Origin: Candidatus Campbellbacteria bacterium
Lineage (GTDB): Bacteria > Patescibacteriota > Minisyncoccia > Phycocordibacterales > EsbW-18
Direction: 5' to 3'
Assembly: GCA_045863475.1 (NCBI GenBank)
Contig: BTUR01000003.1
Location: 8,647-72,646, forward strand
Length of the DNA: 64,000 nucleotides
The notes under the pieces were generated by a model. That model was given only the letters and a program-made list of their open reading frames with translations, had not been told where the DNA came from and ran no database searches. Of the stretch, positions 1-64,000 are shown piece after piece. Numbering within the stretch: position 1 is the stretch's first letter; every line of letters begins with the position of its first letter. The position numbers were made by a program, and so were the translations under genes.

Positions 1-118
1 AACCTAATCAACCGGATATCAACCGTTTGAATATTCATGGGTGTATTGTAGCGCGGGGCACGTGTCGTATACTAGTGGTGTGGTGTTTATAATTCGTTAA
101 TCGTTTTTTCACAAAACT

Positions 119-769
119 ATGCATCTATCAATCAAAGAGATGTTTCGTGCATCCTGGGCGACGTTCAAGAAAAACGCTTGGATGTTCGTTGGTGCGACCG
201 CAGTCGTCGGCGTAGCCTCGGTCGTGTTGGACTCATTGTCTGACAACACAGACGGTCTTATCGAAGCTATCATCAGCGTGTTCACTGCAGTAACGCTTTG
301 GTGGCTGTACATGGGCTTCTTGCGCATGGCGCTGACCGCGTACGCCGGCGGCATGCTCAAATTTGAGATGTTGTTCTCAGGCCGCTGGCCGATGCTTTTG
401 CAGTTTGCAATCGCATCACTGCTTACCGGTATTATCGTTGCAATCGGTATCGTACTCCTCATTGTTCCGGGCATCATTGCGCAAATGGGTCTCCTGTTCG
501 CCGCGCTCTTTGTTGTTGATAAAGGGATGAAGGGTATTGATGCCATGAAGGCCAGCTGGAAGCTGACGAAGGGACACCGATGGAATCTGTTTCTCGCATT
601 CCTCGTTCTTATTCTTTTCAACGTTGCCGGTGCACTCGCATTTGGTGTCGGCTTACTCGTTACCGTGCCCATGTCGCTTGTTGCACTTGTGTACTTGTAC
701 CGAGAGTTGGACCGGGGTATTCAGCCGCAGGTCGTGTCTGCTGCACCCGCAGCTGCACCGCAGGCATAA
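119..769 (+). CDS. polytopic membrane protein with Pro/Ala-rich C-terminus, function unknown
   Basis: 216-aa ORF with several hydrophobic helices. The antisense ORF 109..672 is less plausible. Confidence 0.5.
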   Translation: MHLSIKEMFRASWATFKKNAWMFVGATAVVGVASVVLDSLSDNTDGLIEAIISVFTAVTLWWLYMGFLRMALTAYAGGMLKFEMLFSGRWPMLLQFAIASLLTGIIVAIGIVLLIVPGIIAQMGLLFAALFVVDKGMKGIDAMKASWKLTKGHRWNLFLAFLVLILFNVAGALAFGVGLLVTVPMSLVALVYLYRELDRGIQPQVVSAAPAAAPQA

Positions 770-893
770 GGTAGACATACAACGAATGAAAAAATTCTCC
801 GCACCGTTTCGTCGCGGAGAATTTTAGTTCATCAGGTATCTTCCAAAAGAGCAGTTTTTTGGGTAGTATAGTGCTGTCCGATCGCCGGACGGC

Positions 894-966
894 GCCGATG
901 TAGCTCAGTTGGTAGAGCACGTCCATGGTAAGGACGGGGTCGCCGGTTCAATCCCGGCCATCGGCT
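894..966 (+). tRNA. tRNA-Thr (anticodon GGT)
   Basis: Cloverleaf: acceptor GCCGATG/CATCGGC, D-arm GCTC-AGTTGGTA-GAGC, anticodon stem CGTCC/GGACG with loop ATGGTAA, T-arm GCCGG-TTCAATC-CCGGC. No encoded CCA. Confidence 0.85.
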
Positions 967-1115
967 CAAGGTTTTCCCTCACCGGCCGGGATTGAACGGC
1001 GAAGGGGGTCGGGGAAACTGTAAGTTTCCCCGTGGAGGAAGGCAGATTGCCGAAGGCAATCGTCGGAAAACCGTGGGTTTCCGAGGTTGTGAAATCCCGG
1101 CCATCGGCTCAGGTC

Positions 1116-1188
1116 GCCACCTTAGCTCAGTTGGTAGAGCACGGCTTTCGTAAAGCCGGGGTCCCGAGTTCGAATCTCGGAGGTGGCT
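1116..1188 (+). tRNA. tRNA-Thr (anticodon CGT)
   Basis: Acceptor GCCACCT/AGGTGGC, anticodon stem CGGCT/AGCCG with loop TTCGTAA, T-loop TTCGAAT. Confidence 0.85.
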
Positions 1189-1339
1189 CAGAAATTGACG
1201 CGCCCGAAAATCACATATACTATTGCCGCGCCACCAGAACAGCGATCGCCCATTGGGCACGCCAGGCTAGTACCCGAGGGTTCGCCCGACGACGGGAATG
1301 CCGCGTTCTGGTGGCTTTTTCGTCTGGTATACTTGAGTC

Positions 1340-2236
1340 GTGGAAAAGGCAGATATTGAGAAAAAAATCGCGCAATTGGAGGCGGTGATGGGAATGCCGG
1401 ACTTCTGGAACGACAAAGAAAGCGCACAGCAGGTCATCCGCGAATATCAAGAACTCAAATTGCAGTCGGAAGGGAAAGAGCGGCACGATTTGGGCAATGC
1501 CATCGTGACCATCTTTGCAGGCGCGGGCGGCACCGACGCCGAGGACTTTGCGCGCATGCTCACGCAAATGTACTTCGCGTATCTCTCGCGTAAGGGTTGG
1601 GAGTACGACATTCGTCATCAAAACGAAAACGACCACGGTGGTGTGAGAAATATCACGTTTGAAGTAGAGGGGAAGGGTGCGTACGGCGAACTGCGACATG
1701 AAGAAGGCGTGCACCGGCTCGTGCGCATCTCACCGTTTAATGCCAACGACCAGCGACACACGTCCTTTGTCATGGTTGAGGTACTGCCGAAGCTTGAAGA
1801 GAAAGGAGAGGTGGAGATTCCGGAAACCGACCTGGATATTCAGTTCGCGCGCTCCAGTGGTCCAGGCGGACAAAACGTCAATAAGCGCGAAACTGCCGTA
1901 CGAATCGTTCACAAACCGACGGGTCTTGCCGCGCACGCGGCAACACAGCGCAGTCAGGCGCAAAATCGCGCATATGCGCTGGAGATTTTGCGCGGAAAGT
2001 TGTATCATAGGCAGCAGGAAGAGAAGTTGCGCGCCGCGCGTGGCATCTCTATTTCAGCGACGACGGACGCGGAGTGGGGAAATCAGATTCGGTCATACGT
2101 CCTGCATCCCTACAAAATGGTAAAAGACCATCGGACGGATGTGGAAGTTCGTGATGTCGACGCGGTGCTCAAAGACGGAGACCTGGACGTCTTCATCGAG
2201 GCACACAAGAAACTCGCAACAGAAGACACTCAATAG
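1340..2236 (+). CDS. prfB: peptide chain release factor 2 (compact form, apparently without programmed frameshift)
   Basis: SPF motif ([15 protein letters not shown]) and GGQ motif ([11 protein letters not shown]). The N-terminus [29 protein letters not shown] aligns with the E. coli RF2 post-frameshift segment [29 protein letters not shown]. The start codon is taken as GTG 1340, which is uncertain. Confidence 0.85.
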
Positions 2237-2240
2237 CACG

Positions 2241-2927
2241 ATGCACATGATTTCATTCGACAACGTCAGCAAGATATATTCAGACGACTCGAGGGCGCTT
2301 GAAGAGGTTACCTTTTCAATCGATCCGGGCGAGTTTGTATCCATCGTCGGTCACTCCGGTGCCGGTAAGACAACACTCCTGAAACTGCTCCTTATCGAAG
2401 AGCGACCGACATCCGGCTCGGTATTTTTGGGCGAGACCGATATCCACTCGCTCTCGCGTCGCGAAATAAGCGATTTGCGCCGCCGCATCGGTATGATTTT
2501 CCAGGATTTCAGACTGCTTCCGCAGAAGACCGCGTTTGAAAACATTGCGTTTGCCATGGAGGCGGCCGGTCGTGATGATGCGGACATTGAAAGCGATGTG
2601 CCGTACGCACTTGAACTCGTGGGACTCTTGGACAAAGCGTGGAAGTTTCCGCACCAAATGTCCGGCGGAGAAAAACAGCGCTTGGCTATCGCGCGCGCCA
2701 TCGTCAATCAGCCCGATGTGCTCGTTGCCGACGAACCGACAGGAAACCTCGATCCGCTCAACACGTACGAAGTCATTCAGATTCTTAAAAAAATTAACGA
2801 CCTCGGCACGACGGTGCTGCTCACGACGCACAACAAAGGCGTTATTGATAGCTTGGGCAAGCGCGTCATCACGATGGATAAGGGTCGCATCACGCGCGAC
2901 GACAAGGAGGGTCGTTACGTCATTTAA
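2241..2927 (+). CDS. ftsE: cell division ABC transporter ATP-binding protein FtsE
   Basis: Walker A GHSGAGKTT, ABC signature LSGGEKQRLAIARA, Walker B VLVADEPTGNLD. The ATG lies 5 nt after the prfB stop and the gene is followed by ftsX. Confidence 0.9.
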   Translation: MHMISFDNVSKIYSDDSRALEEVTFSIDPGEFVSIVGHSGAGKTTLLKLLLIEERPTSGSVFLGETDIHSLSRREISDLRRRIGMIFQDFRLLPQKTAFENIAFAMEAAGRDDADIESDVPYALELVGLLDKAWKFPHQMSGGEKQRLAIARAIVNQPDVLVADEPTGNLDPLNTYEVIQILKKINDLGTTVLLTTHNKGVIDSLGKRVITMDKGRITRDDKEGRYVI

Positions 2928-2936
2928 TACATCACT

Positions 2937-3863
2937 ATGTTGTGGACCAAAGTAAAACGAGTAACGAAGGCGGGGTTTGTGAATTTTTGGCGCAACGGCT
3001 TCGTGTCGTTTGCGTCAGTGCTCATCATGGTGGTGACACTCTTTACGCTCGGTGCGGTCGTATTCCTTGGCGCAGTGCTTGAGTCCTCGCTCTTACAGCT
3101 TCAGAATAAGGTGGACATCAACGTCTACTTCATGACGGATGCTCCTGAAAGCGATATTTTGAGCCTTAAAACGTCACTAGAAGCCCTTCCGGAGGTTTCT
3201 TCGGTTGAGTACATCACACGTGAAGACGCGTTGGCAGACTTCCGCGAGCGCCACGCCGACGACCAGACCATTTTAGGCGCGCTTGAGGAGCTTGATGACA
3301 ACCCGCTTGGTGCGGTCTTCAATATCAAAGCGCGGGAGACGTCCCAGTACGAAGCGGTCGCGGCGTTTCTTGAAAGCGACGCGGCGCTCGGCGCGGGAGC
3401 CCAACCCATCATTCAGAAAATCAACTACTACGACAACAAGGTGGTCATTGAAAAACTCTCCGACATCATCAATTCAACCGAGCGTCTCGGTTTCGCGCTT
3501 TCACTCGTACTCATCTTCCTTTCCCTTATCATCACGTTCAACACCATCCGGCTCGCGATTTACACCGCGCGCGAAGAAATTTCGGTCATGCGACTCGTCG
3601 GTGCATCCAATCGCTATGTGCGCGCACCGTTCGTTGTTGAGGGTGTCATGTACGGTATTGCCGCGGCAGTTGTCGTACTTATCCTTTTTTACCCGTTGAC
3701 GTTGTGGGTGGGACCAATGACCGAGCGTTTCTTCGGTTCCATCAATGTGTTTGACTACTACCTTGAACATTTCGGGCAGATGTTCCTCATTATCTTCTTG
3801 TCAGGCATCGTGCTCGGCGCCGTTTCCAGCTACCTGGCGGTTCGTCGGTACCTAAAAGTGTAG
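2937..3863 (+). CDS. ftsX: cell division permease FtsX
   Basis: 308 aa: an N-terminal TM helix, a periplasmic domain and three C-terminal TM helices. It sits immediately downstream of ftsE. Confidence 0.85.
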   Translation: MLWTKVKRVTKAGFVNFWRNGFVSFASVLIMVVTLFTLGAVVFLGAVLESSLLQLQNKVDINVYFMTDAPESDILSLKTSLEALPEVSSVEYITREDALADFRERHADDQTILGALEELDDNPLGAVFNIKARETSQYEAVAAFLESDAALGAGAQPIIQKINYYDNKVVIEKLSDIINSTERLGFALSLVLIFLSLIITFNTIRLAIYTAREEISVMRLVGASNRYVRAPFVVEGVMYGIAAAVVVLILFYPLTLWVGPMTERFFGSINVFDYYLEHFGQMFLIIFLSGIVLGAVSSYLAVRRYLKV

Positions 3864-3873
3864 ACGTCGTTGT

Positions 3874-4092
3874 ATGGAGCCACGAAGGAACATCCTCAGA
3901 TACTTCGCAAAGGATCTCTCCATCGTCGTGGGACTTGTGCTCGTGTGGCGCGGCATTTGGTACGTACTTGATGGCATTGACCTCGTGTTCTTCGGCGGAC
4001 ACCACGCTGAAATTGCACTCATCTCCATTGTCATTGGTCTGCTCGTGCTGTATCTCCCTGACCACGACCTCAAAGAAATCGAGAAGCTCTAG
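3874..4092 (+). CDS. small two-helix membrane protein
   Basis: 72-aa hydrophobic ORF 10 nt after ftsX. Confidence 0.4.
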   Translation: MEPRRNILRYFAKDLSIVVGLVLVWRGIWYVLDGIDLVFFGGHHAEIALISIVIGLLVLYLPDHDLKEIEKL

Positions 4093-4640
4093 GATATCTT
4101 TTGCAGCACGGCCTCAACCTGTTCGTGGAGTTCCGGCATTGTGCCGTTATTTAAAATATTGAAATCTGCGAACGCAATCGGTCCCCCTTTCTCGATTTTT
4201 TCTATTTCCTCGATATCTCGAGCCGCAGCTTCTTCTTGTGTAAAGGGGCGGACGGGACGGTTTCTTAAGCGTGTGTAACGGATAGCTCTGTCAGAACAAA
4301 CAGCCAACACAAAGACGCGCTTCGGAAACTCTTTATTGAGCAGTGCCAGTTCGCTCCAGCTGTAGAGTCCGTCAAGTATTACGGTATTCGTTGCCAGAAG
4401 TTCTTTGATTACGGGAAGTGAGAGTACGGCAACCCCCGCCATCCCATGCTGTGCGCGCAACTCTTTTCGAACAAGACTCTCATTCTCGGCATTCCGCTCT
4501 AAACCCCTTCGCTCCACCTCTTGTATTATTTGTCCGCCGAAATACACGCTCGGAAACCCCCTTTCTCCAAGATATTTGACCACTTCTCCTTTTCCGGATC
4601 CTGGCATACCGACTATGGCAATGATTTTATTTGTATTCAT
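4089..4640 (-). CDS. P-loop nucleotide kinase (dephospho-CoA kinase/cytidylate kinase-like fold)
   Basis: Walker A IAIVGMPGSGKGEV near the N-terminus; 183 aa. Confidence 0.6.
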   Translation of the reverse strand: MNTNKIIAIVGMPGSGKGEVVKYLGERGFPSVYFGGQIIQEVERRGLERNAENESLVRKELRAQHGMAGVAVLSLPVIKELLATNTVILDGLYSWSELALLNKEFPKRVFVLAVCSDRAIRYTRLRNRPVRPFTQEEAAARDIEEIEKIEKGGPIAFADFNILNNGTMPELHEQVEAVLQKIS

Positions 4641-4654
4641 ACGTGCTATGTATT

Positions 4655-5842
<1,188 letters not shown>

Positions 5843-5912
5843 AGTACGGTCAGTGTACGCCCTCCCAAGCCAGTTTTCTAGTTCCTCAATCTTATTTACC
5901 TATTCGCGCGAA

Positions 5913-7295
5913 TTAGATTCTGCCGCGTATTTCAAATTCAGGTTCAATGTCCACGGGGATGTTCGATAATCCCGCTAACACCGGCTCAAACTCCTCGATT
6001 TTCTTTCCCCATACGTTCACAAATTCAGCTGCTCTTGTGTAGTCCTTTGAAAGCGCAAGTTGTGCGAATGCATCTCCGAGAGATTCCTCTGATGCGCGAA
6101 TTTTCTCCTCGTCAAGAATGAACTTGCCATTCTTAAGCATCAGTCCGCCGTGGGAGAGTAGCCAGCGGTATTGGATAATGGTGCCGATGGCGTGGGCCTC
6201 TTCTTGTCCGAAACGAATCTGACGAAGACCGTCAATTACTTTTGCAATAGCTGCGGCGCGTGCGGTTTCTTGCGGAATGTGTCCACGGTCAGCGAGCCAG
6301 TAGAGAAAGAGCAGGCCGAAGACGTCAGCTTTTCCTTCCTCGAGACCGTGCCCGAGCTCGCGAAGTCCGTCTTTGCAGTAGAGTCCGAGTCCGTGCGCAA
6401 GCTCATGCCCAATGATAAAGAGTGTGTAATCGTCGGCAGAGAATGAGTTAGCAACCTCAGGGGACACGACGAGTTGTGCAATAGGCAGGGTAATGGTTTG
6501 AAACTTTGCGCGGATAATATTGCGCAAGAACACCTGTTTGCTTCCCGCGCGAATTTTTATTTCGGTATCGTTCGGAAGATTGTATGCCATGGGGGTGTAG
6601 CCGGCTTTCGAGTGACCGCCTGCGGCAACCTCGTCAACAATGAGCATGGTACGTGTGCTACTGCCCGGTGTGTAGCCGTATTTCTGTGCAAGCTCATTGT
6701 CGAACTCCCCGGCCCATTTTTGATAGTCAGCAAGACGTGCGTTTTCTTCCTTGAGCACTGTGCTGATTACAATCTCAAAACTTCGTTTTTTGCCCCAAAT
6801 CATGTCCTCGTATTCCTCGTACGGACCAATGGTCAGTTCGATGGGTGCCTCGGAAAGTGGTATCCAAAGCAAATCTCCCGGTGTAAAGTCGTTGTTCTCA
6901 AAATCACTTGCACGGGTCTCAATGAACGTCTTAAGGTTTGGGTGCGAAATTTTTTGTGCTGCCACACGAAGCCCGGCCGAAATTTCCATGAGTTCCCTCT
7001 TATATTCCTCCGAATAGGGAATAGCAGTTAATTGTTCTCCATTTTTACGTACGACAGTAAAATGACTTTCAAGAACGTCTCTTTTCTCCGGATGCTCTAC
7101 AAGATACTTTTCGAACTCTCGTGCGGTGAGCCCATCAGGATAAAACGTTTGCACACCTGCACGTGGTACCTGTTTTCGGTATAGCGCATCAACAAGTGGC
7201 ACAACTCTTTTGAGTTCCTCAAGGGCCTGCTGGTTCTCTGTGGATAGGTCAGAAATGTCCGCGGGAACCGTTATTTTTGTTCGTCGGTGTGTCAT
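5913..7295 (-). CDS. Zn-dependent metallopeptidase, DPP III (M49)-like
   Basis: HExxH (IIGHELAHGLGL) followed by EEGKADVFGL, which matches the HExxxH...EExxAE/D arrangement of M49-type peptidases. 460 aa. Family assignment is tentative. Confidence 0.55.
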   Translation of the reverse strand: MTHRRTKITVPADISDLSTENQQALEELKRVVPLVDALYRKQVPRAGVQTFYPDGLTAREFEKYLVEHPEKRDVLESHFTVVRKNGEQLTAIPYSEEYKRELMEISAGLRVAAQKISHPNLKTFIETRASDFENNDFTPGDLLWIPLSEAPIELTIGPYEEYEDMIWGKKRSFEIVISTVLKEENARLADYQKWAGEFDNELAQKYGYTPGSSTRTMLIVDEVAAGGHSKAGYTPMAYNLPNDTEIKIRAGSKQVFLRNIIRAKFQTITLPIAQLVVSPEVANSFSADDYTLFIIGHELAHGLGLYCKDGLRELGHGLEEGKADVFGLLFLYWLADRGHIPQETARAAAIAKVIDGLRQIRFGQEEAHAIGTIIQYRWLLSHGGLMLKNGKFILDEEKIRASEESLGDAFAQLALSKDYTRAAEFVNVWGKKIEEFEPVLAGLSNIPVDIEPEFEIRGRI

Positions 7296-7468
7296 TGGGT
7301 CATTTTCTTAAACTCCTCTAATGTCTCGGGGATCTCGGTAAAACCGTCGTCTGCGGTGATATGACCGCCGTTGTGCATGACGATAATTTCTGCACCAACG
7401 TCTGTAAAGTTCTTTTTGTTGATTTCGAATGCATTGTAGGGGTCGTTGCGCGATGCAAGCGGTTCCAT
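7292..7468 (-). CDS. small ORF (58 aa) translationally coupled to the downstream metallopeptidase
   Basis: Not in the ORF track because it is under 60 aa. Its TGA overlaps the peptidase ATG (ATGA). It fills the def-peptidase gap. Product MEPLASRNDPYNAFEINKKNFTDVGAEIIVMHNGGHITADDGFTEIPETLEEFKKMTQ. Confidence 0.3.
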   Translation of the reverse strand: MEPLASRNDPYNAFEINKKNFTDVGAEIIVMHNGGHITADDGFTEIPETLEEFKKMTQ

Positions 7469-7471
7469 TGG

Positions 7472-8026
7472 TTATTTCTTCTTTTTCTTCTTTAGAATGC
7501 GTTTTTTAAATTCAGAAAAGGTCATGAGGGTTTTCATGTCTTTCATGCGGTCTACGTAGACAACACCGTTGAGGTGGTCAATTTCATGTTGAAAGATGCG
7601 TGCCCACAGACCCGAAGCTTTCTCGGTAATTCTTTTTCCTTGTTCATTCGTGTACGAAACGGTTATTGACTCTGAGCGGGGAACGGAGCCACGTACTCCT
7701 TTTAGACTCAAACAACCTTCCCAATCAGGAACCTTTTTGTTTGAAAAACGTGTGATTTTTGGATTGACAATAACAATCGGTCCTTTGTGGGGCAATTTCG
7801 GTCGTGTTGGAGTCGGATGCATTTCCATGACAGCGATTGCAAGCGACACATCGATTTGTGGTGCGGCGAGTCCAACACCTCCGACCCGTCGCATCGTATA
7901 AATCATGCGCTGAATAAGGTCTTTGAATTTTCTTGTTTTTAAAAATCCAGGAGATACGCGCTTGGCCTTTTTACGTAGAACAGGGTTCCCAAACTCTGTT
8001 CTCGGAAGAACGTGTTTTTTAGGCAT
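7472..8026 (-). CDS. def: peptide deformylase
   Basis: Motifs GVGLAAPQI, EGCLS, QHEIDHLNG. Start chosen at MPKKHVLP because the longer ORF would overlap the tRNA-Gln gene. Confidence 0.85.
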   Translation of the reverse strand: MPKKHVLPRTEFGNPVLRKKAKRVSPGFLKTRKFKDLIQRMIYTMRRVGGVGLAAPQIDVSLAIAVMEMHPTPTRPKLPHKGPIVIVNPKITRFSNKKVPDWEGCLSLKGVRGSVPRSESITVSYTNEQGKRITEKASGLWARIFQHEIDHLNGVVYVDRMKDMKTLMTFSEFKKRILKKKKKK

Positions 8027-8111
8027 ATTGGAAAGAATACGCCTGTTTTGGAGAGTCGGAAAGGGATTGAAAAAGGGTCCAAAATGGCGTAAAATGCGCT
8101 CCGTACGACGC

Positions 8112-8182
8112 TGCCGGATCATCTAATGGTAGGATACATGACTCTGAATCATGTCATCTAGGTTCGAATCCTAGTCCGGCAA
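8112..8182 (+). tRNA. tRNA-Gln (anticodon CTG)
   Basis: Acceptor TGCCGGA/TCCGGCA, anticodon stem CATGA/TCATG with loop CTCTGAA, T-arm CTAGG-TTCGAAT-CCTAG. Its 3' end serves as an integration site and is repeated downstream. Confidence 0.8.
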
Positions 8183-9637
8183 CAAAGTTGAAATTTCTCG
8201 ATTTGGGGCACCTTTTGCAATAATCGAAAAGGGCTTTTTATATTGTAAATTAACAATTTCTTTATCTTTAAAGTAAACGTTCCAAAGTAGAGAATTCAGT
8301 ATCTTGTATTTTTTCTCATCACTACCATCCAAAAATGTTTTCGTGGCTCTACTGCTTTCTAAAAAGATTTTCTTGGTCTGTTCCAAAGTATCTTTACGAG
8401 ACCGTGCTTTATCTTCAAGATCACTAAGCTGGCTATCAATCTCAACCCTACGATTGCCTGAGACACTCATTTTTGACCTATAAAGCTCGTCTGTGATTAT
8501 TCCCGAGGCGAATCCATCAGTCAGCCGGGACTCACGCTCTAGGAGCATTTTAAGCTCCTCTCGAAGGGCGTCGATGGCTAGATCACGTCTTTCAGAGTCT
8601 ATACCTATTTTTTCTCGAGCAGACTGGTACATGATTTCAATTAAATCTTCGTCGAAGTAAAGAGTCTCGAGTTCATGCCCTAATTTTTTAACGATGTCCT
8701 CCTCACGCATGTACAATGACTTCTGAGAACAATTTCCCTTACCGTTCGTACAGTAGTAATAACGATGACCTTTCTTCAAAGATGCAGTGAGCATACATCC
8801 ACATTCATGGCATCTCATTGGACCACGAAGTGGGAAGAAGAGCGTTTGTCTTTTAGGGCGAGACGTTCCATTTAGAACTTCCTGTGCCCGATTAAAGAGA
8901 TCTTTTGTAATTATGGGTTCATGGGCACCTTGATAAAATTCACCATCACGTTCCATCATTCCGTAATAGAAAGGATTTACGATTACTCGATGAACAACTG
9001 AGCGAAACACCTTTCCTCCGGATGGAGTTCGAAGCCCCTCTGAAAAAAGAATGTTGGCAATGTCTCTAAAAGATTTTGTACCTGTTGCATATAACTCAAA
9101 CATCCTGGTAATCCAGTGAACCATCGTTGGGTTAATAACGACAGACTTTGTAGAAGGATTATTTAGGTAGCCATATGGTGCACGATTTGGCCACTCGCCA
9201 CGTTCTAACTTTGCTCTATTTCCACGCTTAACATTTGTGCTTAAATCTCTGACATATTGATTTGCCATTCCAAGCTCTACAGCCATCATGAGAACATTGT
9301 CTGTCGGGTAGTAATCTCTTTCAAAAGTTTTTATGTGTTTGATGGTGTTTTGTTGTAGCAACCAACTCACGCTTCCACCGTCCATAGGGTTTCTTGCAAG
9401 ACGATCAAGTTTCCAACAAAGAATACCGTCCGCTTTTCCATTAGAAAGTAACCCCATCATTTCATTAAAGTAGGGGCGACCGGGTGCTTTTGCAGACATA
9501 CTCTCCTTAAACGTTCGCACAATTTGAATCTGTTCCTTCTCAGCAACACGAAGAAGTTCTGATTCTTGAGAATCAAGCGACATTATTTGGCGGTCTTCTG
9601 ATTCGGATGATTTTCTACAGTAAAGAATATATCGCAT
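8171..9637 (-). CDS. large serine recombinase (resolvase/invertase N-domain, recombinase domain and zinc ribbon)
   Basis: N-terminal catalytic region YCRKSS...DRQ...SLDSQ, central recombinase domain, C-terminal zinc ribbon CHECGCM...YYYCTNGKGNC. Its stop codon lies inside the tRNA-Gln 3' end. Start codon uncertain; the long ORF runs to 9658. Confidence 0.85.
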   Translation of the reverse strand: MRYILYCRKSSESEDRQIMSLDSQESELLRVAEKEQIQIVRTFKESMSAKAPGRPYFNEMMGLLSNGKADGILCWKLDRLARNPMDGGSVSWLLQQNTIKHIKTFERDYYPTDNVLMMAVELGMANQYVRDLSTNVKRGNRAKLERGEWPNRAPYGYLNNPSTKSVVINPTMVHWITRMFELYATGTKSFRDIANILFSEGLRTPSGGKVFRSVVHRVIVNPFYYGMMERDGEFYQGAHEPIITKDLFNRAQEVLNGTSRPKRQTLFFPLRGPMRCHECGCMLTASLKKGHRYYYCTNGKGNCSQKSLYMREEDIVKKLGHELETLYFDEDLIEIMYQSAREKIGIDSERRDLAIDALREELKMLLERESRLTDGFASGIITDELYRSKMSVSGNRRVEIDSQLSDLEDKARSRKDTLEQTKKIFLESSRATKTFLDGSDEKKYKILNSLLWNVYFKDKEIVNLQYKKPFSIIAKGAPNREISTLLPD

Positions 9638-9644
9638 ACTATAG

Positions 9645-10421
9645 TTAGCATACACCATCGTCTGGAATTTTGAAAAGACGGTGTCGACACTTTCCTAACC
9701 ACTGAGTTTCGTACTCCTGATCAAATTCGGCAGAAGTTTCTTGTACCTGATAGTCATCTAATATCGGCCAGATAGGATAAGTACCCGAGAGAAATCTTGG
9801 ACGGGCGATATTTCTGGAGGCAACATACGCCTTCTTATTCTTTAGTCTCGGATCAATAAATGCTTTTGACATATATTTTGCGAGATAAAAAGAAAGTCTA
9901 TTTGAACCATCTGTTTTCTTTAGGAAGACGTGACCTCTTTTCCAGGATCTTCTAAGTGAACGAGTTTTCCGTTCTTGTACGTATACTTCAGTGGGTAACC
10001 CCCAGAACAAAGCGTGGAAATGAACTGCTCCACGTTTTTGAAACTCCGGGACACAGATATACTTGAAATCTTTTCCGTATTTATATCGGAGAGATTGGAC
10101 AAAAGTCTTGTAATCTCTGTATCCGACGGCAATATCGGTTTCGTTCTCTTTATAGGTAAGAGTAACGAGTAAAGGAGATTGAGATCCTGACAGGTTGCAT
10201 GCCACAATCCTTCTAAAAGCCATATGTGCGCGTTTAGCATTATCCTGTCTTTTCCCCAACTGTTTTTTCGAAAGAGTATCTTGTCCATCAGCTCGAATAT
10301 CCTCACTTGCATGAGTACTGCCATGACTTCTACGGGATCGTCTGGGGATCGGCTTCGGCTCTTTTTCGAATTCAAAGAGTTCCAGGTTATTTCCGTAGAT
10401 GATAATTTTTTTGTATGCCAT
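9645..10421 (-). CDS. HUH-superfamily rolling-circle replication initiator (Rep)
   Basis: Motif I LLVTLTY, motif II (HUH) VHFHALFWG, motif III YLAKYMSK. 258 aa. Confidence 0.7.
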   Translation of the reverse strand: MAYKKIIIYGNNLELFEFEKEPKPIPRRSRRSHGSTHASEDIRADGQDTLSKKQLGKRQDNAKRAHMAFRRIVACNLSGSQSPLLVTLTYKENETDIAVGYRDYKTFVQSLRYKYGKDFKYICVPEFQKRGAVHFHALFWGLPTEVYVQERKTRSLRRSWKRGHVFLKKTDGSNRLSFYLAKYMSKAFIDPRLKNKKAYVASRNIARPRFLSGTYPIWPILDDYQVQETSAEFDQEYETQWLGKCRHRLFKIPDDGVC

Positions 10422-10439
10422 TTTTTCATTTGTATTAAG

Positions 10440-10649
10440 TTAGTTAACTAGCAAGTCAGAAAGAGCCTGGTTCTCGCGCCCACGCACGCGCGGAGAACCA
10501 GGCTCTTCCTCTGCCAACGCCAAGAAAACAGAGCTCAAAACACCAGCATACTCACGAGCAGTATCGATTGAGATCGTTTTCGAGTATCGTTTGTTGAAAT
10601 AATCCTGAATTTTCAGAACTAGTTCTGTTGAATAAATAAACCTCTCCAT
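10440..10649 (-). CDS. hypothetical small protein of the mobile-element module
   Basis: 69-aa ORF in the minus-strand operon between the 210-aa protein and Rep. Confidence 0.3.
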   Translation of the reverse strand: MERFIYSTELVLKIQDYFNKRYSKTISIDTAREYAGVLSSVFLALAEEEPGSPRVRGRENQALSDLLVN

Positions 10650-10696
10650 ACAGGGGAGAGGTTAAAATTCTTATATTACGGTGATCTACCGTACAT

Positions 10697-11329
10697 CTAC
10701 GGTAGATATGCCGGATTTATTCTTACAAAACCTCGATCACTAGAATTAAAAAGGAATAAATCAACAACTTGAACTTCTTTTGCTACTCGTTTTTGAATAA
10801 CGCCACATGCGTCGTAGTACCTTTTCCCCTTAAATGGCTCACCCTTAAAAAAAGTTTCATGTATGTCGATATAGTCAGATGGCTCCTTTAAATCATGAGA
10901 AAACAAGTGTTCAAGCACGTAGCACCCCACCTCTTTTGAATCTAGACTTCCAAACACTATTTTTTTATCTTTGACTTCCAATACTCCATCCTTGAAAGAA
11001 AATCTAATTTTCTCATCGTCATCCGTATCAGTCCCTAAGTTTTTACAAATTGCTGGGTGTGCCTCCAAGTTTATGCAGTATTGTCCAAAAAGTTCCTCAT
11101 CGTTTGAATTTGCCGGAGTCGCCAAGTAGATATCTCCAACACCAATTACTGCGTAGTGTTCACTGATTTTATGTTTCAATATAGAAACACCCGCATCCAT
11201 TGAAAGACCCTGTCTTTTAAAGTTTACCTCTGAAAGAGTAATTGGGAAAAAATCGTCCTCTTGCTTTTGCTCGTGTGCAGGAAGGGCGGCACAAATTAAT
11301 TCCAGTACCTTTCGAACGTCGACTTCCAT
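10697..11329 (-). CDS. hypothetical protein of the mobile-element module
   Basis: 210-aa ORF immediately downstream of the XRE regulator, same strand. No recognisable motif. Confidence 0.45.
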   Translation of the reverse strand: MEVDVRKVLELICAALPAHEQKQEDDFFPITLSEVNFKRQGLSMDAGVSILKHKISEHYAVIGVGDIYLATPANSNDEELFGQYCINLEAHPAICKNLGTDTDDDEKIRFSFKDGVLEVKDKKIVFGSLDSKEVGCYVLEHLFSHDLKEPSDYIDIHETFFKGEPFKGKRYYDACGVIQKRVAKEVQVVDLFLFNSSDRGFVRINPAYLP

Positions 11330-11337
11330 AGGTGCCC

Positions 11338-11550
11338 TTAAAAGTCCACAAGATCATTAACGCGCTTTCCCAAAGCGCGTGCAATTTTCTCCATATTTGT
11401 GAGGGTGATATTTTTCTCTGCACGTTCAATCATTCCGATATAGGTTCTATGAACCTTGGCTAGTTCTCCCAAACGCTCCTGGGAATAGCCCTTTCGCTCA
11501 CGTTCCTCTCGCACCCTTTTGCCAAATTGTATGAGTATTTGTTTGTTCAT
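11338..11550 (-). CDS. XRE-family helix-turn-helix transcriptional regulator (Cro/CI-like)
   Basis: HTH region QERLGELAKVHRTYIGMIERAEKNITLTNMEKIARAL. First gene of the minus-strand Rep/recombinase operon. Confidence 0.8.
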   Translation of the reverse strand: MNKQILIQFGKRVREERERKGYSQERLGELAKVHRTYIGMIERAEKNITLTNMEKIARALGKRVNDLVDF

Positions 11551-11562
11551 ACCTACACCCAC

Positions 11563-11760
11563 AGTGTAGGTAGTTGCTAACTATGGTTCTACATACTATA
11601 GTTAGCATATTATGAACACCTATTATCGCCCCCTTCTTTATTTTATCTGCGGGCTCATCCTAAGCTTTGTTATATTGTCCTGGCTCAAATAAGGGCTGAT
11701 TTGTAACGCCAAACGTGCTACAATTGCTTAAAATATGGCTAATATGCTACTCCAAAACCT
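11563..11760. promoter_or_regulatory. divergent promoter/operator region between the XRE-Rep-recombinase operon and the nucleotidyltransferase operon
   Basis: Perfect inverted repeat CCTACAC-ccaca-GTGTAGG at 11564-11584. Inverted copies of the 9-mer TAGTTAGCA (TGCTAACTA at about 11574-11582 and TAGTTAGCA at about 11600-11609). The 17-mer ATACTATAGTTAGCATA recurs at 9637-9654 at the recombinase start. Confidence 0.4.
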
Positions 11761-12651
11761 ATGGCCACCACGCTTAAAGAAAGCTTTAGACAATTTGCAT
11801 CAAATGTAAATATTACAGATCGTCAAACGACGATTGTCTCAAACTGCAGGAATAACATTGTCAGTAAGATTGGTGCAAAATTGTCTTTGCACTCGGAACA
11901 GCCGTCAAAACTAATTGGTTCGTACGACAGAGATACTTCAACAAGATATCTAAGTGAGGGAGATGTTGATGTGATGGTTGTTTTACATTATGGAGACAAC
12001 GAAGACTGGGATAACAAAGACGGTGTTTCAAAATCGTTGAATCGGTTTAAGTCCATCCTACAAGAAGCATACCCGAAAACTACCTGTAAGATCGATAGAA
12101 ACTGTGTCACGATGAAATTATCCGAATTCCGTTTGGATGTCATTCCAACGTTTAGGTGGAATACCGGAGAATATACAATTCCAGATACACATCGTGGACA
12201 GTGGCTAAAAACTAACCCGGTAAGATTTGCCGAAGAGGTTACACGAATTAATAAACGAATGGATGGGACATTTATTCCCTTGATAAAAATGGTTAAGGCT
12301 TGGAACAGAGAATATACAAACAAACTTAGAGGATTTCACATCGAATGCATGATGATGGCACACTACAAGAATTATGATAAATCATACACGTATGATTCGA
12401 CCCTGAATGTGTTTTTTTCCAATCTTCCAAATTACTTAAATACAGCGTCATATGATCCAATTACAGGAGATAGGGTTGATTTATATCTCGACAACAGTTC
12501 TCTGGGCAACGATAGACAAACTTTTGTAAAGAGGGCTCAAAATACAGCAAAAAAATCTAAAGAAGCATACGAGGATGGAGAAAAATATCCGATCGTAGCT
12601 GTTGATGAATGGAAAGACATACTCGGTGAATTTTTCCCAGCTTATGGATAA
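11761..12651 (+). CDS. minimal nucleotidyltransferase of the SMODS/CD-NTase type
   Basis: Signature GS-x11-[DE]-x-D in GSYDRDTSTRYLSEGDVDVMVVL, plus a downstream third acidic strand motif RLDVIP. About 296 aa, typical for SMODS/cGAS-DncV-like enzymes. Confidence 0.6.
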   Translation: MATTLKESFRQFASNVNITDRQTTIVSNCRNNIVSKIGAKLSLHSEQPSKLIGSYDRDTSTRYLSEGDVDVMVVLHYGDNEDWDNKDGVSKSLNRFKSILQEAYPKTTCKIDRNCVTMKLSEFRLDVIPTFRWNTGEYTIPDTHRGQWLKTNPVRFAEEVTRINKRMDGTFIPLIKMVKAWNREYTNKLRGFHIECMMMAHYKNYDKSYTYDSTLNVFFSNLPNYLNTASYDPITGDRVDLYLDNSSLGNDRQTFVKRAQNTAKKSKEAYEDGEKYPIVAVDEWKDILGEFFPAYG

Positions 12652-13471
12652 TCAACAGAAAGCAATCCAACTAAATCAAATTGCTAGAATGCTTTTTAAT
12701 AATGCATCCATTAAGTGGCAATTGTCTATAGGATTAGAACTACTGGCTGGACTCATTGGAGTGGTGGCAACTCTATTGGCAACCACTTTAGGTTGGCAAA
12801 TTTCTAGTGCCATTTGCGTTGTTGTTCTATTGCTCGTTGCCTATTACCTATGGTACTCATTCGAGAAAGATTACGATAACGCAGAAACAATGAGACGACA
12901 GTCAGTGCTAACAGAAGGACTTGGTTGGCCTATGACTGATGCCCAATTTTCTCATTGGAAAAGCAGGGTTGCGTCAAAACTTTTACAAAAGGCACTATGC
13001 AACAAACGTGATGATGATTACTACACCACAACCGAGAACGTAGGACCAGAACGTTTATTGCAGATGACGCAAGAATCAGTTTTTTGGACTAGGAATCTTT
13101 ATGAAAGGCTTTTTAAATATATACTGGTGTGTTTGGTGTTAGTGGTAATCTCTCTCATTATCACTTTAAATATTGCGGTATTACCTCAAGACGAACAAGT
13201 CAGGTTGAACATCCTACACTTTATTTATCTGGTTATACCGCTACTGCTCACGATTGATTTTTTTGGTTTAGTTCTTCGTTTGCATCGTGCGATTCAGTCT
13301 TTACTGGAAGTCGAAAGAGACTTAGATCGATTAACTAAAGCTGAACATTCCGTCGAGCATATAATGAGATTGGTCGCGGAATATAACTGTATACTTGCTT
13401 CAGGAGTACCTATACCTAACTGGCTATTTTCTCGTCATCATGATGAGATACAGGCGTGTTGGAAAGAATAA
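12643..13471 (+). CDS. multi-pass membrane protein, candidate effector partner of the nucleotidyltransferase (SLATT-like?)
   Basis: Start ATG overlaps the upstream stop (ATGGATAA). Two N-terminal TM helices and two later TM helices. The ORF track gives the start as 12602. Confidence 0.5.
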
Positions 13472-14019
13472 ATATGTTAAACCGAATTTTTAAAAAGAAA
13501 AATACCCCATATTTCATAATAGTCATACTATTGGTTTGGGTTGCGTATCAGTACCTAGCAATTGCTAGTCTTAAGTCAACCGAGCTTTATCTGTATTCTT
13601 ATGTACCTCATGTTGAATTGAGTAGCACAAAATATCAGTCTGGAAGCGAGACACTATTTCACATCACAGGATTTGTAAAATTTAACAACACTACAGACCA
13701 ACCACGAAGACTTTGGCAATATCAGATTATTGAACCTTCAAACAAAATTGATGGGAGTGGAAATCGTATATACCTACTGACAGACATTATAAAATTGGAC
13801 TATGTACCACCGAGATATTTTGAACCAGTAGAAATCAAAGAGGTTCAAGATACAGGTTCTCTCGTTACCTTCACTGATGAGGCTGGCAACATATTCAGAA
13901 TCAACAAACTAACCGAAGAAGTATCGGTACAGGACACAACAGGAGATTCAACAACCCTTATAACAAATGAAAATGACTATAAGGACTTTATGAGAGAGTT
14001 TCTTCGGGGAGAGCAATAG
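13456..14019 (+). CDS. membrane-anchored protein, third gene of the nucleotidyltransferase operon
   Basis: Start overlaps the preceding gene by 16 nt. Single N-terminal TM helix (YFIIVILLVWVAYQYLAIA) followed by a beta-rich soluble domain. Confidence 0.45.
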   Translation: MLERINMLNRIFKKKNTPYFIIVILLVWVAYQYLAIASLKSTELYLYSYVPHVELSSTKYQSGSETLFHITGFVKFNNTTDQPRRLWQYQIIEPSNKIDGSGNRIYLLTDIIKLDYVPPRYFEPVEIKEVQDTGSLVTFTDEAGNIFRINKLTEEVSVQDTTGDSTTLITNENDYKDFMREFLRGEQ

Positions 14020-14062
14020 TGGTTCCAATATCGTCCCATAATGCCAACTCGATAACTATAGT

Positions 14063-14770
14063 ATGCAGGTAAAAACTTACTTGAACACCACCAAGGAAGA
14101 GGTGGAAGCAAAAGAACATAACATTTGGATTGGGATAAGTCTCGGAAACAAATATTTCACCAAAGAAAACATCCACGCATACATTTTGTGGGCACTTAAG
14201 CATACGAAAGATGATGTGCTTGTGGCAATTATTGACGATATCTATGCAATAAATCTCGAGGTTTTTGATAAGCGATCAAAGGACTCTTCACTTCGTAGGG
14301 CGCGCAGAAAGGGCGATACAAAGGCCGTCGAGGTTCAGGAAATTGTCGATGGTTTGTCTGGTAGGGATAAGGCGCGGGTTCATATAGTTCGGTGGATTGA
14401 CTTAATCAACTCAAAATACCACTCATACAGAACCAAGATACTGTATGACGAGTTTGAATCAAATAAAGCTTTTCACGACTACATTCTCGAGATTATCAGG
14501 GAAGGAAGAAGTGATAGGTTGCAAGAGCTAGACGAAGCGGGGATAGAAAAGTTGGCGGAGTATGTTCTTAAGGAGATACCAGTTTTCATCAACGGGGCAA
14601 AATACAAGACAAAAGATGGGTGGAAAACATACTCACTTATTCCATATCCAGGTCTTACAAAACTCGACGAATTGTTTATTGGTTTGCAGAATAAGGATCT
14701 TTTCTCCGAACTTGCGGAAAAACTAAAGATAACTGATAAGATTGCTATACTCGAGGCTTATCCTCGTTAA
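14063..14770 (+). CDS. tRNA-dependent cyclodipeptide synthase (CDPS)-like protein
   Basis: GISLGNKYF matches the AlbC catalytic-serine pocket GISAGNSYF, and AEYVLKEIPVF matches the AlbC YVLAEAPLF region containing the conserved Tyr/Glu. Size of 235 aa and a basic RRARRK patch also fit the CDPS family. Confidence 0.6.
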   Translation: MQVKTYLNTTKEEVEAKEHNIWIGISLGNKYFTKENIHAYILWALKHTKDDVLVAIIDDIYAINLEVFDKRSKDSSLRRARRKGDTKAVEVQEIVDGLSGRDKARVHIVRWIDLINSKYHSYRTKILYDEFESNKAFHDYILEIIREGRSDRLQELDEAGIEKLAEYVLKEIPVFINGAKYKTKDGWKTYSLIPYPGLTKLDELFIGLQNKDLFSELAEKLKITDKIAILEAYPR

Positions 14771-14820
14771 ATAAGGCGACGGTTCCAACATCGTCCCATA
14801 ATGCCAACAATGGAAAATTT

Positions 14821-14855
14821 GGCGGCTTCTGCCGCCTGAAATTTTGCATATTTTG
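14821..14855 (+). terminator. rho-independent terminator after the CDPS-like gene
   Basis: GGCGGC-TTCT-GCCGCC hairpin followed by TGAAATTTTG. Confidence 0.4.
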
Positions 14856-14916
14856 CGCCGGACTAGGATTCGATGGCCGCAGGCGCGCCATTGGTCCAAG
14901 CGCCGAGGCGGGGTCG

Positions 14917-14986
14917 AGAGTACTTTGCATTTTGTCGTGTACGCGAGCAAAATGCTTAGTAACTCGTGACAGAATCCTGGTCCTAT
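14917..14986. repeat. attC-like imperfect palindrome plus tRNA-Gln-3'-end-like core, copy 1 (copy 2 at 21532..21598)
   Basis: CGAGAGTACTTTGCATTTTGTCG-loop-CGAGCAAAATGCTTAGTAACTCG followed by GAATCCTGGTCC. It is about 90% identical to 21532-21598. Confidence 0.6.
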
Positions 14987-15048
14987 AGGGTTTACGGATC
15001 GAAGGAGAATCCTAGTCCAATAACATTAAGATTTAATCCAATTCATAA

Positions 15049-15678
15049 ATGATATTTCTCACCTCAAGTGTCGGTTCCGTTGCCACACATCTCTACAAGA
15101 ACTTTCTTGCCGACAAAGGGTTTATATCGGTGCTTTTTATTGATACTGCGGCTGAACCAGAAATCGGCAACGGAGAAGATGATGGGTGGCTTCAAAATGA
15201 CCTTCAGTCTCTTCGGGATCAGGGGTACAGAGTGGATCGGTACACAATAACAGGGAAGGAGCGAGGTGAGATTGAAAGGAAGCTCGATGAGTATGATGTT
15301 ATCTACATGTCTGGTGGCAACACGGCTTATTTACTCGACCAGTTGCAGAAGACAAACTCCTTCACTCTAATCAAGGAAAAGGTTGGTCACGGCAAGCCGT
15401 ATATCGCTACGAGTGCAGGTTCGATTATCGCCGGCCCCAGAATTCCCGAGTATCTTAGGGAGGGGGAGCCTGCTCTCGATGATTACACCGCATTCGGTTT
15501 TGTTAATTTTGTAGTGGCCCCGCATTGGGGTTCGGATATATTTAGAGATGAGTACATAGGAGGAAGAATTGAAACCGCATACAGGCTTGATCAGCCGCCG
15601 TATGTTCTTTTGAACGATATGCAGTATATCTTCGTCAACGACGACGGTTTAGTTAGAATCGTAGAGACAAAACCATAA
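15049..15678 (+). CDS. peptidase family S51 (dipeptidase E / cyanophycinase-like)
   Basis: MSGGNTAYL (GGNT motif) and the nucleophile-Ser motif ATSAGS, plus a downstream His (PHWGSD). 209 aa. Confidence 0.7.
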   Translation: MIFLTSSVGSVATHLYKNFLADKGFISVLFIDTAAEPEIGNGEDDGWLQNDLQSLRDQGYRVDRYTITGKERGEIERKLDEYDVIYMSGGNTAYLLDQLQKTNSFTLIKEKVGHGKPYIATSAGSIIAGPRIPEYLREGEPALDDYTAFGFVNFVVAPHWGSDIFRDEYIGGRIETAYRLDQPPYVLLNDMQYIFVNDDGLVRIVETKP

Positions 15679-15716
15679 CTCGAATCCTAGTCCGGGGTAT
15701 TTTAATTTTTTCAACC

Positions 15717-16883
15717 ATGAAAGTTCTACTCACCGGTGTTGCTGGAACGGGAAAATCGACGCTCACAAAAGCCTTGGTGGGAAGAGGAATTGCAGCGATA
15801 GACCTCCACGACATCCCCGGTCTGTGTTATTGGCAGGACAAAAAGACAAAACAAAAAGTTGAATATGTTCCAACCAACTCGCGAGAATGGTTTGATACGG
15901 TGGACCGCTTATGCGACATCGAGCAATTGAAAGAGGTTCTTAATCAACAAGACAGCATTATTGTCGCAGGTACAGCAGGCGAGAGTCAGAGCGAATATCT
16001 TCCGCTTTTTGATAAAGTTATACTTTTGCAATGTAGTCCAGAAACTGTTGTACGCCGTATGCAAACACGGACCAATAAATCTGGATACGGAAAAACAAAA
16101 GCAGAACAGGATGACACCGTTGAGTGGCAGAAAGGATTTGACTCAGAACTTCTCTCACGTGGTGCGATTCCTCTTAATACGGAAGGTGATGTTGATGAAA
16201 CCGTAGACAGAATTATTGAGATAACAAAAATACCCTCGCGGTCCTGGTCCAGAAACAAAAACATGAGTGCAACAAAGGAAGAAATTGAGGTTATTTTTCT
16301 TGAAATCGACAAAGACGAGGTGGAGAAGAAACTCGCCGCTCTTGGCGCCACAAAAACACGTGATTTCTTTTACCGGCATGCCTCATTCGATTATCCAGAT
16401 TATCGGCTCAATAAAGACAACAGCTGGATACGCTTGCGTGATGAGGACGGAGAAGTGCGATTGGCATTCAAGAAGCGTCTTGGCGTTACATCGCAGGACG
16501 GCAGCACGAACGACGAGGGTATGGAAGAAATTGAAACCACCGTGGGAAATTATGAAAATACCAAAATCCTTCTAGGAAAGGTTGGGTTCATCGAGAAACA
16601 CGAAGCAGAAAAGAAACGGACACGGTGGCAGTTGGGGGAGACAGAATTCGATATCGACACATGGCCGGGCATCCCGACGTTCCTTGAAATCGAGGCACCG
16701 TCATGGGAAGCGATTGATGAGGCAACGCAATCCCTCGGGTTGGACCCGAAGAGCAGAAAAATCTGCTCGGTGAACCAGGTGTACCGCATGTACGGTATGG
16801 ATGTTGATGATTATCAGAAACTCAGCTTCAACGGATTGGTCAAGAAACAACCGAATCTTAGTCCGGCAACAAATAAAAAATAA
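15717..16883 (+). CDS. fusion of a P-loop (uridine-kinase-like) kinase domain and a CYTH domain (CyaB/thiamine-triphosphatase fold)
   Basis: N-terminus LLTGVAGTGKSTL Walker A. C-terminal half carries IRLR and the terminal EFDIDTWPGIPTFLEIE motif typical of CYTH domains. The N-domain is paralogous to ORF 18978..19478. Confidence 0.6.
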   Translation: MKVLLTGVAGTGKSTLTKALVGRGIAAIDLHDIPGLCYWQDKKTKQKVEYVPTNSREWFDTVDRLCDIEQLKEVLNQQDSIIVAGTAGESQSEYLPLFDKVILLQCSPETVVRRMQTRTNKSGYGKTKAEQDDTVEWQKGFDSELLSRGAIPLNTEGDVDETVDRIIEITKIPSRSWSRNKNMSATKEEIEVIFLEIDKDEVEKKLAALGATKTRDFFYRHASFDYPDYRLNKDNSWIRLRDEDGEVRLAFKKRLGVTSQDGSTNDEGMEEIETTVGNYENTKILLGKVGFIEKHEAEKKRTRWQLGETEFDIDTWPGIPTFLEIEAPSWEAIDEATQSLGLDPKSRKICSVNQVYRMYGMDVDDYQKLSFNGLVKKQPNLSPATNKK

Positions 16884-16888
16884 TTTGT

Positions 16889-17020
16889 ATGCATAAGGCA
16901 GAACCATCTGAAGAGCTGTTGCAATGTTATGACGAGGAAGGAAATCATTCCGAACCGCCAATTGCAGAGCTATCTGGAAATTGTAATTTTCATACTCCAT
17001 ATATTGACTTTCCAATATAA
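16889..17020 (+). pseudogene. truncated duplicate of the 5' end of the Nudix gene
   Basis: MHKAEPSEELLQCYDEEGN... is highly similar to the Nudix N-terminus at 20030 (MHKAEPPQELLQCYDDQGS), then diverges and stops after 43 codons. Confidence 0.5.
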
Positions 17021-17158
17021 AGATGATATAATCCCCATCGGAGGCATCAGGAGGTGCTTCTTCCAAAACAACCATTTCGGAGGGAGGTCTCCTTGAAAAA
17101 CGAATATCCTGATTCACGCTGGTTGAGCACTGCGCTCGCCCTGCCTGCCGGTCAGATC

Positions 17159-17896
17159 ATGGCTGAGAAGTTCAGTGTGGGCACAACCTCGGTTTGGAAG
17201 TCCGACCGGACTCCCGTCACCGAGGCCGACACCCAGATCAACGAGCTCGTCCTCAACGCACTTCGCCGCCACTACCCCCACATCCACGTGATCTCGGAGG
17301 AAGGCAATGGCGAGGTGGACGGCGCCGAGTATCGCATCCTCTGCGATCCTCTCGACGGCACGTTTGCGTTCATGTACGGGCTTCCGATTTCGTCGTTCTG
17401 CATCTCGGTGCTCCGCGAGAACACGGTCCTGTCGTCGGTCATCTATGACCCGTTCTGCAAGAGAATGTGGTCGGCGGATCGAGGCAAGGGCGCGTTCCTC
17501 AACGGAGCTCCGACGCGGGTCAACGTGATCGACGGCATCACGAAGCCCAATCCGGTGAACGTGTGCATCGTGTGGTGGCAGGGATGCTACTACAATATGC
17601 ACGCAGTCGCTGGTGAGGTCATGGCCGCCAACATGCACGTCATGCAACCCATGACGATCGCACTATGTGGAGGCCTCATCGCTTCGGGCACGCTCGAGGC
17701 GACTGTGTTTCCCGGTCAGAGAGGTTGGGAAACGGCTGCGATGGGTCTGATTGTGGAAGAGTCCGGTGGCAAGGTCACCGACATCCACGGCAATCCCGTC
17801 CAGTACGGACCGACCGCCGAGATCGAAGGGCACATCATCAGCAACGGCACCCTCGTTCACAACTCGCTTGTCGATATCGTGCGGAGGTGTCAGTAA
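17159..17896 (+). CDS. inositol monophosphatase family phosphatase (SuhB/CysQ-like, possible 3'(2'),5'-bisphosphate nucleotidase)
   Basis: DPLDGT metal-binding motif and WETAAMGLIVEESGG (WDxAAG-like). GC is clearly higher than in neighbouring genes. Confidence 0.75.
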   Translation: MAEKFSVGTTSVWKSDRTPVTEADTQINELVLNALRRHYPHIHVISEEGNGEVDGAEYRILCDPLDGTFAFMYGLPISSFCISVLRENTVLSSVIYDPFCKRMWSADRGKGAFLNGAPTRVNVIDGITKPNPVNVCIVWWQGCYYNMHAVAGEVMAANMHVMQPMTIALCGGLIASGTLEATVFPGQRGWETAAMGLIVEESGGKVTDIHGNPVQYGPTAEIEGHIISNGTLVHNSLVDIVRRCQ

Positions 17897-17967
17897 CAGG
17901 AATCAGGCAGAAGACAGGGACCCAATGGCCACGAGCCAGTGGGTCCCTTTTGCTATATACTTTTTAC

Positions 17968-18933
17968 ATGGATATACTCTCAGCTTTTAAAGAGGGAAAG
18001 GTAGATGGAGAAAACTCAACACCTGAACATATTGTTACGGGTATTTCAAACATTTTTGTATTTGAAACAAAGGCATACAAACTCTATAAGAGTGACAGTC
18101 AATTTTTTAACGAGAATTTCAACGACCTGTCTAAGAAAGAAAATAGATTCTCTTTCACGAGGAAAGATTTTGAATGGAATAACCGTCTGAGTCCTGAGAT
18201 TTACACTCAACTAAAAGGGGTGGTGGTTAGTGATGGTCGAGTTAAGTTTGTCGATCCAACAGATTCTGTTGAAGAGCTTGTGATTGTTATGAATAAGATT
18301 GACATGTCAGATCAGGTCATCCGAAAGCTTGTAGACAATCAGCTGTCACTTAACGATTGTTATGAAATCGGAAAGCAGTTCGGCGAACGCTCTTTAAAAC
18401 TTCCTCCGGCAAGTGTGAATATAACTGCGTACAAAGATTTCCTCACTCGTCATCACGATGAAGCTGCTTGGATAAAGAGTGTGAAGGAGGTGCCGGAAGA
18501 TGAAGCCGACAAGTATCTTACGTTCGTTAAAGATTGTATCGAGAAATACCGCGAGATCCTTGAAAGTTCTAACCAAATAGGGCTCTGTTTAGATGTGCAT
18601 GCTGATAACGCAATTTATACGAATGGCACCTTTTTGCCCATAGATACGTATGCACCAAAGGAAGCCTGGCTGTATGGATTCAAAAATATAAATATCTACA
18701 GAATTGCGACGGATTTCTATGTCTTCCTGGGTGAGGAAGCTTTTAATGAGGTTATTCGTGGTTATGAGGATGCAACTGGTCAAAAGCTTCCAAGGGACTG
18801 GGATACTTTCATGGTTGTTTATTGTGAGATCATCATGTGGCCGTATCAATACATGCTTGCCGAAAAACAACCTTGGAGAAAAGATATCGCAGAAAAGCAT
18901 CATACATTTTTGAGGTCGTTGGTGCTTAAGTAA
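17968..18933 (+). CDS. hypothetical protein with possible kinase-like (APH/protein-kinase fold) catalytic region
   Basis: 321 aa. LDVHADNAIYTNG resembles an HxDxxxxN catalytic loop and IDTY a metal-binding Asp. The start is set at ATG 17968 because the long ORF overlaps the previous gene. Weak assignment. Confidence 0.4.
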   Translation: MDILSAFKEGKVDGENSTPEHIVTGISNIFVFETKAYKLYKSDSQFFNENFNDLSKKENRFSFTRKDFEWNNRLSPEIYTQLKGVVVSDGRVKFVDPTDSVEELVIVMNKIDMSDQVIRKLVDNQLSLNDCYEIGKQFGERSLKLPPASVNITAYKDFLTRHHDEAAWIKSVKEVPEDEADKYLTFVKDCIEKYREILESSNQIGLCLDVHADNAIYTNGTFLPIDTYAPKEAWLYGFKNINIYRIATDFYVFLGEEAFNEVIRGYEDATGQKLPRDWDTFMVVYCEIIMWPYQYMLAEKQPWRKDIAEKHHTFLRSLVLK

Positions 18934-18977
18934 AATTCCCAGCATCGTCCCATAAGGTCAACAAAAAAATTCTTACC

Positions 18978-19478
18978 ATGAAAATTTACGTAACCGGTAT
19001 TTCCGGATCAGGTAAAACTAGTATCGCTCGACTTCTTAATGAGCACGGTGTATCGGCCGTCGATATTGATGAAATTAGCCACTGGGAAAATAAAGGGACA
19101 AAAGAAAGAACGGGATGGGACCACGATAAGAGCGACGAATGGTACGCGACACATGAGTGGATTTGTGATATTCAGAAACTGAAAGAGGTGCTTCTGTCAT
19201 CAGAGCATATTGTGGTTGTTGGACACGCGGCCAATCAAGAGGAGTACTTTCCTCTTTTCGATAAATCGTACGTGCTCCTGTGTAGCCCTGAGACCATTGT
19301 TGCGCGTCTAAACGCGAGAACGGATAATGATTTTGGAAAACACCCTGCCGATCAAAAGAGAATCCTTGGTTGGCAAAAAAGCTTTGAATCTGAAATGATC
19401 GAGAAGGGCGCAGAGCCACTAGACGCGGAGCGACCCTTAGAAGAAGTTATTGCGGATATCCGTTCAAATTTTTCATAA
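18978..19478 (+). CDS. stand-alone P-loop kinase, paralog of the kinase domain of 15717..16883
   Basis: Walker A GISGSGKTS. Shares W..C[DI]I[QE]KLKEVL and PLFDK..LL.CSPET.V.R motifs with the kinase-CYTH fusion. Confidence 0.6.
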   Translation: MKIYVTGISGSGKTSIARLLNEHGVSAVDIDEISHWENKGTKERTGWDHDKSDEWYATHEWICDIQKLKEVLLSSEHIVVVGHAANQEEYFPLFDKSYVLLCSPETIVARLNARTDNDFGKHPADQKRILGWQKSFESEMIEKGAEPLDAERPLEEVIADIRSNFS

Positions 19479-19521
19479 AAACGACGATTTCAAAACGATT
19501 CTGTAGGGCTAGTAAGTAAAT

Positions 19522-20022
19522 ATGTCAAAACTTTACATCATGAGTGGCGTTGGTTTTTCTGGAAAGTCGACGCTCGCAAAGAAAATCGCAGAATATACTG
19601 GAGCTATTCTTGTCAGTCAAGACGGGCTTTTCTTTGAAAAGGAGAAGGAGTTGGGTATCGACCAAGATAGTGATGAACAGTGGCGCATGCTTCTTGATAT
19701 GTGTCTCGAACGGATCCGTCAACTTCTCTCGGAGGGAAAATCGGTGGTGTTTGATAACACAAACACTCGTCACCAGCATCGCGAAGAAGTTCGGCAAGTT
19801 GCTCTGGCTACTGACGCAGAACCCATTGTTGTTTTTCTCGATACACCAATCGAGGTTCAGAAAGAGAGACAGGAAAGAAATCGAATCACTAAAGAGCGGC
19901 ACGACGTGAAGCAGGAATATCTCGACCAAGCAATCGCAGAACTGGAGGTTCCCGGAGAAGATGAGAACGTGCGAGTCTTTAAGCCAGACACAAAGTTGAG
20001 CACTTTTCTTGAAAGTCTCTAA
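19522..20022 (+). CDS. P-loop kinase, polynucleotide-kinase/AAA_33-like
   Basis: Walker A SGVGFSGKSTLAKK and a DNTNTRHQHR motif (DxTN as in T4 Pnk-type kinases). 166 aa. Confidence 0.55.
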   Translation: MSKLYIMSGVGFSGKSTLAKKIAEYTGAILVSQDGLFFEKEKELGIDQDSDEQWRMLLDMCLERIRQLLSEGKSVVFDNTNTRHQHREEVRQVALATDAEPIVVFLDTPIEVQKERQERNRITKERHDVKQEYLDQAIAELEVPGEDENVRVFKPDTKLSTFLESL

Positions 20023-20029
20023 TAATCCT

Positions 20030-20578
20030 ATGCATAAGGCAGAACCACCACAAGAACTCTTGCAATGCTATGACGATCAAGGAAGCCCGATTGATTCGAA
20101 AACACGAGCAGAGATAAAAGCTAACCCAGGAACATATTGGTGTGGTGTTGTGAACGTGTGGGTGGTAAATAGTGAGGGACAACTTCTTTGCTCAAAGCGT
20201 TCGAAAGGTCTTTCTGGTAATCCGGGGAAGTGGCAGACATATTTTGGAGGACATATTCCTGCCGGGCTTGGTTTTCGAGAAGCGGCGGTGAAGGAGTTGG
20301 GGGAAGAGACTGGTATTCATTTTGAAGAGAATAGTCTCTTTTTTATCCATCGAGGAAAAGACGATGTGAACAAGAAGTTTTTTGAGAGCTACGCAGTTCG
20401 CTTCAATGGTCAACCGAGCGATCTGGTTTTTACTGACGGAGAGATAACAGAGGCGAGGTGGATGCCTATTGAGGAATATGTTGCTGACGAGGCACAGAAC
20501 CCAGAACGGTGGTGTAATGGGTGCAAACCTGAACGCCGAAAAGCCATTCAAGAGTGGGTTAGTACCTTTCAAAAATAA
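20030..20578 (+). CDS. Nudix hydrolase
   Basis: Nudix box GGHIPAGLGFREAAVKELGEETGI. Confidence 0.8.
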   Translation: MHKAEPPQELLQCYDDQGSPIDSKTRAEIKANPGTYWCGVVNVWVVNSEGQLLCSKRSKGLSGNPGKWQTYFGGHIPAGLGFREAAVKELGEETGIHFEENSLFFIHRGKDDVNKKFFESYAVRFNGQPSDLVFTDGEITEARWMPIEEYVADEAQNPERWCNGCKPERRKAIQEWVSTFQK

Positions 20579-20598
20579 AAACCGTTTCATTAAACATC

Positions 20599-21000
20599 AT
20601 GATCTACCTCTCCTTTTTGTTGAACCTTCCATGGACGCTCATTGGGATCATCTCTGCTTTATTTTCTGTCCCGAGGAGTGTTGAGTTTTCAAAAAATCCT
20701 TTCACGATCACTTTCCGTGTTCGTAGTTTTTGGTGGTACAGATGGCTTCCTGGAAAGCAAGGAGTGCGGGCAATGGTACATGGAAATGTTGTGCAGCTTG
20801 CACCGACGGCAGATGAAAAAGACTTGGAGCACGAACTTGTTCATGTAAAACAGTACGAACGAGCACCACTTATTCACCCACTTCTTTATTTCATTGAAAC
20901 TCTTCGATATGGGTACAAGCAGAACAAGTACGAAGTAGAAGCTTATGAAAAGGCCGGTAATCTTTATTGCTGCCTTAAACCCCCTGCGGTTAAATCTTGA
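20599..21000 (+). CDS. small membrane-associated protein with HExxH motif (putative metalloprotease-like)
   Basis: N-terminal TM helix. EHELVHVKQYE contains HExxH. 133 aa. Confidence 0.35.
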   Translation: MIYLSFLLNLPWTLIGIISALFSVPRSVEFSKNPFTITFRVRSFWWYRWLPGKQGVRAMVHGNVVQLAPTADEKDLEHELVHVKQYERAPLIHPLLYFIETLRYGYKQNKYEVEAYEKAGNLYCCLKPPAVKS

Positions 21001-21069
21001 CAGGTATTCACAGAATGCTACATTGAGCGCGGAGTAACTGAATCCAGAACGCAAACCAGGAGGAATCGC

Positions 21070-21438
21070 ATGAGCCAGCCAGTCGTCGATCTCAACAGTC
21101 TCCCGTTTCGGCCCTCTCGTTCGACCGGTACCGGTCGGACCCACTTCTTCTCGGGACAAGTCGGTCTCAAGGAAGGGAAGCTTGTCGAAGGGGGGTTGGA
21201 AGCGGAGCTTCGGCAAGCGCTCGAGAACATCAAACAGCTCCTGGACGAGCTGAAGATCTCTCGAAGCCAGGTGTGCGACGTGACGGTGTTTCTCGTGGAC
21301 ATGAACGACTACGCGAGGATGAATCACGTGTACGCCGAGTTCTTCGAGGGTCACTACAAGCCCGCACGCACCTGCGTTGCGGTTGCCGCACTTCCGCTTG
21401 GTGCGCGCATCGAGCTCAAGGTGGTGGCAAGCAGCTAG
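21070..21438 (+). CDS. RidA/YjgF/TdcF-family reactive-intermediate deaminase
   Basis: Motifs VTVFLVDMNDYARMNHVYAEFF and PARTCVAVAALPLGARIELK. GC-rich. Confidence 0.8.
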   Translation: MSQPVVDLNSLPFRPSRSTGTGRTHFFSGQVGLKEGKLVEGGLEAELRQALENIKQLLDELKISRSQVCDVTVFLVDMNDYARMNHVYAEFFEGHYKPARTCVAVAALPLGARIELKVVASS

Positions 21439-21531
21439 AAGTTCCCGGAGCTTCACAGAAAAGGAGTCGCACCCAAGACTTATTCTGTGAGGCTCCTTTT
21501 CGTTTTTACGGGCATATTTGGGGCGGGGATC

Positions 21532-21598
21532 GAGAGTACTTTGCATTTTGTCGCGCAGGCGAGCAAAATGCTTAGTAACTCGTGACCGAATCCTAGTC
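21532..21598. repeat. attC-like imperfect palindrome plus tRNA-Gln-3'-end-like core, copy 2
   Basis: Second copy of the 14917-14986 element, ending in GAATCCTAGTCCG. Confidence 0.6.
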
Positions 21599-21716
21599 CG
21601 AGGGTTTCCGAGTTCCGTATGTCCGGCACCCCGAATCGAAGAAGAAAGGCGTACTCGCGGTCCTGGTCCGGCAACGTTGTTAAATAACTAGACGTTAATA
21701 AACTAAAGAGCGAATT

Positions 21717-22286
21717 ATGATAGAGGGGAATTATATAAATCCAATTTTTGTGGCTGGCCCGATAGACCGAGAAAATTTTTATAAACAATTCATGGCTCGT
21801 TTCTCTGAACTTATGCAGAAAACAAAAAGTGGAGACACGATAACTGTATTAATTAATTCTGGAGGAGGAGAAACTCATACCGCACTTGCTATATACGATT
21901 TACTTAAGTCGACAGACAGAACCTGCGTCGGAGTAGTAGCTGGTGTTGCGCAGTCTGGAGCATCATTGATACTTCAGGCTTGTGATAAAAGATTGATTAC
22001 AGAAAACAGTCATATGATGCTACACAGAAGTAATGTTCAGGTATCTGGAAAGATTGTAGATGCTCAATCCAATCTCAATACCTTCAAATCTTTGGATGAT
22101 AAATTTTATGAAATTTATGCACAAAAGGCTGGAGAGCGAGTAGAGAAGATTTCAGAAATGGCCAGCCAAGACAAACACTTTAATGCGGTCGAAGCACTAG
22201 GCGCTGGTTTGGTGGATGAAATTATCAAAGCAGAAGTAAAAAATAAAAAAGCTCTCACATTTATTAACCAAGCCTCAAATAAATGA
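21717..22286 (+). CDS. ClpP-family serine peptidase (S14), stand-alone
   Basis: INSGGGE...AIYD and VAGVAQSGASLIL (catalytic Ser) ... MMLHRS (His). 189 aa in an AT-rich tract. Confidence 0.65.
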   Translation: MIEGNYINPIFVAGPIDRENFYKQFMARFSELMQKTKSGDTITVLINSGGGETHTALAIYDLLKSTDRTCVGVVAGVAQSGASLILQACDKRLITENSHMMLHRSNVQVSGKIVDAQSNLNTFKSLDDKFYEIYAQKAGERVEKISEMASQDKHFNAVEALGAGLVDEIIKAEVKNKKALTFINQASNK

Positions 22287-22500
22287 AACAGAATTTTCCA
22301 GCGCGCTTCAAGATTACTGATGGCAAGGACGTGTATTTTTTGTGTATAAACCACGCCTTACCACAGGGTGTGGTTCCGGACGGCGTAATAATAGAAGAAA
22401 TTCCGGATGAAGCAGGGATACCTTGCAGAAACTGTTCCTCAGATTTTATTGGTAGGTAAGCTGTTTAAAAAGGCTTCAACATCACCCTAAGAAACTAGCA

Positions 22501-23280
22501 ATGAGCTTCAGAAAATATCTTTATATTTTTCTCACCATCCTCCTGATTTCCTTTTCAGGGTTTTGTGTTTTTTTGACTTGGGAGTGGGGTTTTACTCTAG
22601 GAGAAATACAAGGACTATTCAACATAATCGGGTCTGCTTCGTTGGGAATAGCGTTAGCTGCATATTTTTATAAAAAAAGACAAGATGAATTCTCTCTGGC
22701 ATCCGAAATTGTCTCATTTTTTCGAGAAAAGATAGTATACGAAGGCGACTTGGTTAGAAAAAAAATTTACGAAAAGGACAAAGGTTTTATTATTTCTCGA
22801 ATAAAAATTCCCAAAAACTGTACAATCCGTTTACTAAAAGATGACGCAGAACAGTCAGAAAATTTTGAGCGTCAATTAAGAATCTTTTTTGATTCCAATA
22901 AAAATTATCCAGATATTGTTTTGGATACTACAGTCCTCGATAGACAAATTTTTTTATTGAATATGCTGGAAGAGTTTGCTCTTAAAGCACTTACTTTTGA
23001 GGACTACAGTTTTAAGTTTGGGGGATACCATCCGTTAGGTTCACTCAAAAATGCCTTCGTTGAAATAGTAGAGCAAAATGCGGTCGCTCTATTTTTTATG
23101 AGAGATGTGCAAGTCGGAAGTGAAATATACTCATCAATCTTACGTCTGTACGAGATGTGGCACCCTTTGATACCAGGTAATAGTAGCCGTATTAAAAGGC
23201 TTGCGGTTAGTGGGTTGATAAATAAAAAACAGAGAGATGATCTTTACAAAAAAAGAGATAAAAAATTCAACCTGATTTGA
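22501..23280 (+). CDS. hypothetical membrane protein
   Basis: 259 aa, two N-terminal TM helices, AT-rich codon usage. Confidence 0.4.
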   Translation: MSFRKYLYIFLTILLISFSGFCVFLTWEWGFTLGEIQGLFNIIGSASLGIALAAYFYKKRQDEFSLASEIVSFFREKIVYEGDLVRKKIYEKDKGFIISRIKIPKNCTIRLLKDDAEQSENFERQLRIFFDSNKNYPDIVLDTTVLDRQIFLLNMLEEFALKALTFEDYSFKFGGYHPLGSLKNAFVEIVEQNAVALFFMRDVQVGSEIYSSILRLYEMWHPLIPGNSSRIKRLAVSGLINKKQRDDLYKKRDKKFNLI

Positions 23281-23322
23281 AATATTAAGATTTTTCAAAT
23301 CCTGCTTTCTTACCCCCCCCCA

Positions 23323-24198
23323 ATGCCCCTCCTGAAAAAACACATTTTCCTTATCGTTGCACTTACCGTTTTTACGGCCGGCGCGTTGTTCTTTGTACAA
23401 AAAACTCCGTACGTACCCGAGAAATTCCTTACAAACGAGGCACCGACTGTTGCAGAAGACGAAGTTACCACTGTTGCCTCGGTAGAAAAAGAAGTTTCAA
23501 CAGCAACACCGCTTCAGGGAAGCTTTGCGCCGTCAGACGGAGAGCTGACGGTATTTGGAACGATTTTGGAGACGAATAAACATCGCGCTCTCTTTTCTCT
23601 GCCACCACTCTCGTTTAACGCAAAACTCGCCGCTGCGGCGGATGCAAAAGCGCGTGACATGATTGCCCGGCAGTATTTTGAACACGAGTCCCCGGATGGG
23701 ATAGGACCGGACGGTTTGGCGGACGCCGCTGGGTATGACTACCTGGCTGTTGGAGAAAATCTCGCGCTCGGCAACTACGAAGACGACGCGGAGCTTGTTG
23801 CCGCGTGGATGGATTCACCCGGCCACCGCGAAAACATTTTAGGCACGCAGTACACGGAAATCGGTGTTGCGGTTGTGGAGGGTTCGTTTGAGGGTCATCG
23901 CACATGGTTTGCCGTGCAAGAATTCGGACGTCCCGCATCCGATTGTCCGCCGCCGGATACCGTACTTGAAGCGCGTATTGATTCATCGGAGCAGACGCTT
24001 GAGGAAACGGAACGTTTTCTTGAGGAAATGCTCGAAGAGATTGAAAATACCCAGCCGAAACGCGGTTCTGCCTACAATGAAAAGGTGGAGGTGTACAACG
24101 AACTGGTTACCAGCTACAACAAGCTGCTTACCGAGACCAAGGAGCTTATTGCGATATACAACGGGCAGGTGGATGAGTACAACGAGTGCGTGCAGTAG
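23323..24198 (+). CDS. membrane-anchored CAP/SCP (PR-1-like) domain protein
   Basis: N-terminal TM helix. CAP core PGHRENILGTQYTEIGVAVV and HESPDG. C-terminal coiled-coil tail. Confidence 0.75.
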   Translation: MPLLKKHIFLIVALTVFTAGALFFVQKTPYVPEKFLTNEAPTVAEDEVTTVASVEKEVSTATPLQGSFAPSDGELTVFGTILETNKHRALFSLPPLSFNAKLAAAADAKARDMIARQYFEHESPDGIGPDGLADAAGYDYLAVGENLALGNYEDDAELVAAWMDSPGHRENILGTQYTEIGVAVVEGSFEGHRTWFAVQEFGRPASDCPPPDTVLEARIDSSEQTLEETERFLEEMLEEIENTQPKRGSAYNEKVEVYNELVTSYNKLLTETKELIAIYNGQVDEYNECVQ

Positions 24199-24287
24199 GG
24201 TTTTACGTGGGATTGCTTTTTCTGGTTTATAGGGTACTTTGTCGTTCAGAATTCAGCTTGTTCACTAAACTTGAATAGGAGGTCTAG

Positions 24288-24710
24288 ATGCCCGTTATCA
24301 AGTTGTGGTGCTTGCCCGCAGACCAGTCAGAAGACGACCTGCGGAAGGTACATAAGGCAGTAGTCGCGGCAGTGGTCGCCATTCCCGAGCTCTGTCTCAA
24401 GGACGAGACCCAGATGACCTGCCTCTTTCCACCCGACATGATGACCTACGGGTTGGGGGAGGAGATCGTCGTCGAGATTGGCGGGCTCTTCAAGAGAACG
24501 AGTCGAACACCAGAGGTTTGCCAGCGGCTCGCCGAGAGCGTTGGGACTGCGGTGCACAATCTGTACCCCGACGCCAAGGTGGAGTGCTTCGTCCAGACCT
24601 TCAGTCCCAGTGAGGGATTCTGGGAATCGCAGGTCGACCCGAACCCCCATCGTGCTATTCGGCAGATGGAACGATTGTTCCCGAGCCTGAGAGACCAAGG
24701 TGGCAGCTAG
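24288..24710 (+). CDS. hypothetical protein (possible tautomerase-superfamily, Pro1 after initiator Met)
   Basis: MPVIKLW... start and a 140-aa size compatible with a duplicated beta-alpha-beta unit. Weak. Confidence 0.3.
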   Translation: MPVIKLWCLPADQSEDDLRKVHKAVVAAVVAIPELCLKDETQMTCLFPPDMMTYGLGEEIVVEIGGLFKRTSRTPEVCQRLAESVGTAVHNLYPDAKVECFVQTFSPSEGFWESQVDPNPHRAIRQMERLFPSLRDQGGS

Positions 24711-24752
24711 CCGCCGAGAGAGCCGTGCGCTCTCTCGGCGGCTCTTTTGTTT
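24710..24752 (+). terminator. rho-independent terminator
   Basis: GCCGCCGAGAGAGC-CGTGC-GCTCTCTCGGCGGC followed by TCTTTTGTTT. Confidence 0.7.
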
Positions 24753-24779
24753 CTGTTATACTAAACCCCACAAAAACCC

Positions 24780-25709
24780 ATGCTTACCCAACTCTTTATC
24801 TTCGCCGCAGCGCTGTTTCTCGTCGTGAAAGGCGCGACAATGTCCACAAAGCACGCCGAGCGCCTCGCAAAATCTTTCAATCTCTCGGCCTACACGGTGG
24901 GCTTCATTGTGATCGCCATCATCTCCATTCTCCCGGAGACGTTCATCTCCATTAACGCCGTGTTGGAGGGAATTCCTTCGTTTGGTCTCGGCACGCTCCT
25001 CGGCTCTAACGTCGCCGACCTCACGCTCGTGTTCTTCCTCATTGTCTTGCTCTCAGGCAGAAATCTTAAGGTGGAGGGGAAAATTCTTACCGACGACGCG
25101 ATGTATCCGTTTTTGCTTATTATGCCGCTTGTGCTCGGCCTCGACGGATATTTTTCACGGGTTGAAGGTGTCGCGTTGGTGGCGACCGGTGTCTTTTTCT
25201 ACTACCTTGCGCTGAAAAACGGTCATCGTAACGAGGTGTCGGTGCGCAACAAAAAGGAGCAGGTACAAAGTGTCGTTATGCTTCTCATCGGCATGGCGCT
25301 CCTGCTTGTCGGTGCGCACTACTCGGTGACGTCGGCGACGTACTTCGCGGAGCTTTGGGGGGTGAGCCCCGTGCTCATCGGTATGCTTATCGTGGGTCTT
25401 GGCACTGTCATGCCGGAGTTTCTGTTCTCACTGCGCTCGGTGAAAGATCATGACGACGATCTTGCCATTGGGGATTTGCTCGGCACAGTACTCGCGGATG
25501 CGACCATTGTGATAGGTATCATTGCGCTTATGCAGCCGTTTGCGTTTTCCAAGACGATTATCTACGTTGCAGGCGTTTTCATGGTCGCGGCGTGTTTTAT
25601 TCTCTTCTCGTTTATGCGCTCAGGCAGGGCACTGACGAAGAAAGAAGGGTATGCGCTCTTCGTGTTTTGGCTGACGTTTGTGCTTATTGAGTTCATCATC
25701 AATCATTAG
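24780..25709 (+). CDS. Na+/Ca2+ (CaCA family, YrbG-like) exchanger
   Basis: Two alpha-repeats: ISILPETFISI ... GLGTLLGSNVADLTLV and GTVMPEFLFSL ... GDLLGTVLADATIV. About 10 TM helices. Confidence 0.8.
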   Translation: MLTQLFIFAAALFLVVKGATMSTKHAERLAKSFNLSAYTVGFIVIAIISILPETFISINAVLEGIPSFGLGTLLGSNVADLTLVFFLIVLLSGRNLKVEGKILTDDAMYPFLLIMPLVLGLDGYFSRVEGVALVATGVFFYYLALKNGHRNEVSVRNKKEQVQSVVMLLIGMALLLVGAHYSVTSATYFAELWGVSPVLIGMLIVGLGTVMPEFLFSLRSVKDHDDDLAIGDLLGTVLADATIVIGIIALMQPFAFSKTIIYVAGVFMVAACFILFSFMRSGRALTKKEGYALFVFWLTFVLIEFIINH

Positions 25710-25725
25710 TTTTAATCCACACACT

Positions 25726-26448
25726 ATGTCCGCACGACTCTATTCATTTCTTGGAATGTTCACGCTTGTCGCCGTTCTCTCGTTTTCACCGCTGACATCA
25801 CTGCGTGCGCAGGCCGCGGACGCAGTTCTCACCGAAGCACAAAAAGTTGCCCAGCTTGAGCAGTTGATTGAGTCTCTCATTGCGCTTTTGGAGCAGTTGT
25901 ATCCGCAGATAGATTGGAGCGCGTTTGGGACGTCGGATGACGAGGATGAGGATGAGGATGAGGATGATGAGGATGAGGACGAGGACGACCCTGAGCTTTC
26001 AGTGGGCGACCCGGAAGCCGAAGGTTCAGACGGAAACGAGGCGCGAGTGAGCTATACGATTCCGTTTTCTGTCCGCGCATTTGGCGAGGATATGTACGTT
26101 CCGGTGGGTACGACGCGTGCGGATACGGCCTCAACGGCAGTGGGCGTGACGTACGTCATCGAAGACGATACCGGAACGACGTACGCGGGAGGGACTGCGC
26201 TGTCTTCATTTGACGGTGACGGCGAAACAGGGGACACCAATGACTACTACAAACTCAGAAAGGATAAGAGCCGTTTGTTTACGCTCAAGGTTTCGTTTAA
26301 TAATGAGGGAGGAACCATCGGATACTATCGGGCACGCATTGTGGGTATTACCTTTGACGAAGACACGTCGGCGGGCGGGGAATACGCACTGACAGCCGGT
26401 TTGCGAGATTACCGAACGCCTTCGATATACGTCGGCGATACGGAATAA
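25726..26448 (+). CDS. secreted acidic protein (signal peptide, poly-D/E tract, DGDG-type putative Ca-binding motif)
   Basis: Signal peptide MSARLYSFLGMFTLVAVLSF, the run DDEDEDEDEDDEDEDEDD, and FDGDGETGDTNDYY. Confidence 0.5.
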   Translation: MSARLYSFLGMFTLVAVLSFSPLTSLRAQAADAVLTEAQKVAQLEQLIESLIALLEQLYPQIDWSAFGTSDDEDEDEDEDDEDEDEDDPELSVGDPEAEGSDGNEARVSYTIPFSVRAFGEDMYVPVGTTRADTASTAVGVTYVIEDDTGTTYAGGTALSSFDGDGETGDTNDYYKLRKDKSRLFTLKVSFNNEGGTIGYYRARIVGITFDEDTSAGGEYALTAGLRDYRTPSIYVGDTE

Positions 26449-26454
26449 AACACA

Positions 26455-26488
26455 TAATAAAAAACCCCGGCATGCCGGGGTTTTTTAT
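26455..26488. terminator. bidirectional rho-independent terminator between convergent genes
   Basis: AAAAACCCCGGCATGCCGGGGTTTTTT. Confidence 0.7.
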
Positions 26489-26501
26489 TGCTGTGTCCGT
26501 A

Positions 26502-27374
26502 TTAGCGGAGTGCTGCGATTTGTGCCTGGAGCTGTGCAATGAGTTGGAGAATGAGTTTGACGAGCTCAGAGCGAACCTTCAAAACAGCGTCGCTGTTTCC
26601 GGGTCCGGTGTTGTCGTCATCATCCTCATCATCGTCATCGTCAGAATCATCGTCGTCTTCGTCCTCGTCATCATCTTCATCGTCGTCATCATCTGAGTCG
26701 TCGACGTCGAGTTCATCGAGTGCTTCCTCGGCGAGCTCTTCAGCTTCGTCAGCGAGGTCTTCGGCTTCCGCCCAGTCGCCGTCATCAAATGCGTCTTGCG
26801 CGTCTGCAAGAACGTCATTGGCTTCGTCGATGAGGTCTTCTGCATCACCCGTCTCTTCATCGTCGTCCTGCGCGTCTTCAAGCGCCTCTTCCGCGTCGTC
26901 TATCTTGTCCTGCGCGTCGTCAATCGCGTCCTGCGCGGAATCCTCGTCGCTCTCGTCGTTGTCTTCGTCATCGTCGTCGTTGGAGTCTTCGTCCTCAACG
27001 AACGTGACGTCAACGCTGTCGGAGTCGACTTCATCGTCGCCGTCAAAGACGGTGAGTGTGATTTCGGCATCAAACTCGTCGTCCGGATCGTGCGCGATGA
27101 GTGTAATCATCCCCTCATCGTCGTTGTTGTAATTGGCAAACACCTCGTCGTTATCGGTGCAGTCGAAGTCTTCGTCTCCGTCAACTTCGATCTCTGCATC
27201 TTCGGAACACGAGATGGAGAGTTCAACGTCGTACTCTCCGTCGAGTTCCCATGAGACCTCAACTTCACGATCGTTGTTTGACTCCGAGTCGGCATCAAAA
27301 TTCGTGATGCCTGCGGCGCTGACAAACGCAAACGGTGCGAGTGCGAGCGCAAGGAGTAATCCTAGTTTTTTCAT
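26502..27374 (-). CDS. secreted highly acidic low-complexity protein
   Basis: Signal peptide MKKLGLLLALALAPFAFVSAAG, then more than 40% Asp/Glu with VDGDEDFD and FDGDDEVD motifs. The antisense Ser-rich ORF 26539..27132 is a mirror artefact. Confidence 0.55.
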   Translation of the reverse strand: MKKLGLLLALALAPFAFVSAAGITNFDADSESNNDREVEVSWELDGEYDVELSISCSEDAEIEVDGDEDFDCTDNDEVFANYNNDDEGMITLIAHDPDDEFDAEITLTVFDGDDEVDSDSVDVTFVEDEDSNDDDDEDNDESDEDSAQDAIDDAQDKIDDAEEALEDAQDDDEETGDAEDLIDEANDVLADAQDAFDDGDWAEAEDLADEAEELAEEALDELDVDDSDDDDDEDDDEDEDDDDSDDDDDEDDDDNTGPGNSDAVLKVRSELVKLILQLIAQLQAQIAALR

Positions 27375-27539
27375 AGTGGTAAACGTTACTAAGCTACTAA
27401 ACGTACTAATGGCGCACAGTATAGCAAATGGCTATCAGCTCAATGTGCGCGGTGTGGATTCTGCTATACCCCGTGAGATAAAGGGTGTGTAATGGTAGTA
27501 ATAAACATGGTGTCCGGTTATCTCACGGGGTATACTTGA

Positions 27540-28949
27540 ATGGCAATGAAGCAATTTTACGTTACAACACCCATATATTACGTGAACGATAAGCCGCATA
27601 TCGGCCATGCTTATTCGACGCTCATTGCGGACGTTTTTGCGCGCTATTATCGGGGCGTATTGGGCGCAGATAACGTCTTTTTCCTCACCGGCACCGATGA
27701 ACACGGGCAGAAGATTGCCGAGGCGGCGGCGGCGGCCGGAAAGGACCCCCAGGCCTTCGTGGACGAGGTCTCCCGGGCGTTTCAAGCTGCCTGGAAGACT
27801 CTCAACATCTCCTACGACCACTTTTTCCGTACGACCGAGCCGCAGCATGAAGCACTCGTGAAGGAGATTCTCCAACAGGTATACGACAAGGGGTTCATCT
27901 ATAAAGACATCTACAAAGGACTCTACTGCGTCGGCTGTGAGCGCTACATCCTGCCCGATGAAGCCGTTGAGGGACATTGTCCATTGCATCCGAATAAACC
28001 GCTTGAGGAGCGGGAAGAGGAGAACTATTTTCTGCGACTTTCAAAGCTCGCACCGCGGGTTCTTGAGGCGCTTGAAAACAACGAGTACTTGGTACTGCCG
28101 CCGGAGAAGCGCAATGAAATACTCTCAAAGGTTCGCGGCGGCGTGAAGGACATTTCCATCTCGCGTGCGGGTGTTGAATGGGGAGTGAAAGTTCCGTGGG
28201 ATGAATCGCATACCGTGTACGTCTGGATTGACGCGCTGTTTAACTACTACACCGCAACGCGCATCGTGCCGGGACGCGAACGATTCTGGCCTGCGGATTT
28301 GCATCTGCTTGCCAAAGACATTTTGTGGTTCCACGCATTCATCTGGGAGGCGCTGCTTTTGGCCGCTGAGATTCCGTTTCCGAAAGCGGTGTTTGCGCAC
28401 GGATTTTTCACTATCGACGGACAGAAGATGAGCAAGTCCATCGGCAACGTCATCGACCCGCACACGCTTGTCGAGAAGTACGGCGTGGACGGCGCCCGCT
28501 ACTTGCTTTTGTCGGCGTTTCCGTTTGGCAATGACGGCGACATCACACTCTCACGATTTGATGAGAAGTTTAATGCGGACCTCGCCAACGGTATCGGCAA
28601 TCTCGTGTCGCGTGTCGCAACGCTGTGCGAAAAAGCGCAGCTCACCGGACTCCCGAAACCTGAAGCGCCGACAGAGGCCTCTGCCGACGCATTTGCACGG
28701 TTCTATCCCGATGAGGCACTCAACCACATCTGGGAGGAAATTCGTGGTCTTGATCGGAAGATAAATGATGATGCACCGTGGAAACTTGAGGGCGAGGCGC
28801 TTGCGAAAACAATGGCGGTGTATGCAAAAGTGCTCCTGCGCGTCGGTGTTGATGTAGCACCCTTTATGCCCGAGACCGCGGAGCGTATCATTGAGATATT
28901 CACAAAGCCGGCGATCACAAAGCCGCATCCGCTCTTCTCGCGTATATGA
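27540..28949 (+). CDS. metG: methionyl-tRNA synthetase
   Basis: HIGH motif (KPHIGHAYS), KMSKS motif, zinc knuckle CVGCERY...CPLHPN. Confidence 0.9.
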   Translation: MAMKQFYVTTPIYYVNDKPHIGHAYSTLIADVFARYYRGVLGADNVFFLTGTDEHGQKIAEAAAAAGKDPQAFVDEVSRAFQAAWKTLNISYDHFFRTTEPQHEALVKEILQQVYDKGFIYKDIYKGLYCVGCERYILPDEAVEGHCPLHPNKPLEEREEENYFLRLSKLAPRVLEALENNEYLVLPPEKRNEILSKVRGGVKDISISRAGVEWGVKVPWDESHTVYVWIDALFNYYTATRIVPGRERFWPADLHLLAKDILWFHAFIWEALLLAAEIPFPKAVFAHGFFTIDGQKMSKSIGNVIDPHTLVEKYGVDGARYLLLSAFPFGNDGDITLSRFDEKFNADLANGIGNLVSRVATLCEKAQLTGLPKPEAPTEASADAFARFYPDEALNHIWEEIRGLDRKINDDAPWKLEGEALAKTMAVYAKVLLRVGVDVAPFMPETAERIIEIFTKPAITKPHPLFSRI

Positions 28950-29449
28950 GCATCTTCAATCGCATCCGCAACCCTGAAATCGTCCGCAACCTCGTATTCG
29001 GAACGGAAGACAGTTTGGTGTCGACCATCGGGTTTGTCTCCGGCATCGCATCAGCCGGTGTTGCGTCACGCACCATCATTCTCTCCGGCGTTATTCTTAT
29101 CCTCGTGGAGGCGTTTTCGATGGCGATCGGTTCGCTTGTGTCGAGTAATTCAGCCGACGAGGTGATGAAACAAAAAGCGGTGGCGTACGGCCGTTCTACC
29201 GGGTATGCGTTCATCATGTTTTTCTCGTACATCGTCGCCGGTGCACTCGTGCTACTCCCGTATTTCGTCGTTCCCGTTGCCGCCGCGTTCCGTGCGTCCA
29301 TCTGCATCGCGCTTATCCTTCTGTTCTCGCTTGGCGCGCTCTCGGGTTACTACGCGCGCATCTCTCCGTGGCGCAAAGGTATTTCCATTACGCTTATCGG
29401 TGGCATCGCCATTGTAATTGGTGTTGTTGTCGGCAGCGCTTTTAATTAA
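28946..29449 (+). CDS. VIT1/CCC1-family (Fe/Mn transporter-like) membrane protein
   Basis: VFGTEDSLVSTIGFVSGIA matches the VIT-family N-terminal motif. About 5 TM helices. Start overlaps the metG stop. Confidence 0.65.
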   Translation: MSIFNRIRNPEIVRNLVFGTEDSLVSTIGFVSGIASAGVASRTIILSGVILILVEAFSMAIGSLVSSNSADEVMKQKAVAYGRSTGYAFIMFFSYIVAGALVLLPYFVVPVAAAFRASICIALILLFSLGALSGYYARISPWRKGISITLIGGIAIVIGVVVGSAFN

Positions 29450-29464
29450 TCACCTAACCACACT

Positions 29465-29908
29465 ATGAAAAAAACAGCACTCATTGTCGGAGTACTTATT
29501 CTTGCGGGAATCGCCTGGTATGCATACCGAGCGCCGCAGGAACCTTTGGCAACGCTTACTGAAGAGCGGGGAGGGGTTCCGTACGAGATGATTACCGTGG
29601 ACTCGCCCCGGCCCGACAGCGTCGTTACGTCACCGCTTACGGTTACCGGTCGCGCACGCGGCTACTGGTTTTTTGAGGCGTCATTTCCGGTCTCACTCGT
29701 AAACTGGGATGGACTTATCATTGCGCAGGGAATTGCAACCGCGAAAGATGATTGGATGACGGAAGAGTTGGTGGAATTTGAGGCAGTACTTGCATTTGAG
29801 AAGCCGACGCTGTATCCGGAGCGCGGGGCGCTCATTCTGCAAAGAGACAACCCGTCAGGACTTCCTGAGAACGACGCGGCGCTTGAGATACCGATTCGCT
29901 ACGAATAA
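29465..29908 (+). CDS. secreted Gmad2-type immunoglobulin-like domain protein
   Basis: N-terminal TM/signal, then SPLTVTGRARGYWFFEASFPVSLVNWDG. Confidence 0.45.
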   Translation: MKKTALIVGVLILAGIAWYAYRAPQEPLATLTEERGGVPYEMITVDSPRPDSVVTSPLTVTGRARGYWFFEASFPVSLVNWDGLIIAQGIATAKDDWMTEELVEFEAVLAFEKPTLYPERGALILQRDNPSGLPENDAALEIPIRYE

Positions 29909-29911
29909 CAC

Positions 29912-30862
29912 ATGAACGACATACCAGATACAGTAGCGCCGGCGGCTCCTGCCACGAAAGCAGTCCGGACACGAAAGAAAAAGTATTCCACGGAAGTTCT
30001 GTACGCCGCGGCCGGAGGGACGTTTCTTATGGGTGTTTTACTCATGGGAGTCGCGGTCTCGTCGGTGCGCAAAGATATCGAGTCAATGGCACTGCGTCTC
30101 AATGCGCTTGAAAACATGGCGGTGACAACAAGCGAGCAGACGGCTTCAATTCTGTCGTCGATGTCGGAGGACGAACGGGAACGGTACGAACAGGAGCTGG
30201 CGTTTCAGGAACAACTCGCGGCACTTTCAAGCAATCTTTCAAGTCAGCAGTCGCAAATTACAACTGTTGTGCAGACGACTGATGTCAGCGCCAGAATAGC
30301 CGCGTGGAGCCCGTTTGTGTACACGATTGAATGCCGCTTCACACTCGCAAACGGGGAGGATGACACGGACCGCGGTTCCGCGACCTTAGAGCGCACATCA
30401 TTCGGCGTGCGTCTCATCACCAACAAGCACGTTATTGAGCGCACTGACTCAGGTGTGCTTGAAGAATGTACGCTGTCGAAACCAGATACCGACACGGAAA
30501 TTGAAGTTGATGCGGAAAGCTTCGTGAAAAACGAGGACGCCGATTACGCGTATGCGTTTTTGAGCGCGAATGCTGACGCCATGCTCTTTACACAGCGTTG
30601 CGCGCAGAAACCCGCCATCGGTGACACGGTGCTCATCCTCGGGTATCCGGGTATTGGTGCGAAAGAGTCCATCACCGCAACGGAAGGTATTATTTCCGGA
30701 TTTGATGAGGATTACTACACGACGTCCGCGAAGATTGAGAAGGGAAACTCCGGCGGTGCGGCGATTGATGTGAAGCGAAACTGTTTTTTGGGACTTCCGA
30801 CACTCGTATTCTCCGGTCGCGTGGAATCACTCGCGCGTATCCTGCCCGTGCTCGGGCTCTAA
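29912..30862 (+). CDS. membrane-anchored trypsin-like (S1) serine peptidase
   Basis: Catalytic triad context TNKHV (His), DYAYA (Asp), GNSGGA (Ser). N-terminal TM anchor. Confidence 0.7.
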   Translation: MNDIPDTVAPAAPATKAVRTRKKKYSTEVLYAAAGGTFLMGVLLMGVAVSSVRKDIESMALRLNALENMAVTTSEQTASILSSMSEDERERYEQELAFQEQLAALSSNLSSQQSQITTVVQTTDVSARIAAWSPFVYTIECRFTLANGEDDTDRGSATLERTSFGVRLITNKHVIERTDSGVLEECTLSKPDTDTEIEVDAESFVKNEDADYAYAFLSANADAMLFTQRCAQKPAIGDTVLILGYPGIGAKESITATEGIISGFDEDYYTTSAKIEKGNSGGAAIDVKRNCFLGLPTLVFSGRVESLARILPVLGL

Positions 30863-30881
30863 TATGGTATACTGACCGCAT

Positions 30882-31175
30882 ATGTTTGAGACCGTACAAG
30901 CAATAGACGTATTTTTTATCGTCATGGCGCTCTCGATTGCGATTGCGACGATAGTTGGGGCGCTCATCGGCTGGCACGTATTCGGCATCGCACGCGACGC
31001 ACACAAAGTGGTGAGTGCGGTTCGCGACGAAGGTGAAGCGGTCGTGCACGAAGCCGCAGTGGCCGTGAAGCACATTGTTGAAGAAAAAGCGCAGGAAATC
31101 CGCCAAAAAATCAGCGATATAAAACCGCAGAAACCGCGTCGTAAGAGCACAAAGCGCAAGCTCGTTACCGGCTAA
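30882..31175 (+). CDS. hypothetical small membrane protein
   Basis: 97 aa, one TM helix, basic C-terminus. Confidence 0.35.
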   Translation: MFETVQAIDVFFIVMALSIAIATIVGALIGWHVFGIARDAHKVVSAVRDEGEAVVHEAAVAVKHIVEEKAQEIRQKISDIKPQKPRRKSTKRKLVTG

Positions 31176-31188
31176 TCTCCGTTGCTGT

Positions 31189-31575
31189 ATGCGAAAGATA
31201 CTCATCACACTTGGAGTTGTCATCATCCTTTTGGTAGCCGGTTTTTTCATGTTCAAAAACAAGGATGCGGCTGAACCTGAAACGTCGGTTGATATTCAGG
31301 AAGGACAGACGTTGACTGATGAGGACGTTCAAGAAATCATCCAAATGGTCGGTCGACATATACAACTGCCGGATGAGATGCCGGAAGTCGGTGTAGTCAC
31401 CGATATTGAAATACTCCGTTCAACACAGCCCTTTTACGCGAATGCGGAGAACGGCAATGTTCTTCTGCTGTATCCGAGCATCTCGCGCGCCATTCTTTTT
31501 GATCCGGACCAGGACGTCATCATCAATGTCGGCCCGATTGTGTTTGAAAACCCGGAAGGAGGACCGACTGAATAA
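31189..31575 (+). CDS. hypothetical membrane-anchored protein
   Basis: 128 aa, N-terminal TM helix, followed by a strong terminator. Confidence 0.4.
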   Translation: MRKILITLGVVIILLVAGFFMFKNKDAAEPETSVDIQEGQTLTDEDVQEIIQMVGRHIQLPDEMPEVGVVTDIEILRSTQPFYANAENGNVLLLYPSISRAILFDPDQDVIINVGPIVFENPEGGPTE

Positions 31576-31585
31576 CGCAAACTAC

Positions 31586-31618
31586 AAAAAACCACTCCGG
31601 CACGCCGGAGTGGTTTTC
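31586..31618. terminator. bidirectional rho-independent terminator
   Basis: AAAAAACCACTCCGGC-ACG-CCGGAGTGGTTTT. Confidence 0.7.
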
Positions 31619-31629
31619 AGTTCGTTTGG

Positions 31630-31905
31630 TTAGATGCCGAGCAGTTGGCGGATACGCCCCTCATCAAACCCGATGATGATTTCTTCGTGGCCGGCCTGTC
31701 CTTCAGGAACTGAGGGGTCAACGATTGCAATGACCGGAACACCGAGCTGGTTGGTCTTTTGCACCATTTCCATTCGCTTGGCGACGTCTTCGGCGACGTT
31801 GTAATCAGTGAAGGTGACGTTTTTCTCAGCAAACAGATCTTTCGCCATGTGGCAGAAGTGGCATGTCGGGGTGGAGTAAATGGAGACCGTTTTTGTCTGG
31901 GCCAT
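31630..31905 (-). CDS. glutaredoxin-like protein (NrdH/YruB-type)
   Basis: Redox motif TPTCHFCH, then the thioredoxin-fold pattern GVPVI...I.G. Confidence 0.65.
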   Translation of the reverse strand: MAQTKTVSIYSTPTCHFCHMAKDLFAEKNVTFTDYNVAEDVAKRMEMVQKTNQLGVPVIAIVDPSVPEGQAGHEEIIIGFDEGRIRQLLGI

Positions 31906-31979
31906 AGGTCAGAAAATAGTGAATGGTGAATAGTGGAGGAAGTATACCACGGGGGAATGTGCGGAAAAGTTGCAGACGG

Positions 31980-33137
31980 TTATTTTGTGTCGCGTAATCG
32001 AAGCGTCGGTATAAGCCCGCTGAGCACGAAGAGACCGAGTACCAAAAAGATGAACCGCATGTCTATAAAGGTCAAAAATACCGAGAAAATAAGCGGCGCG
32101 ACAATATAGCCCATGGGTTCAACGATGCGGTACAGGCTTACCGTCTCAACGTCGTCTTTGCTGACGTGCTTGAAAAAGTACGTCTCCGTCATGATCTCAA
32201 CGGCCGCGGCGCCGATGCGGGTGGCAAGGAGCACGAGACTCCAGACAAGCACGCTGCCGCTCGTGACCCAGGTTACAAGCGCGGTTGCAAGGGCAGTCAT
32301 GAGAAACCCGCCGAACATTATTTCTTTTTCTCCAAAGCGCGTATCCGCAAGACGTCCGAGCGGGTACTCAAGCACCGCAAACGGTATGAGCATGACGGTA
32401 AACGCGATGCCGATTTTCTCCCACGACATACCCATACTCTGGTGCAGGTACAGTCCCGTGTAGACGACCATGGCCGCGTAGAACATTCGCAGTACGAGAT
32501 TTGCTGAGAAGATGTTTCTGAGTGCCGGGTGCCGCCAGACGGAGCGTAGTGCGGGAATGAGTTGCAAGCGCGTGTGTGTGGAGTCCTTGAATCCTCTGAA
32601 TGAAAAGAGAAGCAGAAGAACGGCGGGAACGAGCGCAAAGAGCGACGCGAAGAATATGCGCGTGTACTCGGTGCCGTCATCCAGCAAGAGACCGACGAAG
32701 AGTGGCGAGAGGAGGAGTGCGGTGTTGCCGGCGGCCATGAAGATGCCGCGGAGCCGCCCTGTCTCGGCATCAAATGAGAGTGTCTCAAGAATGATGTCAG
32801 TGTCGAAGAACAGCACACGCACGAGTACGTAGTGAGCGATGAACGACAGTGCAATGAGCGCGACGGAAGGAGCAAACGTCAGTCCGAAGAGCGCGAGACC
32901 CTCAATAAGGAGGGCCAGCGCGGTGAAGCGTATACTGCCGAATAGTTTGAGTGCGTGCGGCAGGTACAGGAGAACGGGTATGGAGAGAAGCGCTGCGAGC
33001 GAGAAGAGCAACCCGACACTCCTCACTGACATATGCTCCTCAAGGATGCTTCCGTTGATGTAGAGGAAGAGATATGCGTGAAACGAAAGCAGGAAGGTGA
33101 GGAGGTATGTGTTGGAGAGCAGTATGGAGCGCTTCAT
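31980..33137 (-). CDS. MFS-family transporter
   Basis: 385 aa, about 12 TM helices. Confidence 0.65.
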   Translation of the reverse strand: MKRSILLSNTYLLTFLLSFHAYLFLYINGSILEEHMSVRSVGLLFSLAALLSIPVLLYLPHALKLFGSIRFTALALLIEGLALFGLTFAPSVALIALSFIAHYVLVRVLFFDTDIILETLSFDAETGRLRGIFMAAGNTALLLSPLFVGLLLDDGTEYTRIFFASLFALVPAVLLLLFSFRGFKDSTHTRLQLIPALRSVWRHPALRNIFSANLVLRMFYAAMVVYTGLYLHQSMGMSWEKIGIAFTVMLIPFAVLEYPLGRLADTRFGEKEIMFGGFLMTALATALVTWVTSGSVLVWSLVLLATRIGAAAVEIMTETYFFKHVSKDDVETVSLYRIVEPMGYIVAPLIFSVFLTFIDMRFIFLVLGLFVLSGLIPTLRLRDTK

Positions 33138-33258
33138 CCCGTTAGAGGCAAACCGCGGTGCTTCGCGGAGTGCGGTGGTTAGTCTGCCAAAGAATCTGTC
33201 CCATAAGTACTATTGTAACGCATACCTACTCACGATCTCTAACGGGATTCATGGTTCT

Positions 33259-35301
33259 CTAGACGCCGATGACGACAGGAATAACGATAGGGGATTTACC
33301 CGTTTTTTGGAAGAGGAACTTTCGTATGTCGTCGGTGATGACTCCTTTCACGATGTCGAAGTTAATCGGATGCATGCCGCGCGTCGTGTTTTCAGCGGCC
33401 TTCGTGACTAATGAGCGTGCTCCTGAGATGAGTTCCTGCTGTTCTTTGAGGTAGACGAATCCGCGCGAAATGATGTCGGGGGACTTGCGCAATTTGCCGG
33501 TTTTCGGATTTACCGATACGACGATAACGAAAATACCGTCCTCGGAAAGCGTTTGGCGATCGCGCACGACGACGTGTTGCTGTTCACCGACGGAGAAGCC
33601 GTCCACCATGATGGACCCTGCCGGTGCCTTCTCCTTGCGTACGGCAATTTTGTCTCCGCCCTCGGAAATTTCAATGATGGAACCGTTGTCCGGAATGACG
33701 ATGTTTTCTTTCGGTGCGCCGAGATGTTCGGCCATTTCCGCGTGGATGCGGAGCATGAAGTGGTGACCGTGGAGCGGCATGAAGTACTTGTAGTCGAGCT
33801 GTTGGTGAATCCAACCGAGCTCGTCGCGGTTACCGTGGCCTGAGGCGTGCACGGTGGAATCCTGGTACGTGATGATACGCGCTTCCTGACGGTACAGGTT
33901 GTCTTTGAGTTTTGTGATGGCGCGCTCGTTGCCCGGAATGACGGATGACGAGAAGACGACCGTGTCGGTGCGGGAAAGCGTGATGTACTTGTGTGTCTTG
34001 TTGGCGATGCGGTCGAACACCGAGTATTCCTCGCCCTGTGCGCCGGTTGCCAGCACGATGATGCGGTTTGCCGGATAGTCTTCCATCTCCTCAATCGGGA
34101 TGATGTTGTCGAATTTCACGAGCTCGAGTTGTTTGACGATTTCAACGTTGCTCTTCATGGAGCGACCGTCGATGGCGACAACTTTGTTGTATTTCTGCGC
34201 GAGTTTGATGAACTGAATGACGCGCTCGACTTGCGATGCAAAGGTGCCGATGATGAGGCGTCCGGGGACGTCTTTGAGAATTCCTTCCATGGTTTCCATG
34301 GCTTTTGATTCAGGGAGCGAAAATCCCGGTTTTTCAACTGATGTTGAGTCGAGTGTGAAGAGGAGGATTTTTTTGTCAGCAAAATGCTTCCAGTGCTCTT
34401 TTTCTTTGTCCGTCGGTATACCGTCGACGTGGTCAACGCGAACGTCCTCAACGAATGCAACGGTGCCGATTGGCGTGTCGATAAGAAGACCCATTGAGTC
34501 GGGGATTGCGTGCGAGATAGGGAAGAAGGAGACCGAGAAGTTCTTGCCGATTTTGATGGTCTCCGTGCCGCGCACGGTTTTCATATCAAGCGGTGCAACA
34601 TCCGGAAACTCGAGTTGGCGCTTCTGGATGATGAGCGAGCCGAATTCGCGCGAGTAAATCGGCGGGTTACCGATGTCTTCAATGATATACGGAATAGCGC
34701 CGATGTGGTCGTAGTGTCCGTGGGTGATGAACAACGCTTTCACGCGGTCTTTGCGTTCTTTCAGGTACGTTACGTCCGGCAGAATGTAGTCGATGCCCGG
34801 TGTTTCCGCTTCTGAGAATTGGAAACCGGCATCAACAACGATAATTTCGTCGCCGTACTCCAAAAGCGTCATGTTCTTGCCGATTTCCTCAGTTCCGCCG
34901 AGCGGAACGACGCGAAGTACACCTTCGGCAGGAGGCGGAATGTGGGTGCTTCGATTACCCGGAGAAGGAGATGTTTTTTGAATACGGGTTTTGTCCGGGC
35001 GACGCATGCGAACCGGTTTACCGGATCCTCCTCGTCCTCCGCGGCGTCCGTCGCCGGCGTTATTGCCGCGGCGAAAATTGCCCCCGCGCTGGCGTTCATT
35101 CCCTCCGGTGCGCCTTGGGCGCGCCTGTGCTTCTCCCGTTGACTCGAGTGCTGAGAACACGCGTCGCTTGCGTGGTGCGCCGTTTCCGGTTTTTGCCAGT
35201 GGCACCGAGCCCTGTGCGGGTGCCTTGTGGGTGGGAGCCGTCTGTGTACGCATCACGCGGATGCGTCCTCGCGAACGCCCATGACCTGAGTGTCGTTCCA
35301 T
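33259..35301 (-). CDS. rnj: ribonuclease J with Arg/Gly-rich N-terminal extension
   Basis: Metallo-beta-lactamase motif HGHYDHIGAIPY, beta-CASP region, RNase J start VVPLGGTEEIGKNMTLLEY. It is preceded by an R/G-rich extension of about 125 aa. Confidence 0.9.
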   Translation of the reverse strand: MERHSGHGRSRGRIRVMRTQTAPTHKAPAQGSVPLAKTGNGAPRKRRVFSALESTGEAQARPRRTGGNERQRGGNFRRGNNAGDGRRGGRGGSGKPVRMRRPDKTRIQKTSPSPGNRSTHIPPPAEGVLRVVPLGGTEEIGKNMTLLEYGDEIIVVDAGFQFSEAETPGIDYILPDVTYLKERKDRVKALFITHGHYDHIGAIPYIIEDIGNPPIYSREFGSLIIQKRQLEFPDVAPLDMKTVRGTETIKIGKNFSVSFFPISHAIPDSMGLLIDTPIGTVAFVEDVRVDHVDGIPTDKEKEHWKHFADKKILLFTLDSTSVEKPGFSLPESKAMETMEGILKDVPGRLIIGTFASQVERVIQFIKLAQKYNKVVAIDGRSMKSNVEIVKQLELVKFDNIIPIEEMEDYPANRIIVLATGAQGEEYSVFDRIANKTHKYITLSRTDTVVFSSSVIPGNERAITKLKDNLYRQEARIITYQDSTVHASGHGNRDELGWIHQQLDYKYFMPLHGHHFMLRIHAEMAEHLGAPKENIVIPDNGSIIEISEGGDKIAVRKEKAPAGSIMVDGFSVGEQQHVVVRDRQTLSEDGIFVIVVSVNPKTGKLRKSPDIISRGFVYLKEQQELISGARSLVTKAAENTTRGMHPINFDIVKGVITDDIRKFLFQKTGKSPIVIPVVIGV

Positions 35302-35329
35302 AACTGTCTGTAGGTAGCCTACGTTGTTG

Positions 35330-37024
35330 CTAATTGACTAAAAAGGTAAAAATTCGTTGTGTGTTCACGTACCACGTGTGTGCGTCAAGAAAACGTTCGC
35401 TCGGTTCTTGTACTGACCCTTCATAGACACCCAAGATGTTCTTCGGAAGGACATAGACCATGTCGGGGACATAGAGAAACAGCGACGGTATGTCTGACTG
35501 CCACTCATCCAAAAACGAGCCGTACAAAGCTGTTCGTTCGTCGTGAGAAAGGGTGGTTCGTAGCTTCTCCAATGTAGCATCGGCGCTTGCGTTTGTATAG
35601 AGCGCAACATTGAGTCCCGGGTCGTTGCGCTGACTTGAGTGCCAGAACGGATAGAGGTCGCCTTCGCGGGAGAGAACTTGCCCGAACAAGAGCGCGTCGT
35701 AGTCGCGTGTGCGGATGACGCTTTGGTTGAGGGCAGCGAGGTCAAAGAGTTCAACGGACACGGATGCGCCCAGATCGTTCCATTGCTTCTGCAGAAGTTC
35801 GGCGGCGAGCTTGAGTGCGGGGCTGTTGACTGTTTTTATCGAAAACGAGAGTTCCATACTCTTTTTCGTGTACACACCTGTTTCGGCATCGCGCGTCCAT
35901 CCGGAATTTTCAAGTAGTGCACGCGCGTCATCGACTGTTTTTGCCGGTGTTGCCGTCGCGCTGTAGAGATGCGGCGGGAGCGGAGTTGTAATCGGCGTGC
36001 CGAAGCCGCCGAGGACGTTTTCAATGATTTCGTCGCGGTTGACGGCGTAGGAGAGCGCTTTGCGAACCGCTTGGTCGGTGAATATGTCGTTGTGGTTGTA
36101 ATTGAAGAAGACACCGAAGGTGCGCGGGAGTGGGTAGCGCTTCACGGCCTCCGCATCTTCAATAAATTGCTGCATTGAATACGGGTCGGTTCCGCGGAAT
36201 GCGTCGATGTCACCGTCTGCGTACGCATCAAGCATTTCTCGTTCGTTTCCGAATATGTGCAGGAAGATGCGGGAGAGGTACGGTTCGCCGAGGCCGTAAC
36301 GCTTAAACGGGCGCAACAGATAATTCGTTACGACACCGTCGTTCTCCCGGATGCGTTCAAGCGCAAACGGTCCTGAACCGACAGGGCGCTCATTAAACGT
36401 TGAACCGCGAAAATCCTCGGCCGCGATGTCTTCCCAGATATGTTGCGGCATGATGCCGAGTGTCGTGTTGTTGAGAAAGCCGGCGTATGGTCGTGAGAGT
36501 GTAAACACAACGGTGCGCGCACCTTGCGCCTCGACGGTAACGCCGTCCCAGGTGCCCGCTCTCAAACTGCCGATGCGCGGGTCTTGTGCGCTTTTGACGG
36601 TGAAGACGACATCGCGTGCGGTCAGCGGCGTGTTGTCGTGAAAGTACAGTTCGGGCCGGAGCGTGAATGTGTACACCGTTTTGTCGTCTGACACGGAGTA
36701 CGACTCGGCAAGATCGGGAATGAGTTCGCCTCCCGGGAGTGCACGCATGAGCCCGGCATACATCAGTATGGTGAGGTCGCGGTCCGCGTCGGTTTGTGCC
36801 AGAAGGGGATTGATGAAACGCGGGGTTCCGACGATACCCTCATGGAGCGTGCCGCCCGGTGCGGGGACAACAACGGTGAGTTTTCCGTGCCACAACAGGA
36901 GCATCCACGAGAGGCTGACAACGGCAATGGCGGCAAGAACGACAAGACCCGCGCGCTCAAGAAAAGAGAGCGAGGCGAACGTGGAGCGCACGTACTCACG
37001 AAATCGGTGAGGTCGGCTATGCAT
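35330..37024 (-). CDS. ABC transporter substrate-binding protein, family 5 (peptide/nickel type)
   Basis: 564 aa, N-terminal TM anchor. SBP_bac_5-like features DLAESYSVSDDKTVYTFTLRPELYFHDNTPLTARDV. Confidence 0.75.
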   Translation of the reverse strand: MHSRPHRFREYVRSTFASLSFLERAGLVVLAAIAVVSLSWMLLLWHGKLTVVVPAPGGTLHEGIVGTPRFINPLLAQTDADRDLTILMYAGLMRALPGGELIPDLAESYSVSDDKTVYTFTLRPELYFHDNTPLTARDVVFTVKSAQDPRIGSLRAGTWDGVTVEAQGARTVVFTLSRPYAGFLNNTTLGIMPQHIWEDIAAEDFRGSTFNERPVGSGPFALERIRENDGVVTNYLLRPFKRYGLGEPYLSRIFLHIFGNEREMLDAYADGDIDAFRGTDPYSMQQFIEDAEAVKRYPLPRTFGVFFNYNHNDIFTDQAVRKALSYAVNRDEIIENVLGGFGTPITTPLPPHLYSATATPAKTVDDARALLENSGWTRDAETGVYTKKSMELSFSIKTVNSPALKLAAELLQKQWNDLGASVSVELFDLAALNQSVIRTRDYDALLFGQVLSREGDLYPFWHSSQRNDPGLNVALYTNASADATLEKLRTTLSHDERTALYGSFLDEWQSDIPSLFLYVPDMVYVLPKNILGVYEGSVQEPSERFLDAHTWYVNTQRIFTFLVN

Positions 37025-37045
37025 GCATGAATTTTAAGACCGTAA

Positions 37046-37267
37046 TTAACGGAGCAAGAGTGCTGCGATTGCGGATGCAATAAACAGGGTAGCGACGGTA
37101 ATTGTCGCGTAAAAGACGATGCGCTCGGCGCCGCGGCGCGTGCGCTGGATACCGCCGTCATCACCGCCGAAGGCGGCTCCCATACCGGCGTCCGACTGCT
37201 GCATCAAAATAAGCACGATGAGCACGACGGCAAGTCCGATCTGTATGAATGGAATGTATGTAATCAT
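37046..37267 (-). CDS. secG: preprotein translocase subunit SecG
   Basis: 73 aa. LMQQSDAGMGAAFGGDD...RRGAER matches the SecG signature. The longer ORF runs to 37618. Confidence 0.75.
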   Translation of the reverse strand: MITYIPFIQIGLAVVLIVLILMQQSDAGMGAAFGGDDGGIQRTRRGAERIVFYATITVATLFIASAIAALLLR

Positions 37268-37334
37268 GACGAATACGAGTATACCACAGTGGATTTCCGC
37301 GGTGAAGCAGCGTGGTACACTACAAAGACACACC

Positions 37335-39017
37335 ATGGCACTCCAACTTGAGGGACTTAAAAAGGATTTTTCTGGGGATATTGCCACTGATGACACGACG
37401 CTTACAGAGAAAAGCATTGATACGTCGCTGTTTTCCGTGCGCCCCGCGGCGGTTGTGTTTCCAAAGGATACACAAGACGTGCAGAAGCTCGTTGTATTTG
37501 CGTCACAAAATCCTGGCGTGACACTGACCGCGCGTGCAGCCGGAACGGGCATGGACGGCGGTGCACTCGGCGAGGGGATTGTTGTTGATTTTTCAAAATA
37601 CTTCAAACACATCAGCACGGTGACGTTTGCACAGGACTCAACACCGCTGATTTCCGCTCAGCCGGGTGTTTTTTATCGCGATTTTGAAAAAGAGACGCTG
37701 AAACGCGGGTATCTCATGCCCTCATACCCGGCGTCGCGCGAATTGTGTTGCCTAGGCGGTATGGTTGCGAACAATGCCGCAGGAGAACTGACGCTCAAAT
37801 ACGGAAAGGTTGAACAGTTTGTGAAAAAAGTAAAAGTCGTGCTTTCAGACGGCAAGGAATACGAGTTTGAGCCGCTCCGTGGCGATGCACTGCACCGCAA
37901 ACTCGTGCAAAAAGATTTTGAGGGTGACATCTATCGCCAAATGTTCAAACTCATCAATGATAATTACGAAATCCTACAGAACGCGCGCCCGAAAGTTTCC
38001 AAAAACTCCGCAGGCTACTACCTCTGGAACGTGTACGACAAAGAAAAGGATGTTTTCGACCTCACGAAACTCTTTGTCGGATCGCAGGGAACACTCGGGC
38101 TCGTAACGGACACGACGTTTTCACTCGTCCGCCCGGCTCAGCAATCACAAATGGTCATTGTGTTTCTCGATTCACTCAAGAATCTCGGCGACCTCGTTCG
38201 TATGGTGCTTGCACATGAGCCCACAACGTTTGAGTCGTACGACGACAAGACACTGAAGCTTGCGCTTAAATTTTTCTGGGATTTTGTGAAGCGTCTCGGG
38301 GTGCGTAATGTCTTCTCGCTCGCCTGGAACTCGCTTGGCGAGGCATTTTCAATTGTGCGCCACGGCATTCCGAAGCTTGTACTCCAAATAACATTCGATG
38401 GTGATGATAAAAAGGAGCTAGTGCAGAAAGCAAAAAAACTCGCAGATGATCTCAAACAGTTTTCCCCGCGCTATGTAGAGGTCATTACGAGCGCGCGCGA
38501 GATGGATGAGTACTGGCTTATCCGCCGCGAGAGCTTCAATCTACTGCGACACAAAGTGAAAGGCATGAAGACCGCGCCGTTTATTGACGACATTGTTGTG
38601 CCGCCGTCTGTTCTTCCGGAATTTTTCCCGCAGCTCTACGCCATTCTTGAAAAGTACGAGAAGCACATGATTCACAACATTGCGGGGCACATCGGCAACG
38701 GCAACTTCCACATCATTCCGCTCATGGATCTCACCAAGGAGGAGAACCGTGCGGTTATCCCCGAGATTGCGCAGCAGGTGTACGATCTTGTGTTTCGCTA
38801 CGGCGGTTCCACAACCGGTGAACACAACGACGGTATTGTGCGCACGCCGTTTCTCAAACAGCAGTATGGAGAGACAGTCACCGAATTATTTGCACAGACC
38901 AAGAAGATTTTTGACCCGAAGAATATATTCAACCCCGGGAAAAAGGTTCCAACCTCTCACACAGCAGGTCCGAATGGGTCGATGGCGTACGCACTCGCGC
39001 ATATAAAAAAAATCTAA
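37335..39017 (+). CDS. FAD-linked oxidase (GlcD/D-lactate dehydrogenase-like)
   Basis: FAD_binding_4-type N-domain (VVFPKDTQDVQKLVVFASQNPGVTLTARAAGTGMDGGAL) and a C-terminal FAD-oxidase domain. Start placed at ATG 37335, since the upstream part of the ORF overlaps secG. Confidence 0.75.
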   Translation: MALQLEGLKKDFSGDIATDDTTLTEKSIDTSLFSVRPAAVVFPKDTQDVQKLVVFASQNPGVTLTARAAGTGMDGGALGEGIVVDFSKYFKHISTVTFAQDSTPLISAQPGVFYRDFEKETLKRGYLMPSYPASRELCCLGGMVANNAAGELTLKYGKVEQFVKKVKVVLSDGKEYEFEPLRGDALHRKLVQKDFEGDIYRQMFKLINDNYEILQNARPKVSKNSAGYYLWNVYDKEKDVFDLTKLFVGSQGTLGLVTDTTFSLVRPAQQSQMVIVFLDSLKNLGDLVRMVLAHEPTTFESYDDKTLKLALKFFWDFVKRLGVRNVFSLAWNSLGEAFSIVRHGIPKLVLQITFDGDDKKELVQKAKKLADDLKQFSPRYVEVITSAREMDEYWLIRRESFNLLRHKVKGMKTAPFIDDIVVPPSVLPEFFPQLYAILEKYEKHMIHNIAGHIGNGNFHIIPLMDLTKEENRAVIPEIAQQVYDLVFRYGGSTTGEHNDGIVRTPFLKQQYGETVTELFAQTKKIFDPKNIFNPGKKVPTSHTAGPNGSMAYALAHIKKI

Positions 39018-39093
39018 GAGCGCTTGTGTCAAGTATATTTTCGAGCGTATACTTGTGCTCGCTTTTAGTAACTCTTAATAATCGTTTTTGGGT

Positions 39094-39414
39094 ATGAAAA
39101 AGAAAACCAATGCGAAGTCGGGTATTCAACCCTTGGGCGACCGGGTGCTGTTGCGTCCGCTTGCTTCCGAGGAACGCGCAACAAAACGTGCATCCGGCAT
39201 CATCATTCCCGAAACCGTTGACCATGAGCGTCCGGAGCAGGGAAAGATTATCGCGGTGGGACCGGGCCGGTACGAGGACGGGAAGCTTATTCCTGTGCGC
39301 GTAAAAGTCGGCGACACCGTCGTATTCTCGAAGTACGGGTTTGACGAGGTAAAGATAGACGGCGTTGAGTATTACATCCTTAAAGAAGACGCCATTTTGG
39401 CGGTTATCAAATAA
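39094..39414 (+). CDS. groES: co-chaperonin GroES
   Basis: IQPLGDRVLLRP...GIIIPET...GKIIAVGPG. Confidence 0.9.
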   Translation: MKKKTNAKSGIQPLGDRVLLRPLASEERATKRASGIIIPETVDHERPEQGKIIAVGPGRYEDGKLIPVRVKVGDTVVFSKYGFDEVKIDGVEYYILKEDAILAVIK

Positions 39415-39452
39415 CTGAAAACCAAGGAGCGGAGCGACTATGGTTTTCGTTA

Positions 39453-39508
39453 CCCCGCCCTCAAAAGAAAACTAGGATTAAAAAAGTATATAAACACAGA
39501 GGGCGGGG
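39453..39508. repeat. 10-bp perfect inverted repeat (CCCCGCCCTC...GAGGGCGGGG) in the groES-groEL spacer
   Basis: The arms are separated by 36 nt and lie in a 141-bp spacer. Confidence 0.5.
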
Positions 39509-39555
39509 TGATGATTTTCTAAAGCTCGTCCCTGCTCGCTAAGAAAATCAATCAT

Positions 39556-41181
39556 ATGGCAAGCAAAAAAATCTTGTTTGATACGGAGGCACGCGAAGCG
39601 CTCAAGCGCGGCATTGATAAAGTTGGCAACGCAGTGCGTGTCACGTTGGGACCTCGCGGTCGCAACGCCGTTTTGGAGAAGGGGTACGGTGCGCCGATGA
39701 TTACGAATGACGGCGTGTCCATTGCAAAAGAAATAGAACTCCCGGACCGTTTCGAAAACATGGGTGCCGAGATTGTGAAGGAAGTTGCAACAAAAACAAA
39801 CGATAGTGCAGGTGACGGTACGACGACCGCAACGGTTCTTGTGCAGGCGCTCGTCAATGAGGGATTGCGTCATGCGACACTGGGCGTGAACGCGATGTCA
39901 CTGCGCCGCGGCATGGAACAGGCGAAGGACGACGCAGTCGCGGCGCTCAAAGGAATCGCAAAGCCGATTAAAGGTAAGGATGAGATTAAACAAGTTGCGA
40001 CCATCTCCGCGGAATCGGAAGAACTCGGAGGAATTATTGCCAAGACCATAGAAAAAGTCGGCAAAGACGGCGTAGTCACCGTTGAGGAATCGCAGACGCT
40101 CGGTATTGATTCAGAAGTCGTTGAGGGACTTGAATTTGATCGGGGGTATATTTCCGCATACATGGTGACAAACGCGGAGCGCATGGAGGCGGAATATCGC
40201 GATGTGCCGGTGTTGGTTACCGACCGAAAAATTTCAGTCGTCAAAGAAATACTCCCGCTGTTGGAGGGTCTTGCCGCTGCGGGTACGAAAGAACTCGTCA
40301 TTATTGCAGATGACGTTGACGGCGAAGCGCTTGCGACATTCGTTGTTAACAAACTGCGCGGCGGATTCAACGTGCTGGCGGTAAAGGCACCGGGATTCGG
40401 CGACCGCAAGAAAGATTTGCTTGCTGACATCGCTGTGACGGTCGGCGCGAAGGTTATTTCAGAGGAAACGGGAACGAAACTCGAGAGTGCAACGGTTGCA
40501 ATGCTGGGACGCGCACGCCGCGTGGTCTCCAAGAAAGATGCAACGGTCATTGTTGGTGGCAAGGGTAAAAAGGGGGAGATTGAGGCGCGCGTTGCCCAGC
40601 TGCGCAAACAATTTGAGAATACGGATTCAAAGTACGACCGTGAGAAACTCCAGGAGCGCCTTGGTAAACTCACGGGCGGTGTCGCGGTTATCCGCGTGGG
40701 CGCTTCCACCGAAACCGAGATGAAATATTTGAAACTGAAGATTGAAGACGCAGTGAATGCGACGAAGGCCGCGATTGAAGAGGGGATTGTTCCGGGAGGC
40801 GGCTCAGCGCTCGTTAAAGCAGCGAAAAAACTCGAGGGCAAAAAACTCGGAACGGATGCAGAGTCAGTCGGGTACGGAATCGTCATTCGCGCACTCCACG
40901 CGCCGCTCGCACAAATTGCGATTAACGCGGGCAAAGAAGACGGACTCGTTATTGTTGACCGCGTGAAAAACGGCGGCAAGAACTCTGGATACGATGCCGG
41001 AAAAGACGAGATCGTTGAGGACATGCTCTCCGAGGGAATTGTTGACCCGGTGAAGGTGACGCGCACCGCACTGCAAAACGCAGTGTCCGCGGCCGCGATG
41101 CTCATTACGACGGAAGTCGCAATTGCCGAGGAACCGAAAGAAGAAAAAGAGGCCCCGCATCAGCACGGGGGAGAGTACTAA
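39556..41181 (+). CDS. groEL: chaperonin GroEL
   Basis: 541 aa. The N-terminus MASKKILFDTEAREALKRGIDKV, the GDGTTTATVL motif and a C-terminal tail are present. Confidence 0.95.
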   Translation: MASKKILFDTEAREALKRGIDKVGNAVRVTLGPRGRNAVLEKGYGAPMITNDGVSIAKEIELPDRFENMGAEIVKEVATKTNDSAGDGTTTATVLVQALVNEGLRHATLGVNAMSLRRGMEQAKDDAVAALKGIAKPIKGKDEIKQVATISAESEELGGIIAKTIEKVGKDGVVTVEESQTLGIDSEVVEGLEFDRGYISAYMVTNAERMEAEYRDVPVLVTDRKISVVKEILPLLEGLAAAGTKELVIIADDVDGEALATFVVNKLRGGFNVLAVKAPGFGDRKKDLLADIAVTVGAKVISEETGTKLESATVAMLGRARRVVSKKDATVIVGGKGKKGEIEARVAQLRKQFENTDSKYDREKLQERLGKLTGGVAVIRVGASTETEMKYLKLKIEDAVNATKAAIEEGIVPGGGSALVKAAKKLEGKKLGTDAESVGYGIVIRALHAPLAQIAINAGKEDGLVIVDRVKNGGKNSGYDAGKDEIVEDMLSEGIVDPVKVTRTALQNAVSAAAMLITTEVAIAEEPKEEKEAPHQHGGEY

Positions 41182-41193
41182 GTTTTCTCAAAA

Positions 41194-41224
41194 AAGCAGG
41201 GAATAGCATTCCTTGCTTTTTTGT
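41194..41224 (+). terminator. rho-independent terminator after groEL
   Basis: AAGCAGGGAAT-AGC-ATTCCTTGCTTTTTTG. Confidence 0.7.
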
Positions 41225-41272
41225 GTGTTTGTGTCATAATCCGCAACGGACAACTCACAGGAGGGAAACTTG

Positions 41273-41416
41273 ATGCATGTGTGGATTGGAAACGGCCTGC
41301 AGGATGCATGGCGCATTCTCCGGGAGACTCCAGTGAGCACCACGGTGGTGTTCATTCTGCTCCCGGTATCTCTCGTGGGAAGCATCGTCTACGCGGCAAT
41401 CTGTTCTTTTCATTGA
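41273..41416 (+). CDS. small hydrophobic ORF (47 aa)
   Basis: Not in the ORF track. Strong SD (CAGGAGGGAAACTTG) before the ATG, one TM helix, and a terminator GCGGGCAC-gtc-GTGCCCGC at 41433-41458. Confidence 0.35.
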   Translation: MHVWIGNGLQDAWRILRETPVSTTVVFILLPVSLVGSIVYAAICSFH

Positions 41417-41502
41417 ACATCGCGTAGGGAAAAGCGGGCACGTCGTGCCCGCTTTATTGCGTCTGTGGTATACTTTTCGTATACGAATCTAACTTTTTTC
41501 AT

Positions 41503-42054
41503 ATGTCATTCGAAACGATCCTACTCATTGTTGTCGCCGTCGTTGTTGTGTGGGCGATACTCATGTACAACCGCTTCGTGCGTCTCAACAACCACGCTGA
41601 TGAAGCATGGTCGGACATCGATGTGCAACTGAAGCGCCGGTACGACCTTATCCCGAATCTTGTTGAAACGGTGAAAGGGTACGCGACACACGAGCGCGAG
41701 GCGTTTGAAAACGTCACGAAGGCGCGGGCCAATGCGATGGGTGCACAGAGTGTTGAAGACCATGCGAAGGCGGAGAATATGCTCACCGGTGCGCTGAAAT
41801 CACTCTTTGCAATTGCCGAGGCATACCCGGACTTGAAGGCTAATCAGAACTTTTTGGAGCTTCAGCGTGAACTCTCTGACACGGAGAATAAAATCCAGGC
41901 GGCACGCCGCTTCTACAACGGCAACGTCCGCGACCTCAACATCGCTGTTGATTCGTTCCCGAATAATCTCATTGCACGAGCATTTAAATTTGTGAAGCGG
42001 GCATTCTTCGATGTCGAGGAAGGACAGCGGGAGCCGGTCAAAGTGCAGTTCTAG
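41503..42054 (+). CDS. lemA: LemA-family protein
   Basis: N-terminal TM helix followed by WSDIDVQLKRRYDLIPNLVETVKGYATHE. Confidence 0.85.
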   Translation: MSFETILLIVVAVVVVWAILMYNRFVRLNNHADEAWSDIDVQLKRRYDLIPNLVETVKGYATHEREAFENVTKARANAMGAQSVEDHAKAENMLTGALKSLFAIAEAYPDLKANQNFLELQRELSDTENKIQAARRFYNGNVRDLNIAVDSFPNNLIARAFKFVKRAFFDVEEGQREPVKVQF

Positions 42055-42059
42055 TTTCC

Positions 42060-42245
42060 ATGCCGAGCGTCTATTCCCACTACAACCGCAATGTCAGTTC
42101 GGTATGGTACCTGATAGTGGTTTTTATGTGTGTGGTTGGAATTGTAACGTGGCGCGCGTACGTTGCGGTGCAGGAGATTGATTTGAATAACCGCGACATG
42201 GTTTCGCGCATGGAAGACCTTATGACACAAAACCAACCCCGCTGA
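42060..42245 (+). CDS. short ORF resembling the N-terminus of HtpX (partial tandem duplicate)
   Basis: MPSVYSHYNRNVSSVWYLIVVFMCVVGIVTWRAYVAVQE is similar to the HtpX start MATLYSHRDANINRTWLLMLGFLLVIIAVGWVFARAYES. Confidence 0.4.
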   Translation: MPSVYSHYNRNVSSVWYLIVVFMCVVGIVTWRAYVAVQEIDLNNRDMVSRMEDLMTQNQPR

Positions 42246-42256
42246 CGCACACGAGT

Positions 42257-43174
42257 ATGGCAACACTGTATTCGCATCGAGACGCAAATATCAACAGAAC
42301 CTGGCTGCTCATGCTTGGGTTTCTTCTCGTTATTATCGCCGTTGGCTGGGTATTTGCCCGCGCGTACGAATCGCCCACGATACTGTACATTGCGGTGCTC
42401 TTCTCACTCGGTATGAACATCGCGAGTTACTGGTACTCGGACAAGCTCGCCCTTGCCGTCTCAGGTGCACGGCCGGCCTCACGCGAGGAATTTTTTGACC
42501 TCTACACGGTGACTGAGAATCTTGCCATTACTGCGGGCATTCCGATGCCAAAACTCTACGTCATTCAGGATCCCGCACCCAATGCGTTTGCCACTGGGCG
42601 CAATCCTGAGCACGCCACCGTTGCGGTCACCACAGGACTTCTTGAGCGGCTCTCGCGCATTGAGCTTGAAGGTGTTATTGCACACGAGATTTCGCACGTG
42701 AAAAACTGGGACATTCTGCTCGCCACGGTCGTTGTTGTGCTCGCGGGTTTTTTAAGCCTCGTCTCTGATTTTTTTCTCCGTTCTATGCACTTCCGCGGCG
42801 GTGATGATAACCGAAGCAATGCGGCGTTTATCCTTGTTGGTGTTGCGCTTGCTATCCTTGCACCGATTGCAGGTGTTATTATCCAACTTGCCGTATCGCG
42901 CAAACGCGAGTTTCTTGCTGATGCCTCAGGCGCACTTTTAACCCGCTATCCCGAGGGATTAGCATCTGCGCTTGAGAAAATCTCAAGCTACGGTGCCCCG
43001 ATGAAGCGTGTGCACAACGCCACTGCACACCTCTTTATTGCCGATCCGCGCGCAAAAGCCGTTTCAGGAGGGAAGGGTAAGACGAGCTGGTTTGCGAAGT
43101 TGTTTTTAACACACCCGCCGGTTTCCGAGCGCGTTACCGCGCTGCGCGGTGTTGATAATGCACCACACGCATGA
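42257..43174 (+). CDS. htpX: zinc metalloprotease HtpX (M48)
   Basis: HEISHVKNWD (HExxH), 4 TM helices. 305 aa. Confidence 0.85.
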   Translation: MATLYSHRDANINRTWLLMLGFLLVIIAVGWVFARAYESPTILYIAVLFSLGMNIASYWYSDKLALAVSGARPASREEFFDLYTVTENLAITAGIPMPKLYVIQDPAPNAFATGRNPEHATVAVTTGLLERLSRIELEGVIAHEISHVKNWDILLATVVVVLAGFLSLVSDFFLRSMHFRGGDDNRSNAAFILVGVALAILAPIAGVIIQLAVSRKREFLADASGALLTRYPEGLASALEKISSYGAPMKRVHNATAHLFIADPRAKAVSGGKGKTSWFAKLFLTHPPVSERVTALRGVDNAPHA

Positions 43175-43923
43175 AAAAAGAACTAACACCGATTACACCC
43201 GAGACGCTGTCGTACGCCTTGCAGCATCTCCGCTCACTCATTCTTGTGGATGAACAAGTCTTTGACGACCTTGGAAATCTCAAAACCACACTCCACGAGT
43301 TAAAAATTGTCTTTGATGAAAAGGAACACGGACCGTCCCTTGAGGCGTTACGTAACGAGCTCCGTCTGCTCAAACAGCTTGTGTACAAAGACGAGCTGAC
43401 CGGCATTCTTAACCGTCGCGGCGTGCACGAAGAGTTCAGCGGCTTTTTTCGCGAGGCACTGTTCTATAAAGAACACAAAGACCTGCGCAAGGGAGTTGTT
43501 ATCAGTGATTTTTCCGTTATCTTCATTGATTTGGACAACTTTAAGAGCATTAACGACCGGTTTGGACACGACGAAGGCGACCGTGTTCTGAAAGAATGTG
43601 CGGTGATTTTGAAAAAGCATGCACGCGAAACGGATGCGGTGGGGCGATTGGGCGGAGAGGAGTTTGTCATGGGGCTTTTGGGCGCATCCGAGTCGGAGGC
43701 GTATGAAAAAGCGGAAGCCTTACGCGCAGACCTTGGAAAAGGGATACGAGTCGGTGGGAACCCGATCACGGCCTCTCTGGGGGTTGCCTCATTGCATGCT
43801 TCAAACGTACAGACGCTCGAAGCGCTCATTCACGCAGCTGATATGGCGATGTATGACGCGAAGACTAACCGCGGAAAGAATACGACAACCAAGTACAGTG
43901 ATGTGGTTTCCTCAAAAAAATAA
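43171..43923 (+). CDS. GGDEF-domain diguanylate cyclase
   Basis: RLGGEEFVMGL active site, IDLDNFKSINDRFGHDEGD. N-terminal coiled-coil. Confidence 0.85.
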   Translation: MKKELTPITPETLSYALQHLRSLILVDEQVFDDLGNLKTTLHELKIVFDEKEHGPSLEALRNELRLLKQLVYKDELTGILNRRGVHEEFSGFFREALFYKEHKDLRKGVVISDFSVIFIDLDNFKSINDRFGHDEGDRVLKECAVILKKHARETDAVGRLGGEEFVMGLLGASESEAYEKAEALRADLGKGIRVGGNPITASLGVASLHASNVQTLEALIHAADMAMYDAKTNRGKNTTTKYSDVVSSKK

Positions 43924-43925
43924 TC

Positions 43926-44309
43926 ATGTCGTATATACCATTTGTATCAACGTCATGGAGAGAGGGAAGAGTATGGGACGCGTGGATGCTCGTCCACTTT
44001 CTCTCCGGTATGGCGATCGGTTTCGCTAATTCGTATCTGGGGCTCTCAACGGTGTTGCTGTTCGGTATTTCGGTGCTCGGCATGATTGTTTGGGAAATTG
44101 TTGAAATCGCTGGAAATGTCCACGAAGTTGCCGAAAACCGCCTGTTGGATGTTGCCATCGGGCTTGTGGGCCTGTACCTCTCAAGCGAATTCATTCTGTC
44201 CCGCGTGTCGGAACCATATGCACACACGCTTTTTTACTTGAGCCTATTGCTACTTGCAATCTTTTGTTACTTCGGTTGGAGCGCGTACCGTAAACGGGTG
44301 GGTGCTTAG
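43926..44309 (+). CDS. hypothetical membrane protein
   Basis: 127 aa, 4 predicted TM helices. Confidence 0.4.
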   Translation: MSYIPFVSTSWREGRVWDAWMLVHFLSGMAIGFANSYLGLSTVLLFGISVLGMIVWEIVEIAGNVHEVAENRLLDVAIGLVGLYLSSEFILSRVSEPYAHTLFYLSLLLLAIFCYFGWSAYRKRVGA

Positions 44310-44446
44310 ATTACACGTACATCTGGACAAAGAAGTACACCTGCGACCGCCGGTTCTTTGTATCCACAGATAACGATAAATATATATTGACAAACAATAA
44401 GTCGTAAACTAAGCTGAAGGCATTGATAATTTAGGTGTAACCATCT

Positions 44447-44932
44447 ATGAAAAGAAGCTCAACAGTATTCCTTCAGATAGTTATCGTGGTTCTTGGTGTC
44501 GGTGCTCTCGCCCTTCTGTTGTGGGGGCCTCACCTTGAGGGGAGGAATGTAAATGCCACGCTTTTTGAGATTTACTTCAAAGATCCCTTTTTGGCGTACG
44601 CGTACGCCGCCTCAGTTGCTTTTTTTGTCGCGCTTTACCAAGCGTTCAAACTGTTGGGGTACATAAGACGAAATGAAGTATTTTCGCACGCAGCTGTAAA
44701 AGCATTACGGACGATAAAATACTGCGCGATGACTCTCGTCGCTTTTATTGCGGGAGCAGAAGTTTACTTCTTCACTGCTTCGCGCAGAGTGGAGGAGGAT
44801 ATCGCGGGCGGTGTCATGATAGGTCTTGTGATGATTTTTGTCTCTGCCGTTGTCGCTACTGCCGCGACTGTATTTGAAAGGACCCTGCAAAATGCCGTAG
44901 ACATAAAGTCCGAGAACGATCTAACCGTGTAA
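44447..44932 (+). CDS. DUF2975-like membrane protein
   Basis: Four TM helices. Paired with the downstream YozG-like HTH gene, a common arrangement. Confidence 0.55.
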   Translation: MKRSSTVFLQIVIVVLGVGALALLLWGPHLEGRNVNATLFEIYFKDPFLAYAYAASVAFFVALYQAFKLLGYIRRNEVFSHAAVKALRTIKYCAMTLVAFIAGAEVYFFTASRRVEEDIAGGVMIGLVMIFVSAVVATAATVFERTLQNAVDIKSENDLTV

Positions 44933-44937
44933 TCAAT

Positions 44938-45141
44938 ATGACAATCATCATCAACATTGACGTCATGTTGGCGAAGCAGAAAATGAGTGTTACTGAACTC
45001 GCCGAAAAAGTCGGCATCACCATGGCCAACATTTCCGTGTTGAAAAACGGAAAAGCAAAGGCAATCCGCCTATCGACCTTAGAAGCAATCTGCAAGGCGC
45101 TTAGATGTCAGCCCGGAGATATTTTGGAATACCGAAATTAG
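44938..45141 (+). CDS. XRE-family HTH transcriptional regulator (YozG-like)
   Basis: MSVTELAEKVGITMANISVLKNGKAKAIRLSTLEAICKAL. Confidence 0.8.
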   Translation: MTIIINIDVMLAKQKMSVTELAEKVGITMANISVLKNGKAKAIRLSTLEAICKALRCQPGDILEYRN

Positions 45142-45351
45142 ACAGTGATGTAAAAACTTCGTGCGGAGGCGGAGAGACCACGAGTACGTTTTTCTCCCGC
45201 GACTAAAAACTCGTCGTCACTCGCTTTTGTCGTGTCCGCGGCTCGCGACCCCGCCTGTTGGCGGGGTGCCCGCTCCGCCTTTCGAATCCCCCCGCGCTAC
45301 TCGCAATAATACTCCATTCGGATGGTTCCCATCCATCCTCATGGATTATTG

Positions 45352-45436
45352 CGGAGGCGGAGAGATTCGAACTCTCGGTGCCTTGCGGCACGCCGCCTTT
45401 CCAAGACGGTGCACTAGACCGCTATGCGACGCCTCC
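45352..45436 (-). tRNA. tRNA-Ser (anticodon GGA)
   Basis: Minus-strand class II tRNA: acceptor GGAGGCG/CGCCTCC, anticodon stem CCGTC/GGCGG with loop TTGGAAA, long variable arm CGTGCCGCAAGGCAC, T-arm GAGAG-TTCGAAT-CTCTC. Confidence 0.75.
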
Positions 45437-45460
45437 GTGCGCTTTGTTTATAGCACAGAA

Positions 45461-46354
45461 TCAGGAAGTCAGGAATTTTTTCGAAAGTGTTTTGATTTTC
45501 GAAAATTCTGATGGAGAGAACCAGTGGATGTCGGGGTGTCGTTTAAACCACGTCATTTGGCGTTTTGCGTAGTGTTCAATGTCTTTAGCAAGACGCGCTA
45601 ACACCTCTTCCTTTGTTATTTTTTTCTGCAGGTACTGCGCGATATTTCGATACTCAAGACCGAAATCCTCCAATTTTTTCCAGGATAACCCACCGGCACG
45701 AAGTTTCCTCACTTCAGCAACCATTCCTTGCCGCATCCTTGAAAGCAGACGTGCGTATATCTTTTTGTTCAACTTTTCTTTCGGGAGCGTGAGACCGATG
45801 AAGAGTGCCTCAAAATCGCTTTTTGGTTTTTGCCGCGGAACTACGCCGAGGCGCGCGGTGATTTCAAGTGCGCGTATGAGCCGGCGTCGATTGTGCGGGT
45901 CAATGTTTTTCGCGCGGCGAGGGTCTTTTTTCTTGAGGAGCATAAACAATTTTTCAGTCGGCATTTTCTCAAGCTTCGCGCGCAGTCTCAGGTTTGGCGG
46001 CACCTCAGGCAGGGACGTGCCGCGTGCGAGCGCGTCTATGTAGAGTCCGGTGCCGCCAACGACAATCGGCACGAAACCTTTTTTTCTGATGGACGTTGCC
46101 GACTTTTTTGCATCACGCACAAAATGGGCAACACTGTATTGCTGCCTAGGCGAGACAACATCAAGCAGGTGGTGGGGAACACCGTGCATCTCGCGCTGCG
46201 TGATTTTTCCGGTGCCAAGATCCATGCCGCGGTATACCTGCCGCGAATCAGCGGACACGATTTCTCCGCCGATGGCTTTTGCGAGGCGCACTGCCAGACT
46301 GCTCTTGCCCGTGGCCGTTGGGCCCAGAATGATGATGAGTTTTGGCTTTTGCAT
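45461..46354 (-). CDS. miaA: tRNA dimethylallyltransferase
   Basis: P-loop GPTATGKS. ADSRQVYRGMDLGTGK motif. Confidence 0.9.
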   Translation of the reverse strand: MQKPKLIIILGPTATGKSSLAVRLAKAIGGEIVSADSRQVYRGMDLGTGKITQREMHGVPHHLLDVVSPRQQYSVAHFVRDAKKSATSIRKKGFVPIVVGGTGLYIDALARGTSLPEVPPNLRLRAKLEKMPTEKLFMLLKKKDPRRAKNIDPHNRRRLIRALEITARLGVVPRQKPKSDFEALFIGLTLPKEKLNKKIYARLLSRMRQGMVAEVRKLRAGGLSWKKLEDFGLEYRNIAQYLQKKITKEEVLARLAKDIEHYAKRQMTWFKRHPDIHWFSPSEFSKIKTLSKKFLTS

Positions 46355-46449
46355 ACCAGCCTATCCTGCAGTCGTTTTTCATCGCTTGCAAGGGGAAGAG
46401 ACAAAATATCGCTCACGCGGGAGTTTTCTGATAAAATCGGCTTGAAACC

Positions 46450-46532
46450 GCCGGGGTGGCGGAATGGTAGACGCACAGGACTCAAAATCCTGCGGTGGCA
46501 ACACCATGAGGGTTCGAGTCCCTCCCCCGGCA
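46450..46532 (+). tRNA. tRNA-Leu (anticodon CAA)
   Basis: Acceptor GCCGGGG/CCCCGGC, anticodon stem CAGGA/TCCTG with loop CTCAAAA, long variable arm, T-loop TTCGAGT. Confidence 0.8.
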
Positions 46533-46602
46533 CCGTAAACGAGCAGGTGGTTTGGTGTTAGAATAAAGCTGTAACGAATCAAGGAGTACTTCCTACGAGC
46601 AC

Positions 46603-47544
46603 ATGAGTTTTCACAATAACGCTATTTTCTGGGTTGAAGTTGAGAAGATTGTACCGAATCCGTTTCAGCCGCGGCGTTTTTTTGATGAACAAAAGCTCAA
46701 AGAGCTTTCGGACTCCATTCGTCAGTACGGCATATTGCAGCCGCTTGTTGTAACGCGTCGAGAACGGACACGCGAAGACGGCGGATTGCGTGTTGAGTAC
46801 GAGCTCATTGCCGGAGAACGCCGACTACGCGCCGCAAAACTTGCGGGTGTCTCAATGGTGCCGGTTATTATCCGCGATGAAGAGGAGAGTGAGCAGATGA
46901 AGCTTGAGCTTGCCATCATCGAGAACCTCCAGCGCGAAGATATCAATCCGATTGAGCGTGCACGCGCGTTCCATCAGCTCGTCGATCAATTTTCACTCAC
47001 GCACGGCGATGTTGCGCGAAAAGTCGGCAAGAGCCGTGAGTACGTGTCCAACACCATTCGCTTGCTCCGGCTTACTGACGAGATGCAGCAGGCGCTTTCG
47101 GAAGGAAAGATTACGGAAGGACACACGCGACCACTCTTGATGCTTATTGATAAACCGGATGAGCAGTCGGTATTGTTCAAGGAGATTATTCTCAAGAAGC
47201 TCAACGTGCGTGACGCGGAGCAGATTTCGCGACGCATCGCCGTTGATCGTATCCGCAAGCACGATCGCGCCTACGACCCGGAGATTCTTGAGCTTGAAAA
47301 ACAGGCATCCGCACGCCTCGGTGCGCGAGTGCAAATTGAGCCGCGCGAAGTCGGCGGACGCGTGTCCATTGAATTTATGTCTGAGGAGGATTTGCGCAAA
47401 ATACTCTCAATGCTTAACACGCAGGAAGAAGAAGCCCGCATGGCGACCATGGTTGATGAAGCGCTCTCAGAAGAACCGTCAAAAGAACCATCTGAGAAAA
47501 AAAGTGACGACGATCTCTACTCAGTGACGAACTTCTCCGTCTAA
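46603..47544 (+). CDS. parB: chromosome partitioning protein ParB
   Basis: ParB box (ILQPLVV...GERRLRAAKLAG) and HTH region. Confidence 0.9.
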   Translation: MSFHNNAIFWVEVEKIVPNPFQPRRFFDEQKLKELSDSIRQYGILQPLVVTRRERTREDGGLRVEYELIAGERRLRAAKLAGVSMVPVIIRDEEESEQMKLELAIIENLQREDINPIERARAFHQLVDQFSLTHGDVARKVGKSREYVSNTIRLLRLTDEMQQALSEGKITEGHTRPLLMLIDKPDEQSVLFKEIILKKLNVRDAEQISRRIAVDRIRKHDRAYDPEILELEKQASARLGARVQIEPREVGGRVSIEFMSEEDLRKILSMLNTQEEEARMATMVDEALSEEPSKEPSEKKSDDDLYSVTNFSV

Positions 47545-49037
47545 TTTTTTTCCAGCGCAGTCCGAATCTTTTTTCGCGCAGCACCGGTCTTTACCCACTC
47601 GAGCCATTTGTGCGACGGCTTCGAGTTTTGTTTTGTCTCAATAAGCACGACGTCACCGTGCTTGAGCTTTGTGGACAGCGCGACGAATTTCCCGTTGACG
47701 CGCGCGCCGGCGGCGTGGTCGCCCAAGTCAGAGTGAATGGAGTACGCAAAATCAATCGGTGAGGCATCAGCGGGCAGGTCAACGACTTCGCCGTTGGGCG
47801 TGAAGACGAAGATGCGCGCATTGAAGAAGTCACTCTTGAGGTCGCGGATGAATGAAAGCGGGTGTGCGACGTCGCTCTGGGTTTCCGCCATGTCGCGTAT
47901 CCACGCCGCGACGGGGGAGACGCCCCCGACGCGTTTTGTTTCTCTTCCGAACATCTTCTCTACCCACCCCTCGCTTGAATCAACGCTTGTGCCGCCTTTT
48001 TCCTTGTACCCGACGTGCGAGGCGATACCGAATTCAGCGGTGCGGTGCATGGCCTCGGTTCGTATCTGAACCTCAACGAGCGCGCCATCGCCGGTGAATA
48101 TCGTCGTGTGGAGGCTCTGGTACCCGTTTTTCTTCGGTGTTGCGATGTAGTCCTTGATGCGTCCGGGAAGCGGTTTCCAGGTATTGTGAACGAGTCCGAG
48201 CGCGAGGTAGCACTCCTCAACCGTCCCGACAATGACGCGTAGCGCCGCGATGTCGTAGACGCGGTCAATGTTCATGTCCTTCTCTTGGAGTTTCTTGTAC
48301 AGGGAATAGAGGTGTTTAACACGGTAATCCATCGACGAGACGGTGATGCGGGCTTGTCCGAGCAGTTTGCTCAATGCGCGCGAAAGCGCGCGTAGCTGCC
48401 GTACGTTCTCGCGACTTTTCTCTTCGCGCAGTGCAAGGGTCGCCGTGTATTCCTCCGGCAGTGCAACTCGGAATGCAACGTCTTCAAGTTCTCCTTTGAT
48501 ATTTCCGATACCGAGCCGGTGTGCAATTGGTGCGTAAATTTCGAGCGTTTCATTGGCGATACGTTCCTGTTTTTCGCGGGGCAGGGCATCAATGGTTTTG
48601 AGATTATGGAGACGGTCGGCGAGTTTGATAAGAATGACGCGCGGATCCGCGGCAGTCGCCAAAAAAAGTTTGCGGAGCGTTTCAACGTGCCGTTTGAGTC
48701 CGCGGTATTTGAGTTTGCCGAGCTTGGTGACACCATCAACGAGAAACGCGACTTCGTCGCCGAATTCCGTGCGAATGTCTTGAATTGTCAGTTGTGTATC
48801 TTCGACGGTGTCGTGAAGAAGTCCGGCGGTAATTGTCGTTGCGTCAGCGCCAATCTTCGCGAGATTCTCCGCCGTTGCGGCTGTGTGTGAAAAATATGGC
48901 ACGCCGGATTCTCGGAGGTGACCCTCATGCGCTTTTCGCGCGTACTCGTACGCGCGCTCGATTCGCTTGCGCTCATCGGGTGAAAGTTTCTTCTGCGAAC
49001 TCTGTATGATGTGCTGTACGGATGGGACGTTTGCCAT
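47541..49037 (-). CDS. rel: bifunctional (p)ppGpp synthetase/hydrolase (short Rel/SpoT)
   Basis: HD domain (HLRESGVPYFSHTAATA...LHDTVEDT), RelA/SpoT synthetase domain, TGS domain. 498 aa. Confidence 0.85.
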   Translation of the reverse strand: MANVPSVQHIIQSSQKKLSPDERKRIERAYEYARKAHEGHLRESGVPYFSHTAATAENLAKIGADATTITAGLLHDTVEDTQLTIQDIRTEFGDEVAFLVDGVTKLGKLKYRGLKRHVETLRKLFLATAADPRVILIKLADRLHNLKTIDALPREKQERIANETLEIYAPIAHRLGIGNIKGELEDVAFRVALPEEYTATLALREEKSRENVRQLRALSRALSKLLGQARITVSSMDYRVKHLYSLYKKLQEKDMNIDRVYDIAALRVIVGTVEECYLALGLVHNTWKPLPGRIKDYIATPKKNGYQSLHTTIFTGDGALVEVQIRTEAMHRTAEFGIASHVGYKEKGGTSVDSSEGWVEKMFGRETKRVGGVSPVAAWIRDMAETQSDVAHPLSFIRDLKSDFFNARIFVFTPNGEVVDLPADASPIDFAYSIHSDLGDHAAGARVNGKFVALSTKLKHGDVVLIETKQNSKPSHKWLEWVKTGAARKKIRTALEKN

Positions 49038-49091
49038 GGTGGGCGGGTTTCGCGTACGTCAATAGTAGTACATGCATGCCAGGCGGCATGA

Positions 49092-49610
49092 TTGACAAAA
49101 CTTCTAAAATTCGTACAGTCAGGGCAGACATCGGTTCAAAAACCAACCTCGGGAAAGGGGATAGCGGTGAAAATCGACGTGGAGGGGATGCAGCGTGCGT
49201 TTCAGGCGGTTAGTGCACACCCGTTTTACTTCGGATCACTCAATCCTCCAGACGAACACATCGAGGACATTCAGGATCCGTTCGTGCTCACGAGGCTTCT
49301 CGAAGAAACCCGGGAGCTTCAAACCAGGAATCTCATTCTTACCACGCTTCGTGTGCGGGTAGAGGCGTTTCTCAACAGGAAGCCCGGCCTCCGTGAGTGT
49401 CTCGACTGGTACTGCATCCTCCCGGAGAACAGCGAAGCAGAGAGACTGGTTGCTTTCCACATCGTGAAGCTGCTGCGGGAAAAGGTTGCGGAGTCTTCGG
49501 ACTTCAAGTCGGTGTACGCGGTGTTTTCGGAGGAATCCACGGACCTGAAGTTCTTTCACGAGACGCTCATGCGTCTCATCGGGGAGAAATTTTTCCCGAA
49601 GAAGGGTTGA
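49092..49610 (+). CDS. hypothetical protein
   Basis: 172-aa ORF with a non-ATG start in the ORF track. No motif recognised. Start uncertain. Confidence 0.3.
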   Translation: MTKLLKFVQSGQTSVQKPTSGKGIAVKIDVEGMQRAFQAVSAHPFYFGSLNPPDEHIEDIQDPFVLTRLLEETRELQTRNLILTTLRVRVEAFLNRKPGLRECLDWYCILPENSEAERLVAFHIVKLLREKVAESSDFKSVYAVFSEESTDLKFFHETLMRLIGEKFFPKKG

Positions 49611-49661
49611 CCGCTTTCGGCGGTAAGGGCCCCAGACACGGAGTGTCTGGGGCCTCGTCTT

Positions 49662-51857
49662 TTATTTTTTCTTTTTTGCTTTTGCCTTGCGTGCGAATCC
49701 GCGGCGCTTTTTCGGCTCCTTCAGAATTTCCAGGGCGCGTTCCAGAGTAATTGCGTATACATCGTCGGTTTTGAGCGACCGGAAATCACCGTCGTGTCCG
49801 ATGTACGGACCAAAACGTCCTACGTTGGCGATGATTTCTTTTCCGGTGTCGGGGTGATTGCCGAGCGCCCTTGGGAGCGAGAGGTAGTGGAGCGCGTCTT
49901 CTACCGTCACGGTCGCGGGGTCTTTTTCTTTCGGGATGGAGGCACGCCGCGGTTTTTTATTCTTCGGGGTTTTTAGTCCGAGCTGTACGTACGGGCCGTA
50001 GGGTCCGTCGAGCACGAAAATAGGTTCATTCGTCTCCGGGTGAAAACCGATTTCCTCGGGGTCGGTCACCTCTTTTCCTTCCTGCGTGCGCGCGCCGTCG
50101 CACTCGGGGAATTTCGAGCAGCTCATGAACGTGCCGCGGCGTGAGAGCTTCATAACCATACTGCTTCCACACTTGGGGCACGGAAACTCCGCGGGTGCAT
50201 CGCCGAGGTCGGTGATTTTCTTCGCGTCTTTTGATTTCTTGGCGACGTCTTTGAGGAATGGCGTGTAGAAATCACGGAGTGTTTTTTCATATTCGCGTTC
50301 GCCGCGCGCGATTTCGTCGAGCTCGTCCTCCATCTCCGAGGTGAATGAGTCCGAAATATAGTCGGCAAAGTTTTGCTCCAAAAATGTTGAGACAACATCA
50401 CCGGTTGCAGTCGGCGTGAGTGTCCGGTTTTCCCGCGTCACGTATCCGCGGTCTTCAAGTGTCTTGATGATAGAGGCGTATGTCGACGGGCGTCCGATGC
50501 CGCGCTTCTCAAGTTCTTTGATGAGACCTGCTTCGGAGTAACGTCCTGGCGGCTGCGTCTGCTTTGCTTCTGCATCAAGCGAAGTGAGTGAGAGCGGGTC
50601 GCTTTTTGCAAGCGCGGGAATCTCAACATCTTCACCGCGTGATCGCGGGTCTGCCGCAAGCCATCCAGGGAAAATGACGCGTGAACCGGTTACTGAAAAC
50701 GGAGGAACGGTTTTTGCGTCCGTTGCGGCAGTCACTTTCGTCTGAATAAGTTTTGCGGGTGACATCTGCGAAGAAACCGTTCGCTGCCAGATGAGTTCAT
50801 AGAGTCGTTTTTCGTCATCGGTATTTCCAGCGGTTCTTTTGCCGGCGTTTGTCGGGCGGATGGCTTCGTGGGCTTCTTGTGCGTTTTTACTCTTGCTCTT
50901 GTAGAACGTTGGGGAGGCGTACTCTGCGCCGAAATCCTGATGGATAATCGCGAGAATTTGTTTCTGCGCGACGGAAGCGAGGTTTGTTGAGTCGGTGCGC
51001 ATGTACGTGATGTGCCCCTTCTCGTAGAGTTTCTGCGCCGCGCGCATCGTGCGTGACGGTGAGAAGCCGAGGCGCGTGCTTGCTGACTGCTGAATAGTCG
51101 ATGTGGTGAACGGCGGTCGCGCGCGGCGTGATACCTCTGTTTCTTTTATGTCCGCAACGGACCATGACGCCGCGTTGCCGGCAGCAAGAATTTCATCAAC
51201 GCGTTTTTGATCACGCGGTTCCTCTTCGCACGTGAGCGTCAGCGCGTCTTTTTTCGCCGTTTTCACCTGTGCGGTAAGCACCCAGAAATCCTCCGGTATA
51301 AATTCGCGTATCTGTCGTTCGCGCTCCATCAAAATACGCAGGGCGGGGGACTGCACGCGTCCGGCGGAGAGCCCGTAACGAACTTTTTTCCAAATGAGAC
51401 CCGAGAGGTCGTAGCCGACGAGCCGGTCAAGAACGCGCCGCGCTTCCTGCGCGGCCTTCAGGTGCAAATCGATGTCGCGCGGATGTTTGATGGCTTCGGT
51501 GACGGCACCCTCGGTAATCTCGTGAAATACGACGCGCTTCGGTTTGCGTCTGCCTTTTGAAAGCCCCAGTGCCTCGGCGAGGTGCCACGCGATTGCTTCA
51601 CCTTCTCGGTCGGGGTCGGTTGCGAGCAATACCTCGTCTGCTTTTTCCGCGGCAGCTTTCAACTCAGCGATAACTTTTTTCTTCTCCGGAACGATTTGAT
51701 AGTTGGGAATGAAACCGCCGTCGATATCAATCGCGTTCTTGTTGCTCTTCGGCAAATCACGGACGTGACCGACGGAAGCGAGCACGGTAAAATCACCGCC
51801 GAGATATTTCTCGATGGTCTTTGCTTTTGCCGGTGATTCAACAATAACGAGTTTCAT
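49662..51857 (-). CDS. topA: DNA topoisomerase I
   Basis: TOPRIM start MKLVIVESPAKAKTIEKYLG, active-site Tyr region, C-terminal Zn ribbons (CPKCGSSM), Lys-rich tail. Confidence 0.9.
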   Translation of the reverse strand: MKLVIVESPAKAKTIEKYLGGDFTVLASVGHVRDLPKSNKNAIDIDGGFIPNYQIVPEKKKVIAELKAAAEKADEVLLATDPDREGEAIAWHLAEALGLSKGRRKPKRVVFHEITEGAVTEAIKHPRDIDLHLKAAQEARRVLDRLVGYDLSGLIWKKVRYGLSAGRVQSPALRILMERERQIREFIPEDFWVLTAQVKTAKKDALTLTCEEEPRDQKRVDEILAAGNAASWSVADIKETEVSRRARPPFTTSTIQQSASTRLGFSPSRTMRAAQKLYEKGHITYMRTDSTNLASVAQKQILAIIHQDFGAEYASPTFYKSKSKNAQEAHEAIRPTNAGKRTAGNTDDEKRLYELIWQRTVSSQMSPAKLIQTKVTAATDAKTVPPFSVTGSRVIFPGWLAADPRSRGEDVEIPALAKSDPLSLTSLDAEAKQTQPPGRYSEAGLIKELEKRGIGRPSTYASIIKTLEDRGYVTRENRTLTPTATGDVVSTFLEQNFADYISDSFTSEMEDELDEIARGEREYEKTLRDFYTPFLKDVAKKSKDAKKITDLGDAPAEFPCPKCGSSMVMKLSRRGTFMSCSKFPECDGARTQEGKEVTDPEEIGFHPETNEPIFVLDGPYGPYVQLGLKTPKNKKPRRASIPKEKDPATVTVEDALHYLSLPRALGNHPDTGKEIIANVGRFGPYIGHDGDFRSLKTDDVYAITLERALEILKEPKKRRGFARKAKAKKKK

Positions 51858-51918
51858 GCGTGACTCCAGTAGTACCACGATGTTGTGCAACAACGCAAAT
51901 CGCGTACGGTGCGAGATA

Positions 51919-52782
51919 CTACACGCATCGTTCAATTTTGCCAAGTCGAACCGAAATAACTCTCTTCAATTCAAGCATTGAGACGAGCATGTTGATGTGC
52001 GAAACCGGTATGCCGATCTCGCTTGAGAGTTCGTCTGCCGTCTTCGGAGAGGAGAGGGCTTCGAGAATCACGCGCTCATCCGGAGAGACGTTTGCGGGCA
52101 GTACCGGCATGTCGTGTGCAGTTTCAATATGCAATGCTTGCAGTACGTCTGCACCACACGTAACGGCTTGGCCGCCTTCTCGCAGGAGACGGTTGGAGCC
52201 CGTACCGTTGGGTGAGGTTATGGGGCCGGGGACGATGAGCACGTCGCGGTTGTATTCCAGCGCGAGCCGTGCGGTGATGAGCGTTCCGGATTTCTCGTGC
52301 GCCTCAATAATAAGTGTTGCGTGGCACAATCCCGCCATGATGCGATTGCGTTTCGGGAAACTCCATACGGTTGCTTCATCCTGCGGTGCGCACTCAGATA
52401 GAAGTGCGCCGCCTTCCTCCAGAATTTTTCGCGCGAGTCCCACGTGCGCGCGCGGGTACAGCGCGGTGTCATCTATGCCTGAGCCGGGTACCGCGACGGT
52501 GACAAGTCCGGAGTTGAGTGCTGCTTGGTGTGCCACGGCATCAATACCGAGTGCGAGGCCTGAAACGATGACCACGGGATAGCCAGCGAGCTCCTGTATG
52601 AGTTTCCGGCAGGCAGAGGCGCCGTACGACGAGAATTTTCGCGAACCGACCACACACAGCCACACGAGGGTATCGTCCGGGAGCGTCCCGCGCACAAAGA
52701 GTTTTTGGGGCGGATCCGGTATCTCGCGCAGTAGCGCGGGGAAGTCGGGATGGTAGAGCTCGGTTAGGGGTTTTTCGGCCAT
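51919..52782 (-). CDS. dprA: DNA processing protein DprA (Smf)
   Basis: Rossmann-fold region LCVVGSRKFSSYG...VVIVSGLALGIDAVAHQAAL. Lies upstream of topA on the same strand. Confidence 0.85.
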   Translation of the reverse strand: MAEKPLTELYHPDFPALLREIPDPPQKLFVRGTLPDDTLVWLCVVGSRKFSSYGASACRKLIQELAGYPVVIVSGLALGIDAVAHQAALNSGLVTVAVPGSGIDDTALYPRAHVGLARKILEEGGALLSECAPQDEATVWSFPKRNRIMAGLCHATLIIEAHEKSGTLITARLALEYNRDVLIVPGPITSPNGTGSNRLLREGGQAVTCGADVLQALHIETAHDMPVLPANVSPDERVILEALSSPKTADELSSEIGIPVSHINMLVSMLELKRVISVRLGKIERCV

Positions 52783-52900
52783 AGAAAAACCCTGCCATAG
52801 GGTATATAAAGAATGTATAAATAAGGTATACCCCATGAGATACAAACTGTAGGTATTGCACGTGCTTAAAAATAGCTATCTCATGGGGTATAGTAGAGCC

Positions 52901-54172
52901 ATGCTTGATATCAATTTCATCAGAGAAAACAAGGACGTCGTCATTGCGGGTGCAAAAAAGAAGCATGTTGACGTCGATATTGAAGCGCTCCTCGCACTTG
53001 ATGATAAACGCCGTGAACTCATGGGCGTTGTTGAAGGCATGCGTGCACAGCAAAACGCGGTAAGCGAGAAAATGCCCAATGCCAGTGCAGACGAACGTGC
53101 GGCACTCATTGCGGAGATGAAGGATGTGAAGGAGACACTGCAGCAAAAAGAAGACGAACTTAAGAAAGTTGTTGAGGAGTGGAAGACGCTCATGCTCCGT
53201 GTGCCGAATGTTCCCGACATCTCCGTTCCGGAAGGCGACAGTGACGCGGACAACCAAGAGGTAAAAGCGTGGGGTGAGAAACCGAAGTTTGATTTTGAGC
53301 CGAAAAACCACATCGAGATTATGGAGAATCTCGACATGGTCGACCTTGAGCGTGGTGCGAAGGTTCACGGATTCCGCGGCTACTTCCTCAAAAACGACGG
53401 CGCGCGATTGTCCTTTGCGATTTGGAACTACGCGCTGGATTTTTTCATGAAGAAAGGTTTTCAGTTCATCATTGCGCCGGCCATCGTTAAAAAACAACTG
53501 CTCTACGGCACAGGACATCTTCCCAACGATGTTGAGGATATTTTCCGAACGCAGGATGACGATTACCTCGCAGGTACTGCGGAGATTCCTATCATGGGGT
53601 ATCACAGTGATGAGGTGCTTGATGTAAAGGAGTTGCCGAAAAAATATCTTGCGTTCTCACCGTGCTATCGACGAGAAGTCGGCTCATACAGCAAAGACGT
53701 GAAGGGGCTTATTCGTGTGCACGAATTTTACAAATTTGAACAGGTCATCATCTGCGAAGCAAATCACGAAGAGTCAGTGAAATGGCACGAGTGGCTCTCA
53801 AGAAACGCGGAAGAATTTATTGAGAGTTTGGGTATCCCGTATCGCACCGTCGCCAACTGCGGCGCGGATCTAGGACTCGGACAGGTGAAAAAATATGATG
53901 TTGAGTTGTGGGTGCCGATGGAGCAGAAGTACCGCGAGATTGGTTCCGCGTCCTACTTCCATGACTTTCAGTGCCGACGATTCAATATTAAGTACACGGA
54001 CGAGAATGGTGAGCGCCGATTCGCACACTCGCTGAATGACACTGCAATCCCCACGCCGCGCATTCTTGTTTCACTTGTGGAAAACTATCAGAACGCAGAC
54101 GGCTCAGTAACAATCCCCGAAGCGTTGCGCCCGTACATGGGTGGTCAAGAAAGGATAGAGAAGCAAGTCTAA
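52901..54172 (+). CDS. serS: seryl-tRNA synthetase
   Basis: N-terminal coiled coil, class II motifs (FRGYFLKNDG, GLIRVHEF, GSASYFHDFQCRR). Confidence 0.9.
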   Translation: MLDINFIRENKDVVIAGAKKKHVDVDIEALLALDDKRRELMGVVEGMRAQQNAVSEKMPNASADERAALIAEMKDVKETLQQKEDELKKVVEEWKTLMLRVPNVPDISVPEGDSDADNQEVKAWGEKPKFDFEPKNHIEIMENLDMVDLERGAKVHGFRGYFLKNDGARLSFAIWNYALDFFMKKGFQFIIAPAIVKKQLLYGTGHLPNDVEDIFRTQDDDYLAGTAEIPIMGYHSDEVLDVKELPKKYLAFSPCYRREVGSYSKDVKGLIRVHEFYKFEQVIICEANHEESVKWHEWLSRNAEEFIESLGIPYRTVANCGADLGLGQVKKYDVELWVPMEQKYREIGSASYFHDFQCRRFNIKYTDENGERRFAHSLNDTAIPTPRILVSLVENYQNADGSVTIPEALRPYMGGQERIEKQV

Positions 54173-54178
54173 CGCGTC

Positions 54179-54997
54179 ATGTTTCGAAAGTTCACATCTG
54201 AACGCGTGCGCCGTGTGCGCCGTCGCCGTCTCGCCATTTTCTCCGTCATCTACGGCCTACTGACACTCTCGGTATTTCTTGTGCTCTGGCAACTCTCCCT
54301 TGCACCGTTTTGGCGCATCGATGTGCTTGAAATTTCCGGAACGCGGGCGATACCGCATCAAGATATTTTTGATTTCGTCACCGAGCGTCTTTACGGGGGA
54401 TACGGCGGCGTATTTTCAAAACGCAACGCGCTTATTGCACCGCGCGCATCGATACAGAATGGGCTTGTACGTGAATTTCCGCGCATACGAAAAGTTGACG
54501 TGGACGCAAAAGATTTCCACACGCTTGAAATAGAAATCACGGAGCATGAACCGGAGGCGCTGGTGTGTAATACGGGTTCATCGACGTGCTATTTCGTAAA
54601 TGAAGAGGGGTACGTGTTTGATGAGGCGCCGAGATTTTTGGGCGATTCGTACGTCACGTATTCGGCGCATCTCGTCGATGATCCTCTGGGAAAATGGTTT
54701 CTTGCGCACACGGGTGGATTTGCGCAGTTGCACGCCTTTGTGGAATCACTTGAGCGGCTTTCGTTGTTTCCGCGCACGGTTGTTGTTGCGGAGAGCTCGT
54801 TTACGGTTTCCGCACGCGTGCGCTTTCAAGATATACAGCTCTTGTTCAGTCGCTCTCTGCCGTACGACGAGTCGTTCTTGAACTTAGAGGCGATACTGCG
54901 CGAAGAAGATTTTTCCGTGGAATCAGTCGCAAGTATTGATTTACGATTCGGCAACAAAGTATTTTTCAAACCGCGTGCAGAGGTCGGCGGGGAGTAG
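54179..54997 (+). CDS. FtsQ/DivIB-like POTRA-domain cell-division protein
   Basis: Basic N-terminus, single TM helix, POTRA region WRIDVLEISGTRAIPHQDI. Confidence 0.55.
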   Translation: MFRKFTSERVRRVRRRRLAIFSVIYGLLTLSVFLVLWQLSLAPFWRIDVLEISGTRAIPHQDIFDFVTERLYGGYGGVFSKRNALIAPRASIQNGLVREFPRIRKVDVDAKDFHTLEIEITEHEPEALVCNTGSSTCYFVNEEGYVFDEAPRFLGDSYVTYSAHLVDDPLGKWFLAHTGGFAQLHAFVESLERLSLFPRTVVVAESSFTVSARVRFQDIQLLFSRSLPYDESFLNLEAILREEDFSVESVASIDLRFGNKVFFKPRAEVGGE

Positions 54998-55056
54998 TTG
55001 GAATAGAAAAAGGGCCCTGTCTCTGGACGGGGCCCTCGCGGTGCGGGGAAGGTACA

Positions 55057-55257
55057 TCAGGAGGTGCCGAGACTGTGCTCCGGCCAGCCTCCTGGGAGAC
55101 TGTCTGCGAGCCGGCGCCGCTGTTCCTCCTGCTCGAGTTGTCGCGAGAGCGTCATCATGGACTCACCGCCTTCAATCGGCGCTTCGAGTCGCACGGTCTG
55201 TGTCGGTTGTTCCGGAATTGGCTCCCGGGGCTTCGGCTTGATTTGAGCCTTTTTCAT
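55057..55257 (-). CDS. hypothetical small protein
   Basis: 66 aa with a strong SD (AAAAGGAGGAACCACCTG ATG). Confidence 0.35.
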   Translation of the reverse strand: MKKAQIKPKPREPIPEQPTQTVRLEAPIEGGESMMTLSRQLEQEEQRRRLADSLPGGWPEHSLGTS

Positions 55258-55472
55258 CAGGTGGTTCCTCCTTTTAAAATCTTATCGGATACTACTCCTT
55301 ATGGTGTGTCGTCGCAAGCAAACAGACGGGAAATAAAAAAGCGGCCGCAAGGAGCGACCGCTTCGGTGTCTCGGAAGACGTCGTCTACTCGTCGTAGAAA
55401 GGCGCCGCGGATCCGTAGAGGCGGTGGCTCCAGAGGTTGCTACCGTCTCGTTCATGTGGAGTGCGTTTCCAG

Positions 55473-55772
55473 TCAAGACGTCTTTTCCGGGAGCGCCTCT
55501 TCTTGCGCCGCGCGTGTATATGTCCATCGCGTGCGGAGACCGTAGGCGAATTTCTCGTCGGTACTTTCGGCTCCATGCCACCCTCTCTTTGGAATGGGAA
55601 GTGACTCGATTGCGACATTTACGCCTTTTTCCGGAAGGCATCCGTTTGGTACCACGGTGTAGGTTTTACATTCAATACAGAAGCTTCCGGCGGGGACCCC
55701 TCCTGGGTAGAACGTATTGCAGGTGATGCAAACACTGTCGAGCGGTTCCAGGTCATTCTGGCGATGGAGCAT
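55473..55772 (-). CDS. hypothetical Cys-rich (putative zinc-ribbon) protein
   Basis: SD GGGAGG before the ATG. The motif is CITCNTFYPGGVPAGSFCIECKTYTVVPNGC. Confidence 0.3.
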   Translation of the reverse strand: MLHRQNDLEPLDSVCITCNTFYPGGVPAGSFCIECKTYTVVPNGCLPEKGVNVAIESLPIPKRGWHGAESTDEKFAYGLRTRWTYTRAAQEEALPEKTS

Positions 55773-55825
55773 GATACCTCCCATGACGCTTTGTCTGGTC
55801 CGTAGTATAGTACGCACAAACCTCC

Positions 55826-56773
55826 ATGTCATTCTGGAAAAAACTTAAAAAACCATTCTTCTGCCTCGCACCCATGGCCGATGTTACGGACCCGGCATAC
55901 CGCCGGCTTATCGCGAAGTACGGAGCTCTCGATGTCTTATGGACGGAGTTTGTGTCTGCCGACGGACTGTTTCGTGGCGGATTTGACGCGCTCTCAAAGG
56001 ATTTACAGTTTTCTCGCGAGGAGCGCCCGATCGTTGCTCAATTTTTTACCGCGCATCCGGAATATGTGGAAAAAGCGGCAGCGCTTGCGCGTGATATGAA
56101 ATTCGACGGCATAGATATCAACATGGGATGCCCGGATCGAGCGGTCATCAAGCAGGGAGCAGGTGCGGCGCTTATCGGCAACGCACAACTCGCACAAGAA
56201 CTCATCGAAGCGGCGAAGCGCGGCGCAGGGGAGTTGCCGGTATCGGTAAAGACGCGCATTGGGGACACAAAAAATGAACTCGCAACATGGCTGCCCGCGC
56301 TTCTTGCAACGAAGGTTGCTGCAATCACCATTCACGCGCGCACGAGAAAAGAGATGTCGAAGGTTCCTGCACGTTGGGACACAATTGCCGAGGCGGTTGC
56401 CATTCGCGATGCATTTGAAAAGGGAAGCGACCACCACACGCTTATCATCGGCAACGGTGACGTACAAGATTTTGATGATGCGCGCGAAAAAGCGAGAGCT
56501 AGCGGCTGTGACGGTGTTATGCTCGGTCGCGCGGTTTTCGGCAATCCGTGGCTGGGAAATCCACGGCCCGAAGCGCTCTTTGAGCGACTCTCGGTGCTCG
56601 CCGAGCACGTACGGCTTTTTGACGAGCTTCTGCCGCACAAATCCTTTGCTATCATGAAAAAGCACTTCAAATCCTACCTTCACGGCGATGGCTACGACAA
56701 AAAACTCTTGCTTGCCCTCATGGATACCAAGACTGCGGAAGAAGCCCTCTCTGTTCTTAAAAAAGGGGGCTAA
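55826..56773 (+). CDS. dus: tRNA-dihydrouridine synthase
   Basis: CLAPMADVTDPAYRRL, a TIM-barrel FMN site, catalytic Cys (INMGCP). Confidence 0.85.
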   Translation: MSFWKKLKKPFFCLAPMADVTDPAYRRLIAKYGALDVLWTEFVSADGLFRGGFDALSKDLQFSREERPIVAQFFTAHPEYVEKAAALARDMKFDGIDINMGCPDRAVIKQGAGAALIGNAQLAQELIEAAKRGAGELPVSVKTRIGDTKNELATWLPALLATKVAAITIHARTRKEMSKVPARWDTIAEAVAIRDAFEKGSDHHTLIIGNGDVQDFDDAREKARASGCDGVMLGRAVFGNPWLGNPRPEALFERLSVLAEHVRLFDELLPHKSFAIMKKHFKSYLHGDGYDKKLLLALMDTKTAEEALSVLKKGG

Positions 56774-57210
56774 AGGGTAGGTACTTGACAAATATTTTGT
56801 GCCTGCTATGATTGTCGCAGGTAAAGGGTTGGGGAGGAGACGCTTAGGAGGCCCTACTCCAGGGTTAGCCTGAGTGGCCCCATCTAATAACTCCAGGCAT
56901 ACGCCTGTTCAGCTTCATTCCGAGTGTAGGTCGCGCAAGTGGCCGAACAACGAGGCGCTGACGGGGCGCCTACAAGGGAAGCGGTGCTTCCCGGAGACTC
57001 GGACCCACGTTCTTCGGAAGCGATTCGCGCCGCGCGGACCGCCTTCACAACAATCACCGGCGCTTCTCGCGCCACGACCATGAAAGGAGCTACAGTGCGG
57101 ACACGAGTCTCACTGGCTCCGCCTCCGGGCGCAAGTCCGTAGGGCGAGGGTCCTCTCTGCGATTCGCGGGGAGGGCCTTTTCTTTTTGTCTTTGTTACAA
57201 TACCCGTTGT

Positions 57211-58245
57211 ATGACACCCGACCACGTTGCGCTGTACAGAAAATACCGGCCGCAGACATTTACGGATGTTCGCGGGCAAGACCAGGTTGTCTCAGTGCTC
57301 TCAAGCGCGCTTGCAAAAGGAAACATAGGCCACGCATACCTGTTTGCCGGCAGCCGCGGCACGGGCAAGACATCCGTGGCGAGAATTTTTGCGCGTGAAA
57401 TCGGAACGCATGACACCGACCTCTACGAGCTCGACGCGGCGTCCAACCGTGGTATCGACGACGTGCGCGCGCTCCGAGAAGCGGTGAACACGCTGCCGTT
57501 TTCATCCCCGTACAAGGTGTACATCATCGACGAGGTGCACATGCTCACGAAAGAGGCGTTCAATGCGCTGCTCAAAACGCTCGAAGAGCCGCCGTCACAC
57601 GTCATTTTCATTCTCGCAACCACTGAAACGGAAAAAATTCCCGAGACGATTATTTCCCGGTGCGAAGTGCACACGTTCAAGCAGCCCTCACGGCACATCC
57701 TCAAAGAACACATCATTGATATTGCAAAGAAGGAGGGATTTACGCTTGAGCACGCCGCAGCCGATCTCATCGCGCTTTTAGCAGACGGTTCGTTCCGCGA
57801 CGCGCACGGCATTCTGCAGAAAATCATTCACTCATCGTCTGATAAAAAGGTGAGTGTTGATGAGGTGTCGCTTATCACCTCGGCTCCCCGCGGCGAGCTT
57901 GTCAACGATGTGCTGCGTTCAATTCAGGAGAACGACGCAAGCCGCGGCATCACGGCACTCTCAGCGGCCGCAGATGCGGGCGTTGATATGAAGGTATTCG
58001 GAAAACTGCTCTTGGAGAAAGTGCGCGCGGTACTGCTTCTGCGGTACACATCTGACGTGCACGAGCGTTTTGCGGAAGAATTCTCCCCGGAAGATCTCGC
58101 GTTTCTTACTGAACTTTCGGCAAAAGACAGCCGCATCACATCGGCGGTACTCTCACGATTTTTGTCTGCATACGCCGCCGTGGACCGCGCGCACATCACG
58201 CACGTGCCGCTGGAACTCGCGCTTTTGGACTGCATTGGCTCATAA
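57211..58245 (+). CDS. dnaX: DNA polymerase III subunit gamma/tau (short form)
   Basis: [13 protein letters not shown], Walker [19 protein letters not shown] motif (ISRCEV). Confidence 0.9.
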
Positions 58246-58246
58246 C

Positions 58247-58459
58247 ATGCGGTACGACGTCACGGTCAAACTGCGCAACGATTTTGTGCAGGAAGAAAAC
58301 GGCAAACTCGTCGTCGGTATCCGCACTGTTCCCGAAAAAGGGAAGGCAAATGAAGAGGTTGTTCGCAAGATAGCGAAATACCTCAAAGTGCCGCAGAGCT
58401 CCATCCGCATCATCGCGGGTGCGACATCACGCAAAAAAGTTATTGAGGTGCAACGTTAG
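58247..58459 (+). CDS. DUF167/YggU-family protein
   Basis: VRKIAKYLKVPQSSIRIIAGATSRKKVIEV matches the YggU C-terminal signature. The ATG is 1 nt after the dnaX stop. Confidence 0.65.
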   Translation: MRYDVTVKLRNDFVQEENGKLVVGIRTVPEKGKANEEVVRKIAKYLKVPQSSIRIIAGATSRKKVIEVQR

Positions 58460-59172
58460 AGCGATTTCACGTTGAACACGATGCGGTACGCCGTCTCATC
58501 AAACGGCTGGCTTGCCATGCGCGCCGGTGCGACGGACACAATGGAGATTTCGAATGTATCAAATGCAACCGGTTTCTGGTCGTTGATGTTGAGTGTCTCT
58601 TTGTCCGTGTCGCTTTGCAGCGTGACATTTGCGGTTACGGAACCTGCCTGGATACAGACCGCGTCAATCGGGCATCGGTTGTCGGAGACAACGCTGTTGA
58701 AGGTTATGCGCACGCGGTTGATGAGCTTGGTTTCTCCCAGCGCGACGGTGCCGATGGTGATGTCTGCGTCGGTTGCCTCCTCAAGCGTCTCTACGCGGTA
58801 ACGGTTGCCCTCAAGAAACTCTCCGTAGACGACGACGTTTTTACCGACGAACTCTTTCAGCGCGTTGGAGACGCGGATTTCAAGCGGGAGTACGTACGTC
58901 ACTTCCTGTGTTGTTGCGTCAGGAGAAGGAATGATGAGCTGAAACTCTCCGCCGGCTGTTTGCTGCAGTTCGCCGACAAACTTGTCTTGGGCAGGGCAGG
59001 AGAGAAACTCGCAGTCAGGGCCGGAGCGTCCGACGCCTGAGCCGTCAGGGCACATGAGGGCGTCCATGGTGCAAAATACCTGTTCGTCCGCGGGTTCTTT
59101 TTGTACGACGTAATAAATACCGGCTGACGCGGCGAGAATAACGAGAATCGAAATGACCGTTTTTGATGGCAT
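58456..59172 (-). CDS. hypothetical membrane-anchored secreted protein
   Basis: 238 aa, N-terminal TM helix, Cys-rich stretch near the N-terminus. Confidence 0.45.
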   Translation of the reverse strand: MPSKTVISILVILAASAGIYYVVQKEPADEQVFCTMDALMCPDGSGVGRSGPDCEFLSCPAQDKFVGELQQTAGGEFQLIIPSPDATTQEVTYVLPLEIRVSNALKEFVGKNVVVYGEFLEGNRYRVETLEEATDADITIGTVALGETKLINRVRITFNSVVSDNRCPIDAVCIQAGSVTANVTLQSDTDKETLNINDQKPVAFDTFEISIVSVAPARMASQPFDETAYRIVFNVKSL

Positions 59173-59239
59173 GGAAATATTTGTGGTTGTAATGCTGTCA
59201 GTATACTAAAACGGCCTTAAAATGTTACAATCCGGCCAT

Positions 59240-59310
59240 TGCCGGGTCGTCTAATGGTAGGACACCTCCCTTTGGAGGAGGGTATCTTGGTTCGAGTCCA
59301 AGCCCGGCAA
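59240..59310 (+). tRNA. tRNA-Gln (anticodon TTG)
   Basis: Acceptor TGCCGGG/CCCGGCA, anticodon stem CCTCC/GGAGG with loop CTTTGGA, T-arm CTTGG-TTCGAGT-CCAAG. Confidence 0.8.
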
Positions 59311-59343
59311 CAGTCATGTGATAGACCGAGACCCATCAAAAAT

Positions 59344-59814
59344 ATGGACTACACACTTAGAAAAGCGAGAGAGCAAGATATACCTCAAATCATAGAATTG
59401 AGCGGACTTCTTGCTGACCATCACCATGTTTTGGATTCATATTGGAAGGCAGGATCTGAAACAAAGAATACATTTGGCGAATTCATAAAAAGTGAGTTAG
59501 AGAAGACAAATGTAATGTTGCTTGTTGCGGAGGTAAACCAAAAGGTTGTAGGTTACTTTTCTGCTGAAATAAGCCCTACAAAACCTGTTATTTTTGTTCC
59601 CTATATAGGTCATATCTCAAATGGCTTTCTTCTTGAAGAATATAGAGGCAAAGGAATTGCCAAAAAAGCCGTAGAACAATTCCTCAGTTGGTTTAAAAAA
59701 CAAAATGTAAAAGTTGCTGAACTTACTGTTGATTCTAGAAACGTTGAGGGCGTCAGAGCCTGGGAAGGAATGGGATTTAAGGAGTACATGAAAAGAATGA
59801 AAATGGATATTTAG
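59344..59814 (+). CDS. GNAT-family N-acetyltransferase
   Basis: Acetyl-CoA binding motif YRGKGIAKKAVEQ. AT-rich. Confidence 0.7.
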   Translation: MDYTLRKAREQDIPQIIELSGLLADHHHVLDSYWKAGSETKNTFGEFIKSELEKTNVMLLVAEVNQKVVGYFSAEISPTKPVIFVPYIGHISNGFLLEEYRGKGIAKKAVEQFLSWFKKQNVKVAELTVDSRNVEGVRAWEGMGFKEYMKRMKMDI

Positions 59815-60104
59815 GGCCAGATCGAGACGGGTCGGAATCTCTAATAATTCCTTCCACGATATCCTTACGGGGTCTTGCCACAGAAATCTGAGACCGTGAC
59901 ACACAACAGCCATGTGAGATAGACTGAGACGCCTAAATCAGTCATACTTCTCAAAGTATTTTTTGGACGAGTCATGGGCTCGAACCGCACGGAGAGGGTG
60001 TCCTAGACTCCCTTGAGTCTTGTCGAAAATTTCATATCCGGTGGACAAGGCGTCGAAGCAAAAGACATTATTACTAAGGGTAATTTTTTGCTAAAATTGT
60101 ATAT

Positions 60105-60692
60105 GTGAATAATGAGGACACGAAATTAATACACACAGCAAAGCAAGATCCTCGCGAGTTTGAAGCGGTTTATAGAAAGTATGCGGATAAAGTGTTCAAC
60201 TATTTTTGGTATCGGACTGGACACGACAAGGCTCTTTCCGAGGACCTCATGCAGGAGACGTTCTTGCGCGCCTTTCAGCATCTTAAAAGATTCCAGGTCA
60301 GGGGCTATTCGTACCTGACGTACCTTCTCACCATCGCGCGGCGGCTTCTCATTGACCACTACCGAAAGCCATCTTCAGTACCCCTCGAAGACGCAGAGAA
60401 CGTACCGTACGAGGTAACAGAAGATATTGAACGCAAATCAAACGCCGAAGCGTTGTGGCACGCGATCCAAACCCTGCCACCGTCGAACCGCGATGTTCTC
60501 CTCATGTATTACCAAGACGAGAAGCCGGTAAAAGATATCGCGGTCATTACCGGTTCGTCAGAGAACGCCGTCAAGCTTAACCTTTCGCGCACCCGAAAAA
60601 AGCTCGCTGCCCATCCGTATTTGAAAGATATGGCAGATTTCAGAGGGAAGCAGCGCTCATACACCAAGCCGAAGTTCCTCAAACGGCCCTGA
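60105..60692 (+). CDS. ECF-type RNA polymerase sigma factor (GTG start)
   Basis: Sigma-70 region 2 (FNYFWYRTG..LSEDLMQETFLRAF) and region 4 (DVLLMYYQDEKPVKDIAVITGSSENAVKLNLSRTRKKL). Confidence 0.8.
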   Translation: MNNEDTKLIHTAKQDPREFEAVYRKYADKVFNYFWYRTGHDKALSEDLMQETFLRAFQHLKRFQVRGYSYLTYLLTIARRLLIDHYRKPSSVPLEDAENVPYEVTEDIERKSNAEALWHAIQTLPPSNRDVLLMYYQDEKPVKDIAVITGSSENAVKLNLSRTRKKLAAHPYLKDMADFRGKQRSYTKPKFLKRP

Positions 60693-60783
60693 CACCTTTT
60701 ATGTACCATTCCGTTAAATAGGAATGACCGAAGGGTCTGTGTTTTAACCGCACATAGCGTGGTCGTTTTGATACGAAAATATC

Positions 60784-62010
60784 ATGCAAATAAATAAAAA
60801 TCTTGCTAAGCATGTTGCCATAACGGTCGTAGTTGCTCTCATCACCTCCGTTTTGACCGGAGCCGTTTTTATCACATGGGCAAAGAATAACCCGTCCTCG
60901 TTCGCACAGTTGGTTGCTTCAGGCCCAACAAACAATCAGAACGCATCTTCAACCGCTTTCCTGTATCCGGTCGAGTCTTTAGTGGTGAATACGGTCAAGA
61001 AAACGAACCCAGCGGTTGTCGCTATCACCGTCTCAAAAAACGTTCCGGTCTATGAGAGATATTTAGAGAGAGTCCCAAGTCCCTTTGAAGATTTCTTTGG
61101 CGGGTTCACTATTCCGCAGTTGCGCCAGAATGGTACGGAGCTTCGTGAGGTTGGCGGCGGCTCTGGATTCCTTGTCTCGGCCGACGGCTATATTGTGACC
61201 AACCGCCACGTGGTTGCCGACGAAAGTGCGGAGTACACGGTCTTTGCGAATGACGGCAAAAAGTACGACGCCAAGGTTATCGCTCGTGACCCTGCACTTG
61301 ATCTGGCGATCATAAAAATAAACGGTTCCGGCTTCCCGCACCTCACATTCGCTGACTCCGACAAGCTCGAGGTCGGCCAGAGCGTAATCGCTATCGGCAA
61401 TGCGCTCGCAGAATTTAGGAATACCGTGTCCGTAGGTGTTGTGTCCGGCCTCTCTCGCTCCATCGTTGCATCAGACTCGCTTGGCAGAAATGCCGAGGCG
61501 TTGGATCAGCTCATTCAGACCGACGCCGGTATCAATCACGGCAATTCCGGTGGGCCTCTTTTGAATCTTTCTGGAGAGGTTATCGGCGTGAACGTCGCCA
61601 TAGCCGAAGGCGCAGAGAATATTGGTTTTGCGATCTCTGGCAACAGCGTAAAGAGCGTTGTCGAATCCGTGCAGAAGACAGGCAAGATAGTTCGGCCGTA
61701 TCTTGGCGTTCGGTATGTGGAGATAACGGAAGAAATCAAAGAAAAGAATAAGCTTTCAGTTGATCATGGCGTACTCGTTCAGCGCGGCGCGGCCGTATCC
61801 GATCTCGCGGTCATTCCCGGCTCACCGGCAGATAAAGCCGGAATAGTTGAGAACGACATTGTCTTGGAGATCGACGGCATAAAACTCACGCCGGAGCAGA
61901 GTTTGGCATCCATTATCCGAACAAAGAAAGTCGGCGATTCTGTACGATTGAAAATAAACCACAAAGGCGAAGAAAAGACGGTAACGGTCAAACTGGAAGA
62001 AATGAAATGA
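60784..62010 (+). CDS. htrA: HtrA/DegP-family serine protease with PDZ domain
   Basis: TNRHVV (His), DLAII (Asp), GNSGGPLLN (Ser), C-terminal PDZ. N-terminal TM anchor. Confidence 0.9.
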   Translation: MQINKNLAKHVAITVVVALITSVLTGAVFITWAKNNPSSFAQLVASGPTNNQNASSTAFLYPVESLVVNTVKKTNPAVVAITVSKNVPVYERYLERVPSPFEDFFGGFTIPQLRQNGTELREVGGGSGFLVSADGYIVTNRHVVADESAEYTVFANDGKKYDAKVIARDPALDLAIIKINGSGFPHLTFADSDKLEVGQSVIAIGNALAEFRNTVSVGVVSGLSRSIVASDSLGRNAEALDQLIQTDAGINHGNSGGPLLNLSGEVIGVNVAIAEGAENIGFAISGNSVKSVVESVQKTGKIVRPYLGVRYVEITEEIKEKNKLSVDHGVLVQRGAAVSDLAVIPGSPADKAGIVENDIVLEIDGIKLTPEQSLASIIRTKKVGDSVRLKINHKGEEKTVTVKLEEMK

Positions 62011-62350
62011 CACCTTTTGACCCCTACCTCGTTAAATAAGTTGAAGGTAGCCTGGCCAGCTGCTGAACGTAAGTAAGTTATTGAGCGACCTAATGAGCAA
62101 TATAAGCGCAAGGCATGGACATACTAAATGGCTTAGGAAATTCATTCGTTCAATATCCGATGCGGTTTAGCAAAACTCCTGCCGTATCACAACTGAATAG
62201 GGCGTAAGTAAATCGCTAGCGCGATATTTGAAGAGGGTGGATACTCTCTTGGTCTGGAGGGGCAACCAGTTCGGCATCTCCAGACTGGTTTATGTATAAG
62301 CATTACCCTTTGTGGAAAGGTCGAATGCAAAGGAGCATTACCAGAAGTTA

Positions 62351-62863
62351 ATGCTAACTCCTATGAAAAATGAACTCCAGAAGAGGGGTGATCAAAATCA
62401 AGCTCTCTCACGGCGCGATGACTTCGTGAGCCCCTTCTCTCTCATTGACAGATTCTTCGACGATTCTTGGGACCCGTTCAACATGATGTCACCGAGTTTC
62501 TTCCGTAATCGTGGGCTCGGTAATGTCTCCACATTGTTCCCCAAGGTAGATGTCGAAGAGACGGACAATGAAATTCGGGTGACTGCGAATGTTCCCGGCA
62601 TTGATCCGAACAGCATCAATGTAGAGGTTGGGGATGACTATCTCTCGCTCTCCGGCAAGATCGATAAGGAAACCAAAGACGAAAAGAGAGGCAAGGTCTA
62701 CCGCTATGAGCGCGAGTACGGTGAGTTCAGACGAGAGTTCGCTCTCCCTGCTCGGGTCAACAAGGATGGCATCGTTGCAAAATCAAAGAACGGCGTCCTT
62801 ACGATTACTCTACCGAAGTCGGAAGAGGAATTGAAGAAACGCGTTAAGATTGATGTTGAGTAA
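62351..62863 (+). CDS. Hsp20/alpha-crystallin small heat-shock protein
   Basis: Alpha-crystallin domain VDVEETDNEIRVTANVPGI...VLTITLPK. The ORF track starts at 62312 (GTG); ATG 62351/62363 is preferred. Start uncertain. Confidence 0.8.
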   Translation: MLTPMKNELQKRGDQNQALSRRDDFVSPFSLIDRFFDDSWDPFNMMSPSFFRNRGLGNVSTLFPKVDVEETDNEIRVTANVPGIDPNSINVEVGDDYLSLSGKIDKETKDEKRGKVYRYEREYGEFRREFALPARVNKDGIVAKSKNGVLTITLPKSEEELKKRVKIDVE

Positions 62864-62900
62864 AACAAAAGACCGCTGAGCCTTCAGCGGTCTTTTGTTT
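62864..62900. terminator. bidirectional rho-independent terminator
   Basis: AAAACAAAAGACCGCTGAG-CCTTC-AGCGGTCTTTTGTTT. Confidence 0.7.
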
Positions 62901-63024
62901 AAGCCATACCAGAGTCATGTGCGACCGAGACGGTTCGAATCCTTTTGCGGCAGCCAAGTCGTGCGAGGTTATCGCGCACGAGACGCGTGCTTAGCAAAGT
63001 CGCCAAAAGCGATACAATAGAAGT

Positions 63025-63657
63025 ATGTTCGAGAAGCAGATCAATCAATTCATAGAGGACCTGGCAAGGCATCCGCTTACTCCCAATGTTAAGAATCCAT
63101 GGGACTACTCTCGTTCAGAAAATGAGATTAGGCGAAAGAATCTGCTGGGCTACTTTAAGAAAATGTATGAGCTTAAGCCGAAGATTCTACTAGTCGGTGA
63201 AGCTCCGGGATATCGAGGTTGCGGCAGAGTAGGCATGCCCTTCTCTTCAGAAAAGTTAGTTTTGAGCCACTCTTTCTTTGCAGAAAAAGATGTTTTCGAT
63301 ATCGAAAACAAGGAAGCGCCTATTGCTGAAGCGAGCGCAAGCATTGTATGGAAGACATTTGATACGTTAGATTTCTACCCCCTCATGTGGGCGACATATC
63401 CATACCATCCTCATAAGCCTGGAAATGGTCTAACTAATCGAGCACCGAAGCCAGATGAAATTAAAATCGGTAGACAGTTCATAACTCGCCTCATAGATAT
63501 TTACGGAATCCAGAAAGTGGTCGCGGTAGGTCGAGTTGCAGAGGGAACGCTAAAAGAGCTGAATATTGAAGCTCCTGCAGTGCGCCATCCTTCTCATGGA
63601 GGGGCTACGCTTTTTGCTCAAGGGTTAGCTGATTATAAAAACAGCTTACGCGCATAG
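63025..63657 (+). CDS. uracil-DNA glycosylase superfamily protein (family 4/5 type)
   Basis: GEAPG motif (ILLVGEAPGYRGCGRVGMPF) and the C-terminal HPSHG motif. Confidence 0.8.
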   Translation: MFEKQINQFIEDLARHPLTPNVKNPWDYSRSENEIRRKNLLGYFKKMYELKPKILLVGEAPGYRGCGRVGMPFSSEKLVLSHSFFAEKDVFDIENKEAPIAEASASIVWKTFDTLDFYPLMWATYPYHPHKPGNGLTNRAPKPDEIKIGRQFITRLIDIYGIQKVVAVGRVAEGTLKELNIEAPAVRHPSHGGATLFAQGLADYKNSLRA

Positions 63658-63715
63658 CGCACGAGACGCGTCGTTTTGATAAGCTAAAAGGAAGTCAAAC
63701 GGAGTAAGCAGGCCT

Positions 63716-64000
63716 TGGCCGACCACGGTTCGAACACGAGACGGCCAACATGCAACTCAACCAAGCTCTTGCATTGCCTGGGGATGGGACACTCTGCACA
63801 TCCGTGGTTTGGTAATTCGTAGCGACACCACGGGGTTCGCTTACTTCGACGATGTGGAACTTGTTTCCGAGACCGTTCCACTTCTGTGGCCGCTTGAAGG
63901 TGGCTATCCGGGCGGGACAATCCTCAGTCCTTTCGGGGACGACTGGGTCAGAAGCTGTAACGGTCTCATCAAGAAGCATGCGGGGGTCGACGTCGCCGCG
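63716..64000 (+). CDS. M23-family peptidase-like protein (3'-truncated by window end)
   Basis: The reading frame is open to the window end. Motif TILSPFGDDWVRSCNGLIKKHAGVDVAA has the HxGxD signature. Start uncertain and no in-frame ATG is seen. The minus-strand ORFs here are considered spurious. Confidence 0.4.

Follow-up and report, generated by a model that had tools for sequence, protein, structure and literature searches.

The window analysed here, a 64,000-nt stretch of a Candidatus Campbellbacteria genome, contains a low-GC, mosaic island that runs from about 8.2 to 23.3 kb and begins at the gene for tRNA-Gln(CTG) (Table 1). Most units of the island have a GC content of 35–46%, and the inositol monophosphatase (IMPase) and RidA genes reach 59%. 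The region is probably a composite genomic island at tRNA-Gln(CTG), assembled by large serine recombinases (LSRs) of a family that occurs throughout the Patescibacteria and targets the 3′ ends of tRNA genes. Positions 8184–14808 are an intact, 6.6-kb integrative and plasmid-like element with an LSR, a rolling-circle Rep, an HTH regulator, a type I CBASS and a cyclodipeptide synthase (CDPS) gene as an extra unit, and the island beyond 14808 is older accreted material of mixed origin. The extension of the low-GC island to about 23.3 kb had escaped the first-pass annotation, which was made from the sequence alone.

Table 1. Features of the tRNA-Gln(CTG) island, in positions of the window.
Feature	Position	Strand	Details
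tRNA-Gln(CTG)	8112–8183	+	Rfam 62.5 bits
T-loop of tRNA-Gln, GTTCGAAT	8162–8169		proposed B-type zinc-ribbon motif
4-nt core of tRNA-Gln, CAAC	8180–8183
LSR, 495 aa	8171–9658	-	domains Resolvase, Recombinase, Zn_ribbon_recom; motif YCRKSS
Rolling-circle Rep, ORF2/G2P type	9645–10421	-	PF23343 5e-21; HUH motif HFHALF; YLAKY
Two backbone ORFs, 69 and 210 aa	10440–11329	-	weakly conserved in other elements
HTH_3 (Cro/CI-type) regulator	11338–11562	-	domain match
CD-NTase (SMODS), type I CBASS cargo	11761–12651	+	PADLOC cyclase 9e-65
4TM effector, type I CBASS cargo	12602–13471	+	PADLOC 3e-22
ORF, 187 aa	13456–14019	+	no family match
P-type site S1, GTTCCAAT ATCGT CCCATAATGC CAAC	14022–14048	+	31.8 bits
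CDPS gene	14063–14770	+	one-gene unit between S1 and S2
P-type site S2, GTTCCAAC ATCGT CCCATAATGC CAAC	14782–14808	+	30.4 bits
Inverted copy of tRNA-Gln T-loop-to-acceptor segment	14858–14873	-	16–17 nt exact
Non-coding module D1a	14910–15027	+	imperfect palindrome and two tRNA-end pieces
tRNA-end piece, degenerate	14972–14983		in D1a
tRNA-end piece	15006–15027		in D1a
Peptidase S51 gene	15049–15678	+
tRNA-end fragment TCGAATCCTAGTCCGG, no CAAC core	15680–15695	+	exact 16 nt
AAA_18 kinase-CYTH fusion gene	15717–16883	+
tRNA-end fragment with core, CCGAATCTTAGTCCGGCAACAAA	16851–16873	+	21/22 identical; inside end of kinase-CYTH ORF
NUDIX N-terminus duplicate, truncated	16889–17019	+	86% identical to 20029–20084
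IMPase gene (59% GC), then ~344-aa ORF (40% GC)	17054–18933	+
P-type site S3, degenerate, TTCCCAGC ATCGT CCCATAAGGT CAAC	18936–18962	+	14.8 bits
Two P-loop kinase genes, NUDIX, 133-aa ORF, RidA/L-PSP gene, in order	18978–21438	+
Non-coding module D1b	21526–21677	+	92% identical to D1a over 74 nt; three tRNA-end pieces
tRNA-end piece	21586–21601		in D1b
Extra piece GTCCGGCA	21611–21618		in D1b
tRNA-end piece, degenerate	21659–21677		in D1b
ClpP-like protease gene and 259-aa membrane ORF, distal island end	21717–23280	+	35–38% GC

By its domain content, the 495-aa protein is a large serine recombinase (serine integrase), as matches were obtained to the resolvase catalytic (PF00239, 9e-21), recombinase (PF07508, 5e-15) and zinc beta-ribbon (PF13408, 8e-5, just under the curated cut-off) domains, and both the catalytic-serine motif YCRKSS and, in the alignment, four conserved cysteines are present. 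Its last three codons and its stop codon (8171–8173) lie inside the 3′ end of the tRNA gene, which acts as attL. The adjacent Rep shows the hallmarks of an HUH initiator, namely the HUH motif HFHALF and the tyrosine motif YLAKYMSK, together with a weak RepSA match. An integrated element with an LSR and an HUH Rep at tRNA-Gln, its recombinase gene ending within the tRNA, had already been proposed by the first-pass annotation, and the domain matches and the overlap of the stop codon with the tRNA gene bear this out. The two small ORFs at 10440–10649 and 10697–11329 gave no informative match in the domain search. The defence cargo, a CD-NTase with a transmembrane effector and no ancillary genes, is by definition a type I CBASS.

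The same annotation had described an integron-like cassette array delimited by copies of the tRNA 3′ end. Copies of CGAATCCTAGTCCGG with at most three mismatches number nine in the window against 1.19 expected, a count that none of 100 shuffles reached, and the resemblance to the tRNA end is thus above chance; the copies also fall at gene boundaries, as had been claimed. Table 1 gives corrected coordinates for them; the copy first placed at 15668–15690 is about 10 nt off and is an exact 16-nt match at 15680–15695. The copies are heterogeneous, comprising two copies of a roughly 150-nt non-coding module (D1a and D1b), one inverted fragment and two solo fragments. An imperfect palindrome reported at two boundaries is real and is a 74-nt repeat (14910–14983 and 21526–21599, 92% identical) with a conserved internal hairpin (z = -4.9 and -2.3). 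Three tRNA-end copies lack the 4-nt core that is common to the tRNA and all P-type sites, and the P-type sites do not include the fragments that bound the S51 and kinase-CYTH genes; elsewhere, the S51, kinase, NUDIX and CYTH genes form a tightly packed operon without such boundary sites. The tRNA-end copies are a second, heterogeneous repeat class that is explained only in part. What defines the arrays is instead a P-type LSR half-site, consisting of GTTCCAAC, 5 nt, CCCA.. and the 4-nt core.

P-type sites are about 30 nt long and are not palindromic. Sites S1, S2 and S3 are the only ones in the window that score above the shuffle maximum (9.6 bits, 20 shuffles), and all three lie inside the island. 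S2, which is followed by a terminator-like hairpin at 14821–14836, probably serves the intact element as its outer attR. The three sites belong to a second site type, conserved across the LSR family, that the first reading had overlooked.

The wider family places these features in context. The LSR has 4224 homologues, those with names coming from Patescibacteria, and 80 loci were compared, 76 of which had enough sequence to be assessed for tRNA adjacency. A convergent tRNA gene was found within 300 nt of the LSR 3′ end at 58 of these 76 loci, mostly abutting or overlapping it, and the targets include tRNAs for Gln, Ser, Trp, Tyr, Ile, Pro, Lys, Arg, Glu, Asn and Gly. A Rep gene adjoins the LSR at 53 of the 80 loci.

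Across the same 80 loci, the family site takes the form GTTCCAAC-N5-CCCA... and has the final four bases of the local tRNA as its end. Its P arm repeats the T-loop motif GTTCGAAT exactly 5 bp further out. For the motif GTTCCAACnTCGTCCCA, 54 copies were counted on the tRNA strand against a single one on the opposite strand; each of the 54 is on the element side, 0.6–9.7 kb beyond the LSR and, with one exception, at least 2.5 kb beyond it, and a position weight matrix favours the tRNA strand by 69 sites to 1. In an offset scan, the 16 nt after the motif matched the local tRNA at exactly 5 nt (identity 0.61, against 0.27–0.38 at other offsets). Site-tRNA identity is 0.80–0.91 at positions 11–14 after the motif and then drops to about 0.3, and this block coincides with the centre expected from the published spacing rule. 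In addition, the right half of a site follows the identity of the target tRNA, the observed match being reached in none of 2000 permutations. In characterised LSRs the zinc-ribbon motif is shifted by 5 bp, occupying attP positions 16–24 and attB positions 11–19 (PMC3783163), and the left half-sites of the present family agree with this attP/attB spacing rule. No clear dyad symmetry was seen in the right-hand half-sites. Finally, at loci L061, L081, L063, L055 and L005, the LSR has a P-P′ (attP-like) junction immediately next to it.

At 14 of the 80 loci there are two or more sites, and the units between them have a median length of 941 nt and mostly hold one gene. The longest ORF of a unit points the same way as the site in 18 cases and the opposite way in 2, and in 13 of the 18 co-oriented units its stop codon lies 3–78 nt from the site. 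Cargo in these arrays includes Fic, NUDIX, reverse transcriptase, KilA-N, deaminase and methyltransferase genes. Locus L113 has eight sites right after tRNA-Asn and no LSR in the 12.5 kb covered; all eight end in GAGC, the last four bases of tRNA-Asn, and each is followed by a terminator-like flank resembling that of the tRNA itself. This array also carries a CDPS gene 76% identical to that of the window, and CDPS homologues occur in arrays at two different tRNAs. A cassette array on a serine recombinase, as first suggested for the window, is in this sense a recurrent trait of the family, with co-oriented units and a conserved site whose right half is tRNA-3′-end-like, although the listed tRNA-end copies do not define the units. 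Co-oriented arrays can be ascribed on this pattern to the family, and weakly to the window, which has three sites.

A mechanism can be proposed from these observations. In the left attB half-site, the zinc-ribbon motif read by the LSR would be the T-loop of the tRNA (GTTCGAAT), and the P arm of the element would present the same motif, within GTTCCAAC, 5 bp further out. Strand exchange would take place within the last four tRNA bases (CAAC, 8180–8183), and the tRNA would consequently remain essentially untouched, with no long direct repeat being made. Each P-type site to the right of the LSR would then be an attR-type junction, made up of a P arm and a tRNA-like end, in many cases with a terminator behind it. 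Given a row of several such sites, the element could excise using attL and any one of them, and excision through alternative sites would leave cargo units behind or collect them; over time, this could generate tRNA-anchored arrays of small, co-oriented gene units, and the element may be active at present. LSRs are known to recombine only attP with attB, or attL with attR in the presence of a directionality factor (PMC3783163). Array growth needs more than conservative LSR recombination, which on its own does not copy the B′ flank. In the comparisons made, neither an empty site nor a circular junction was recovered, nor any polymorphism between strains; looking up the exact proteins led back only to the same strain and an identical arrangement, and a deformylase-based metagenome scan found no syntenic relatives. 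It is tentatively suggested that Patescibacteria hold a gene-cassette platform based on a serine recombinase at tRNA genes, in which the T-loop serves as the attB motif and rows of attR-type sites allow small accessory and defence genes to be lost, gained and shuffled between elements and chromosomes.

A different history would be one of pure tandem accretion and decay, where each site is the attR of a separate full element that later lost its recombinase and Rep, and the arrays are graveyards without present mobility. That tRNA genes harbour tandem arrays and decayed remnants is well established (PMC7192596; work on tycheposons and on cis-mobilizable elements). Accretion had been offered as the alternative in the first-pass annotation and is partly right: the GC mosaic, the truncated NUDIX duplicate, and the degenerate S3 and D1 pieces all point to it, as does L049, where two full LSR elements stand in tandem, and L062, where a 71-nt leftover of an LSR 3′ end comes after an internal site. 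These last two loci indicate that some internal sites arise by accretion and subsequent deletion. As an explanation of whole arrays, however, accretion would need many clean deletions, each sparing a single intact ORF that is co-oriented and usually ends no more than about 80 nt from the next site, a pattern seen in 14 loci and in the eight-site L113. Moreover, since canonical LSRs do not use attL or attR as integration targets, pure accretion too has to account for repeated integration at a tRNA that is already occupied. On balance, accretion and decay alone are a doubtful explanation.

A strict analogue of the integron, in which single units are excised as circles and re-inserted one at a time by the LSR at a primary site beside the tRNA, is improbable. 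Its layout of promoter-proximal units, each an ORF plus a site and mostly one gene, is indeed observed, the flanks in L113 look as they would if a cassette-borne end restored the tRNA locus, and the CDPS homologues at two different tRNAs would suit it. The sites of an array all share one polarity, however, with the P arm on the left and the B′-like flank on the right, and this is at odds with the only pairings known for LSRs, attP/attB or, with a directionality factor, attL/attR (PMC3783163); the P-type sites also lack attC-like palindromes, and no cassette circles were observed. It is less credible still, to the point of being very improbable, that the conserved 17-mer is a nick or termination origin for the Rep, or owes its conservation to encoding the C-terminal tail of the LSR (LWDDVGT) once the element is excised. 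The element does encode an HUH Rep, the motif read on the minus strand continues the LSR frame in the excised form, and the same 17-mer is coding sequence in unrelated phage genes, but 7 of the 14 loci without this Rep still have the site, conservation at the four-fold degenerate GTT and GGA codons hardly drops at the third position, a pattern that is not codon-like, and neither reading predicts the 5-bp T-loop offset or the co-variation with tRNA identity.

The proposed platform resembles integrons in layout and SCCmec in mechanism, and it is not an integron. As in integrons, a recombinase at one end is followed by co-oriented, mostly one-gene units that are each followed by a site, and recombinase-less arrays occur that are analogous to CALINs. 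In contrast, the enzyme is a serine and not a tyrosine recombinase, the site is a double-stranded LSR half-site of ~30 bp and not a folded, single-stranded attC, and the anchor is a tRNA gene in place of attI; a common Pc promoter is known from integrons. The integron-like features first claimed for the window did not hold up, in that there is no tyrosine IntI, with no Phage_integrase domain in any island ORF, and no attC palindrome (57–141 bp) at each unit, only two boundaries having the D1 palindrome.

In SCCmec, LSRs (CcrAB, CcrC) likewise target the 3′ end of a conserved housekeeping gene, which stays active after integration, and several att repeats delimit tandem cassettes. Recombinase-less SCCmec cassettes can be mobilised in trans, singly or together, and the cargo is rich in defence genes (10.1101/2023.03.17.533233). 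With LSR insertion and several att copies, the present element could be called SCC-like in architecture only. Its target is a tRNA gene and not rlmH, its units are of 0.4–2 kb with usually one gene as opposed to tens of kb, its host belongs to the Patescibacteria, its partner is a rolling-circle Rep, and its mobility is putative.

Other systems share single traits. The pSAM2-type integrative plasmids (AICEs) and the filamentous phage phiRSM, which integrates at a tRNA, are small elements that likewise pair a rolling-circle initiator with site-specific insertion into the 3′ end of a tRNA gene; pSAM2 uses a tyrosine integrase, however, phiRSM has a small resolvase-like enzyme, and site arrays are not known from either. 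The phiRSM enzyme is a serine recombinase (PMC7192596). Tycheposons and tandem islands (Islander/TIGER; CIME accretion in ICESt1/3) also integrate site-specifically at tRNA genes, newcomers pushing older elements outward, and they share scattered partial tRNAs, decayed remnants and element replication genes, but they mostly use tyrosine integrases and displace long tRNA fragments. Here, exchange would occur in the last 4 nt, true junctions would hold almost no tRNA repeat, and it is the P arm that forms the conserved mark. For the phage serine integrases (A118/LI, Bxb1, phiC31), the attB zinc-ribbon motif lies 5 bp nearer the centre than that of attP (PMC3783163), a rule that the left half-sites obey here too, yet in the present family the motif is supplied by the T-arm of a target tRNA, the right half-sites are not recognisably symmetric, and there are several attR-type sites per element.

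In the relatives, rows of single-gene units with one conserved recombination site apparently represent an undescribed way of collecting accessory genes. If the platform proposed here is real, Patescibacteria would possess a functional counterpart of the integron that is built on another class of recombinase.

Downstream of the tRNA-Gln(CTG) gene the window turns into a low-GC mosaic that extends to ~23.3 kb, with 35–46% GC and two patches of 59% in a genome of 51–53%. The observation made in the first-pass annotation, that an element sits at this tRNA together with repeats of the tRNA end, has been confirmed. Its interpretation as a cassette array built on a serine recombinase is supported in part, having named the right kind of system and the wrong site, since the relevant sequence is a P-type site (a P arm followed by a tRNA-like end) and not the copies of the tRNA end themselves. 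The region is best classed as a cassette island driven by a large serine recombinase (LSR), with a well-defined, testable site model, putative mobility and a proposed mode of array formation.

A coherent element forms the first 6.6 kb of the island. Its LSR has a 100% identical counterpart among the proteins annotated in a Candidatus Campbellbacteria (Patescibacteria) genome, and Logan contigs from runs DRR491768 and DRR491769 show an arrangement identical to that of the window. The CBASS system carried by the intact element is of the minimal type I, consisting of a cyclase and a 4TM effector. The outer genes encode a peptidase S51, a kinase-CYTH fusion, a NUDIX fragment and an inositol monophosphatase, and further out an unassigned protein, two P-loop kinases, a NUDIX protein, a 133-aa ORF, RidA, a ClpP-like protease and a membrane protein. 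The genes for the inositol monophosphatase and for RidA have a higher GC content than either the island or the core genome. A truncated copy of the NUDIX N-terminus points to duplication or rearrangement within the island.

Features of the island and its surroundings, in window coordinates
Feature	Position	Strand	Remarks
tRNA-Gln(CTG)	8112–8183	+	Sole Rfam match in 7.9–24 kb
LSR	8171–9658	-	495 aa; all three hallmark domains present
Intact element	8184–14808		One nested unit inside
Rolling-circle Rep			HUH and tyrosine motifs
Two small ORFs	10440–11329		No assigned function; candidate directionality factors
Cro-like regulator			In the 6.6-kb element
Type I CBASS pair	11761–13471	Opposite to LSR and Rep	CD-NTase and 4TM effector (PADLOC 9e-65 and 3e-22)
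ORF without assigned function, then cyclodipeptide synthase (CDPS) gene		CBASS-side strand	Distal part of element
P-type site S1	14022–14048		31.8 bits; one side of CDPS gene
P-type site S2	14782–14808		30.4 bits; other side of CDPS gene; followed by hairpin at 14821–14836
Inverted tRNA-end fragment	14858
Module D1a	14910–15027		Non-coding
Solo tRNA-end fragment	15680
Solo tRNA-end fragment	16851–16873
Truncated NUDIX copy	16889–17019		86% identical to 20029–20084 over 56 nt; starts 15 nt past fragment 16851–16873
Inositol monophosphatase gene	17054–17896		59% GC
P-type site S3	18936–18962		14.8 bits; after unassigned 344-aa ORF
RidA gene	21070–21438		59% GC
Module D1b	21526–21677		Non-coding
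Two neighbouring ORFs	25678–27374	Convergent	Extremely acidic Asp/Glu-rich repeat proteins

A profile built from 25 homologues of the LSR recovered 80 loci from assembled genomes, the majority assigned by annotation to Patescibacteria lineages. Of the 76 loci with sufficient sequence, 58 had a convergent tRNA within 300 nt of the LSR 3′ end, in most cases directly adjacent to it or overlapping with it; the targets were tRNAs for Gln, Ser, Trp, Tyr, Ile, Pro, Lys, Arg, Glu, Asn and Gly. A homologous Rep adjoined the LSR in 53 of the 80. The classical model, in which a displaced tRNA fragment leaves long tRNA-end direct repeats at the boundaries, was dropped for this family because most loci lacked such a repeat within 10 kb.

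What is conserved throughout the family is a motif first seen as a minor repeat of the window (D5). The P-type site reads GTTCCAAC-n-TCGT-CCCA, and the roughly ten bases after this share their ending with the local tRNA. With up to two mismatches, 54 copies of the motif were found on the tRNA strand versus one on the other, and a weight matrix gave a strand bias of 69:1. All 54 lay 0.6–9.7 kb beyond the LSR (all but one at 2.5 kb or more) and never on its chromosomal side. The site was also present in seven of the 14 loci without a window-type Rep. Only three sites in the window, S1 to S3, exceeded the shuffle maximum of 9.6 bits. S1 and S2 bracket the CDPS gene and S3 lies beyond; the intact element accordingly spans 8184–14808. 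The window's own array is short, and is interpretable through its family context.

When each site was aligned with its own tRNA, the T-loop GTTCGAAT faced GTTCCAAC, and the next 16 nt matched the tRNA only if exactly five extra bases were allowed in the site (identity 0.61 at offset 5 vs 0.27–0.38 elsewhere). In serine integrases, the zinc-ribbon motif lies at positions 16–24 in attP half-sites and 11–19 in attB (PMC3783163), and the 5-nt offset is, in these alignments, that same spacing rule. The rule places the crossover 10–11 nt past the motif, where a 4-nt block is 0.80–0.91 identical between site and tRNA and beyond which identity drops to background. In the window this block is CAAC (8180–8183), the final four bases of the tRNA gene. 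Sites at different target tRNAs also differ in their right halves, which co-vary with tRNA identity (0 of 2000 permutations reached the observed match), and five loci have a P-type arm fused straight to the LSR-proximal arm, as expected of an attP. On the strength of this sequence architecture, namely the offset of five, the 4-nt core, the tRNA co-variation and the attP-like junctions, we conclude that the P-type sites are putative attR-type junctions (P arm / B′) of the LSR, and that the tRNA T-arm is its probable left attB half-site. The reconstructed attP showed no clear inverted motif when examined for dyad symmetry, the P′ consensus being dominated by LSR coding sequence, and no terminal overlaps indicative of circular contigs were found among small contigs.

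The model yields explicit predictions. For S2, attP would be GGTTCCAACATCGTCCCATAATGC-CAAC-AAAGTTGAAATTTCTCG and attB GGTTCGAATCCTAGTCCGG-CAAC-AATGGAAAATTTGGCGGC; for S1, the corresponding sequences would be GGTTCCAATATCGTCCCATAATGC-CAAC-AAAGTTGAAATTTC and CCTAGTCCGG-CAAC-TCGATAACTATAG. In 49 of 51 loci the LSR ORF extends antisense into its target tRNA, with an overlap of between 13 and more than 400 nt (8171–8183 in the window), and where it reaches the T-loop, the latter is translated as D-S-N/D (K-S-N in one case). Since the crossover is predicted to fall within the tRNA's final 4 nt, the LSR C-terminus of an integrated element would be encoded by the host (..LLPD*, 495 aa), and that of an excised element by the P arm (predicted ..LLALWDDVGTVALFNEDKPRV*, 512 aa). 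It is conceivable that this swap could act as an integration-dependent switch.

The motif alone is a trap for database searches owing to its phage occurrence. The exact 17-mer GTTCCAACNTCGTCCCA had at least 120 matches in IMG/VR, and among the matches listed almost all fell in one conserved phage coding region (antisense ..VWDDVGTF..) and none had an LSR or Rep beside it; these were rejected as relatives of the element. A further, very strong Gln-type P-type site (9541–9572, 44.6 bits) was seen in another locus, L088, 430 nt upstream of a deformylase gene (def) whose product is 72% identical to that of the window. No LSR or tRNA lies within 10 kb of it, and its orientation is opposite to the window's arrangement. 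A metagenome scan for an empty site by way of the deformylase neighbour gave 27 relatives, none syntenic. When the exact deformylase, CAP, S51 and CDPS proteins were used as queries, the one strain recovered was the window's own, with its gene order unchanged, and a query with the exact 4TM effector ORF found no record.

Arrays of at least two P-type sites occur in 14 of the 80 loci, with six sites in L006, four in L014 and three in L058. The median unit is 941 nt long, and its longest ORF is co-oriented with the sites in 18 units versus two; in 13 of these 18 the ORF stops 3–78 nt before the next site. Unit genes are accessory, including those for Fic, NUDIX, reverse transcriptase, KilA-N, RhuM-Fic, receiver domain, methyltransferase and deaminase proteins. 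The nearest homologue of the window's CDPS outside its own genome (76% identical) is encoded in JGI contig Ga0452210_005297 (L113), inside a row of eight P-type sites (2787–12459) directly after a tRNA-Asn(GTT). All eight carry the tRNA's last four bases, GAGC, and several have a terminator-like sequence behind them that is similar to the one flanking the tRNA itself; no LSR was found within the 12.5 kb examined. Two site subtypes tend to alternate in this row, and among the genes in its units are those for a methyltransferase, a GNAT-CDPS pair and an AAA_33 kinase. In L049, a one-gene unit lies between two LSR elements, and in L062 a stretch of 71 nt behind an internal site is a perfect match to the 3′ terminus of an LSR gene carried by L047, another contig of this assembly. 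Given this tandem and this LSR remnant, some internal sites clearly arose through integration in tandem and subsequent deletion.

The S51 and kinase-CYTH genes, proposed earlier as separate units, are not counted as demonstrated cassettes, because the S51, kinase/NUDIX and CYTH genes form an overlapping operon without any P-type sites in other Patescibacteria; kinase-CYTH homologues also occur by a tRNA-Pro without sites. In L238–L240 this tightly overlapping operon comprises His_Phos_1, peptidase S51, methyltransferase, ASCH, AAA_18-NUDIX and CYTH genes, functions that are found scattered through the window's island.

In the proposed mechanism, strand exchange within the last 4 nt of the tRNA would leave the gene intact and create almost no repeat. 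Every P-type site would be able to restore the tRNA end, often supplying a terminator, and excision could therefore pair attL, the tRNA-side junction, with any of them. Distal units would then either stay beside the restored attB or leave with the element, and a later arrival at the restored tRNA would put its own cargo in front. Assembly in this way would keep to the attP × attB and attL × attR rules. It does not explain the loss of backbone by units or the multiplication of B′-like flanks.

The copies of the tRNA end are genuine (nine matches vs 1.19 expected; none of 100 shuffles reached nine) and do fall at gene boundaries, at coordinates slightly corrected from those first listed. The palindrome described at two boundaries proved to be a 74-nt repeat, 92% identical and with a conserved hairpin; aligned with its flanks, each copy widens into a module of ~120–150 nt (D1a and D1b) that holds two or three tRNA-like pieces. 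Independent copies are therefore fewer than first appeared: the two modules, one inverted fragment and two solo fragments. An Rfam search of 7.9–24 kb assigned D1 to no known RNA family. The window's fragments are of B type (T-loop spacing), and were rejected as P-type sites, scoring below 8 bits; other loci have zero to two each. Those at 15680, 21586 and inverted 14858 keep the tRNA sequence to GTCCGG and are not simple LSR products, because the CAAC core is absent. In L049, L054 and L059 an LSR abuts a tRNA fragment and not a full tRNA, so such fragments may be secondary targets.

A non-coding module recurs past the last P-type site in the window (14858–15027 and 21526–21677) and in L013, L049, L074 and L077, and in L016 and L074 it also lies between tRNA and LSR. 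It consists of a terminator hairpin and, at +66 to +100 nt, the T-loop of the local tRNA in inverted orientation; in most cases there is also a direct tRNA 3′ fragment at ~+190 to +225 nt. Hairpin, inverted copy and direct fragment jointly make a long imperfect palindrome, an architecture conserved across different tRNAs. The module may represent a replication origin, a secondary attB or a scar.

Among known systems, the integron is alike in layout, but its defining features, a tyrosine IntI and attC sites, are absent here. Tycheposons and other tandem tRNA islands share the accretion logic, although mostly with tyrosine integrases. The nearest mechanistic precedent is the staphylococcal cassette chromosome, in which Ccr serine recombinases direct insertion to the rlmH 3′ end, and tandem cassettes bounded by multiple copies of att move one by one or jointly. 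A full-text literature search of incomplete coverage found neither tRNA-targeting LSR elements nor arrays of this kind described for Patescibacteria.

If true, the use of the T-loop as attB would provide the serine-integrase toolbox with a natural, highly conserved class of targets, and it predicts testable attP and attB sequences for hundreds of enzymes. Islands made in this way would escape methods that seek displaced tRNA fragments, because only ~4 nt are shared. Few routes of gene exchange are recognised in Patescibacteria, whose genomes are tiny, and a tRNA-targeting LSR family with modular cargo arrays would, if true, be a major carrier of their accessory and defence genes.

Follow-up and report, generated by a model that had tools for sequence, protein, structure and literature searches.

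A genuine, intact cyclodipeptide synthase (CDPS) of the XYP type is encoded in a mobile island of a small-genome CPR bacterium, Candidatus Campbellbacteria. The gene lies in the window, i.e. the whole stretch of 64,000 nucleotides that was analyzed here. The explanation that fits the locus best, and which we hold with modest confidence, is that the CDPS gene is solo cargo of this island, that the neighboring gene for an S51-family hydrolase belongs to a separate module, and that the CBASS operon upstream is unrelated. Coordinates of the features are given in Table 1.

Both open reading frames at the center of the analysis (14063-14770 and 15049-15678) were found on the forward strand, and the initial annotation had correctly taken the first of them for a CDPS-like gene. 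Its product scored 52.7 bits against the Pfam CDPS model PF16715 (E = 6 × 10−14, gathering threshold 27) and 68.2 bits against TIGR04539, the model for tRNA-dependent cyclodipeptide synthases (cutoff 45). Variants of ParcuCDPS (7QAT/7QB8) were matched with E-values of about 3 × 10−27 to 1 × 10−26, and AlbC (3OQV) with E = 0.035 (query residues 19-176 corresponding to AlbC 30-187). The two motifs that had first drawn attention to the gene, GISLGNKYF and YVLKEIPVF, occupy residues 24-32 and 167-175. With a constant offset of 11, S26, Y167, and E171 fall on S37, Y178, and E182 of AlbC, which are essential by experiment (PMC3105412). Y195 corresponds to AlbC Y202. The complete catalytic set consists of S26, D58, Y167, E171, and Y195-P196. 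In an alignment, S26, N29, D58, Y167, E171, P173, Y195, and P196 were invariant across 27 homologues, and these invariant residues match those proven essential in AlbC and ParcuCDPS. The AF2 model (pLDDT 96.2, pTM 0.91) retrieved only CDPSs among the top 50 Foldseek matches in the PDB (TMq 0.58-0.77), the best being 7QAT (TM up to 0.77/0.84). Model and search together place the protein in the class-I aaRS-like Rossmann fold common to solved CDPSs.

[quoted passage not shown] The clade is common to CPR bacteria and DPANN archaea. The gene had been presented as unusual for its host; this holds for the small genome, but not for novelty among CPR bacteria. ParcuCDPS has been characterized by biochemistry and structure and is classed as XYP. 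The window CDPS belongs to the same subfamily, with Y195-P196 at the positions of AlbC Y202-H203 and the Y-P pair invariant in the clade. In ParcuCDPS, His is bound by Y55, E174, and Y189, and hydrophobic substitutions at these positions lead to the use of Leu/Phe. The P1 pocket of the window CDPS is lined instead by A55, V174, and I193 and lacks the polar triad of His-incorporating enzymes of the ParcuCDPS type. Because of these replacements, a hydrophobic first substrate (of Leu, Phe, or Met type) is predicted rather than His, and cHP and cHE are not expected as products.

By homology to AlbC and ParcuCDPS, the protein is probably an active XYP-type enzyme working in three steps. The aminoacyl moiety of a first aa-tRNA would be transferred to Ser26, polarized by Asp58, with the substrate positioned by Tyr167 and Glu171. 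A second aa-tRNA would then give rise to a dipeptidyl-enzyme, from which an intramolecular cyclization assisted by Tyr195 would release the 2,5-diketopiperazine.

Table 1. Features of the island around the CDPS gene (positions in the window).
Feature	Position	Strand	Details
tRNA-Gln(CTG)	8112-8183	+	mobility end of the island (8112..10421)
Large serine recombinase	8171-9658	-	mobility end; gene overlaps the tRNA-Gln 3' end
Rep protein	9645-10421	-	mobility end
Type I CBASS operon region	11761..14019	+	HMM matches; adjoins the CDPS gene
CBASS oligonucleotide cyclase	11761-12651	+	PADLOC PDLC00823, 217 bits; NF041117, 189 bits
CBASS 4TM effector	12602-13471	+	PADLOC PDLC00724, 77 bits
187-aa gene, function not assigned	13456-14019	+	overlaps the 4TM effector gene
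28-nt direct repeat, copy 1	14021..14048	+	GGTTCCAATATCGTCCCATAATGCCAAC; 14 nt before the CDPS start codon
CDPS gene, XYP-type	14063..14770	+	235 aa; HMMs, structure match, conserved residues
28-nt direct repeat, copy 2	14781..14808	+	27/28 identical; 10 nt past the CDPS stop codon
Putative intrinsic-terminator-like hairpin	14821..14855	+	GC-rich, GGCGGC-TTCT-GCCGCC, then U-rich tail; downstream of the CDPS gene
Inverted tRNA-Gln 3'-end copy	14844..14873	-	TCGAATCCTAGTCCGGCG
74-nt repeat	14910..14983	+	ends in tRNA-3'-like 12-mer GAATCCTGGTCC; second copy 21526-21599, 92% identical
tRNA-Gln 3'-like 12-mer	15007..15018	+	GAATCCTAGTCC; left boundary of the S51 module
S51-family (class I glutamine-amidotransferase-like) serine hydrolase	15049..15678	+	209 aa; Pfam, conserved S122-A-G-S, H159, D190
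tRNA-Gln 3' copy	15680..15697	+	TCGAATCCTAGTCCGGGG; 2 nt past the S51 stop codon, right boundary of the S51 module
AAA_18 kinase-like/CYTH fusion protein	15717..16883	+	388 aa; conserved companion of the window S51 subfamily
Best direct tRNA-Gln 3'-end copy	16851..16873	+	includes the ACAAA extension, 1 mismatch; candidate right attachment site

The island is of low GC content (about 40-47% vs. about 53%), adjoins tRNA-Gln(CTG), and carries a large serine recombinase and a Rep protein, in agreement with its original description as mobile. The 28-nt direct repeat (two matches against none expected by chance) brackets the CDPS gene, and the closest CDPS loci are homologous at the DNA level only over about 14073-14762, inside the coding sequence. 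The spacer between the CDPS and S51 genes measures 278 bp, is structured (fold z = −5.5), and holds the terminator-like hairpin together with three copies of the tRNA-Gln 3' end; the 12-mer that delimits the S51 module on its left pairs with the inverted copy (at 14860-14871). The tRNA-Gln 12-mer occurs six times without mismatch, against 0.02 expected, and these copies bracket the S51 and AAA-CYTH genes each singly. The best direct copy of the tRNA-Gln 3' end, at 16851-16873, is a candidate for the site at which the element with the recombinase is attached on its right. Among the 119 loci checked, neither the 28-nt repeat nor the 12-mer flanks the homologous genes at any locus other than the window's; both are therefore strain-specific junction motifs and not a general cassette signal. 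A search of Rfam (E ≤ 1) for a tRNA-like or other RNA family in 13900-22000 gave no match, and ARAGORN reported only intact tRNAs and no tRNA-like element in the spacer or the island. Sites found in a sigma-70 promoter scan were no more numerous than in shuffled sequence. Gene fragments were also observed elsewhere in the island, e.g. a duplicate of a Nudix N-terminus at 16888-16943.

This layout suggests a tRNA-Gln-targeted mosaic, in which the CDPS would be a solo cargo gene between the two copies of the 28-nt direct repeat, and in which the S51 and AAA_18/CYTH genes would form a distinct module with tRNA-Gln 3'-end copies at its borders.

In the closest CDPS relatives (76%, 73%, and 65% identity), the CDPS start is overlapped by a GNAT gene. 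A tblastn search for a GNAT or SET remnant beside the window CDPS found only a weak GNAT match far off, at 59356-59808, and the gene has apparently lost this overlapping partner. A decaying, non-functional CDPS in a degraded island, its product no longer in biological use, would account for the loss of the GNAT and of translational coupling with it, for the lack of any clear Shine-Dalgarno sequence within the 14 nt that precede the ATG, and for the further gene fragments in the island. Such decay is nevertheless very unlikely: the ORF is full length and keeps every residue that is invariant in the CDPS family, the structure model is very confident, and the identical protein was recovered from an independent sample (L001).

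The CDPS gene lies downstream of a real CBASS operon, as the initial annotation had stated; the suggestion of a defense function tied to it did not hold up. Among 105 CDPS loci (82 after dereplication), homologues of the SMODS, 4TM, and 187-aa proteins were searched throughout and occurred only in the window's own strain, and the search for SMODS and 4TM homologues gave 0 of the 81 other dereplicated loci. The link between CDPS and CBASS was rejected on these grounds. No PADLOC model matched the CDPS or the S51 protein. A joint defense or toxin module of CBASS and CDPS, with or without S51, could deplete aa-tRNAs or produce a signaling diketopiperazine during phage infection; the position of the CDPS gene directly 3' of a type I CBASS operon in a mobile island would agree with this, as would the established consumption of aa-tRNAs by CDPSs. 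It is the least probable of the readings considered here, given not only the results above but also the usual partners of the CDPS clade, which are of the tailoring type (SET, GNAT, methyltransferases), the mostly ordinary chromosomal contexts of CDPS homologues, and the absence of CDPS relatives from the viral contigs scanned. By the same scan of viral contigs, a phage origin of the CDPS gene was rejected. The CBASS operon is probably unrelated cargo.

The second gene of interest encodes an S51-family protein, as first proposed (98.8 bits against Pfam Peptidase_S51, gathering threshold 23.9). It had further been named a homologue of peptidase E that cleaves Asp-X dipeptides. Against the PepE equivalog model NF003642, the protein reached 44.7 bits, with only residues 74-160 aligned and a cutoff of 156; cleavage of Asp-X dipeptides is therefore not established, and by this comparison the protein is not a PepE equivalog. 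The catalytic Ser and His are intact, and S122-A-G-S, P158-H159, and D190 are invariant in six CDPS-linked S51 proteins. Most likely, the enzyme hydrolyzes dipeptides or amides in general and is expressed from a transcript of its own.

The suspected link between the two genes found support at the level of the clade, but not at the window locus. Across the 82 dereplicated loci, S51 genes occur within 2.5 kb of the CDPS gene and on the same strand in five besides the window's strain (L028, L033, L040, L089, and L092), and none was found in 459 kb of farther flanks (P ~ 0.008 if placement is uniform). The enrichment of S51 near CDPS in the clade is real. The S51-linked CDPSs are spread over four positions of the CDPS tree, involve three S51 subtypes, and show differing gene orders. 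Spacing can be tight, with a 20-nt overlap in L028/L117, a gap of 4 nt in L092, and the order S51-GNAT-CDPS in L033, and in related genomes the CDPS lies on either side of S51 (L117 vs. L092). The L033 CDPS is a sister of the window CDPS (64% identity), and its S51 is from a different subfamily.

These regularities, together with the intact S51 active site, would be expected if CDPS and S51 formed a functional pair, with S51 acting on the CDPS product or on shunt products. In such a pair, S51 might open the diketopiperazine ring, recycle linear dipeptides off the dipeptidyl-enzyme, or protect the producer, and a small repeat element would have been inserted in the window between formerly coupled genes. 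Against this possible but less probable reading stand several observations. (i) For the S51 subfamily of the window (61-87% identity), a CDPS neighbor was present in 0 of 6 contexts of relatives. The subfamily accompanies CYTH and AAA_18 genes instead, in the window as well as in, e.g., L110, which combines CYTH (48%), S51 (67%), GNAT, and AAA_18 (79%). (ii) With 3,695 hits, type-A S51 forms a very large family, which stays with MazG where CDPS is absent; S51-MazG is fixed and the neighboring slot is variable, being filled by CDPS, an unnamed gene, or DUF5680 plus Nudix. (iii) The two closest CDPS relatives are without S51. (iv) Among long hits, CDPS is fused to SET (three clusters), to a methyltransferase, to PRTase (PRTase-CDPS), and to Imp-YgjV (Imp-YgjV-CDPS), but no fusion to S51 was found. 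(v) The P1 pocket residues vary among the S51-linked CDPS loci, which implies no common product. (vi) The spacer in the window contains the terminator-like hairpin and module-boundary repeats. (vii) Peptidase cleavage of diketopiperazines has been reported, but a dedicated study could not confirm it (PMC3852281). For the window itself, processing of the CDPS product by this S51 enzyme, through ring opening or recycling of linear dipeptides, would mean that an episymbiont has a tRNA-dependent pathway to a dipeptide or signal, complete with a hydrolase for it; we regard this as unlikely.

The S51 gene of the window most likely belongs to a module of its own within a patchwork island and is not half of a dedicated two-gene system. 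That S51 and CDPS repeatedly lie close together in the clade is probably best explained by a shared set of small accessory enzymes (Nudix, MazG, CYTH, GNAT, SET, AAA_18, and S51) that would accumulate in common variable slots of CPR genomes; the idea of such an accessory-enzyme 'guild' comes from a qualitative look at about 15 contexts. Alternatively, the pairing could have been selected repeatedly, in which case the pattern would not be due to co-residence. In view of the clade-level enrichment, a functional link is conceivable, although another reading is better supported for the window locus.

The window CDPS itself is an ordinary addition to a clade with a characterized CPR member, and its main value lies in the predicted hydrophobic P1 pocket compared with the His-specific ParcuCDPS. 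More is to be gained from the wider comparison, as a modest lead: in CPR/DPANN genomes, SET-domain proteins are both adjacent and fused to CDPSs of this clade, GNATs are also coupled to them, and genes for S51 hydrolases are enriched in their vicinity. No account of these partnerships was found in the literature searched. Searches for CDPS with S51, CDPS with a SET domain, and diketopiperazine hydrolase with S51 returned nothing relevant, consistent with the initial remark that the association of CDPS and S51 is undescribed. Should the partners truly act in tailoring or processing, they would widen the known cyclodipeptide chemistry and offer a handle on small-molecule production by episymbionts with almost no other biosynthesis. 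If processing by S51 were true, no earlier S51 enzyme would be known to use a CDPS product as its substrate; in combination with the CDPS-SET fusions, this would hint at novel ways of tailoring cyclodipeptides in ultra-small microbes.

Among known systems, type I CBASS (a CD-NTase with a 4TM effector) is represented by the genes at 11761-13471, which match the cyclase and 4TM models; CDPS and S51 are not components of it, showing neither recurrence with it nor a match to defense models. The island itself resembles tandem tRNA-gene islands, in which successive site-specific integrations duplicate the tRNA 3' end: it adjoins tRNA-Gln, a recombinase gene lies over the tRNA 3' end, and direct copies of that end partition the region. 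It differs from them in its only recombinase, which is of the large serine type and not a tyrosine integrase, in its two single-gene modules (S51 and AAA-CYTH), in the inversion of one copy, and in the absence of the tRNA 3' motifs around homologous genes in other genomes.

The S51 protein shares the Pfam S51 assignment, the SAGS nucleophile elbow, the His, and a single domain of about 200 aa with PepE and with the uncharacterized Lmo0363 (3L4E) and DR_1070 (6A4T/6IRU). It departs from PepE in scoring far below the equivalog cutoff. The acidic residue of the catalytic triad is Glu in PepE and apparently Asp190 here.

The window CDPS has the same fold as AlbC, from the albonoursin pathway of Streptomyces noursei, and YvmC; its S26, Y167, E171, and Y195 are the counterparts of AlbC S37, Y178, E182, and Y202, and the ping-pong acyl-enzyme mechanism is presumably the same. 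In contrast, AlbC belongs to the NYH subfamily (H203, where the XYP-type window CDPS has P196), and identity is about 18%. Unlike AlbC and YvmC, the window CDPS has no nearby cyclodipeptide oxidase or P450, and its surroundings are not those of a classical CDPS cluster, with no cyclodipeptide oxidase, P450, 2OG oxygenase, or methyltransferase adjacent; its neighbors are the CBASS genes, the 187-aa ORF, S51, and AAA_18-CYTH, and the partners in its clade are SET, GNAT, methyltransferases, and sometimes S51. The closest counterpart is ParcuCDPS (CDPS 90; PDB 7QB8 and mutants), the best match both in sequence (E ~ 1 × 10−26) and in structure (TM up to 0.84). Both enzymes are of CPR origin, about 230 aa long, and XYP-type, with identical numbering of S26, D58, Y167, and E171 and the same Y-P motif. 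Identity is only about 25-30%, however, and the His-binding Y55/E174/Y189 of ParcuCDPS is replaced by A55/V174/I193 in the window CDPS.

In the initial annotation, the ORF encoding a 235-aa protein in the low-GC island was proposed to encode a cyclodipeptide synthase (CDPS). The protein scored above the curated cutoffs of both family models (Pfam CDPS, 52.7 vs 27 bits; TIGR04539, 68.2 vs 45 bits). Its best solved relatives by sequence were the structures of ParcuCDPS, the characterised CDPS of Parcubacteria bacterium RAAC4_OD1_1 (PDB 7QB8 and mutants, E ~1e-26 to 3e-27). AlbC of Streptomyces noursei was matched as well (residues 19-176 on AlbC 30-187) and, given the constant 11-residue offset, S26, Y167, and E171 fall on AlbC S37, the nucleophile, and on Y178 and E182, which were shown to be essential (PMC3105412). 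ParcuCDPS has the same numbering as the window protein, and its S26, D58, Y167, and E171 are all needed for activity, as published. Invariant in an alignment of 27 homologues were G24, S26, N29, D58, Y167, E171, P173, and the pair Y195-P196; this pair places the window protein, like ParcuCDPS, in the XYP subfamily. For the AlphaFold model derived from this alignment (mean pLDDT 96.2, pTM 0.91), all 50 best PDB structural matches were CDPSs, with ParcuCDPS at the top (TM up to 0.77/0.84). Since the CDPS models were matched and the Ser/Tyr/Glu residues retained, both grounds named for abandoning the proposal turned out in favour of a CDPS. On the evidence of sequence and model, the assignment is correct, yet enzymes of this kind were already known.

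The island (~8.2-23.5 kb of the window) has ~38-47% G+C vs ~53% in its surroundings. Family-model matches place a Rep protein and an HTH regulator after its only recombinase. A recorded Candidatus Campbellbacteria MAG encodes a protein identical to the CDPS, and the assembly of an independent sample yielded an identical stretch as well. We also noted a type I CBASS (11761-14019) in this CPR genome; the element carrying it also encodes a large serine recombinase and a Rep protein of the REP_ORF2-G2P type. The third, CBASS-overlapping gene has an N-terminal hydrophobic segment and gave no homologue in any fetched locus. The inositol-monophosphatase-family gene, although inside the island, occupies a stretch of markedly higher GC (window average about 0.50) in which long antisense ORFs occur; its compositional origin differs from that of its neighbours. 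Outside the island, at 59240-61000, the second tRNA-Gln is followed by another low-GC stretch (~0.45-0.49), a possible second tRNA-Gln-associated island.

Features of the window and of loci holding close CDPS relatives
Feature	Position	Strand	Remark
tRNA-Gln(CTG)	8112-8183	+	start of low-GC island
tRNA-Gln 3' end	8164-8183		real tRNA
Large serine recombinase	8171-9658	-	stop codon overlaps tRNA-Gln(CTG) 3' end
Oligonucleotide cyclase, type I CBASS	11761-12651	+	PADLOC, 217 bits
4TM effector, type I CBASS	12602-13471	+	PADLOC, 77 bits
187-aa gene	within 11761-14019	+	overlaps CBASS genes; no family match
28-nt direct repeat	14021-14048, 14781-14808		27/28 identical
CDPS	14063-14770	+	235 aa
GC hairpin with U-rich tail	14821-14855		start of CDPS–S51 spacer
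tRNA-Gln 3'-end copy	14844-14873		inverted
tRNA-Gln 3'-end copy	14972-14983
tRNA-Gln 3'-end copy	15007-15018		flanks S51
S51-family hydrolase	15049-15678	+	209 aa; 278 bp after CDPS
tRNA-Gln 3'-end copy	15680-15697		flanks S51 and AAA_18–CYTH
AAA_18–CYTH fusion	15717-16883	+
tRNA-Gln 3'-end copy	16851-16873		flanks AAA_18–CYTH; best copy
Partial Nudix duplicate	16888-16943		86% identical to 20029-20084
Inositol-monophosphatase-family gene	17054-17896		128.6 bits
28-nt repeat, third copy	18935-18962		75%; weaker
AAA_18 gene	18978-19478
Nudix gene	20009-20578
74-nt repeat, second copy	21526-21599		first copy in CDPS–S51 spacer
tRNA-Gln 3'-end copies	21586-21601, 21657-21675
tRNA-Gln (TTG)	59240-59311
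GNAT-like match	59356-59808		weak; within low-GC stretch
GNAT overlapping CDPS (65-76% identity to window CDPS)	L106 9573-10708; L107; L108 3204-4324; L033 1566-2704

The island is subdivided by eight or more copies of the 3' end of tRNA-Gln(CTG), with the core (T/C)CGAATCCTAGTCCGG, which together span 8164-21675. The 12-mer GAATCCTRGTCC occurred six times in the window, always within the island (0.02 expected). Such copies flank two single-gene modules, S51 and AAA_18–CYTH; the best of them carries an ACAAA extension past the tRNA end. This array looks as if repeated integrations at a single tRNA site had decayed, or as if it had grown by cassette-like accretion. Directly after the best attachment-like site, a 56-nt stretch resembles the N-terminal coding part of the Nudix gene; it is probably an older copy, now truncated, and as such evidence for a decayed tandem array. 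A 28-nt direct repeat (none expected by chance) lies on either side of the CDPS gene, and DNA similarity to the closest loci ends at the limits of the CDPS coding region. A third copy of this repeat was seen just upstream of the AAA_18 gene; the element may serve as a common promoter or 5' leader, or may mark the edge of a module. The 278-bp spacer between CDPS and S51 holds three tRNA-Gln 3'-end copies and has a much stronger predicted fold than its shuffled controls (z = -5.5). Because repeats and tRNA-end copies bracket the genes, CDPS and S51 lie in different repeat-bounded modules and, judging from this local architecture, are probably transcribed separately.

In total, 104 homologous loci were fetched and dereplicated to 82 (62 with at least 2 kb of flank), and all genes neighbouring CDPS were clustered without prior assumptions. 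Besides the window's strain, five loci had an S51 gene within 2.5 kb of CDPS and on the CDPS strand: (i) CDPS and S51 overlapping by 20 nt (L028); (ii) S51 followed by CDPS after 4 nt (L092); (iii) S51-GNAT-CDPS (L033); (iv) CDPS and S51 separated by one gene (L089); and (v) S51-methyltransferase-CDPS (L040). An HMM built from the CDPS-linked S51s detected no S51 in 459 kb of flank beyond 2.5 kb (near flank, 279 kb), so that five of five lay near CDPS (P about 0.008, assuming uniform placement). The linked CDPSs occupy four positions in the CDPS tree, and the linked S51s form three subtypes, mutually only 24-28% identical. The clade-level enrichment is real, and the adjacency of the two genes reported in the initial annotation stands.

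These observations speak for CDPS and S51 as a functional pair, a reading that we nevertheless regard as rather doubtful overall. No CDPS–S51 fusion was found among over-long CDPS-family members, and the P1 residues differ among S51-linked CDPSs, so no shared product is implied. Another S51 subtype has very many members (3,695 matches at E ≤ 1e-20). In three syntenic CPR genomes (L116, L117/L118, and L119; at ~4.0-6.0 kb in each), S51–MazG is constant between sugar-nucleotide genes and SHMT, while the slot just upstream of S51 varies, with either CDPS, DUF5680 plus Nudix, or a 188-aa gene of unknown identity; small accessory enzymes have their hot spot here. The enrichment can be explained either by facultative functional coupling or by the membership of both genes in a group of small accessory enzymes that co-gather in the same variable CPR slots.

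For the window itself, a dedicated pair is more unlikely still. The window S51 belongs to a large CPR group (333 matches at E ≤ 1e-10), and its closest relatives (61-87% identity), seen in six independent contexts, had no CDPS nearby. In one of these relatives' loci (L110), the order is CYTH–S51–GNAT–AAA_18, with CYTH 48% identical to the CYTH half of the window fusion and AAA_18 79% identical to the separate window AAA_18 gene; the window S51 therefore travels with its downstream genes, not with CDPS. It is an S51-family member that falls below the cutoff of the PepE equivalog model (44.7 vs 156 bits), and its proposed role as an Asp-X dipeptidase is putative. In the best-supported reading, the CDPS would be solo cargo of a mosaic island assembled at tRNA-Gln, having lost the GNAT that usually accompanies it, and the adjoining S51/CYTH/AAA_18 module would be independent of it.

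The neighbouring CBASS genes had also raised the idea of a CDPS with a defence or toxin function, to which we assign a low probability. CBASS components recurred in no other CDPS locus searched, no relatives were found on viral contigs, and neither CDPS nor S51 matched any of 5,027 PADLOC models. Moreover, the verified partners of the CDPS clade are tailoring-type enzymes.

An exhaustive search of the CDPS family returned 301 clusters (50% identity) at E ≤ 1e-3 and 53 at E ≤ 1e-30. Named members come from Patescibacteria/CPR lineages, DPANN or other archaea, and for many the existing annotation reads tRNA-dependent cyclodipeptide synthase. The clade occurs in CPR bacteria and in Woesearchaeota and Nanoarchaeota MAGs (L010-L012, L015, L018, L019; 43-48% identity to the window protein), which suggests that genes have passed between ultra-small archaea and bacteria. 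Two partners dominate. In 16 CPR/DPANN loci after dereplication, the 3' end of CDPS adjoins the gene of a ~150-aa SET-domain protein (among them L006, L010, L018, L020, L026, L036, L037, L050, L054, L077, L078, L085-L087, and L090), and three distinct clusters of over-long members are CDPS–SET fusions (P0370, P0373, P0430). Other fusions comprise one CDPS–methyltransferase, one phosphoribosyltransferase–CDPS, and one Imp-YgjV–CDPS. As SET domains are normally protein-lysine methyltransferases, the CDPS–SET pairing may represent a novel form of cyclodipeptide tailoring. The second partner, a ~146-aa GNAT, abuts CDPS in 10-11 loci, and its stop overlaps the CDPS start in all three closest relatives of the window CDPS (76%, 73%, and 65% identity). 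The window has no such SET-domain protein, and beside its CDPS neither the GNAT gene nor a remnant of it was found. N-acetyltransferases are the commonest CDPS-associated domain reported in the literature, where our search found no report of SET or S51 as partners. The CDPS–SET fusions and the single-gene modules bounded by tRNA fragments are the most interesting by-products of the analysis, both outside the original finding.

ParcuCDPS produces cyclo(His-Pro) and cyclo(His-Glu), binding histidine through Y55, E174, and Y189, and hydrophobic replacements at these positions switch the enzyme to Leu or Phe. Although XYP pocket definitions are themselves acknowledged to be uncertain, we infer a hydrophobic first substrate for the window CDPS from the aligned residues, which are A55, V174, and I193 where ParcuCDPS has Y55, E174, and Y189.

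Follow-up and report, generated by a model that had tools for sequence, protein, structure and literature searches.

A tRNA-Gln gene anchors a low-GC island in a Campbellbacteria genome

The window analyzed here, a 64,000-nt stretch of contig BTUR01000003.1 (assembly GCA_045863475.1) of a Candidatus Campbellbacteria bacterium, a member of the candidate phyla radiation (CPR; Patescibacteria), carries a tRNA-Gln(CTG) gene on the plus strand at positions 8112-8183 (ARAGORN; Rfam tRNA score of 62.5 bits), beside which a low-GC island extends from position 8184 to approximately 23300, with a GC content of approximately 40% as compared to 53% in the host. Genes beside tRNA-Gln encode a large serine recombinase (LSR) on the minus strand (8171-9658; Pfam Resolvase, Recombinase, and Zn_ribbon_recom domains; PHROG integrase, 2.7e-83), the stop codon of which overlaps the tRNA-Gln 3' end, a rolling-circle Rep protein of the ORF2/G2P type next to the LSR (9645-10421), an HTH protein, a SMODS (CBASS-like) set, and a cyclodipeptide synthase (CDPS); other island genes encode peptidase S51, an AAA-CYTH protein, inositol monophosphatase, small kinases, a NUDIX protein, RidA, and a ClpP-like protein. 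The locus thus has the parts of a tRNA-anchored island, i.e., an intact tRNA gene, an integrase, cargo, and direct partial tRNA copies. Searches of the island ORFs against Pfam, NCBIfam, and PHROGs found no second recombinase or integrase remnant, and across the 64-kb window (island ORFs by protein families, the rest by eye) the LSR was the only recombinase found, with no tyrosine recombinase, integron integrase, or Xer protein. An orphan ORF of 422 aa (17665-18933) was considered as a hidden recombinase and rejected; no protein family or PDB entry matched it, and its sequence contains a kinase-like HxDxxxxN motif. Exact-protein look-ups with the S51 and ClpP-like proteins gave matches confined to the same genome and the same arrangement; the contigs from the source samples all share one arrangement, and no excised form, within-species empty site, or population polymorphism was seen.

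The 3' part of tRNA-Gln, CGAATCCTAGTCCGGCAACAAA (8165-8186), is the sequence copied at all island junctions. Direct copies of this sequence (hereafter, tails) begin at positions 14972, 15007, 15682, 16852, 21588, and 21661, and the window contains 8 occurrences of the tRNA-Gln 12-mer core with no more than one mismatch, as compared to 0.24 expected. The blocks of identity always start in the T-loop, at (C)GAATCC, while their end points vary; many direct tails stop after 12-14 nt, and the tails at 16852 and 21661 reach the end of the tRNA gene, the former as a nearly full copy of the tRNA-Gln 3' part that includes the gene end (16852-16873, plus strand; CGAATCTTAGTCCGGCAACAAA; 21/22 identical). 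Full-length hairpins precede the tails at 14972 and 21588, short derivatives of the hairpin-containing module described below precede the tails at 15007, 15682, and 21661, and neither precedes the tail at 16852. All three of these short derivatives (mini-modules) keep the left end of the module (GAATCGAAG-like), and two of them also keep the right end (TAACTC or GTACTCGCGG). Cores at 15007 and 15682 lie on either side of the peptidase S51 gene (15049-15678); the left boundary is formed by mini-module GGATCGAAGGA with direct tail GAATCCTAGTCC (14996-15018, plus strand) and the right boundary by mini-module GAATCGTAG...TAACTC with direct tail CGAATCCTAGTCCGG (15656-15695, plus strand). Since tail junctions with module derivatives lie on both sides, we regard S51 as a single-gene cassette; the recurrence at cassette boundaries that had been proposed from the sequence alone is borne out for the core at junctions such as these. 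The remaining mini-module, GAATCGAAG...GTACTCGCGG, is followed by tail TCCTGGTCCGGCAAC, which runs to the tRNA gene end (21633-21675, plus strand).

The long hairpin is the core of a small non-coding module

A repeat search of the window aligned the two full-length hairpins over 74 nt (14910-14983 and 21526-21599) with 92% identity, close to the value of about 90% given in the sequence-only reading from which this analysis started. A 24-mer at the hairpin start, TCGAGAGTACTTTGCATTTTGTCG, occurs exactly twice in the window, with 0 occurrences expected from shuffled sequences. The long imperfect hairpin that had been drawn for each copy was recovered by folding and exceeded shuffled controls: DNA folds of copies 1 and 2 had energies of -16.4 and -18.2 kcal/mol, respectively (z = -5.0 and -4.8; 0/200 shuffles as stable), and RNA folds had energies of -30.3 and -30.9 kcal/mol, respectively (z = -4.7 and -4.1; no shuffle as stable), as compared to -22.0 and -27.4 kcal/mol for RNA folds of the minus strand. 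Most positions that differ between the copies are in the loop; one difference converts a T.G pair to a C-G pair. The copies end in GAATCCTGGTCC and GAATCCTAGTCCG, respectively, which match the T-loop, the T-stem, and the start of the acceptor of tRNA-Gln(CTG) at 8112-8183, confirming the tRNA-Gln-3'-end-like core that had been noticed at both hairpin ends. Homology between the copies extends beyond this core into a second tail copy (15007-15018 and 21661-21675), and copy 2 is 5'-truncated relative to copy 1, with the left third missing; a single block of module, tail, short empty segment, mini-module, and tail has been duplicated to give the two window copies. The hairpin does not have the makeup of an intrinsic terminator, i.e., a GC-rich stem followed by a T run, with the plus strand continuing as TGACAGAATCC and the minus strand as ACCCCGCC, and a terminator scan at copy 1 listed only a chance sub-stem at 14908-14928.

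A small non-coding module of approximately 100-165 nt, tied to tRNA genes, has the hairpin as its conserved structural core. Read along the tRNA strand, the module begins with an inverted copy of the T-loop and T-stem (sometimes also the acceptor) of the local tRNA, continues with one or two variable hairpins, linker GCCGAGGCGGGG, and the long hairpin ending in CTCGTGAC, and closes with a flush direct copy of the 3' part of the local tRNA. In copy 1, which lies on the plus strand throughout, the inverted arm GCCGGACTAGGATTCGA (14857-14873) is the exact reverse complement of 17 nt of the tRNA-Gln 3' part; the interior (14874-14913) is composed of a short GC hairpin, GGCCGCAGGCGCGCC, and linker GCCGAGGCGGGG, and is conserved in the copies at tRNA-Met and tRNA-Ser(GGA) and on contigs L091 and L092 (see below); the long imperfect hairpin, which is the feature reported in the sequence-only reading, occupies 14914-14971 and ends in CTCGTGACA; and the direct tail GAATCCTGGTCC (14972-14983) is identical to the tRNA-Gln core at 11/12 positions. 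Copy 2 (21524-21587, plus strand) has no inverted arm and consists of GGCGGGGA and the long hairpin (21530-21587), followed by direct tail GAATCCTAGTCCG (21588-21600, plus strand).

In the minimum-energy DNA fold of copy 1, positions 14860-14871 pair with 14972-14983 and thereby close a three-way junction, and the fold of the whole module (14857-14986) is more stable on the plus strand (-33.5 kcal/mol; z = -5.8) than on the minus strand (-27.8 kcal/mol). The inverted arm and the direct tail of copy 1 are separated by 98 nt, and in the modules at tRNA-Thr, tRNA-Glu, and tRNA-His the tail starts approximately 105-135 nt after the start of the arm. Conservation of the closing stem is uneven; arm length ranges from 7 to 23 nt, and the arm is absent in copy 2 and weak (7/10) in the tRNA-Met copy. 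A convergent tRNA pseudogene was considered as the source of the inverted arm and rejected, since the arm corresponds to the local tRNA in every case and no gene is called by ARAGORN. A role as a cis-regulatory leader of peptidase genes, such as follow both window copies, was also rejected, as other copies precede a tRNA gene, a terminator, or a contig end.

Related modules occur at other tRNA genes

A profile search identified a third copy of the hairpin in the same genome, between tRNA-Met and tRNA-Asp approximately 600 bp upstream of the window start. The interior of this copy is organized as in the window, i.e., GGCCGCAGGCGCGC, then AGCGCCGAGGCGGGGTCG, the hairpin, and CGTGAC, and the copy ends in a 20/20 copy of the 3' part of tRNA-Met, not tRNA-Gln, with no adjacent recombinase gene. 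In a related genome, tRNA-Met and tRNA-Asp follow each other in the same order and are separated by a spacer of only 39 nt in place of the module. In other metagenomes, a scan with a looser pattern based on the conserved linker retrieved two contigs (L091 and L092), as compared to 0 in viral collections; the exact hairpin-top pattern (TTTGCATTTTGTCG..GAGCAAAATGC) had no match in viral, genome, or metagenome collections. On L092, tRNA-Ser(CGA) is followed by a terminator-like hairpin, a 13/13 inverted copy of its own T-loop and T-stem, and the module; on L091, the hairpin is followed by two junctions composed of GTGACC and a tail. The sequence-only reading was to be given up if there were no further copies and no folding beyond shuffled sequences; further copies do exist, and the folds are more stable than those of shuffled controls.

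Across five hairpins, 95% of alignment cells are paired, and three pairs have changed on both sides. The covariation score was reached by 0/500 shuffles, with registers slid along the alignment pairing only 29-51%, although for a family of only 5-7 sequences (family 1) such covariation statistics are thin. An unbiased scan of 124 tRNAs, covering all DNA fetched, for copies of their own 3' part identified six tRNAs with both an inverted copy (at +16 to +60) and a direct copy (at +125 to +191), all in one orientation; a seventh, the tRNA-Ser of L092, has the inverted copy only, since the contig ends. One of the six is tRNA-Thr(GGT), which is followed by a module of the same architecture (984-1110, plus strand) that comprises inverted arm GGCCGGGATTGAAC (984-997), three hairpins, and direct tail AATCCCGGCCATCGGCTC (1093-1110), with tRNA-Thr(CGT) coming next. 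A family-1-like module also follows tRNA-Ser(GGA) (45163-45293, minus strand), in the order GGGGGGATTCGAA, GGCGGGGTCG, GTACTCGTGG, and direct tail TCTCTCCGCCTCCGC; GGCGGGGTCG and GTACTCGTGG are family-1 motifs, the direct copy was found in the scan, and the inverted arm (11/13) was found by eye. Modules hence follow 4/8 tRNA genes in a genome stretch of approximately 65 kb.

Other sequence families share this layout, with arms that match their own tRNA: L049 has two module copies at tRNA-Ser that differ by compensatory changes, the tRNA-Gln module of L077 has an inverted arm of 23 nt, and further modules are hosted by tRNA-Pro (L021), tRNA-Ser and tRNA-Glu (L074), tRNA-Trp (L013), and tRNA-Tyr (L016). 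Module interiors are common to different tRNAs of one genome and the arms are local; the Ser and Glu modules of L074, for example, have an identical block of 40 nt in common, and this locus also carries tandem identical units of 205 bp. A reverse-orientation alignment with modules of the L049 type proved misleading and was dropped. Searches of the module regions against Rfam 15 yielded no family at gathering or E-value thresholds (E up to 10); the best scores within modules were 7-19 bits, as compared to cut-offs of 36-95 bits, and only genuine tRNAs passed.

A separate candidate site for the large serine recombinase

Relatives of the LSR were compared at 80 loci, mostly from CPR MAGs. Of the 75 loci that leave room for one, 60 have a tRNA gene (for Gln, Ser, Trp, Lys, and others) directly against the 3' end of the LSR. 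In 41 of the 80 loci, a motif, GTTCCAACnTCGTCCCA followed by a tRNA-specific acceptor-like tail, was found on the strand of the tRNA, 2-11 kb past the LSR. Matches to GTTCCAACnTCGTCCCA numbered 60 on the tRNA strand and 5 on the other strand, with approximately 2 per strand expected by chance, and the sites are often arrayed (at least two copies in 12 loci and at least three in 4 loci). The window has three such sites, all on the plus strand: site 1, GGTTCCAATATCGTCCCATAATGCCAAC (14021-14048), at the left boundary of the CDPS cassette; site 2, GGTTCCAACATCGTCCCATAATGCCAACA (14781-14809), at the right end of the LSR element; and a degenerate site 3, ATTCCCAGCATCGTCCCATAAGGTCAAC (18935-18962), with 75% identity to site 1. 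The near-identical sites 1 and 2 bracket the CDPS gene. From GGTTC to its end, the motif spans 28 nt, as compared to 23 nt in the tRNA. Element-side and target-side half-sites of LSRs are known to differ in length in that way, and the GTTCCAACnTCGTCCCA motif therefore probably represents the element-side half-site of the LSR, with crossover likely to take place at the very end of the tRNA gene. A simple dyad symmetry of the LSR site, i.e., a reverse complement of GTTCCAAC downstream of the tRNA, showed no enrichment over controls. In L054 and L070, a real convergent tRNA follows the LSR site.

DNA to the right of position 14809 would on this anatomy represent the former downstream flank of tRNA-Gln, and copy 1 (14914-14971) would lie outside the LSR element. 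The sequence-only reading had paired the hairpins with the serine recombinase of the island, and it is this part of the reading that fails: the LSR family has a conserved site of its own, GTTCCAACnTCGTCCCA, a search of the 80 LSR loci with a profile of five copies (nhmmer) found no hairpin homologue, and modules are located at tRNA-Met, tRNA-Ser, and tRNA-Thr with no recombinase gene adjacent. A site used by this LSR should be conserved among recombinase relatives at element ends, a role that GTTCCAACnTCGTCCCA fills and the hairpin does not; it should also be a duplex of approximately 40-60 bp with a central crossover, whereas identity at the module junctions begins at the hairpin foot. In L074, L016, and L049, the LSR gene abuts the direct tail of a module, not the tRNA itself, and a second copy of the module unit follows the far-end LSR site; judged by this arrangement, full tail copies appear to serve as LSR target sites. 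In the window, the tails at 16852 and 21661 are seemingly trailed by remnants of the LSR-side arm (by eye; the arm profile is weak, with even the true site at E = 1.9).

Comparison with known systems

The comparison with integron attC sites made in the sequence-only reading is upheld as far as layout is concerned, i.e., an imperfect palindrome, an adjoining core, and a position at cassette boundaries, and breaks down over the attC sequence definitions and the integron integrase. Integron attC sites are 57-141 bp long. The modules are similar to these sites in size, in being bulged imperfect palindromes with an inverse core and a core that pair at the ends, in having a core at every cassette boundary and a variable centre between conserved ends, and in the occurrence of empty cassettes. 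The stretch 14857-14986 forms a one-strand palindrome with pairing ends, as expected of attC, which copy 2, with no 5' arm, does not. Unlike attC, the core is tRNA-derived (GAATCCTAGTCC) instead of GTTRRRY; the module ends GCCGGACTAGGATTCGA and GAATCCTGGTCC are both tRNA-derived and do not conform to RYYYAAC/GTTRRRY. In addition, the array is anchored on a tRNA gene instead of an attI next to intI, the full hairpin occurs at only some cassette boundaries, and no linked intI, attI, and promoter, or any tyrosine recombinase, was found in the window.

A second parallel is provided by the attP(+) site of phage CTX, a forked hairpin formed by two inverted target-like sites that anneal in one strand and recombine at dif through XerCD; integration of this type is expected to give the order target, element, inverted copy, spacer, and direct copy. 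As in CTX and other Xer-exploiting elements, the modules have two inverted target-like copies approximately 90-130 nt apart (about 90 nt in attP(+)) that can anneal in a single strand, their order agrees with the expected post-integration order, and a rolling-circle Rep of filamentous-phage type is encoded nearby. The target here is, however, the T-loop and 3' end of a tRNA and not dif, and most units are gene-less, with no Xer gene found in the window. The module layout is thus similar to that of attC and CTX attP, yet fails the sequence and enzyme definitions of both.

Duplex attP/attB sites of the phiC31/Bxb1/A118 class of LSRs are matched by the LSR element in the window, which targets a tRNA 3' end and has a 28-nt half-site similar to the tRNA 3' half plus 5 nt; the hairpin, in contrast, is far longer than such a half-site and lacks a central crossover. 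Small palindromic mobile repeats are known as MITEs, Rickettsia palindromic elements, and Correia/ERIC-type repeats. The modules resemble these repeats in being non-coding, 100-160 bp long, and strongly structured, with several copies per genome, a shared interior, and deletion derivatives, but they occur only beside tRNA genes and in one orientation; where MITEs have constant terminal inverted repeats, a short target-site duplication, and random orientation, module ends differ between loci and match the local tRNA. Finally, tycheposons of Prochlorococcus are tRNA-anchored islands that arise from successive integrations and contain partial tRNAs (bioRxiv 10.1101/2020.12.28.424599). Shared with these are a full tRNA with scattered partial copies in a low-GC island, newer elements that push older ones inward, the use of large serine recombinases by some elements, and a cargo of defence and metabolic genes; tycheposon att remnants are simple partial tRNAs, however, with no hairpin module with an inverted tRNA copy described, and the host here belongs to the CPR. 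Neither modules of this kind nor these LSR elements turned up for CPR bacteria in literature searches, by which the modules are undescribed in this group.

Interpretation of the modules

The anatomy of the module, its conservation and covariation, its presence at several tRNAs, and its separateness from the LSR are established here; mobility, crossover in the T-loop, recombination through a folded strand, and a trans-acting recombinase are inferences. We tentatively favor, as a reading with a real if somewhat less than even prospect of being correct, that the module serves small, non-autonomous, MITE/attC-like insertion units as their element-side attachment end; these units would target tRNA T-loops and be mobilized by a recombinase supplied in trans. 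Such units, mostly without cargo, would insert into the T-loop region of a tRNA gene or of an existing tail copy, and each insertion would regenerate the tRNA 3' part and displace the older tail downstream, such that repeated insertion could build the tail-bounded cassette array at tRNA-Gln. Inverted and direct tail copies would pair in one strand, the module closing as a three-way junction that, by analogy with the hairpins of attC and CTX attP, may present the 12-nt core GAATCCTAGTCC as a duplex beside the hairpin foot; the recombinase acting on it would be encoded elsewhere. When the LSR element inserted, copy 1 would already have been present downstream of tRNA-Gln. The observed order of tRNA, spacer, inverted copy, approximately 100 nt, and direct copy is the order predicted by CTX-type integration or integron-type cassette insertion. 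Support for insertion units further comes from the tRNA-Met copy, the metagenome homologues, the covariation, the closing stem, the tRNA scan, the local arms, the deletion derivatives with both ends at boundaries, the lack of an Rfam match, and the count of 0/80 LSR loci. Several observations weigh against such units: no suitable recombinase was found in the 64-kb window and no excised, empty, or polymorphic forms were seen; arms are missing in copy 2, weak in the tRNA-Met copy, and variable in length; tails of 12-14 nt are awkward if each once served as the end of an essential tRNA; and the same-strand orientation, the G.T pairs, and the position in tRNA operons suit an RNA function equally well. 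A bolder formulation, which we rate as rather doubtful, is that CPR bacteria harbor a new class of tiny gene-less mobile modules that home to tRNA T-loops via a folded single-strand site composed of one inverted and one direct copy of the tRNA 3' part, with the tRNA acting as attI in a scheme similar to that of integrons or CTX. Cassette arrays would then arise with no linked integrase, and every insertion would supply a new tail as a landing pad for LSR elements.

The same anatomy could also have been left by conventional double-stranded integrative elements with a tyrosine or other integrase and a T-loop crossover, the modules being scars from which the rest was deleted. Under this explanation, which we consider unlikely, the module would be a conserved P-arm by attR and the hairpin would represent inverted protein sites or an internal terminator. 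It is indeed well known that tRNA genes can host islands built by successive integrations and dotted with partial tRNAs, as in tycheposons; many tail copies lie in the low-GC island between 8184 and approximately 23300, palindromic protein sites would also co-vary in both halves, and the identity blocks run from the T-loop to the tRNA end, as in known att cores of the T-loop type, in which identity starts in the T-loop and runs toward the tRNA end. Random decay would not, however, leave one 100-165-nt unit with unchanged boundaries at Met, Gln, Ser, Thr, Glu, and His tRNAs and is not expected to yield the tandem identical 205-bp units of L074; ordinary attP arms do not have an inverted core copy approximately 100 nt upstream, the island holds no integrase remnant, and a purely duplex protein site does not require the better fold of the plus strand. 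This strand preference, with stable folds favoring the plus strand, would be expected if the module were a structured non-coding RNA, transcribed from the tRNA strand either within tRNA operon transcripts or under a promoter of its own. The ends of such an RNA could mimic the acceptor and T-arm of the neighboring tRNA, e.g., to borrow processing enzymes or to regulate maturation, and the tail copies would be functional RNA parts and not recombination cores. The modules always lie on the tRNA strand and downstream of the tRNA, changes from T.G to C-G and from G-C to G.T are present, and the inverted arm together with the tail recreates the T-stem and some of the acceptor stem; with tRNA genes on both sides and no terminator, the Thr and Met copies must be transcribed. 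Against an RNA stand the absence of any Rfam match, even at E up to 10, the terminator-like GC-rich hairpins between tRNA and module at tRNA-Gln and on L092, the wide variation in arm length and completeness (with copy 2 having no 5' arm), and the truncated mini-versions located exactly at cassette boundaries in a foreign low-GC island, which are more like DNA junctions. While we judge an RNA to be improbable overall, it remains a serious rival, since the Thr and Met copies are in tRNA operons and the G.T pairs favor the tRNA strand.

Two further proposals assign the hairpin to enzymes encoded in the island. That the hairpin and core form an attC-like site used by the adjacent LSR is highly improbable. 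The LSR gene shares the island with the hairpin, the LSR integrates at the 3' ends of tRNA genes, and the LSR genes that abut module tails in L074, L016, and L049 indicate that full tails can be LSR targets, but the element-side site of the LSR family itself (GTTCCAACnTCGTCCCA...) is unrelated to the hairpin, hairpin homologues were found in 0/80 LSR loci, and modules occur at tRNAs with no LSR nearby. Serine recombinases cut both strands of duplex sites, and such cutting at a folded hairpin would produce a chromosome end capped by a hairpin. It is also very unlikely that the hairpin is a double- or single-strand origin of the rolling-circle Rep, with nicking at the core releasing or inserting cassettes. 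An ORF2/G2P-type Rep is encoded at 9645-10421, HUH enzymes place their nicks at hairpins or next to them, and the hairpin foot is directly followed by the core; copy 1, however, is located outside the LSR/Rep element, past the right-end site at 14781, relatives with the same Rep have no hairpin homologue, and the element has a strong 18-bp inverted repeat of its own directly upstream of rep (10458-10510).

Should the modules prove to be mobile attachment units, as we favor, they would account for the formation of hypervariable gene arrays beside tRNAs in the ultra-small genomes of CPR bacteria, which have few classical mobile elements; they would represent a second example of strand-folded recombination sites outside integrons and Xer-exploiting phages and would provide more targets for a widespread CPR family of elements that encode a serine recombinase and a rolling-circle Rep and bring defence genes with them. 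As RNAs, they would instead constitute an undescribed class of tRNA-linked RNAs that follows about half of the tRNA genes in this stretch. Either way, the proposed link between the LSR and the hairpin needs correction, since the probable sites of the LSR itself have now been identified.

Cassette arrays at tRNA genes

The conserved site of the large serine recombinase (LSR) family consists of GTTCCAACnTCGTCCCA followed by an acceptor-like tail, and we infer that this combination is the element-side site of the family. LSR-type sites form arrays around short gene cassettes, both in the window, where they lie at 14021-14048, 14781-14809 and 18935-18962 and the first two flank the cyclodipeptide synthase (CDPS) gene on both sides, and in fetched loci such as L006 (five copies), L014 (four copies), L058 and L008. 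These arrays are integron-like cassette arrays at tRNA genes of the candidate phyla radiation (CPR), with a serine recombinase as the driver.

In 60 of 75 loci (L003-L082; window 8171-8183), the stop codon of the LSR gene overlaps or abuts the tRNA 3' end, with tRNA-Gln and tRNA-Ser accounting for 23 loci each and other tRNAs for the rest. The C-terminal coding sequence of the LSR thus probably also serves as one arm of its own attachment site. At two loci (L054 and L070), the LSR site and a terminator are followed downstream by a genuine convergent tRNA gene; some CPR genomes thus have tRNA pairs with a common terminator.

Hairpin modules as probable LSR insertion points

Identical units of non-coding modules laid out like the hairpin module occur in tandem at three loci (L074, L016 and L049), with LSR genes inserted exactly where the direct tail of a module, a copy of the local tRNA 3' part, ends. 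The units of L074 are found at 9767-9974 and 15869-16071 (reverse-complement coordinates); the location in L049 is L049:33-908, and a second, partial LSR gene is present at the edge of this locus. Modules with the same architecture also follow tRNA-Thr(GGT) (window 984-1110) and, on the minus strand, tRNA-Ser(GGA) (window 45163-45293), both distant from the tRNA-Gln island. The hairpin module occurs a third time in the same genome, between tRNA-Met and tRNA-Asp (L001:15264-15405, minus strand), approximately 570-710 bp before the window begins; this copy terminates in a 20-nt tail copy of tRNA-Met.

Repeats and cargo of the LSR element and the tRNA-Gln island

An exact 18-nt repeat, CATACTATAGTTAGCATA, is present at the rep/LSR junction (window 9635-9652) and upstream of the HTH gene (11592-11609), with an inverted copy just upstream of the CDPS start (14053-14068); within the LSR element, this repeat may act as an operator or promoter. 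A strong inverted repeat of 18 bp around a 17-nt GC-rich loop (window 10458-10510), immediately upstream of the rolling-circle rep gene, is a candidate for the element's replication origin. The cargo (window 11761-14019) comprises a gene for SMODS, a CBASS-type nucleotidyltransferase, followed by two further genes, one for a membrane protein and one for an unknown protein, whereas in relatives of the element this set is replaced by restriction-modification, Fic, GmrSD or AAA_15/DUF4145 genes; the element family thus shuttles defence cargo.

Within the tRNA-Gln island, the segment that immediately follows the full tail copy (at 16852) is a duplicate of the NUDIX gene's 5' end (56 nt, 86% identity; window 16888-16943 and 20029-20084), which suggests an older, truncated cassette. 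In addition, CTCGCGGTCCTGGTCCAGAAAC (window 16235-16256), within the AAA-CYTH gene, shows 91% identity to 21654-21675, the end and tail of a mini-module (a short deletion derivative of the module). Beyond the island, two neighbouring predicted secreted proteins (window 25678-26448, plus strand, and 26502-27374, minus strand) contain very long Asp/Glu runs.
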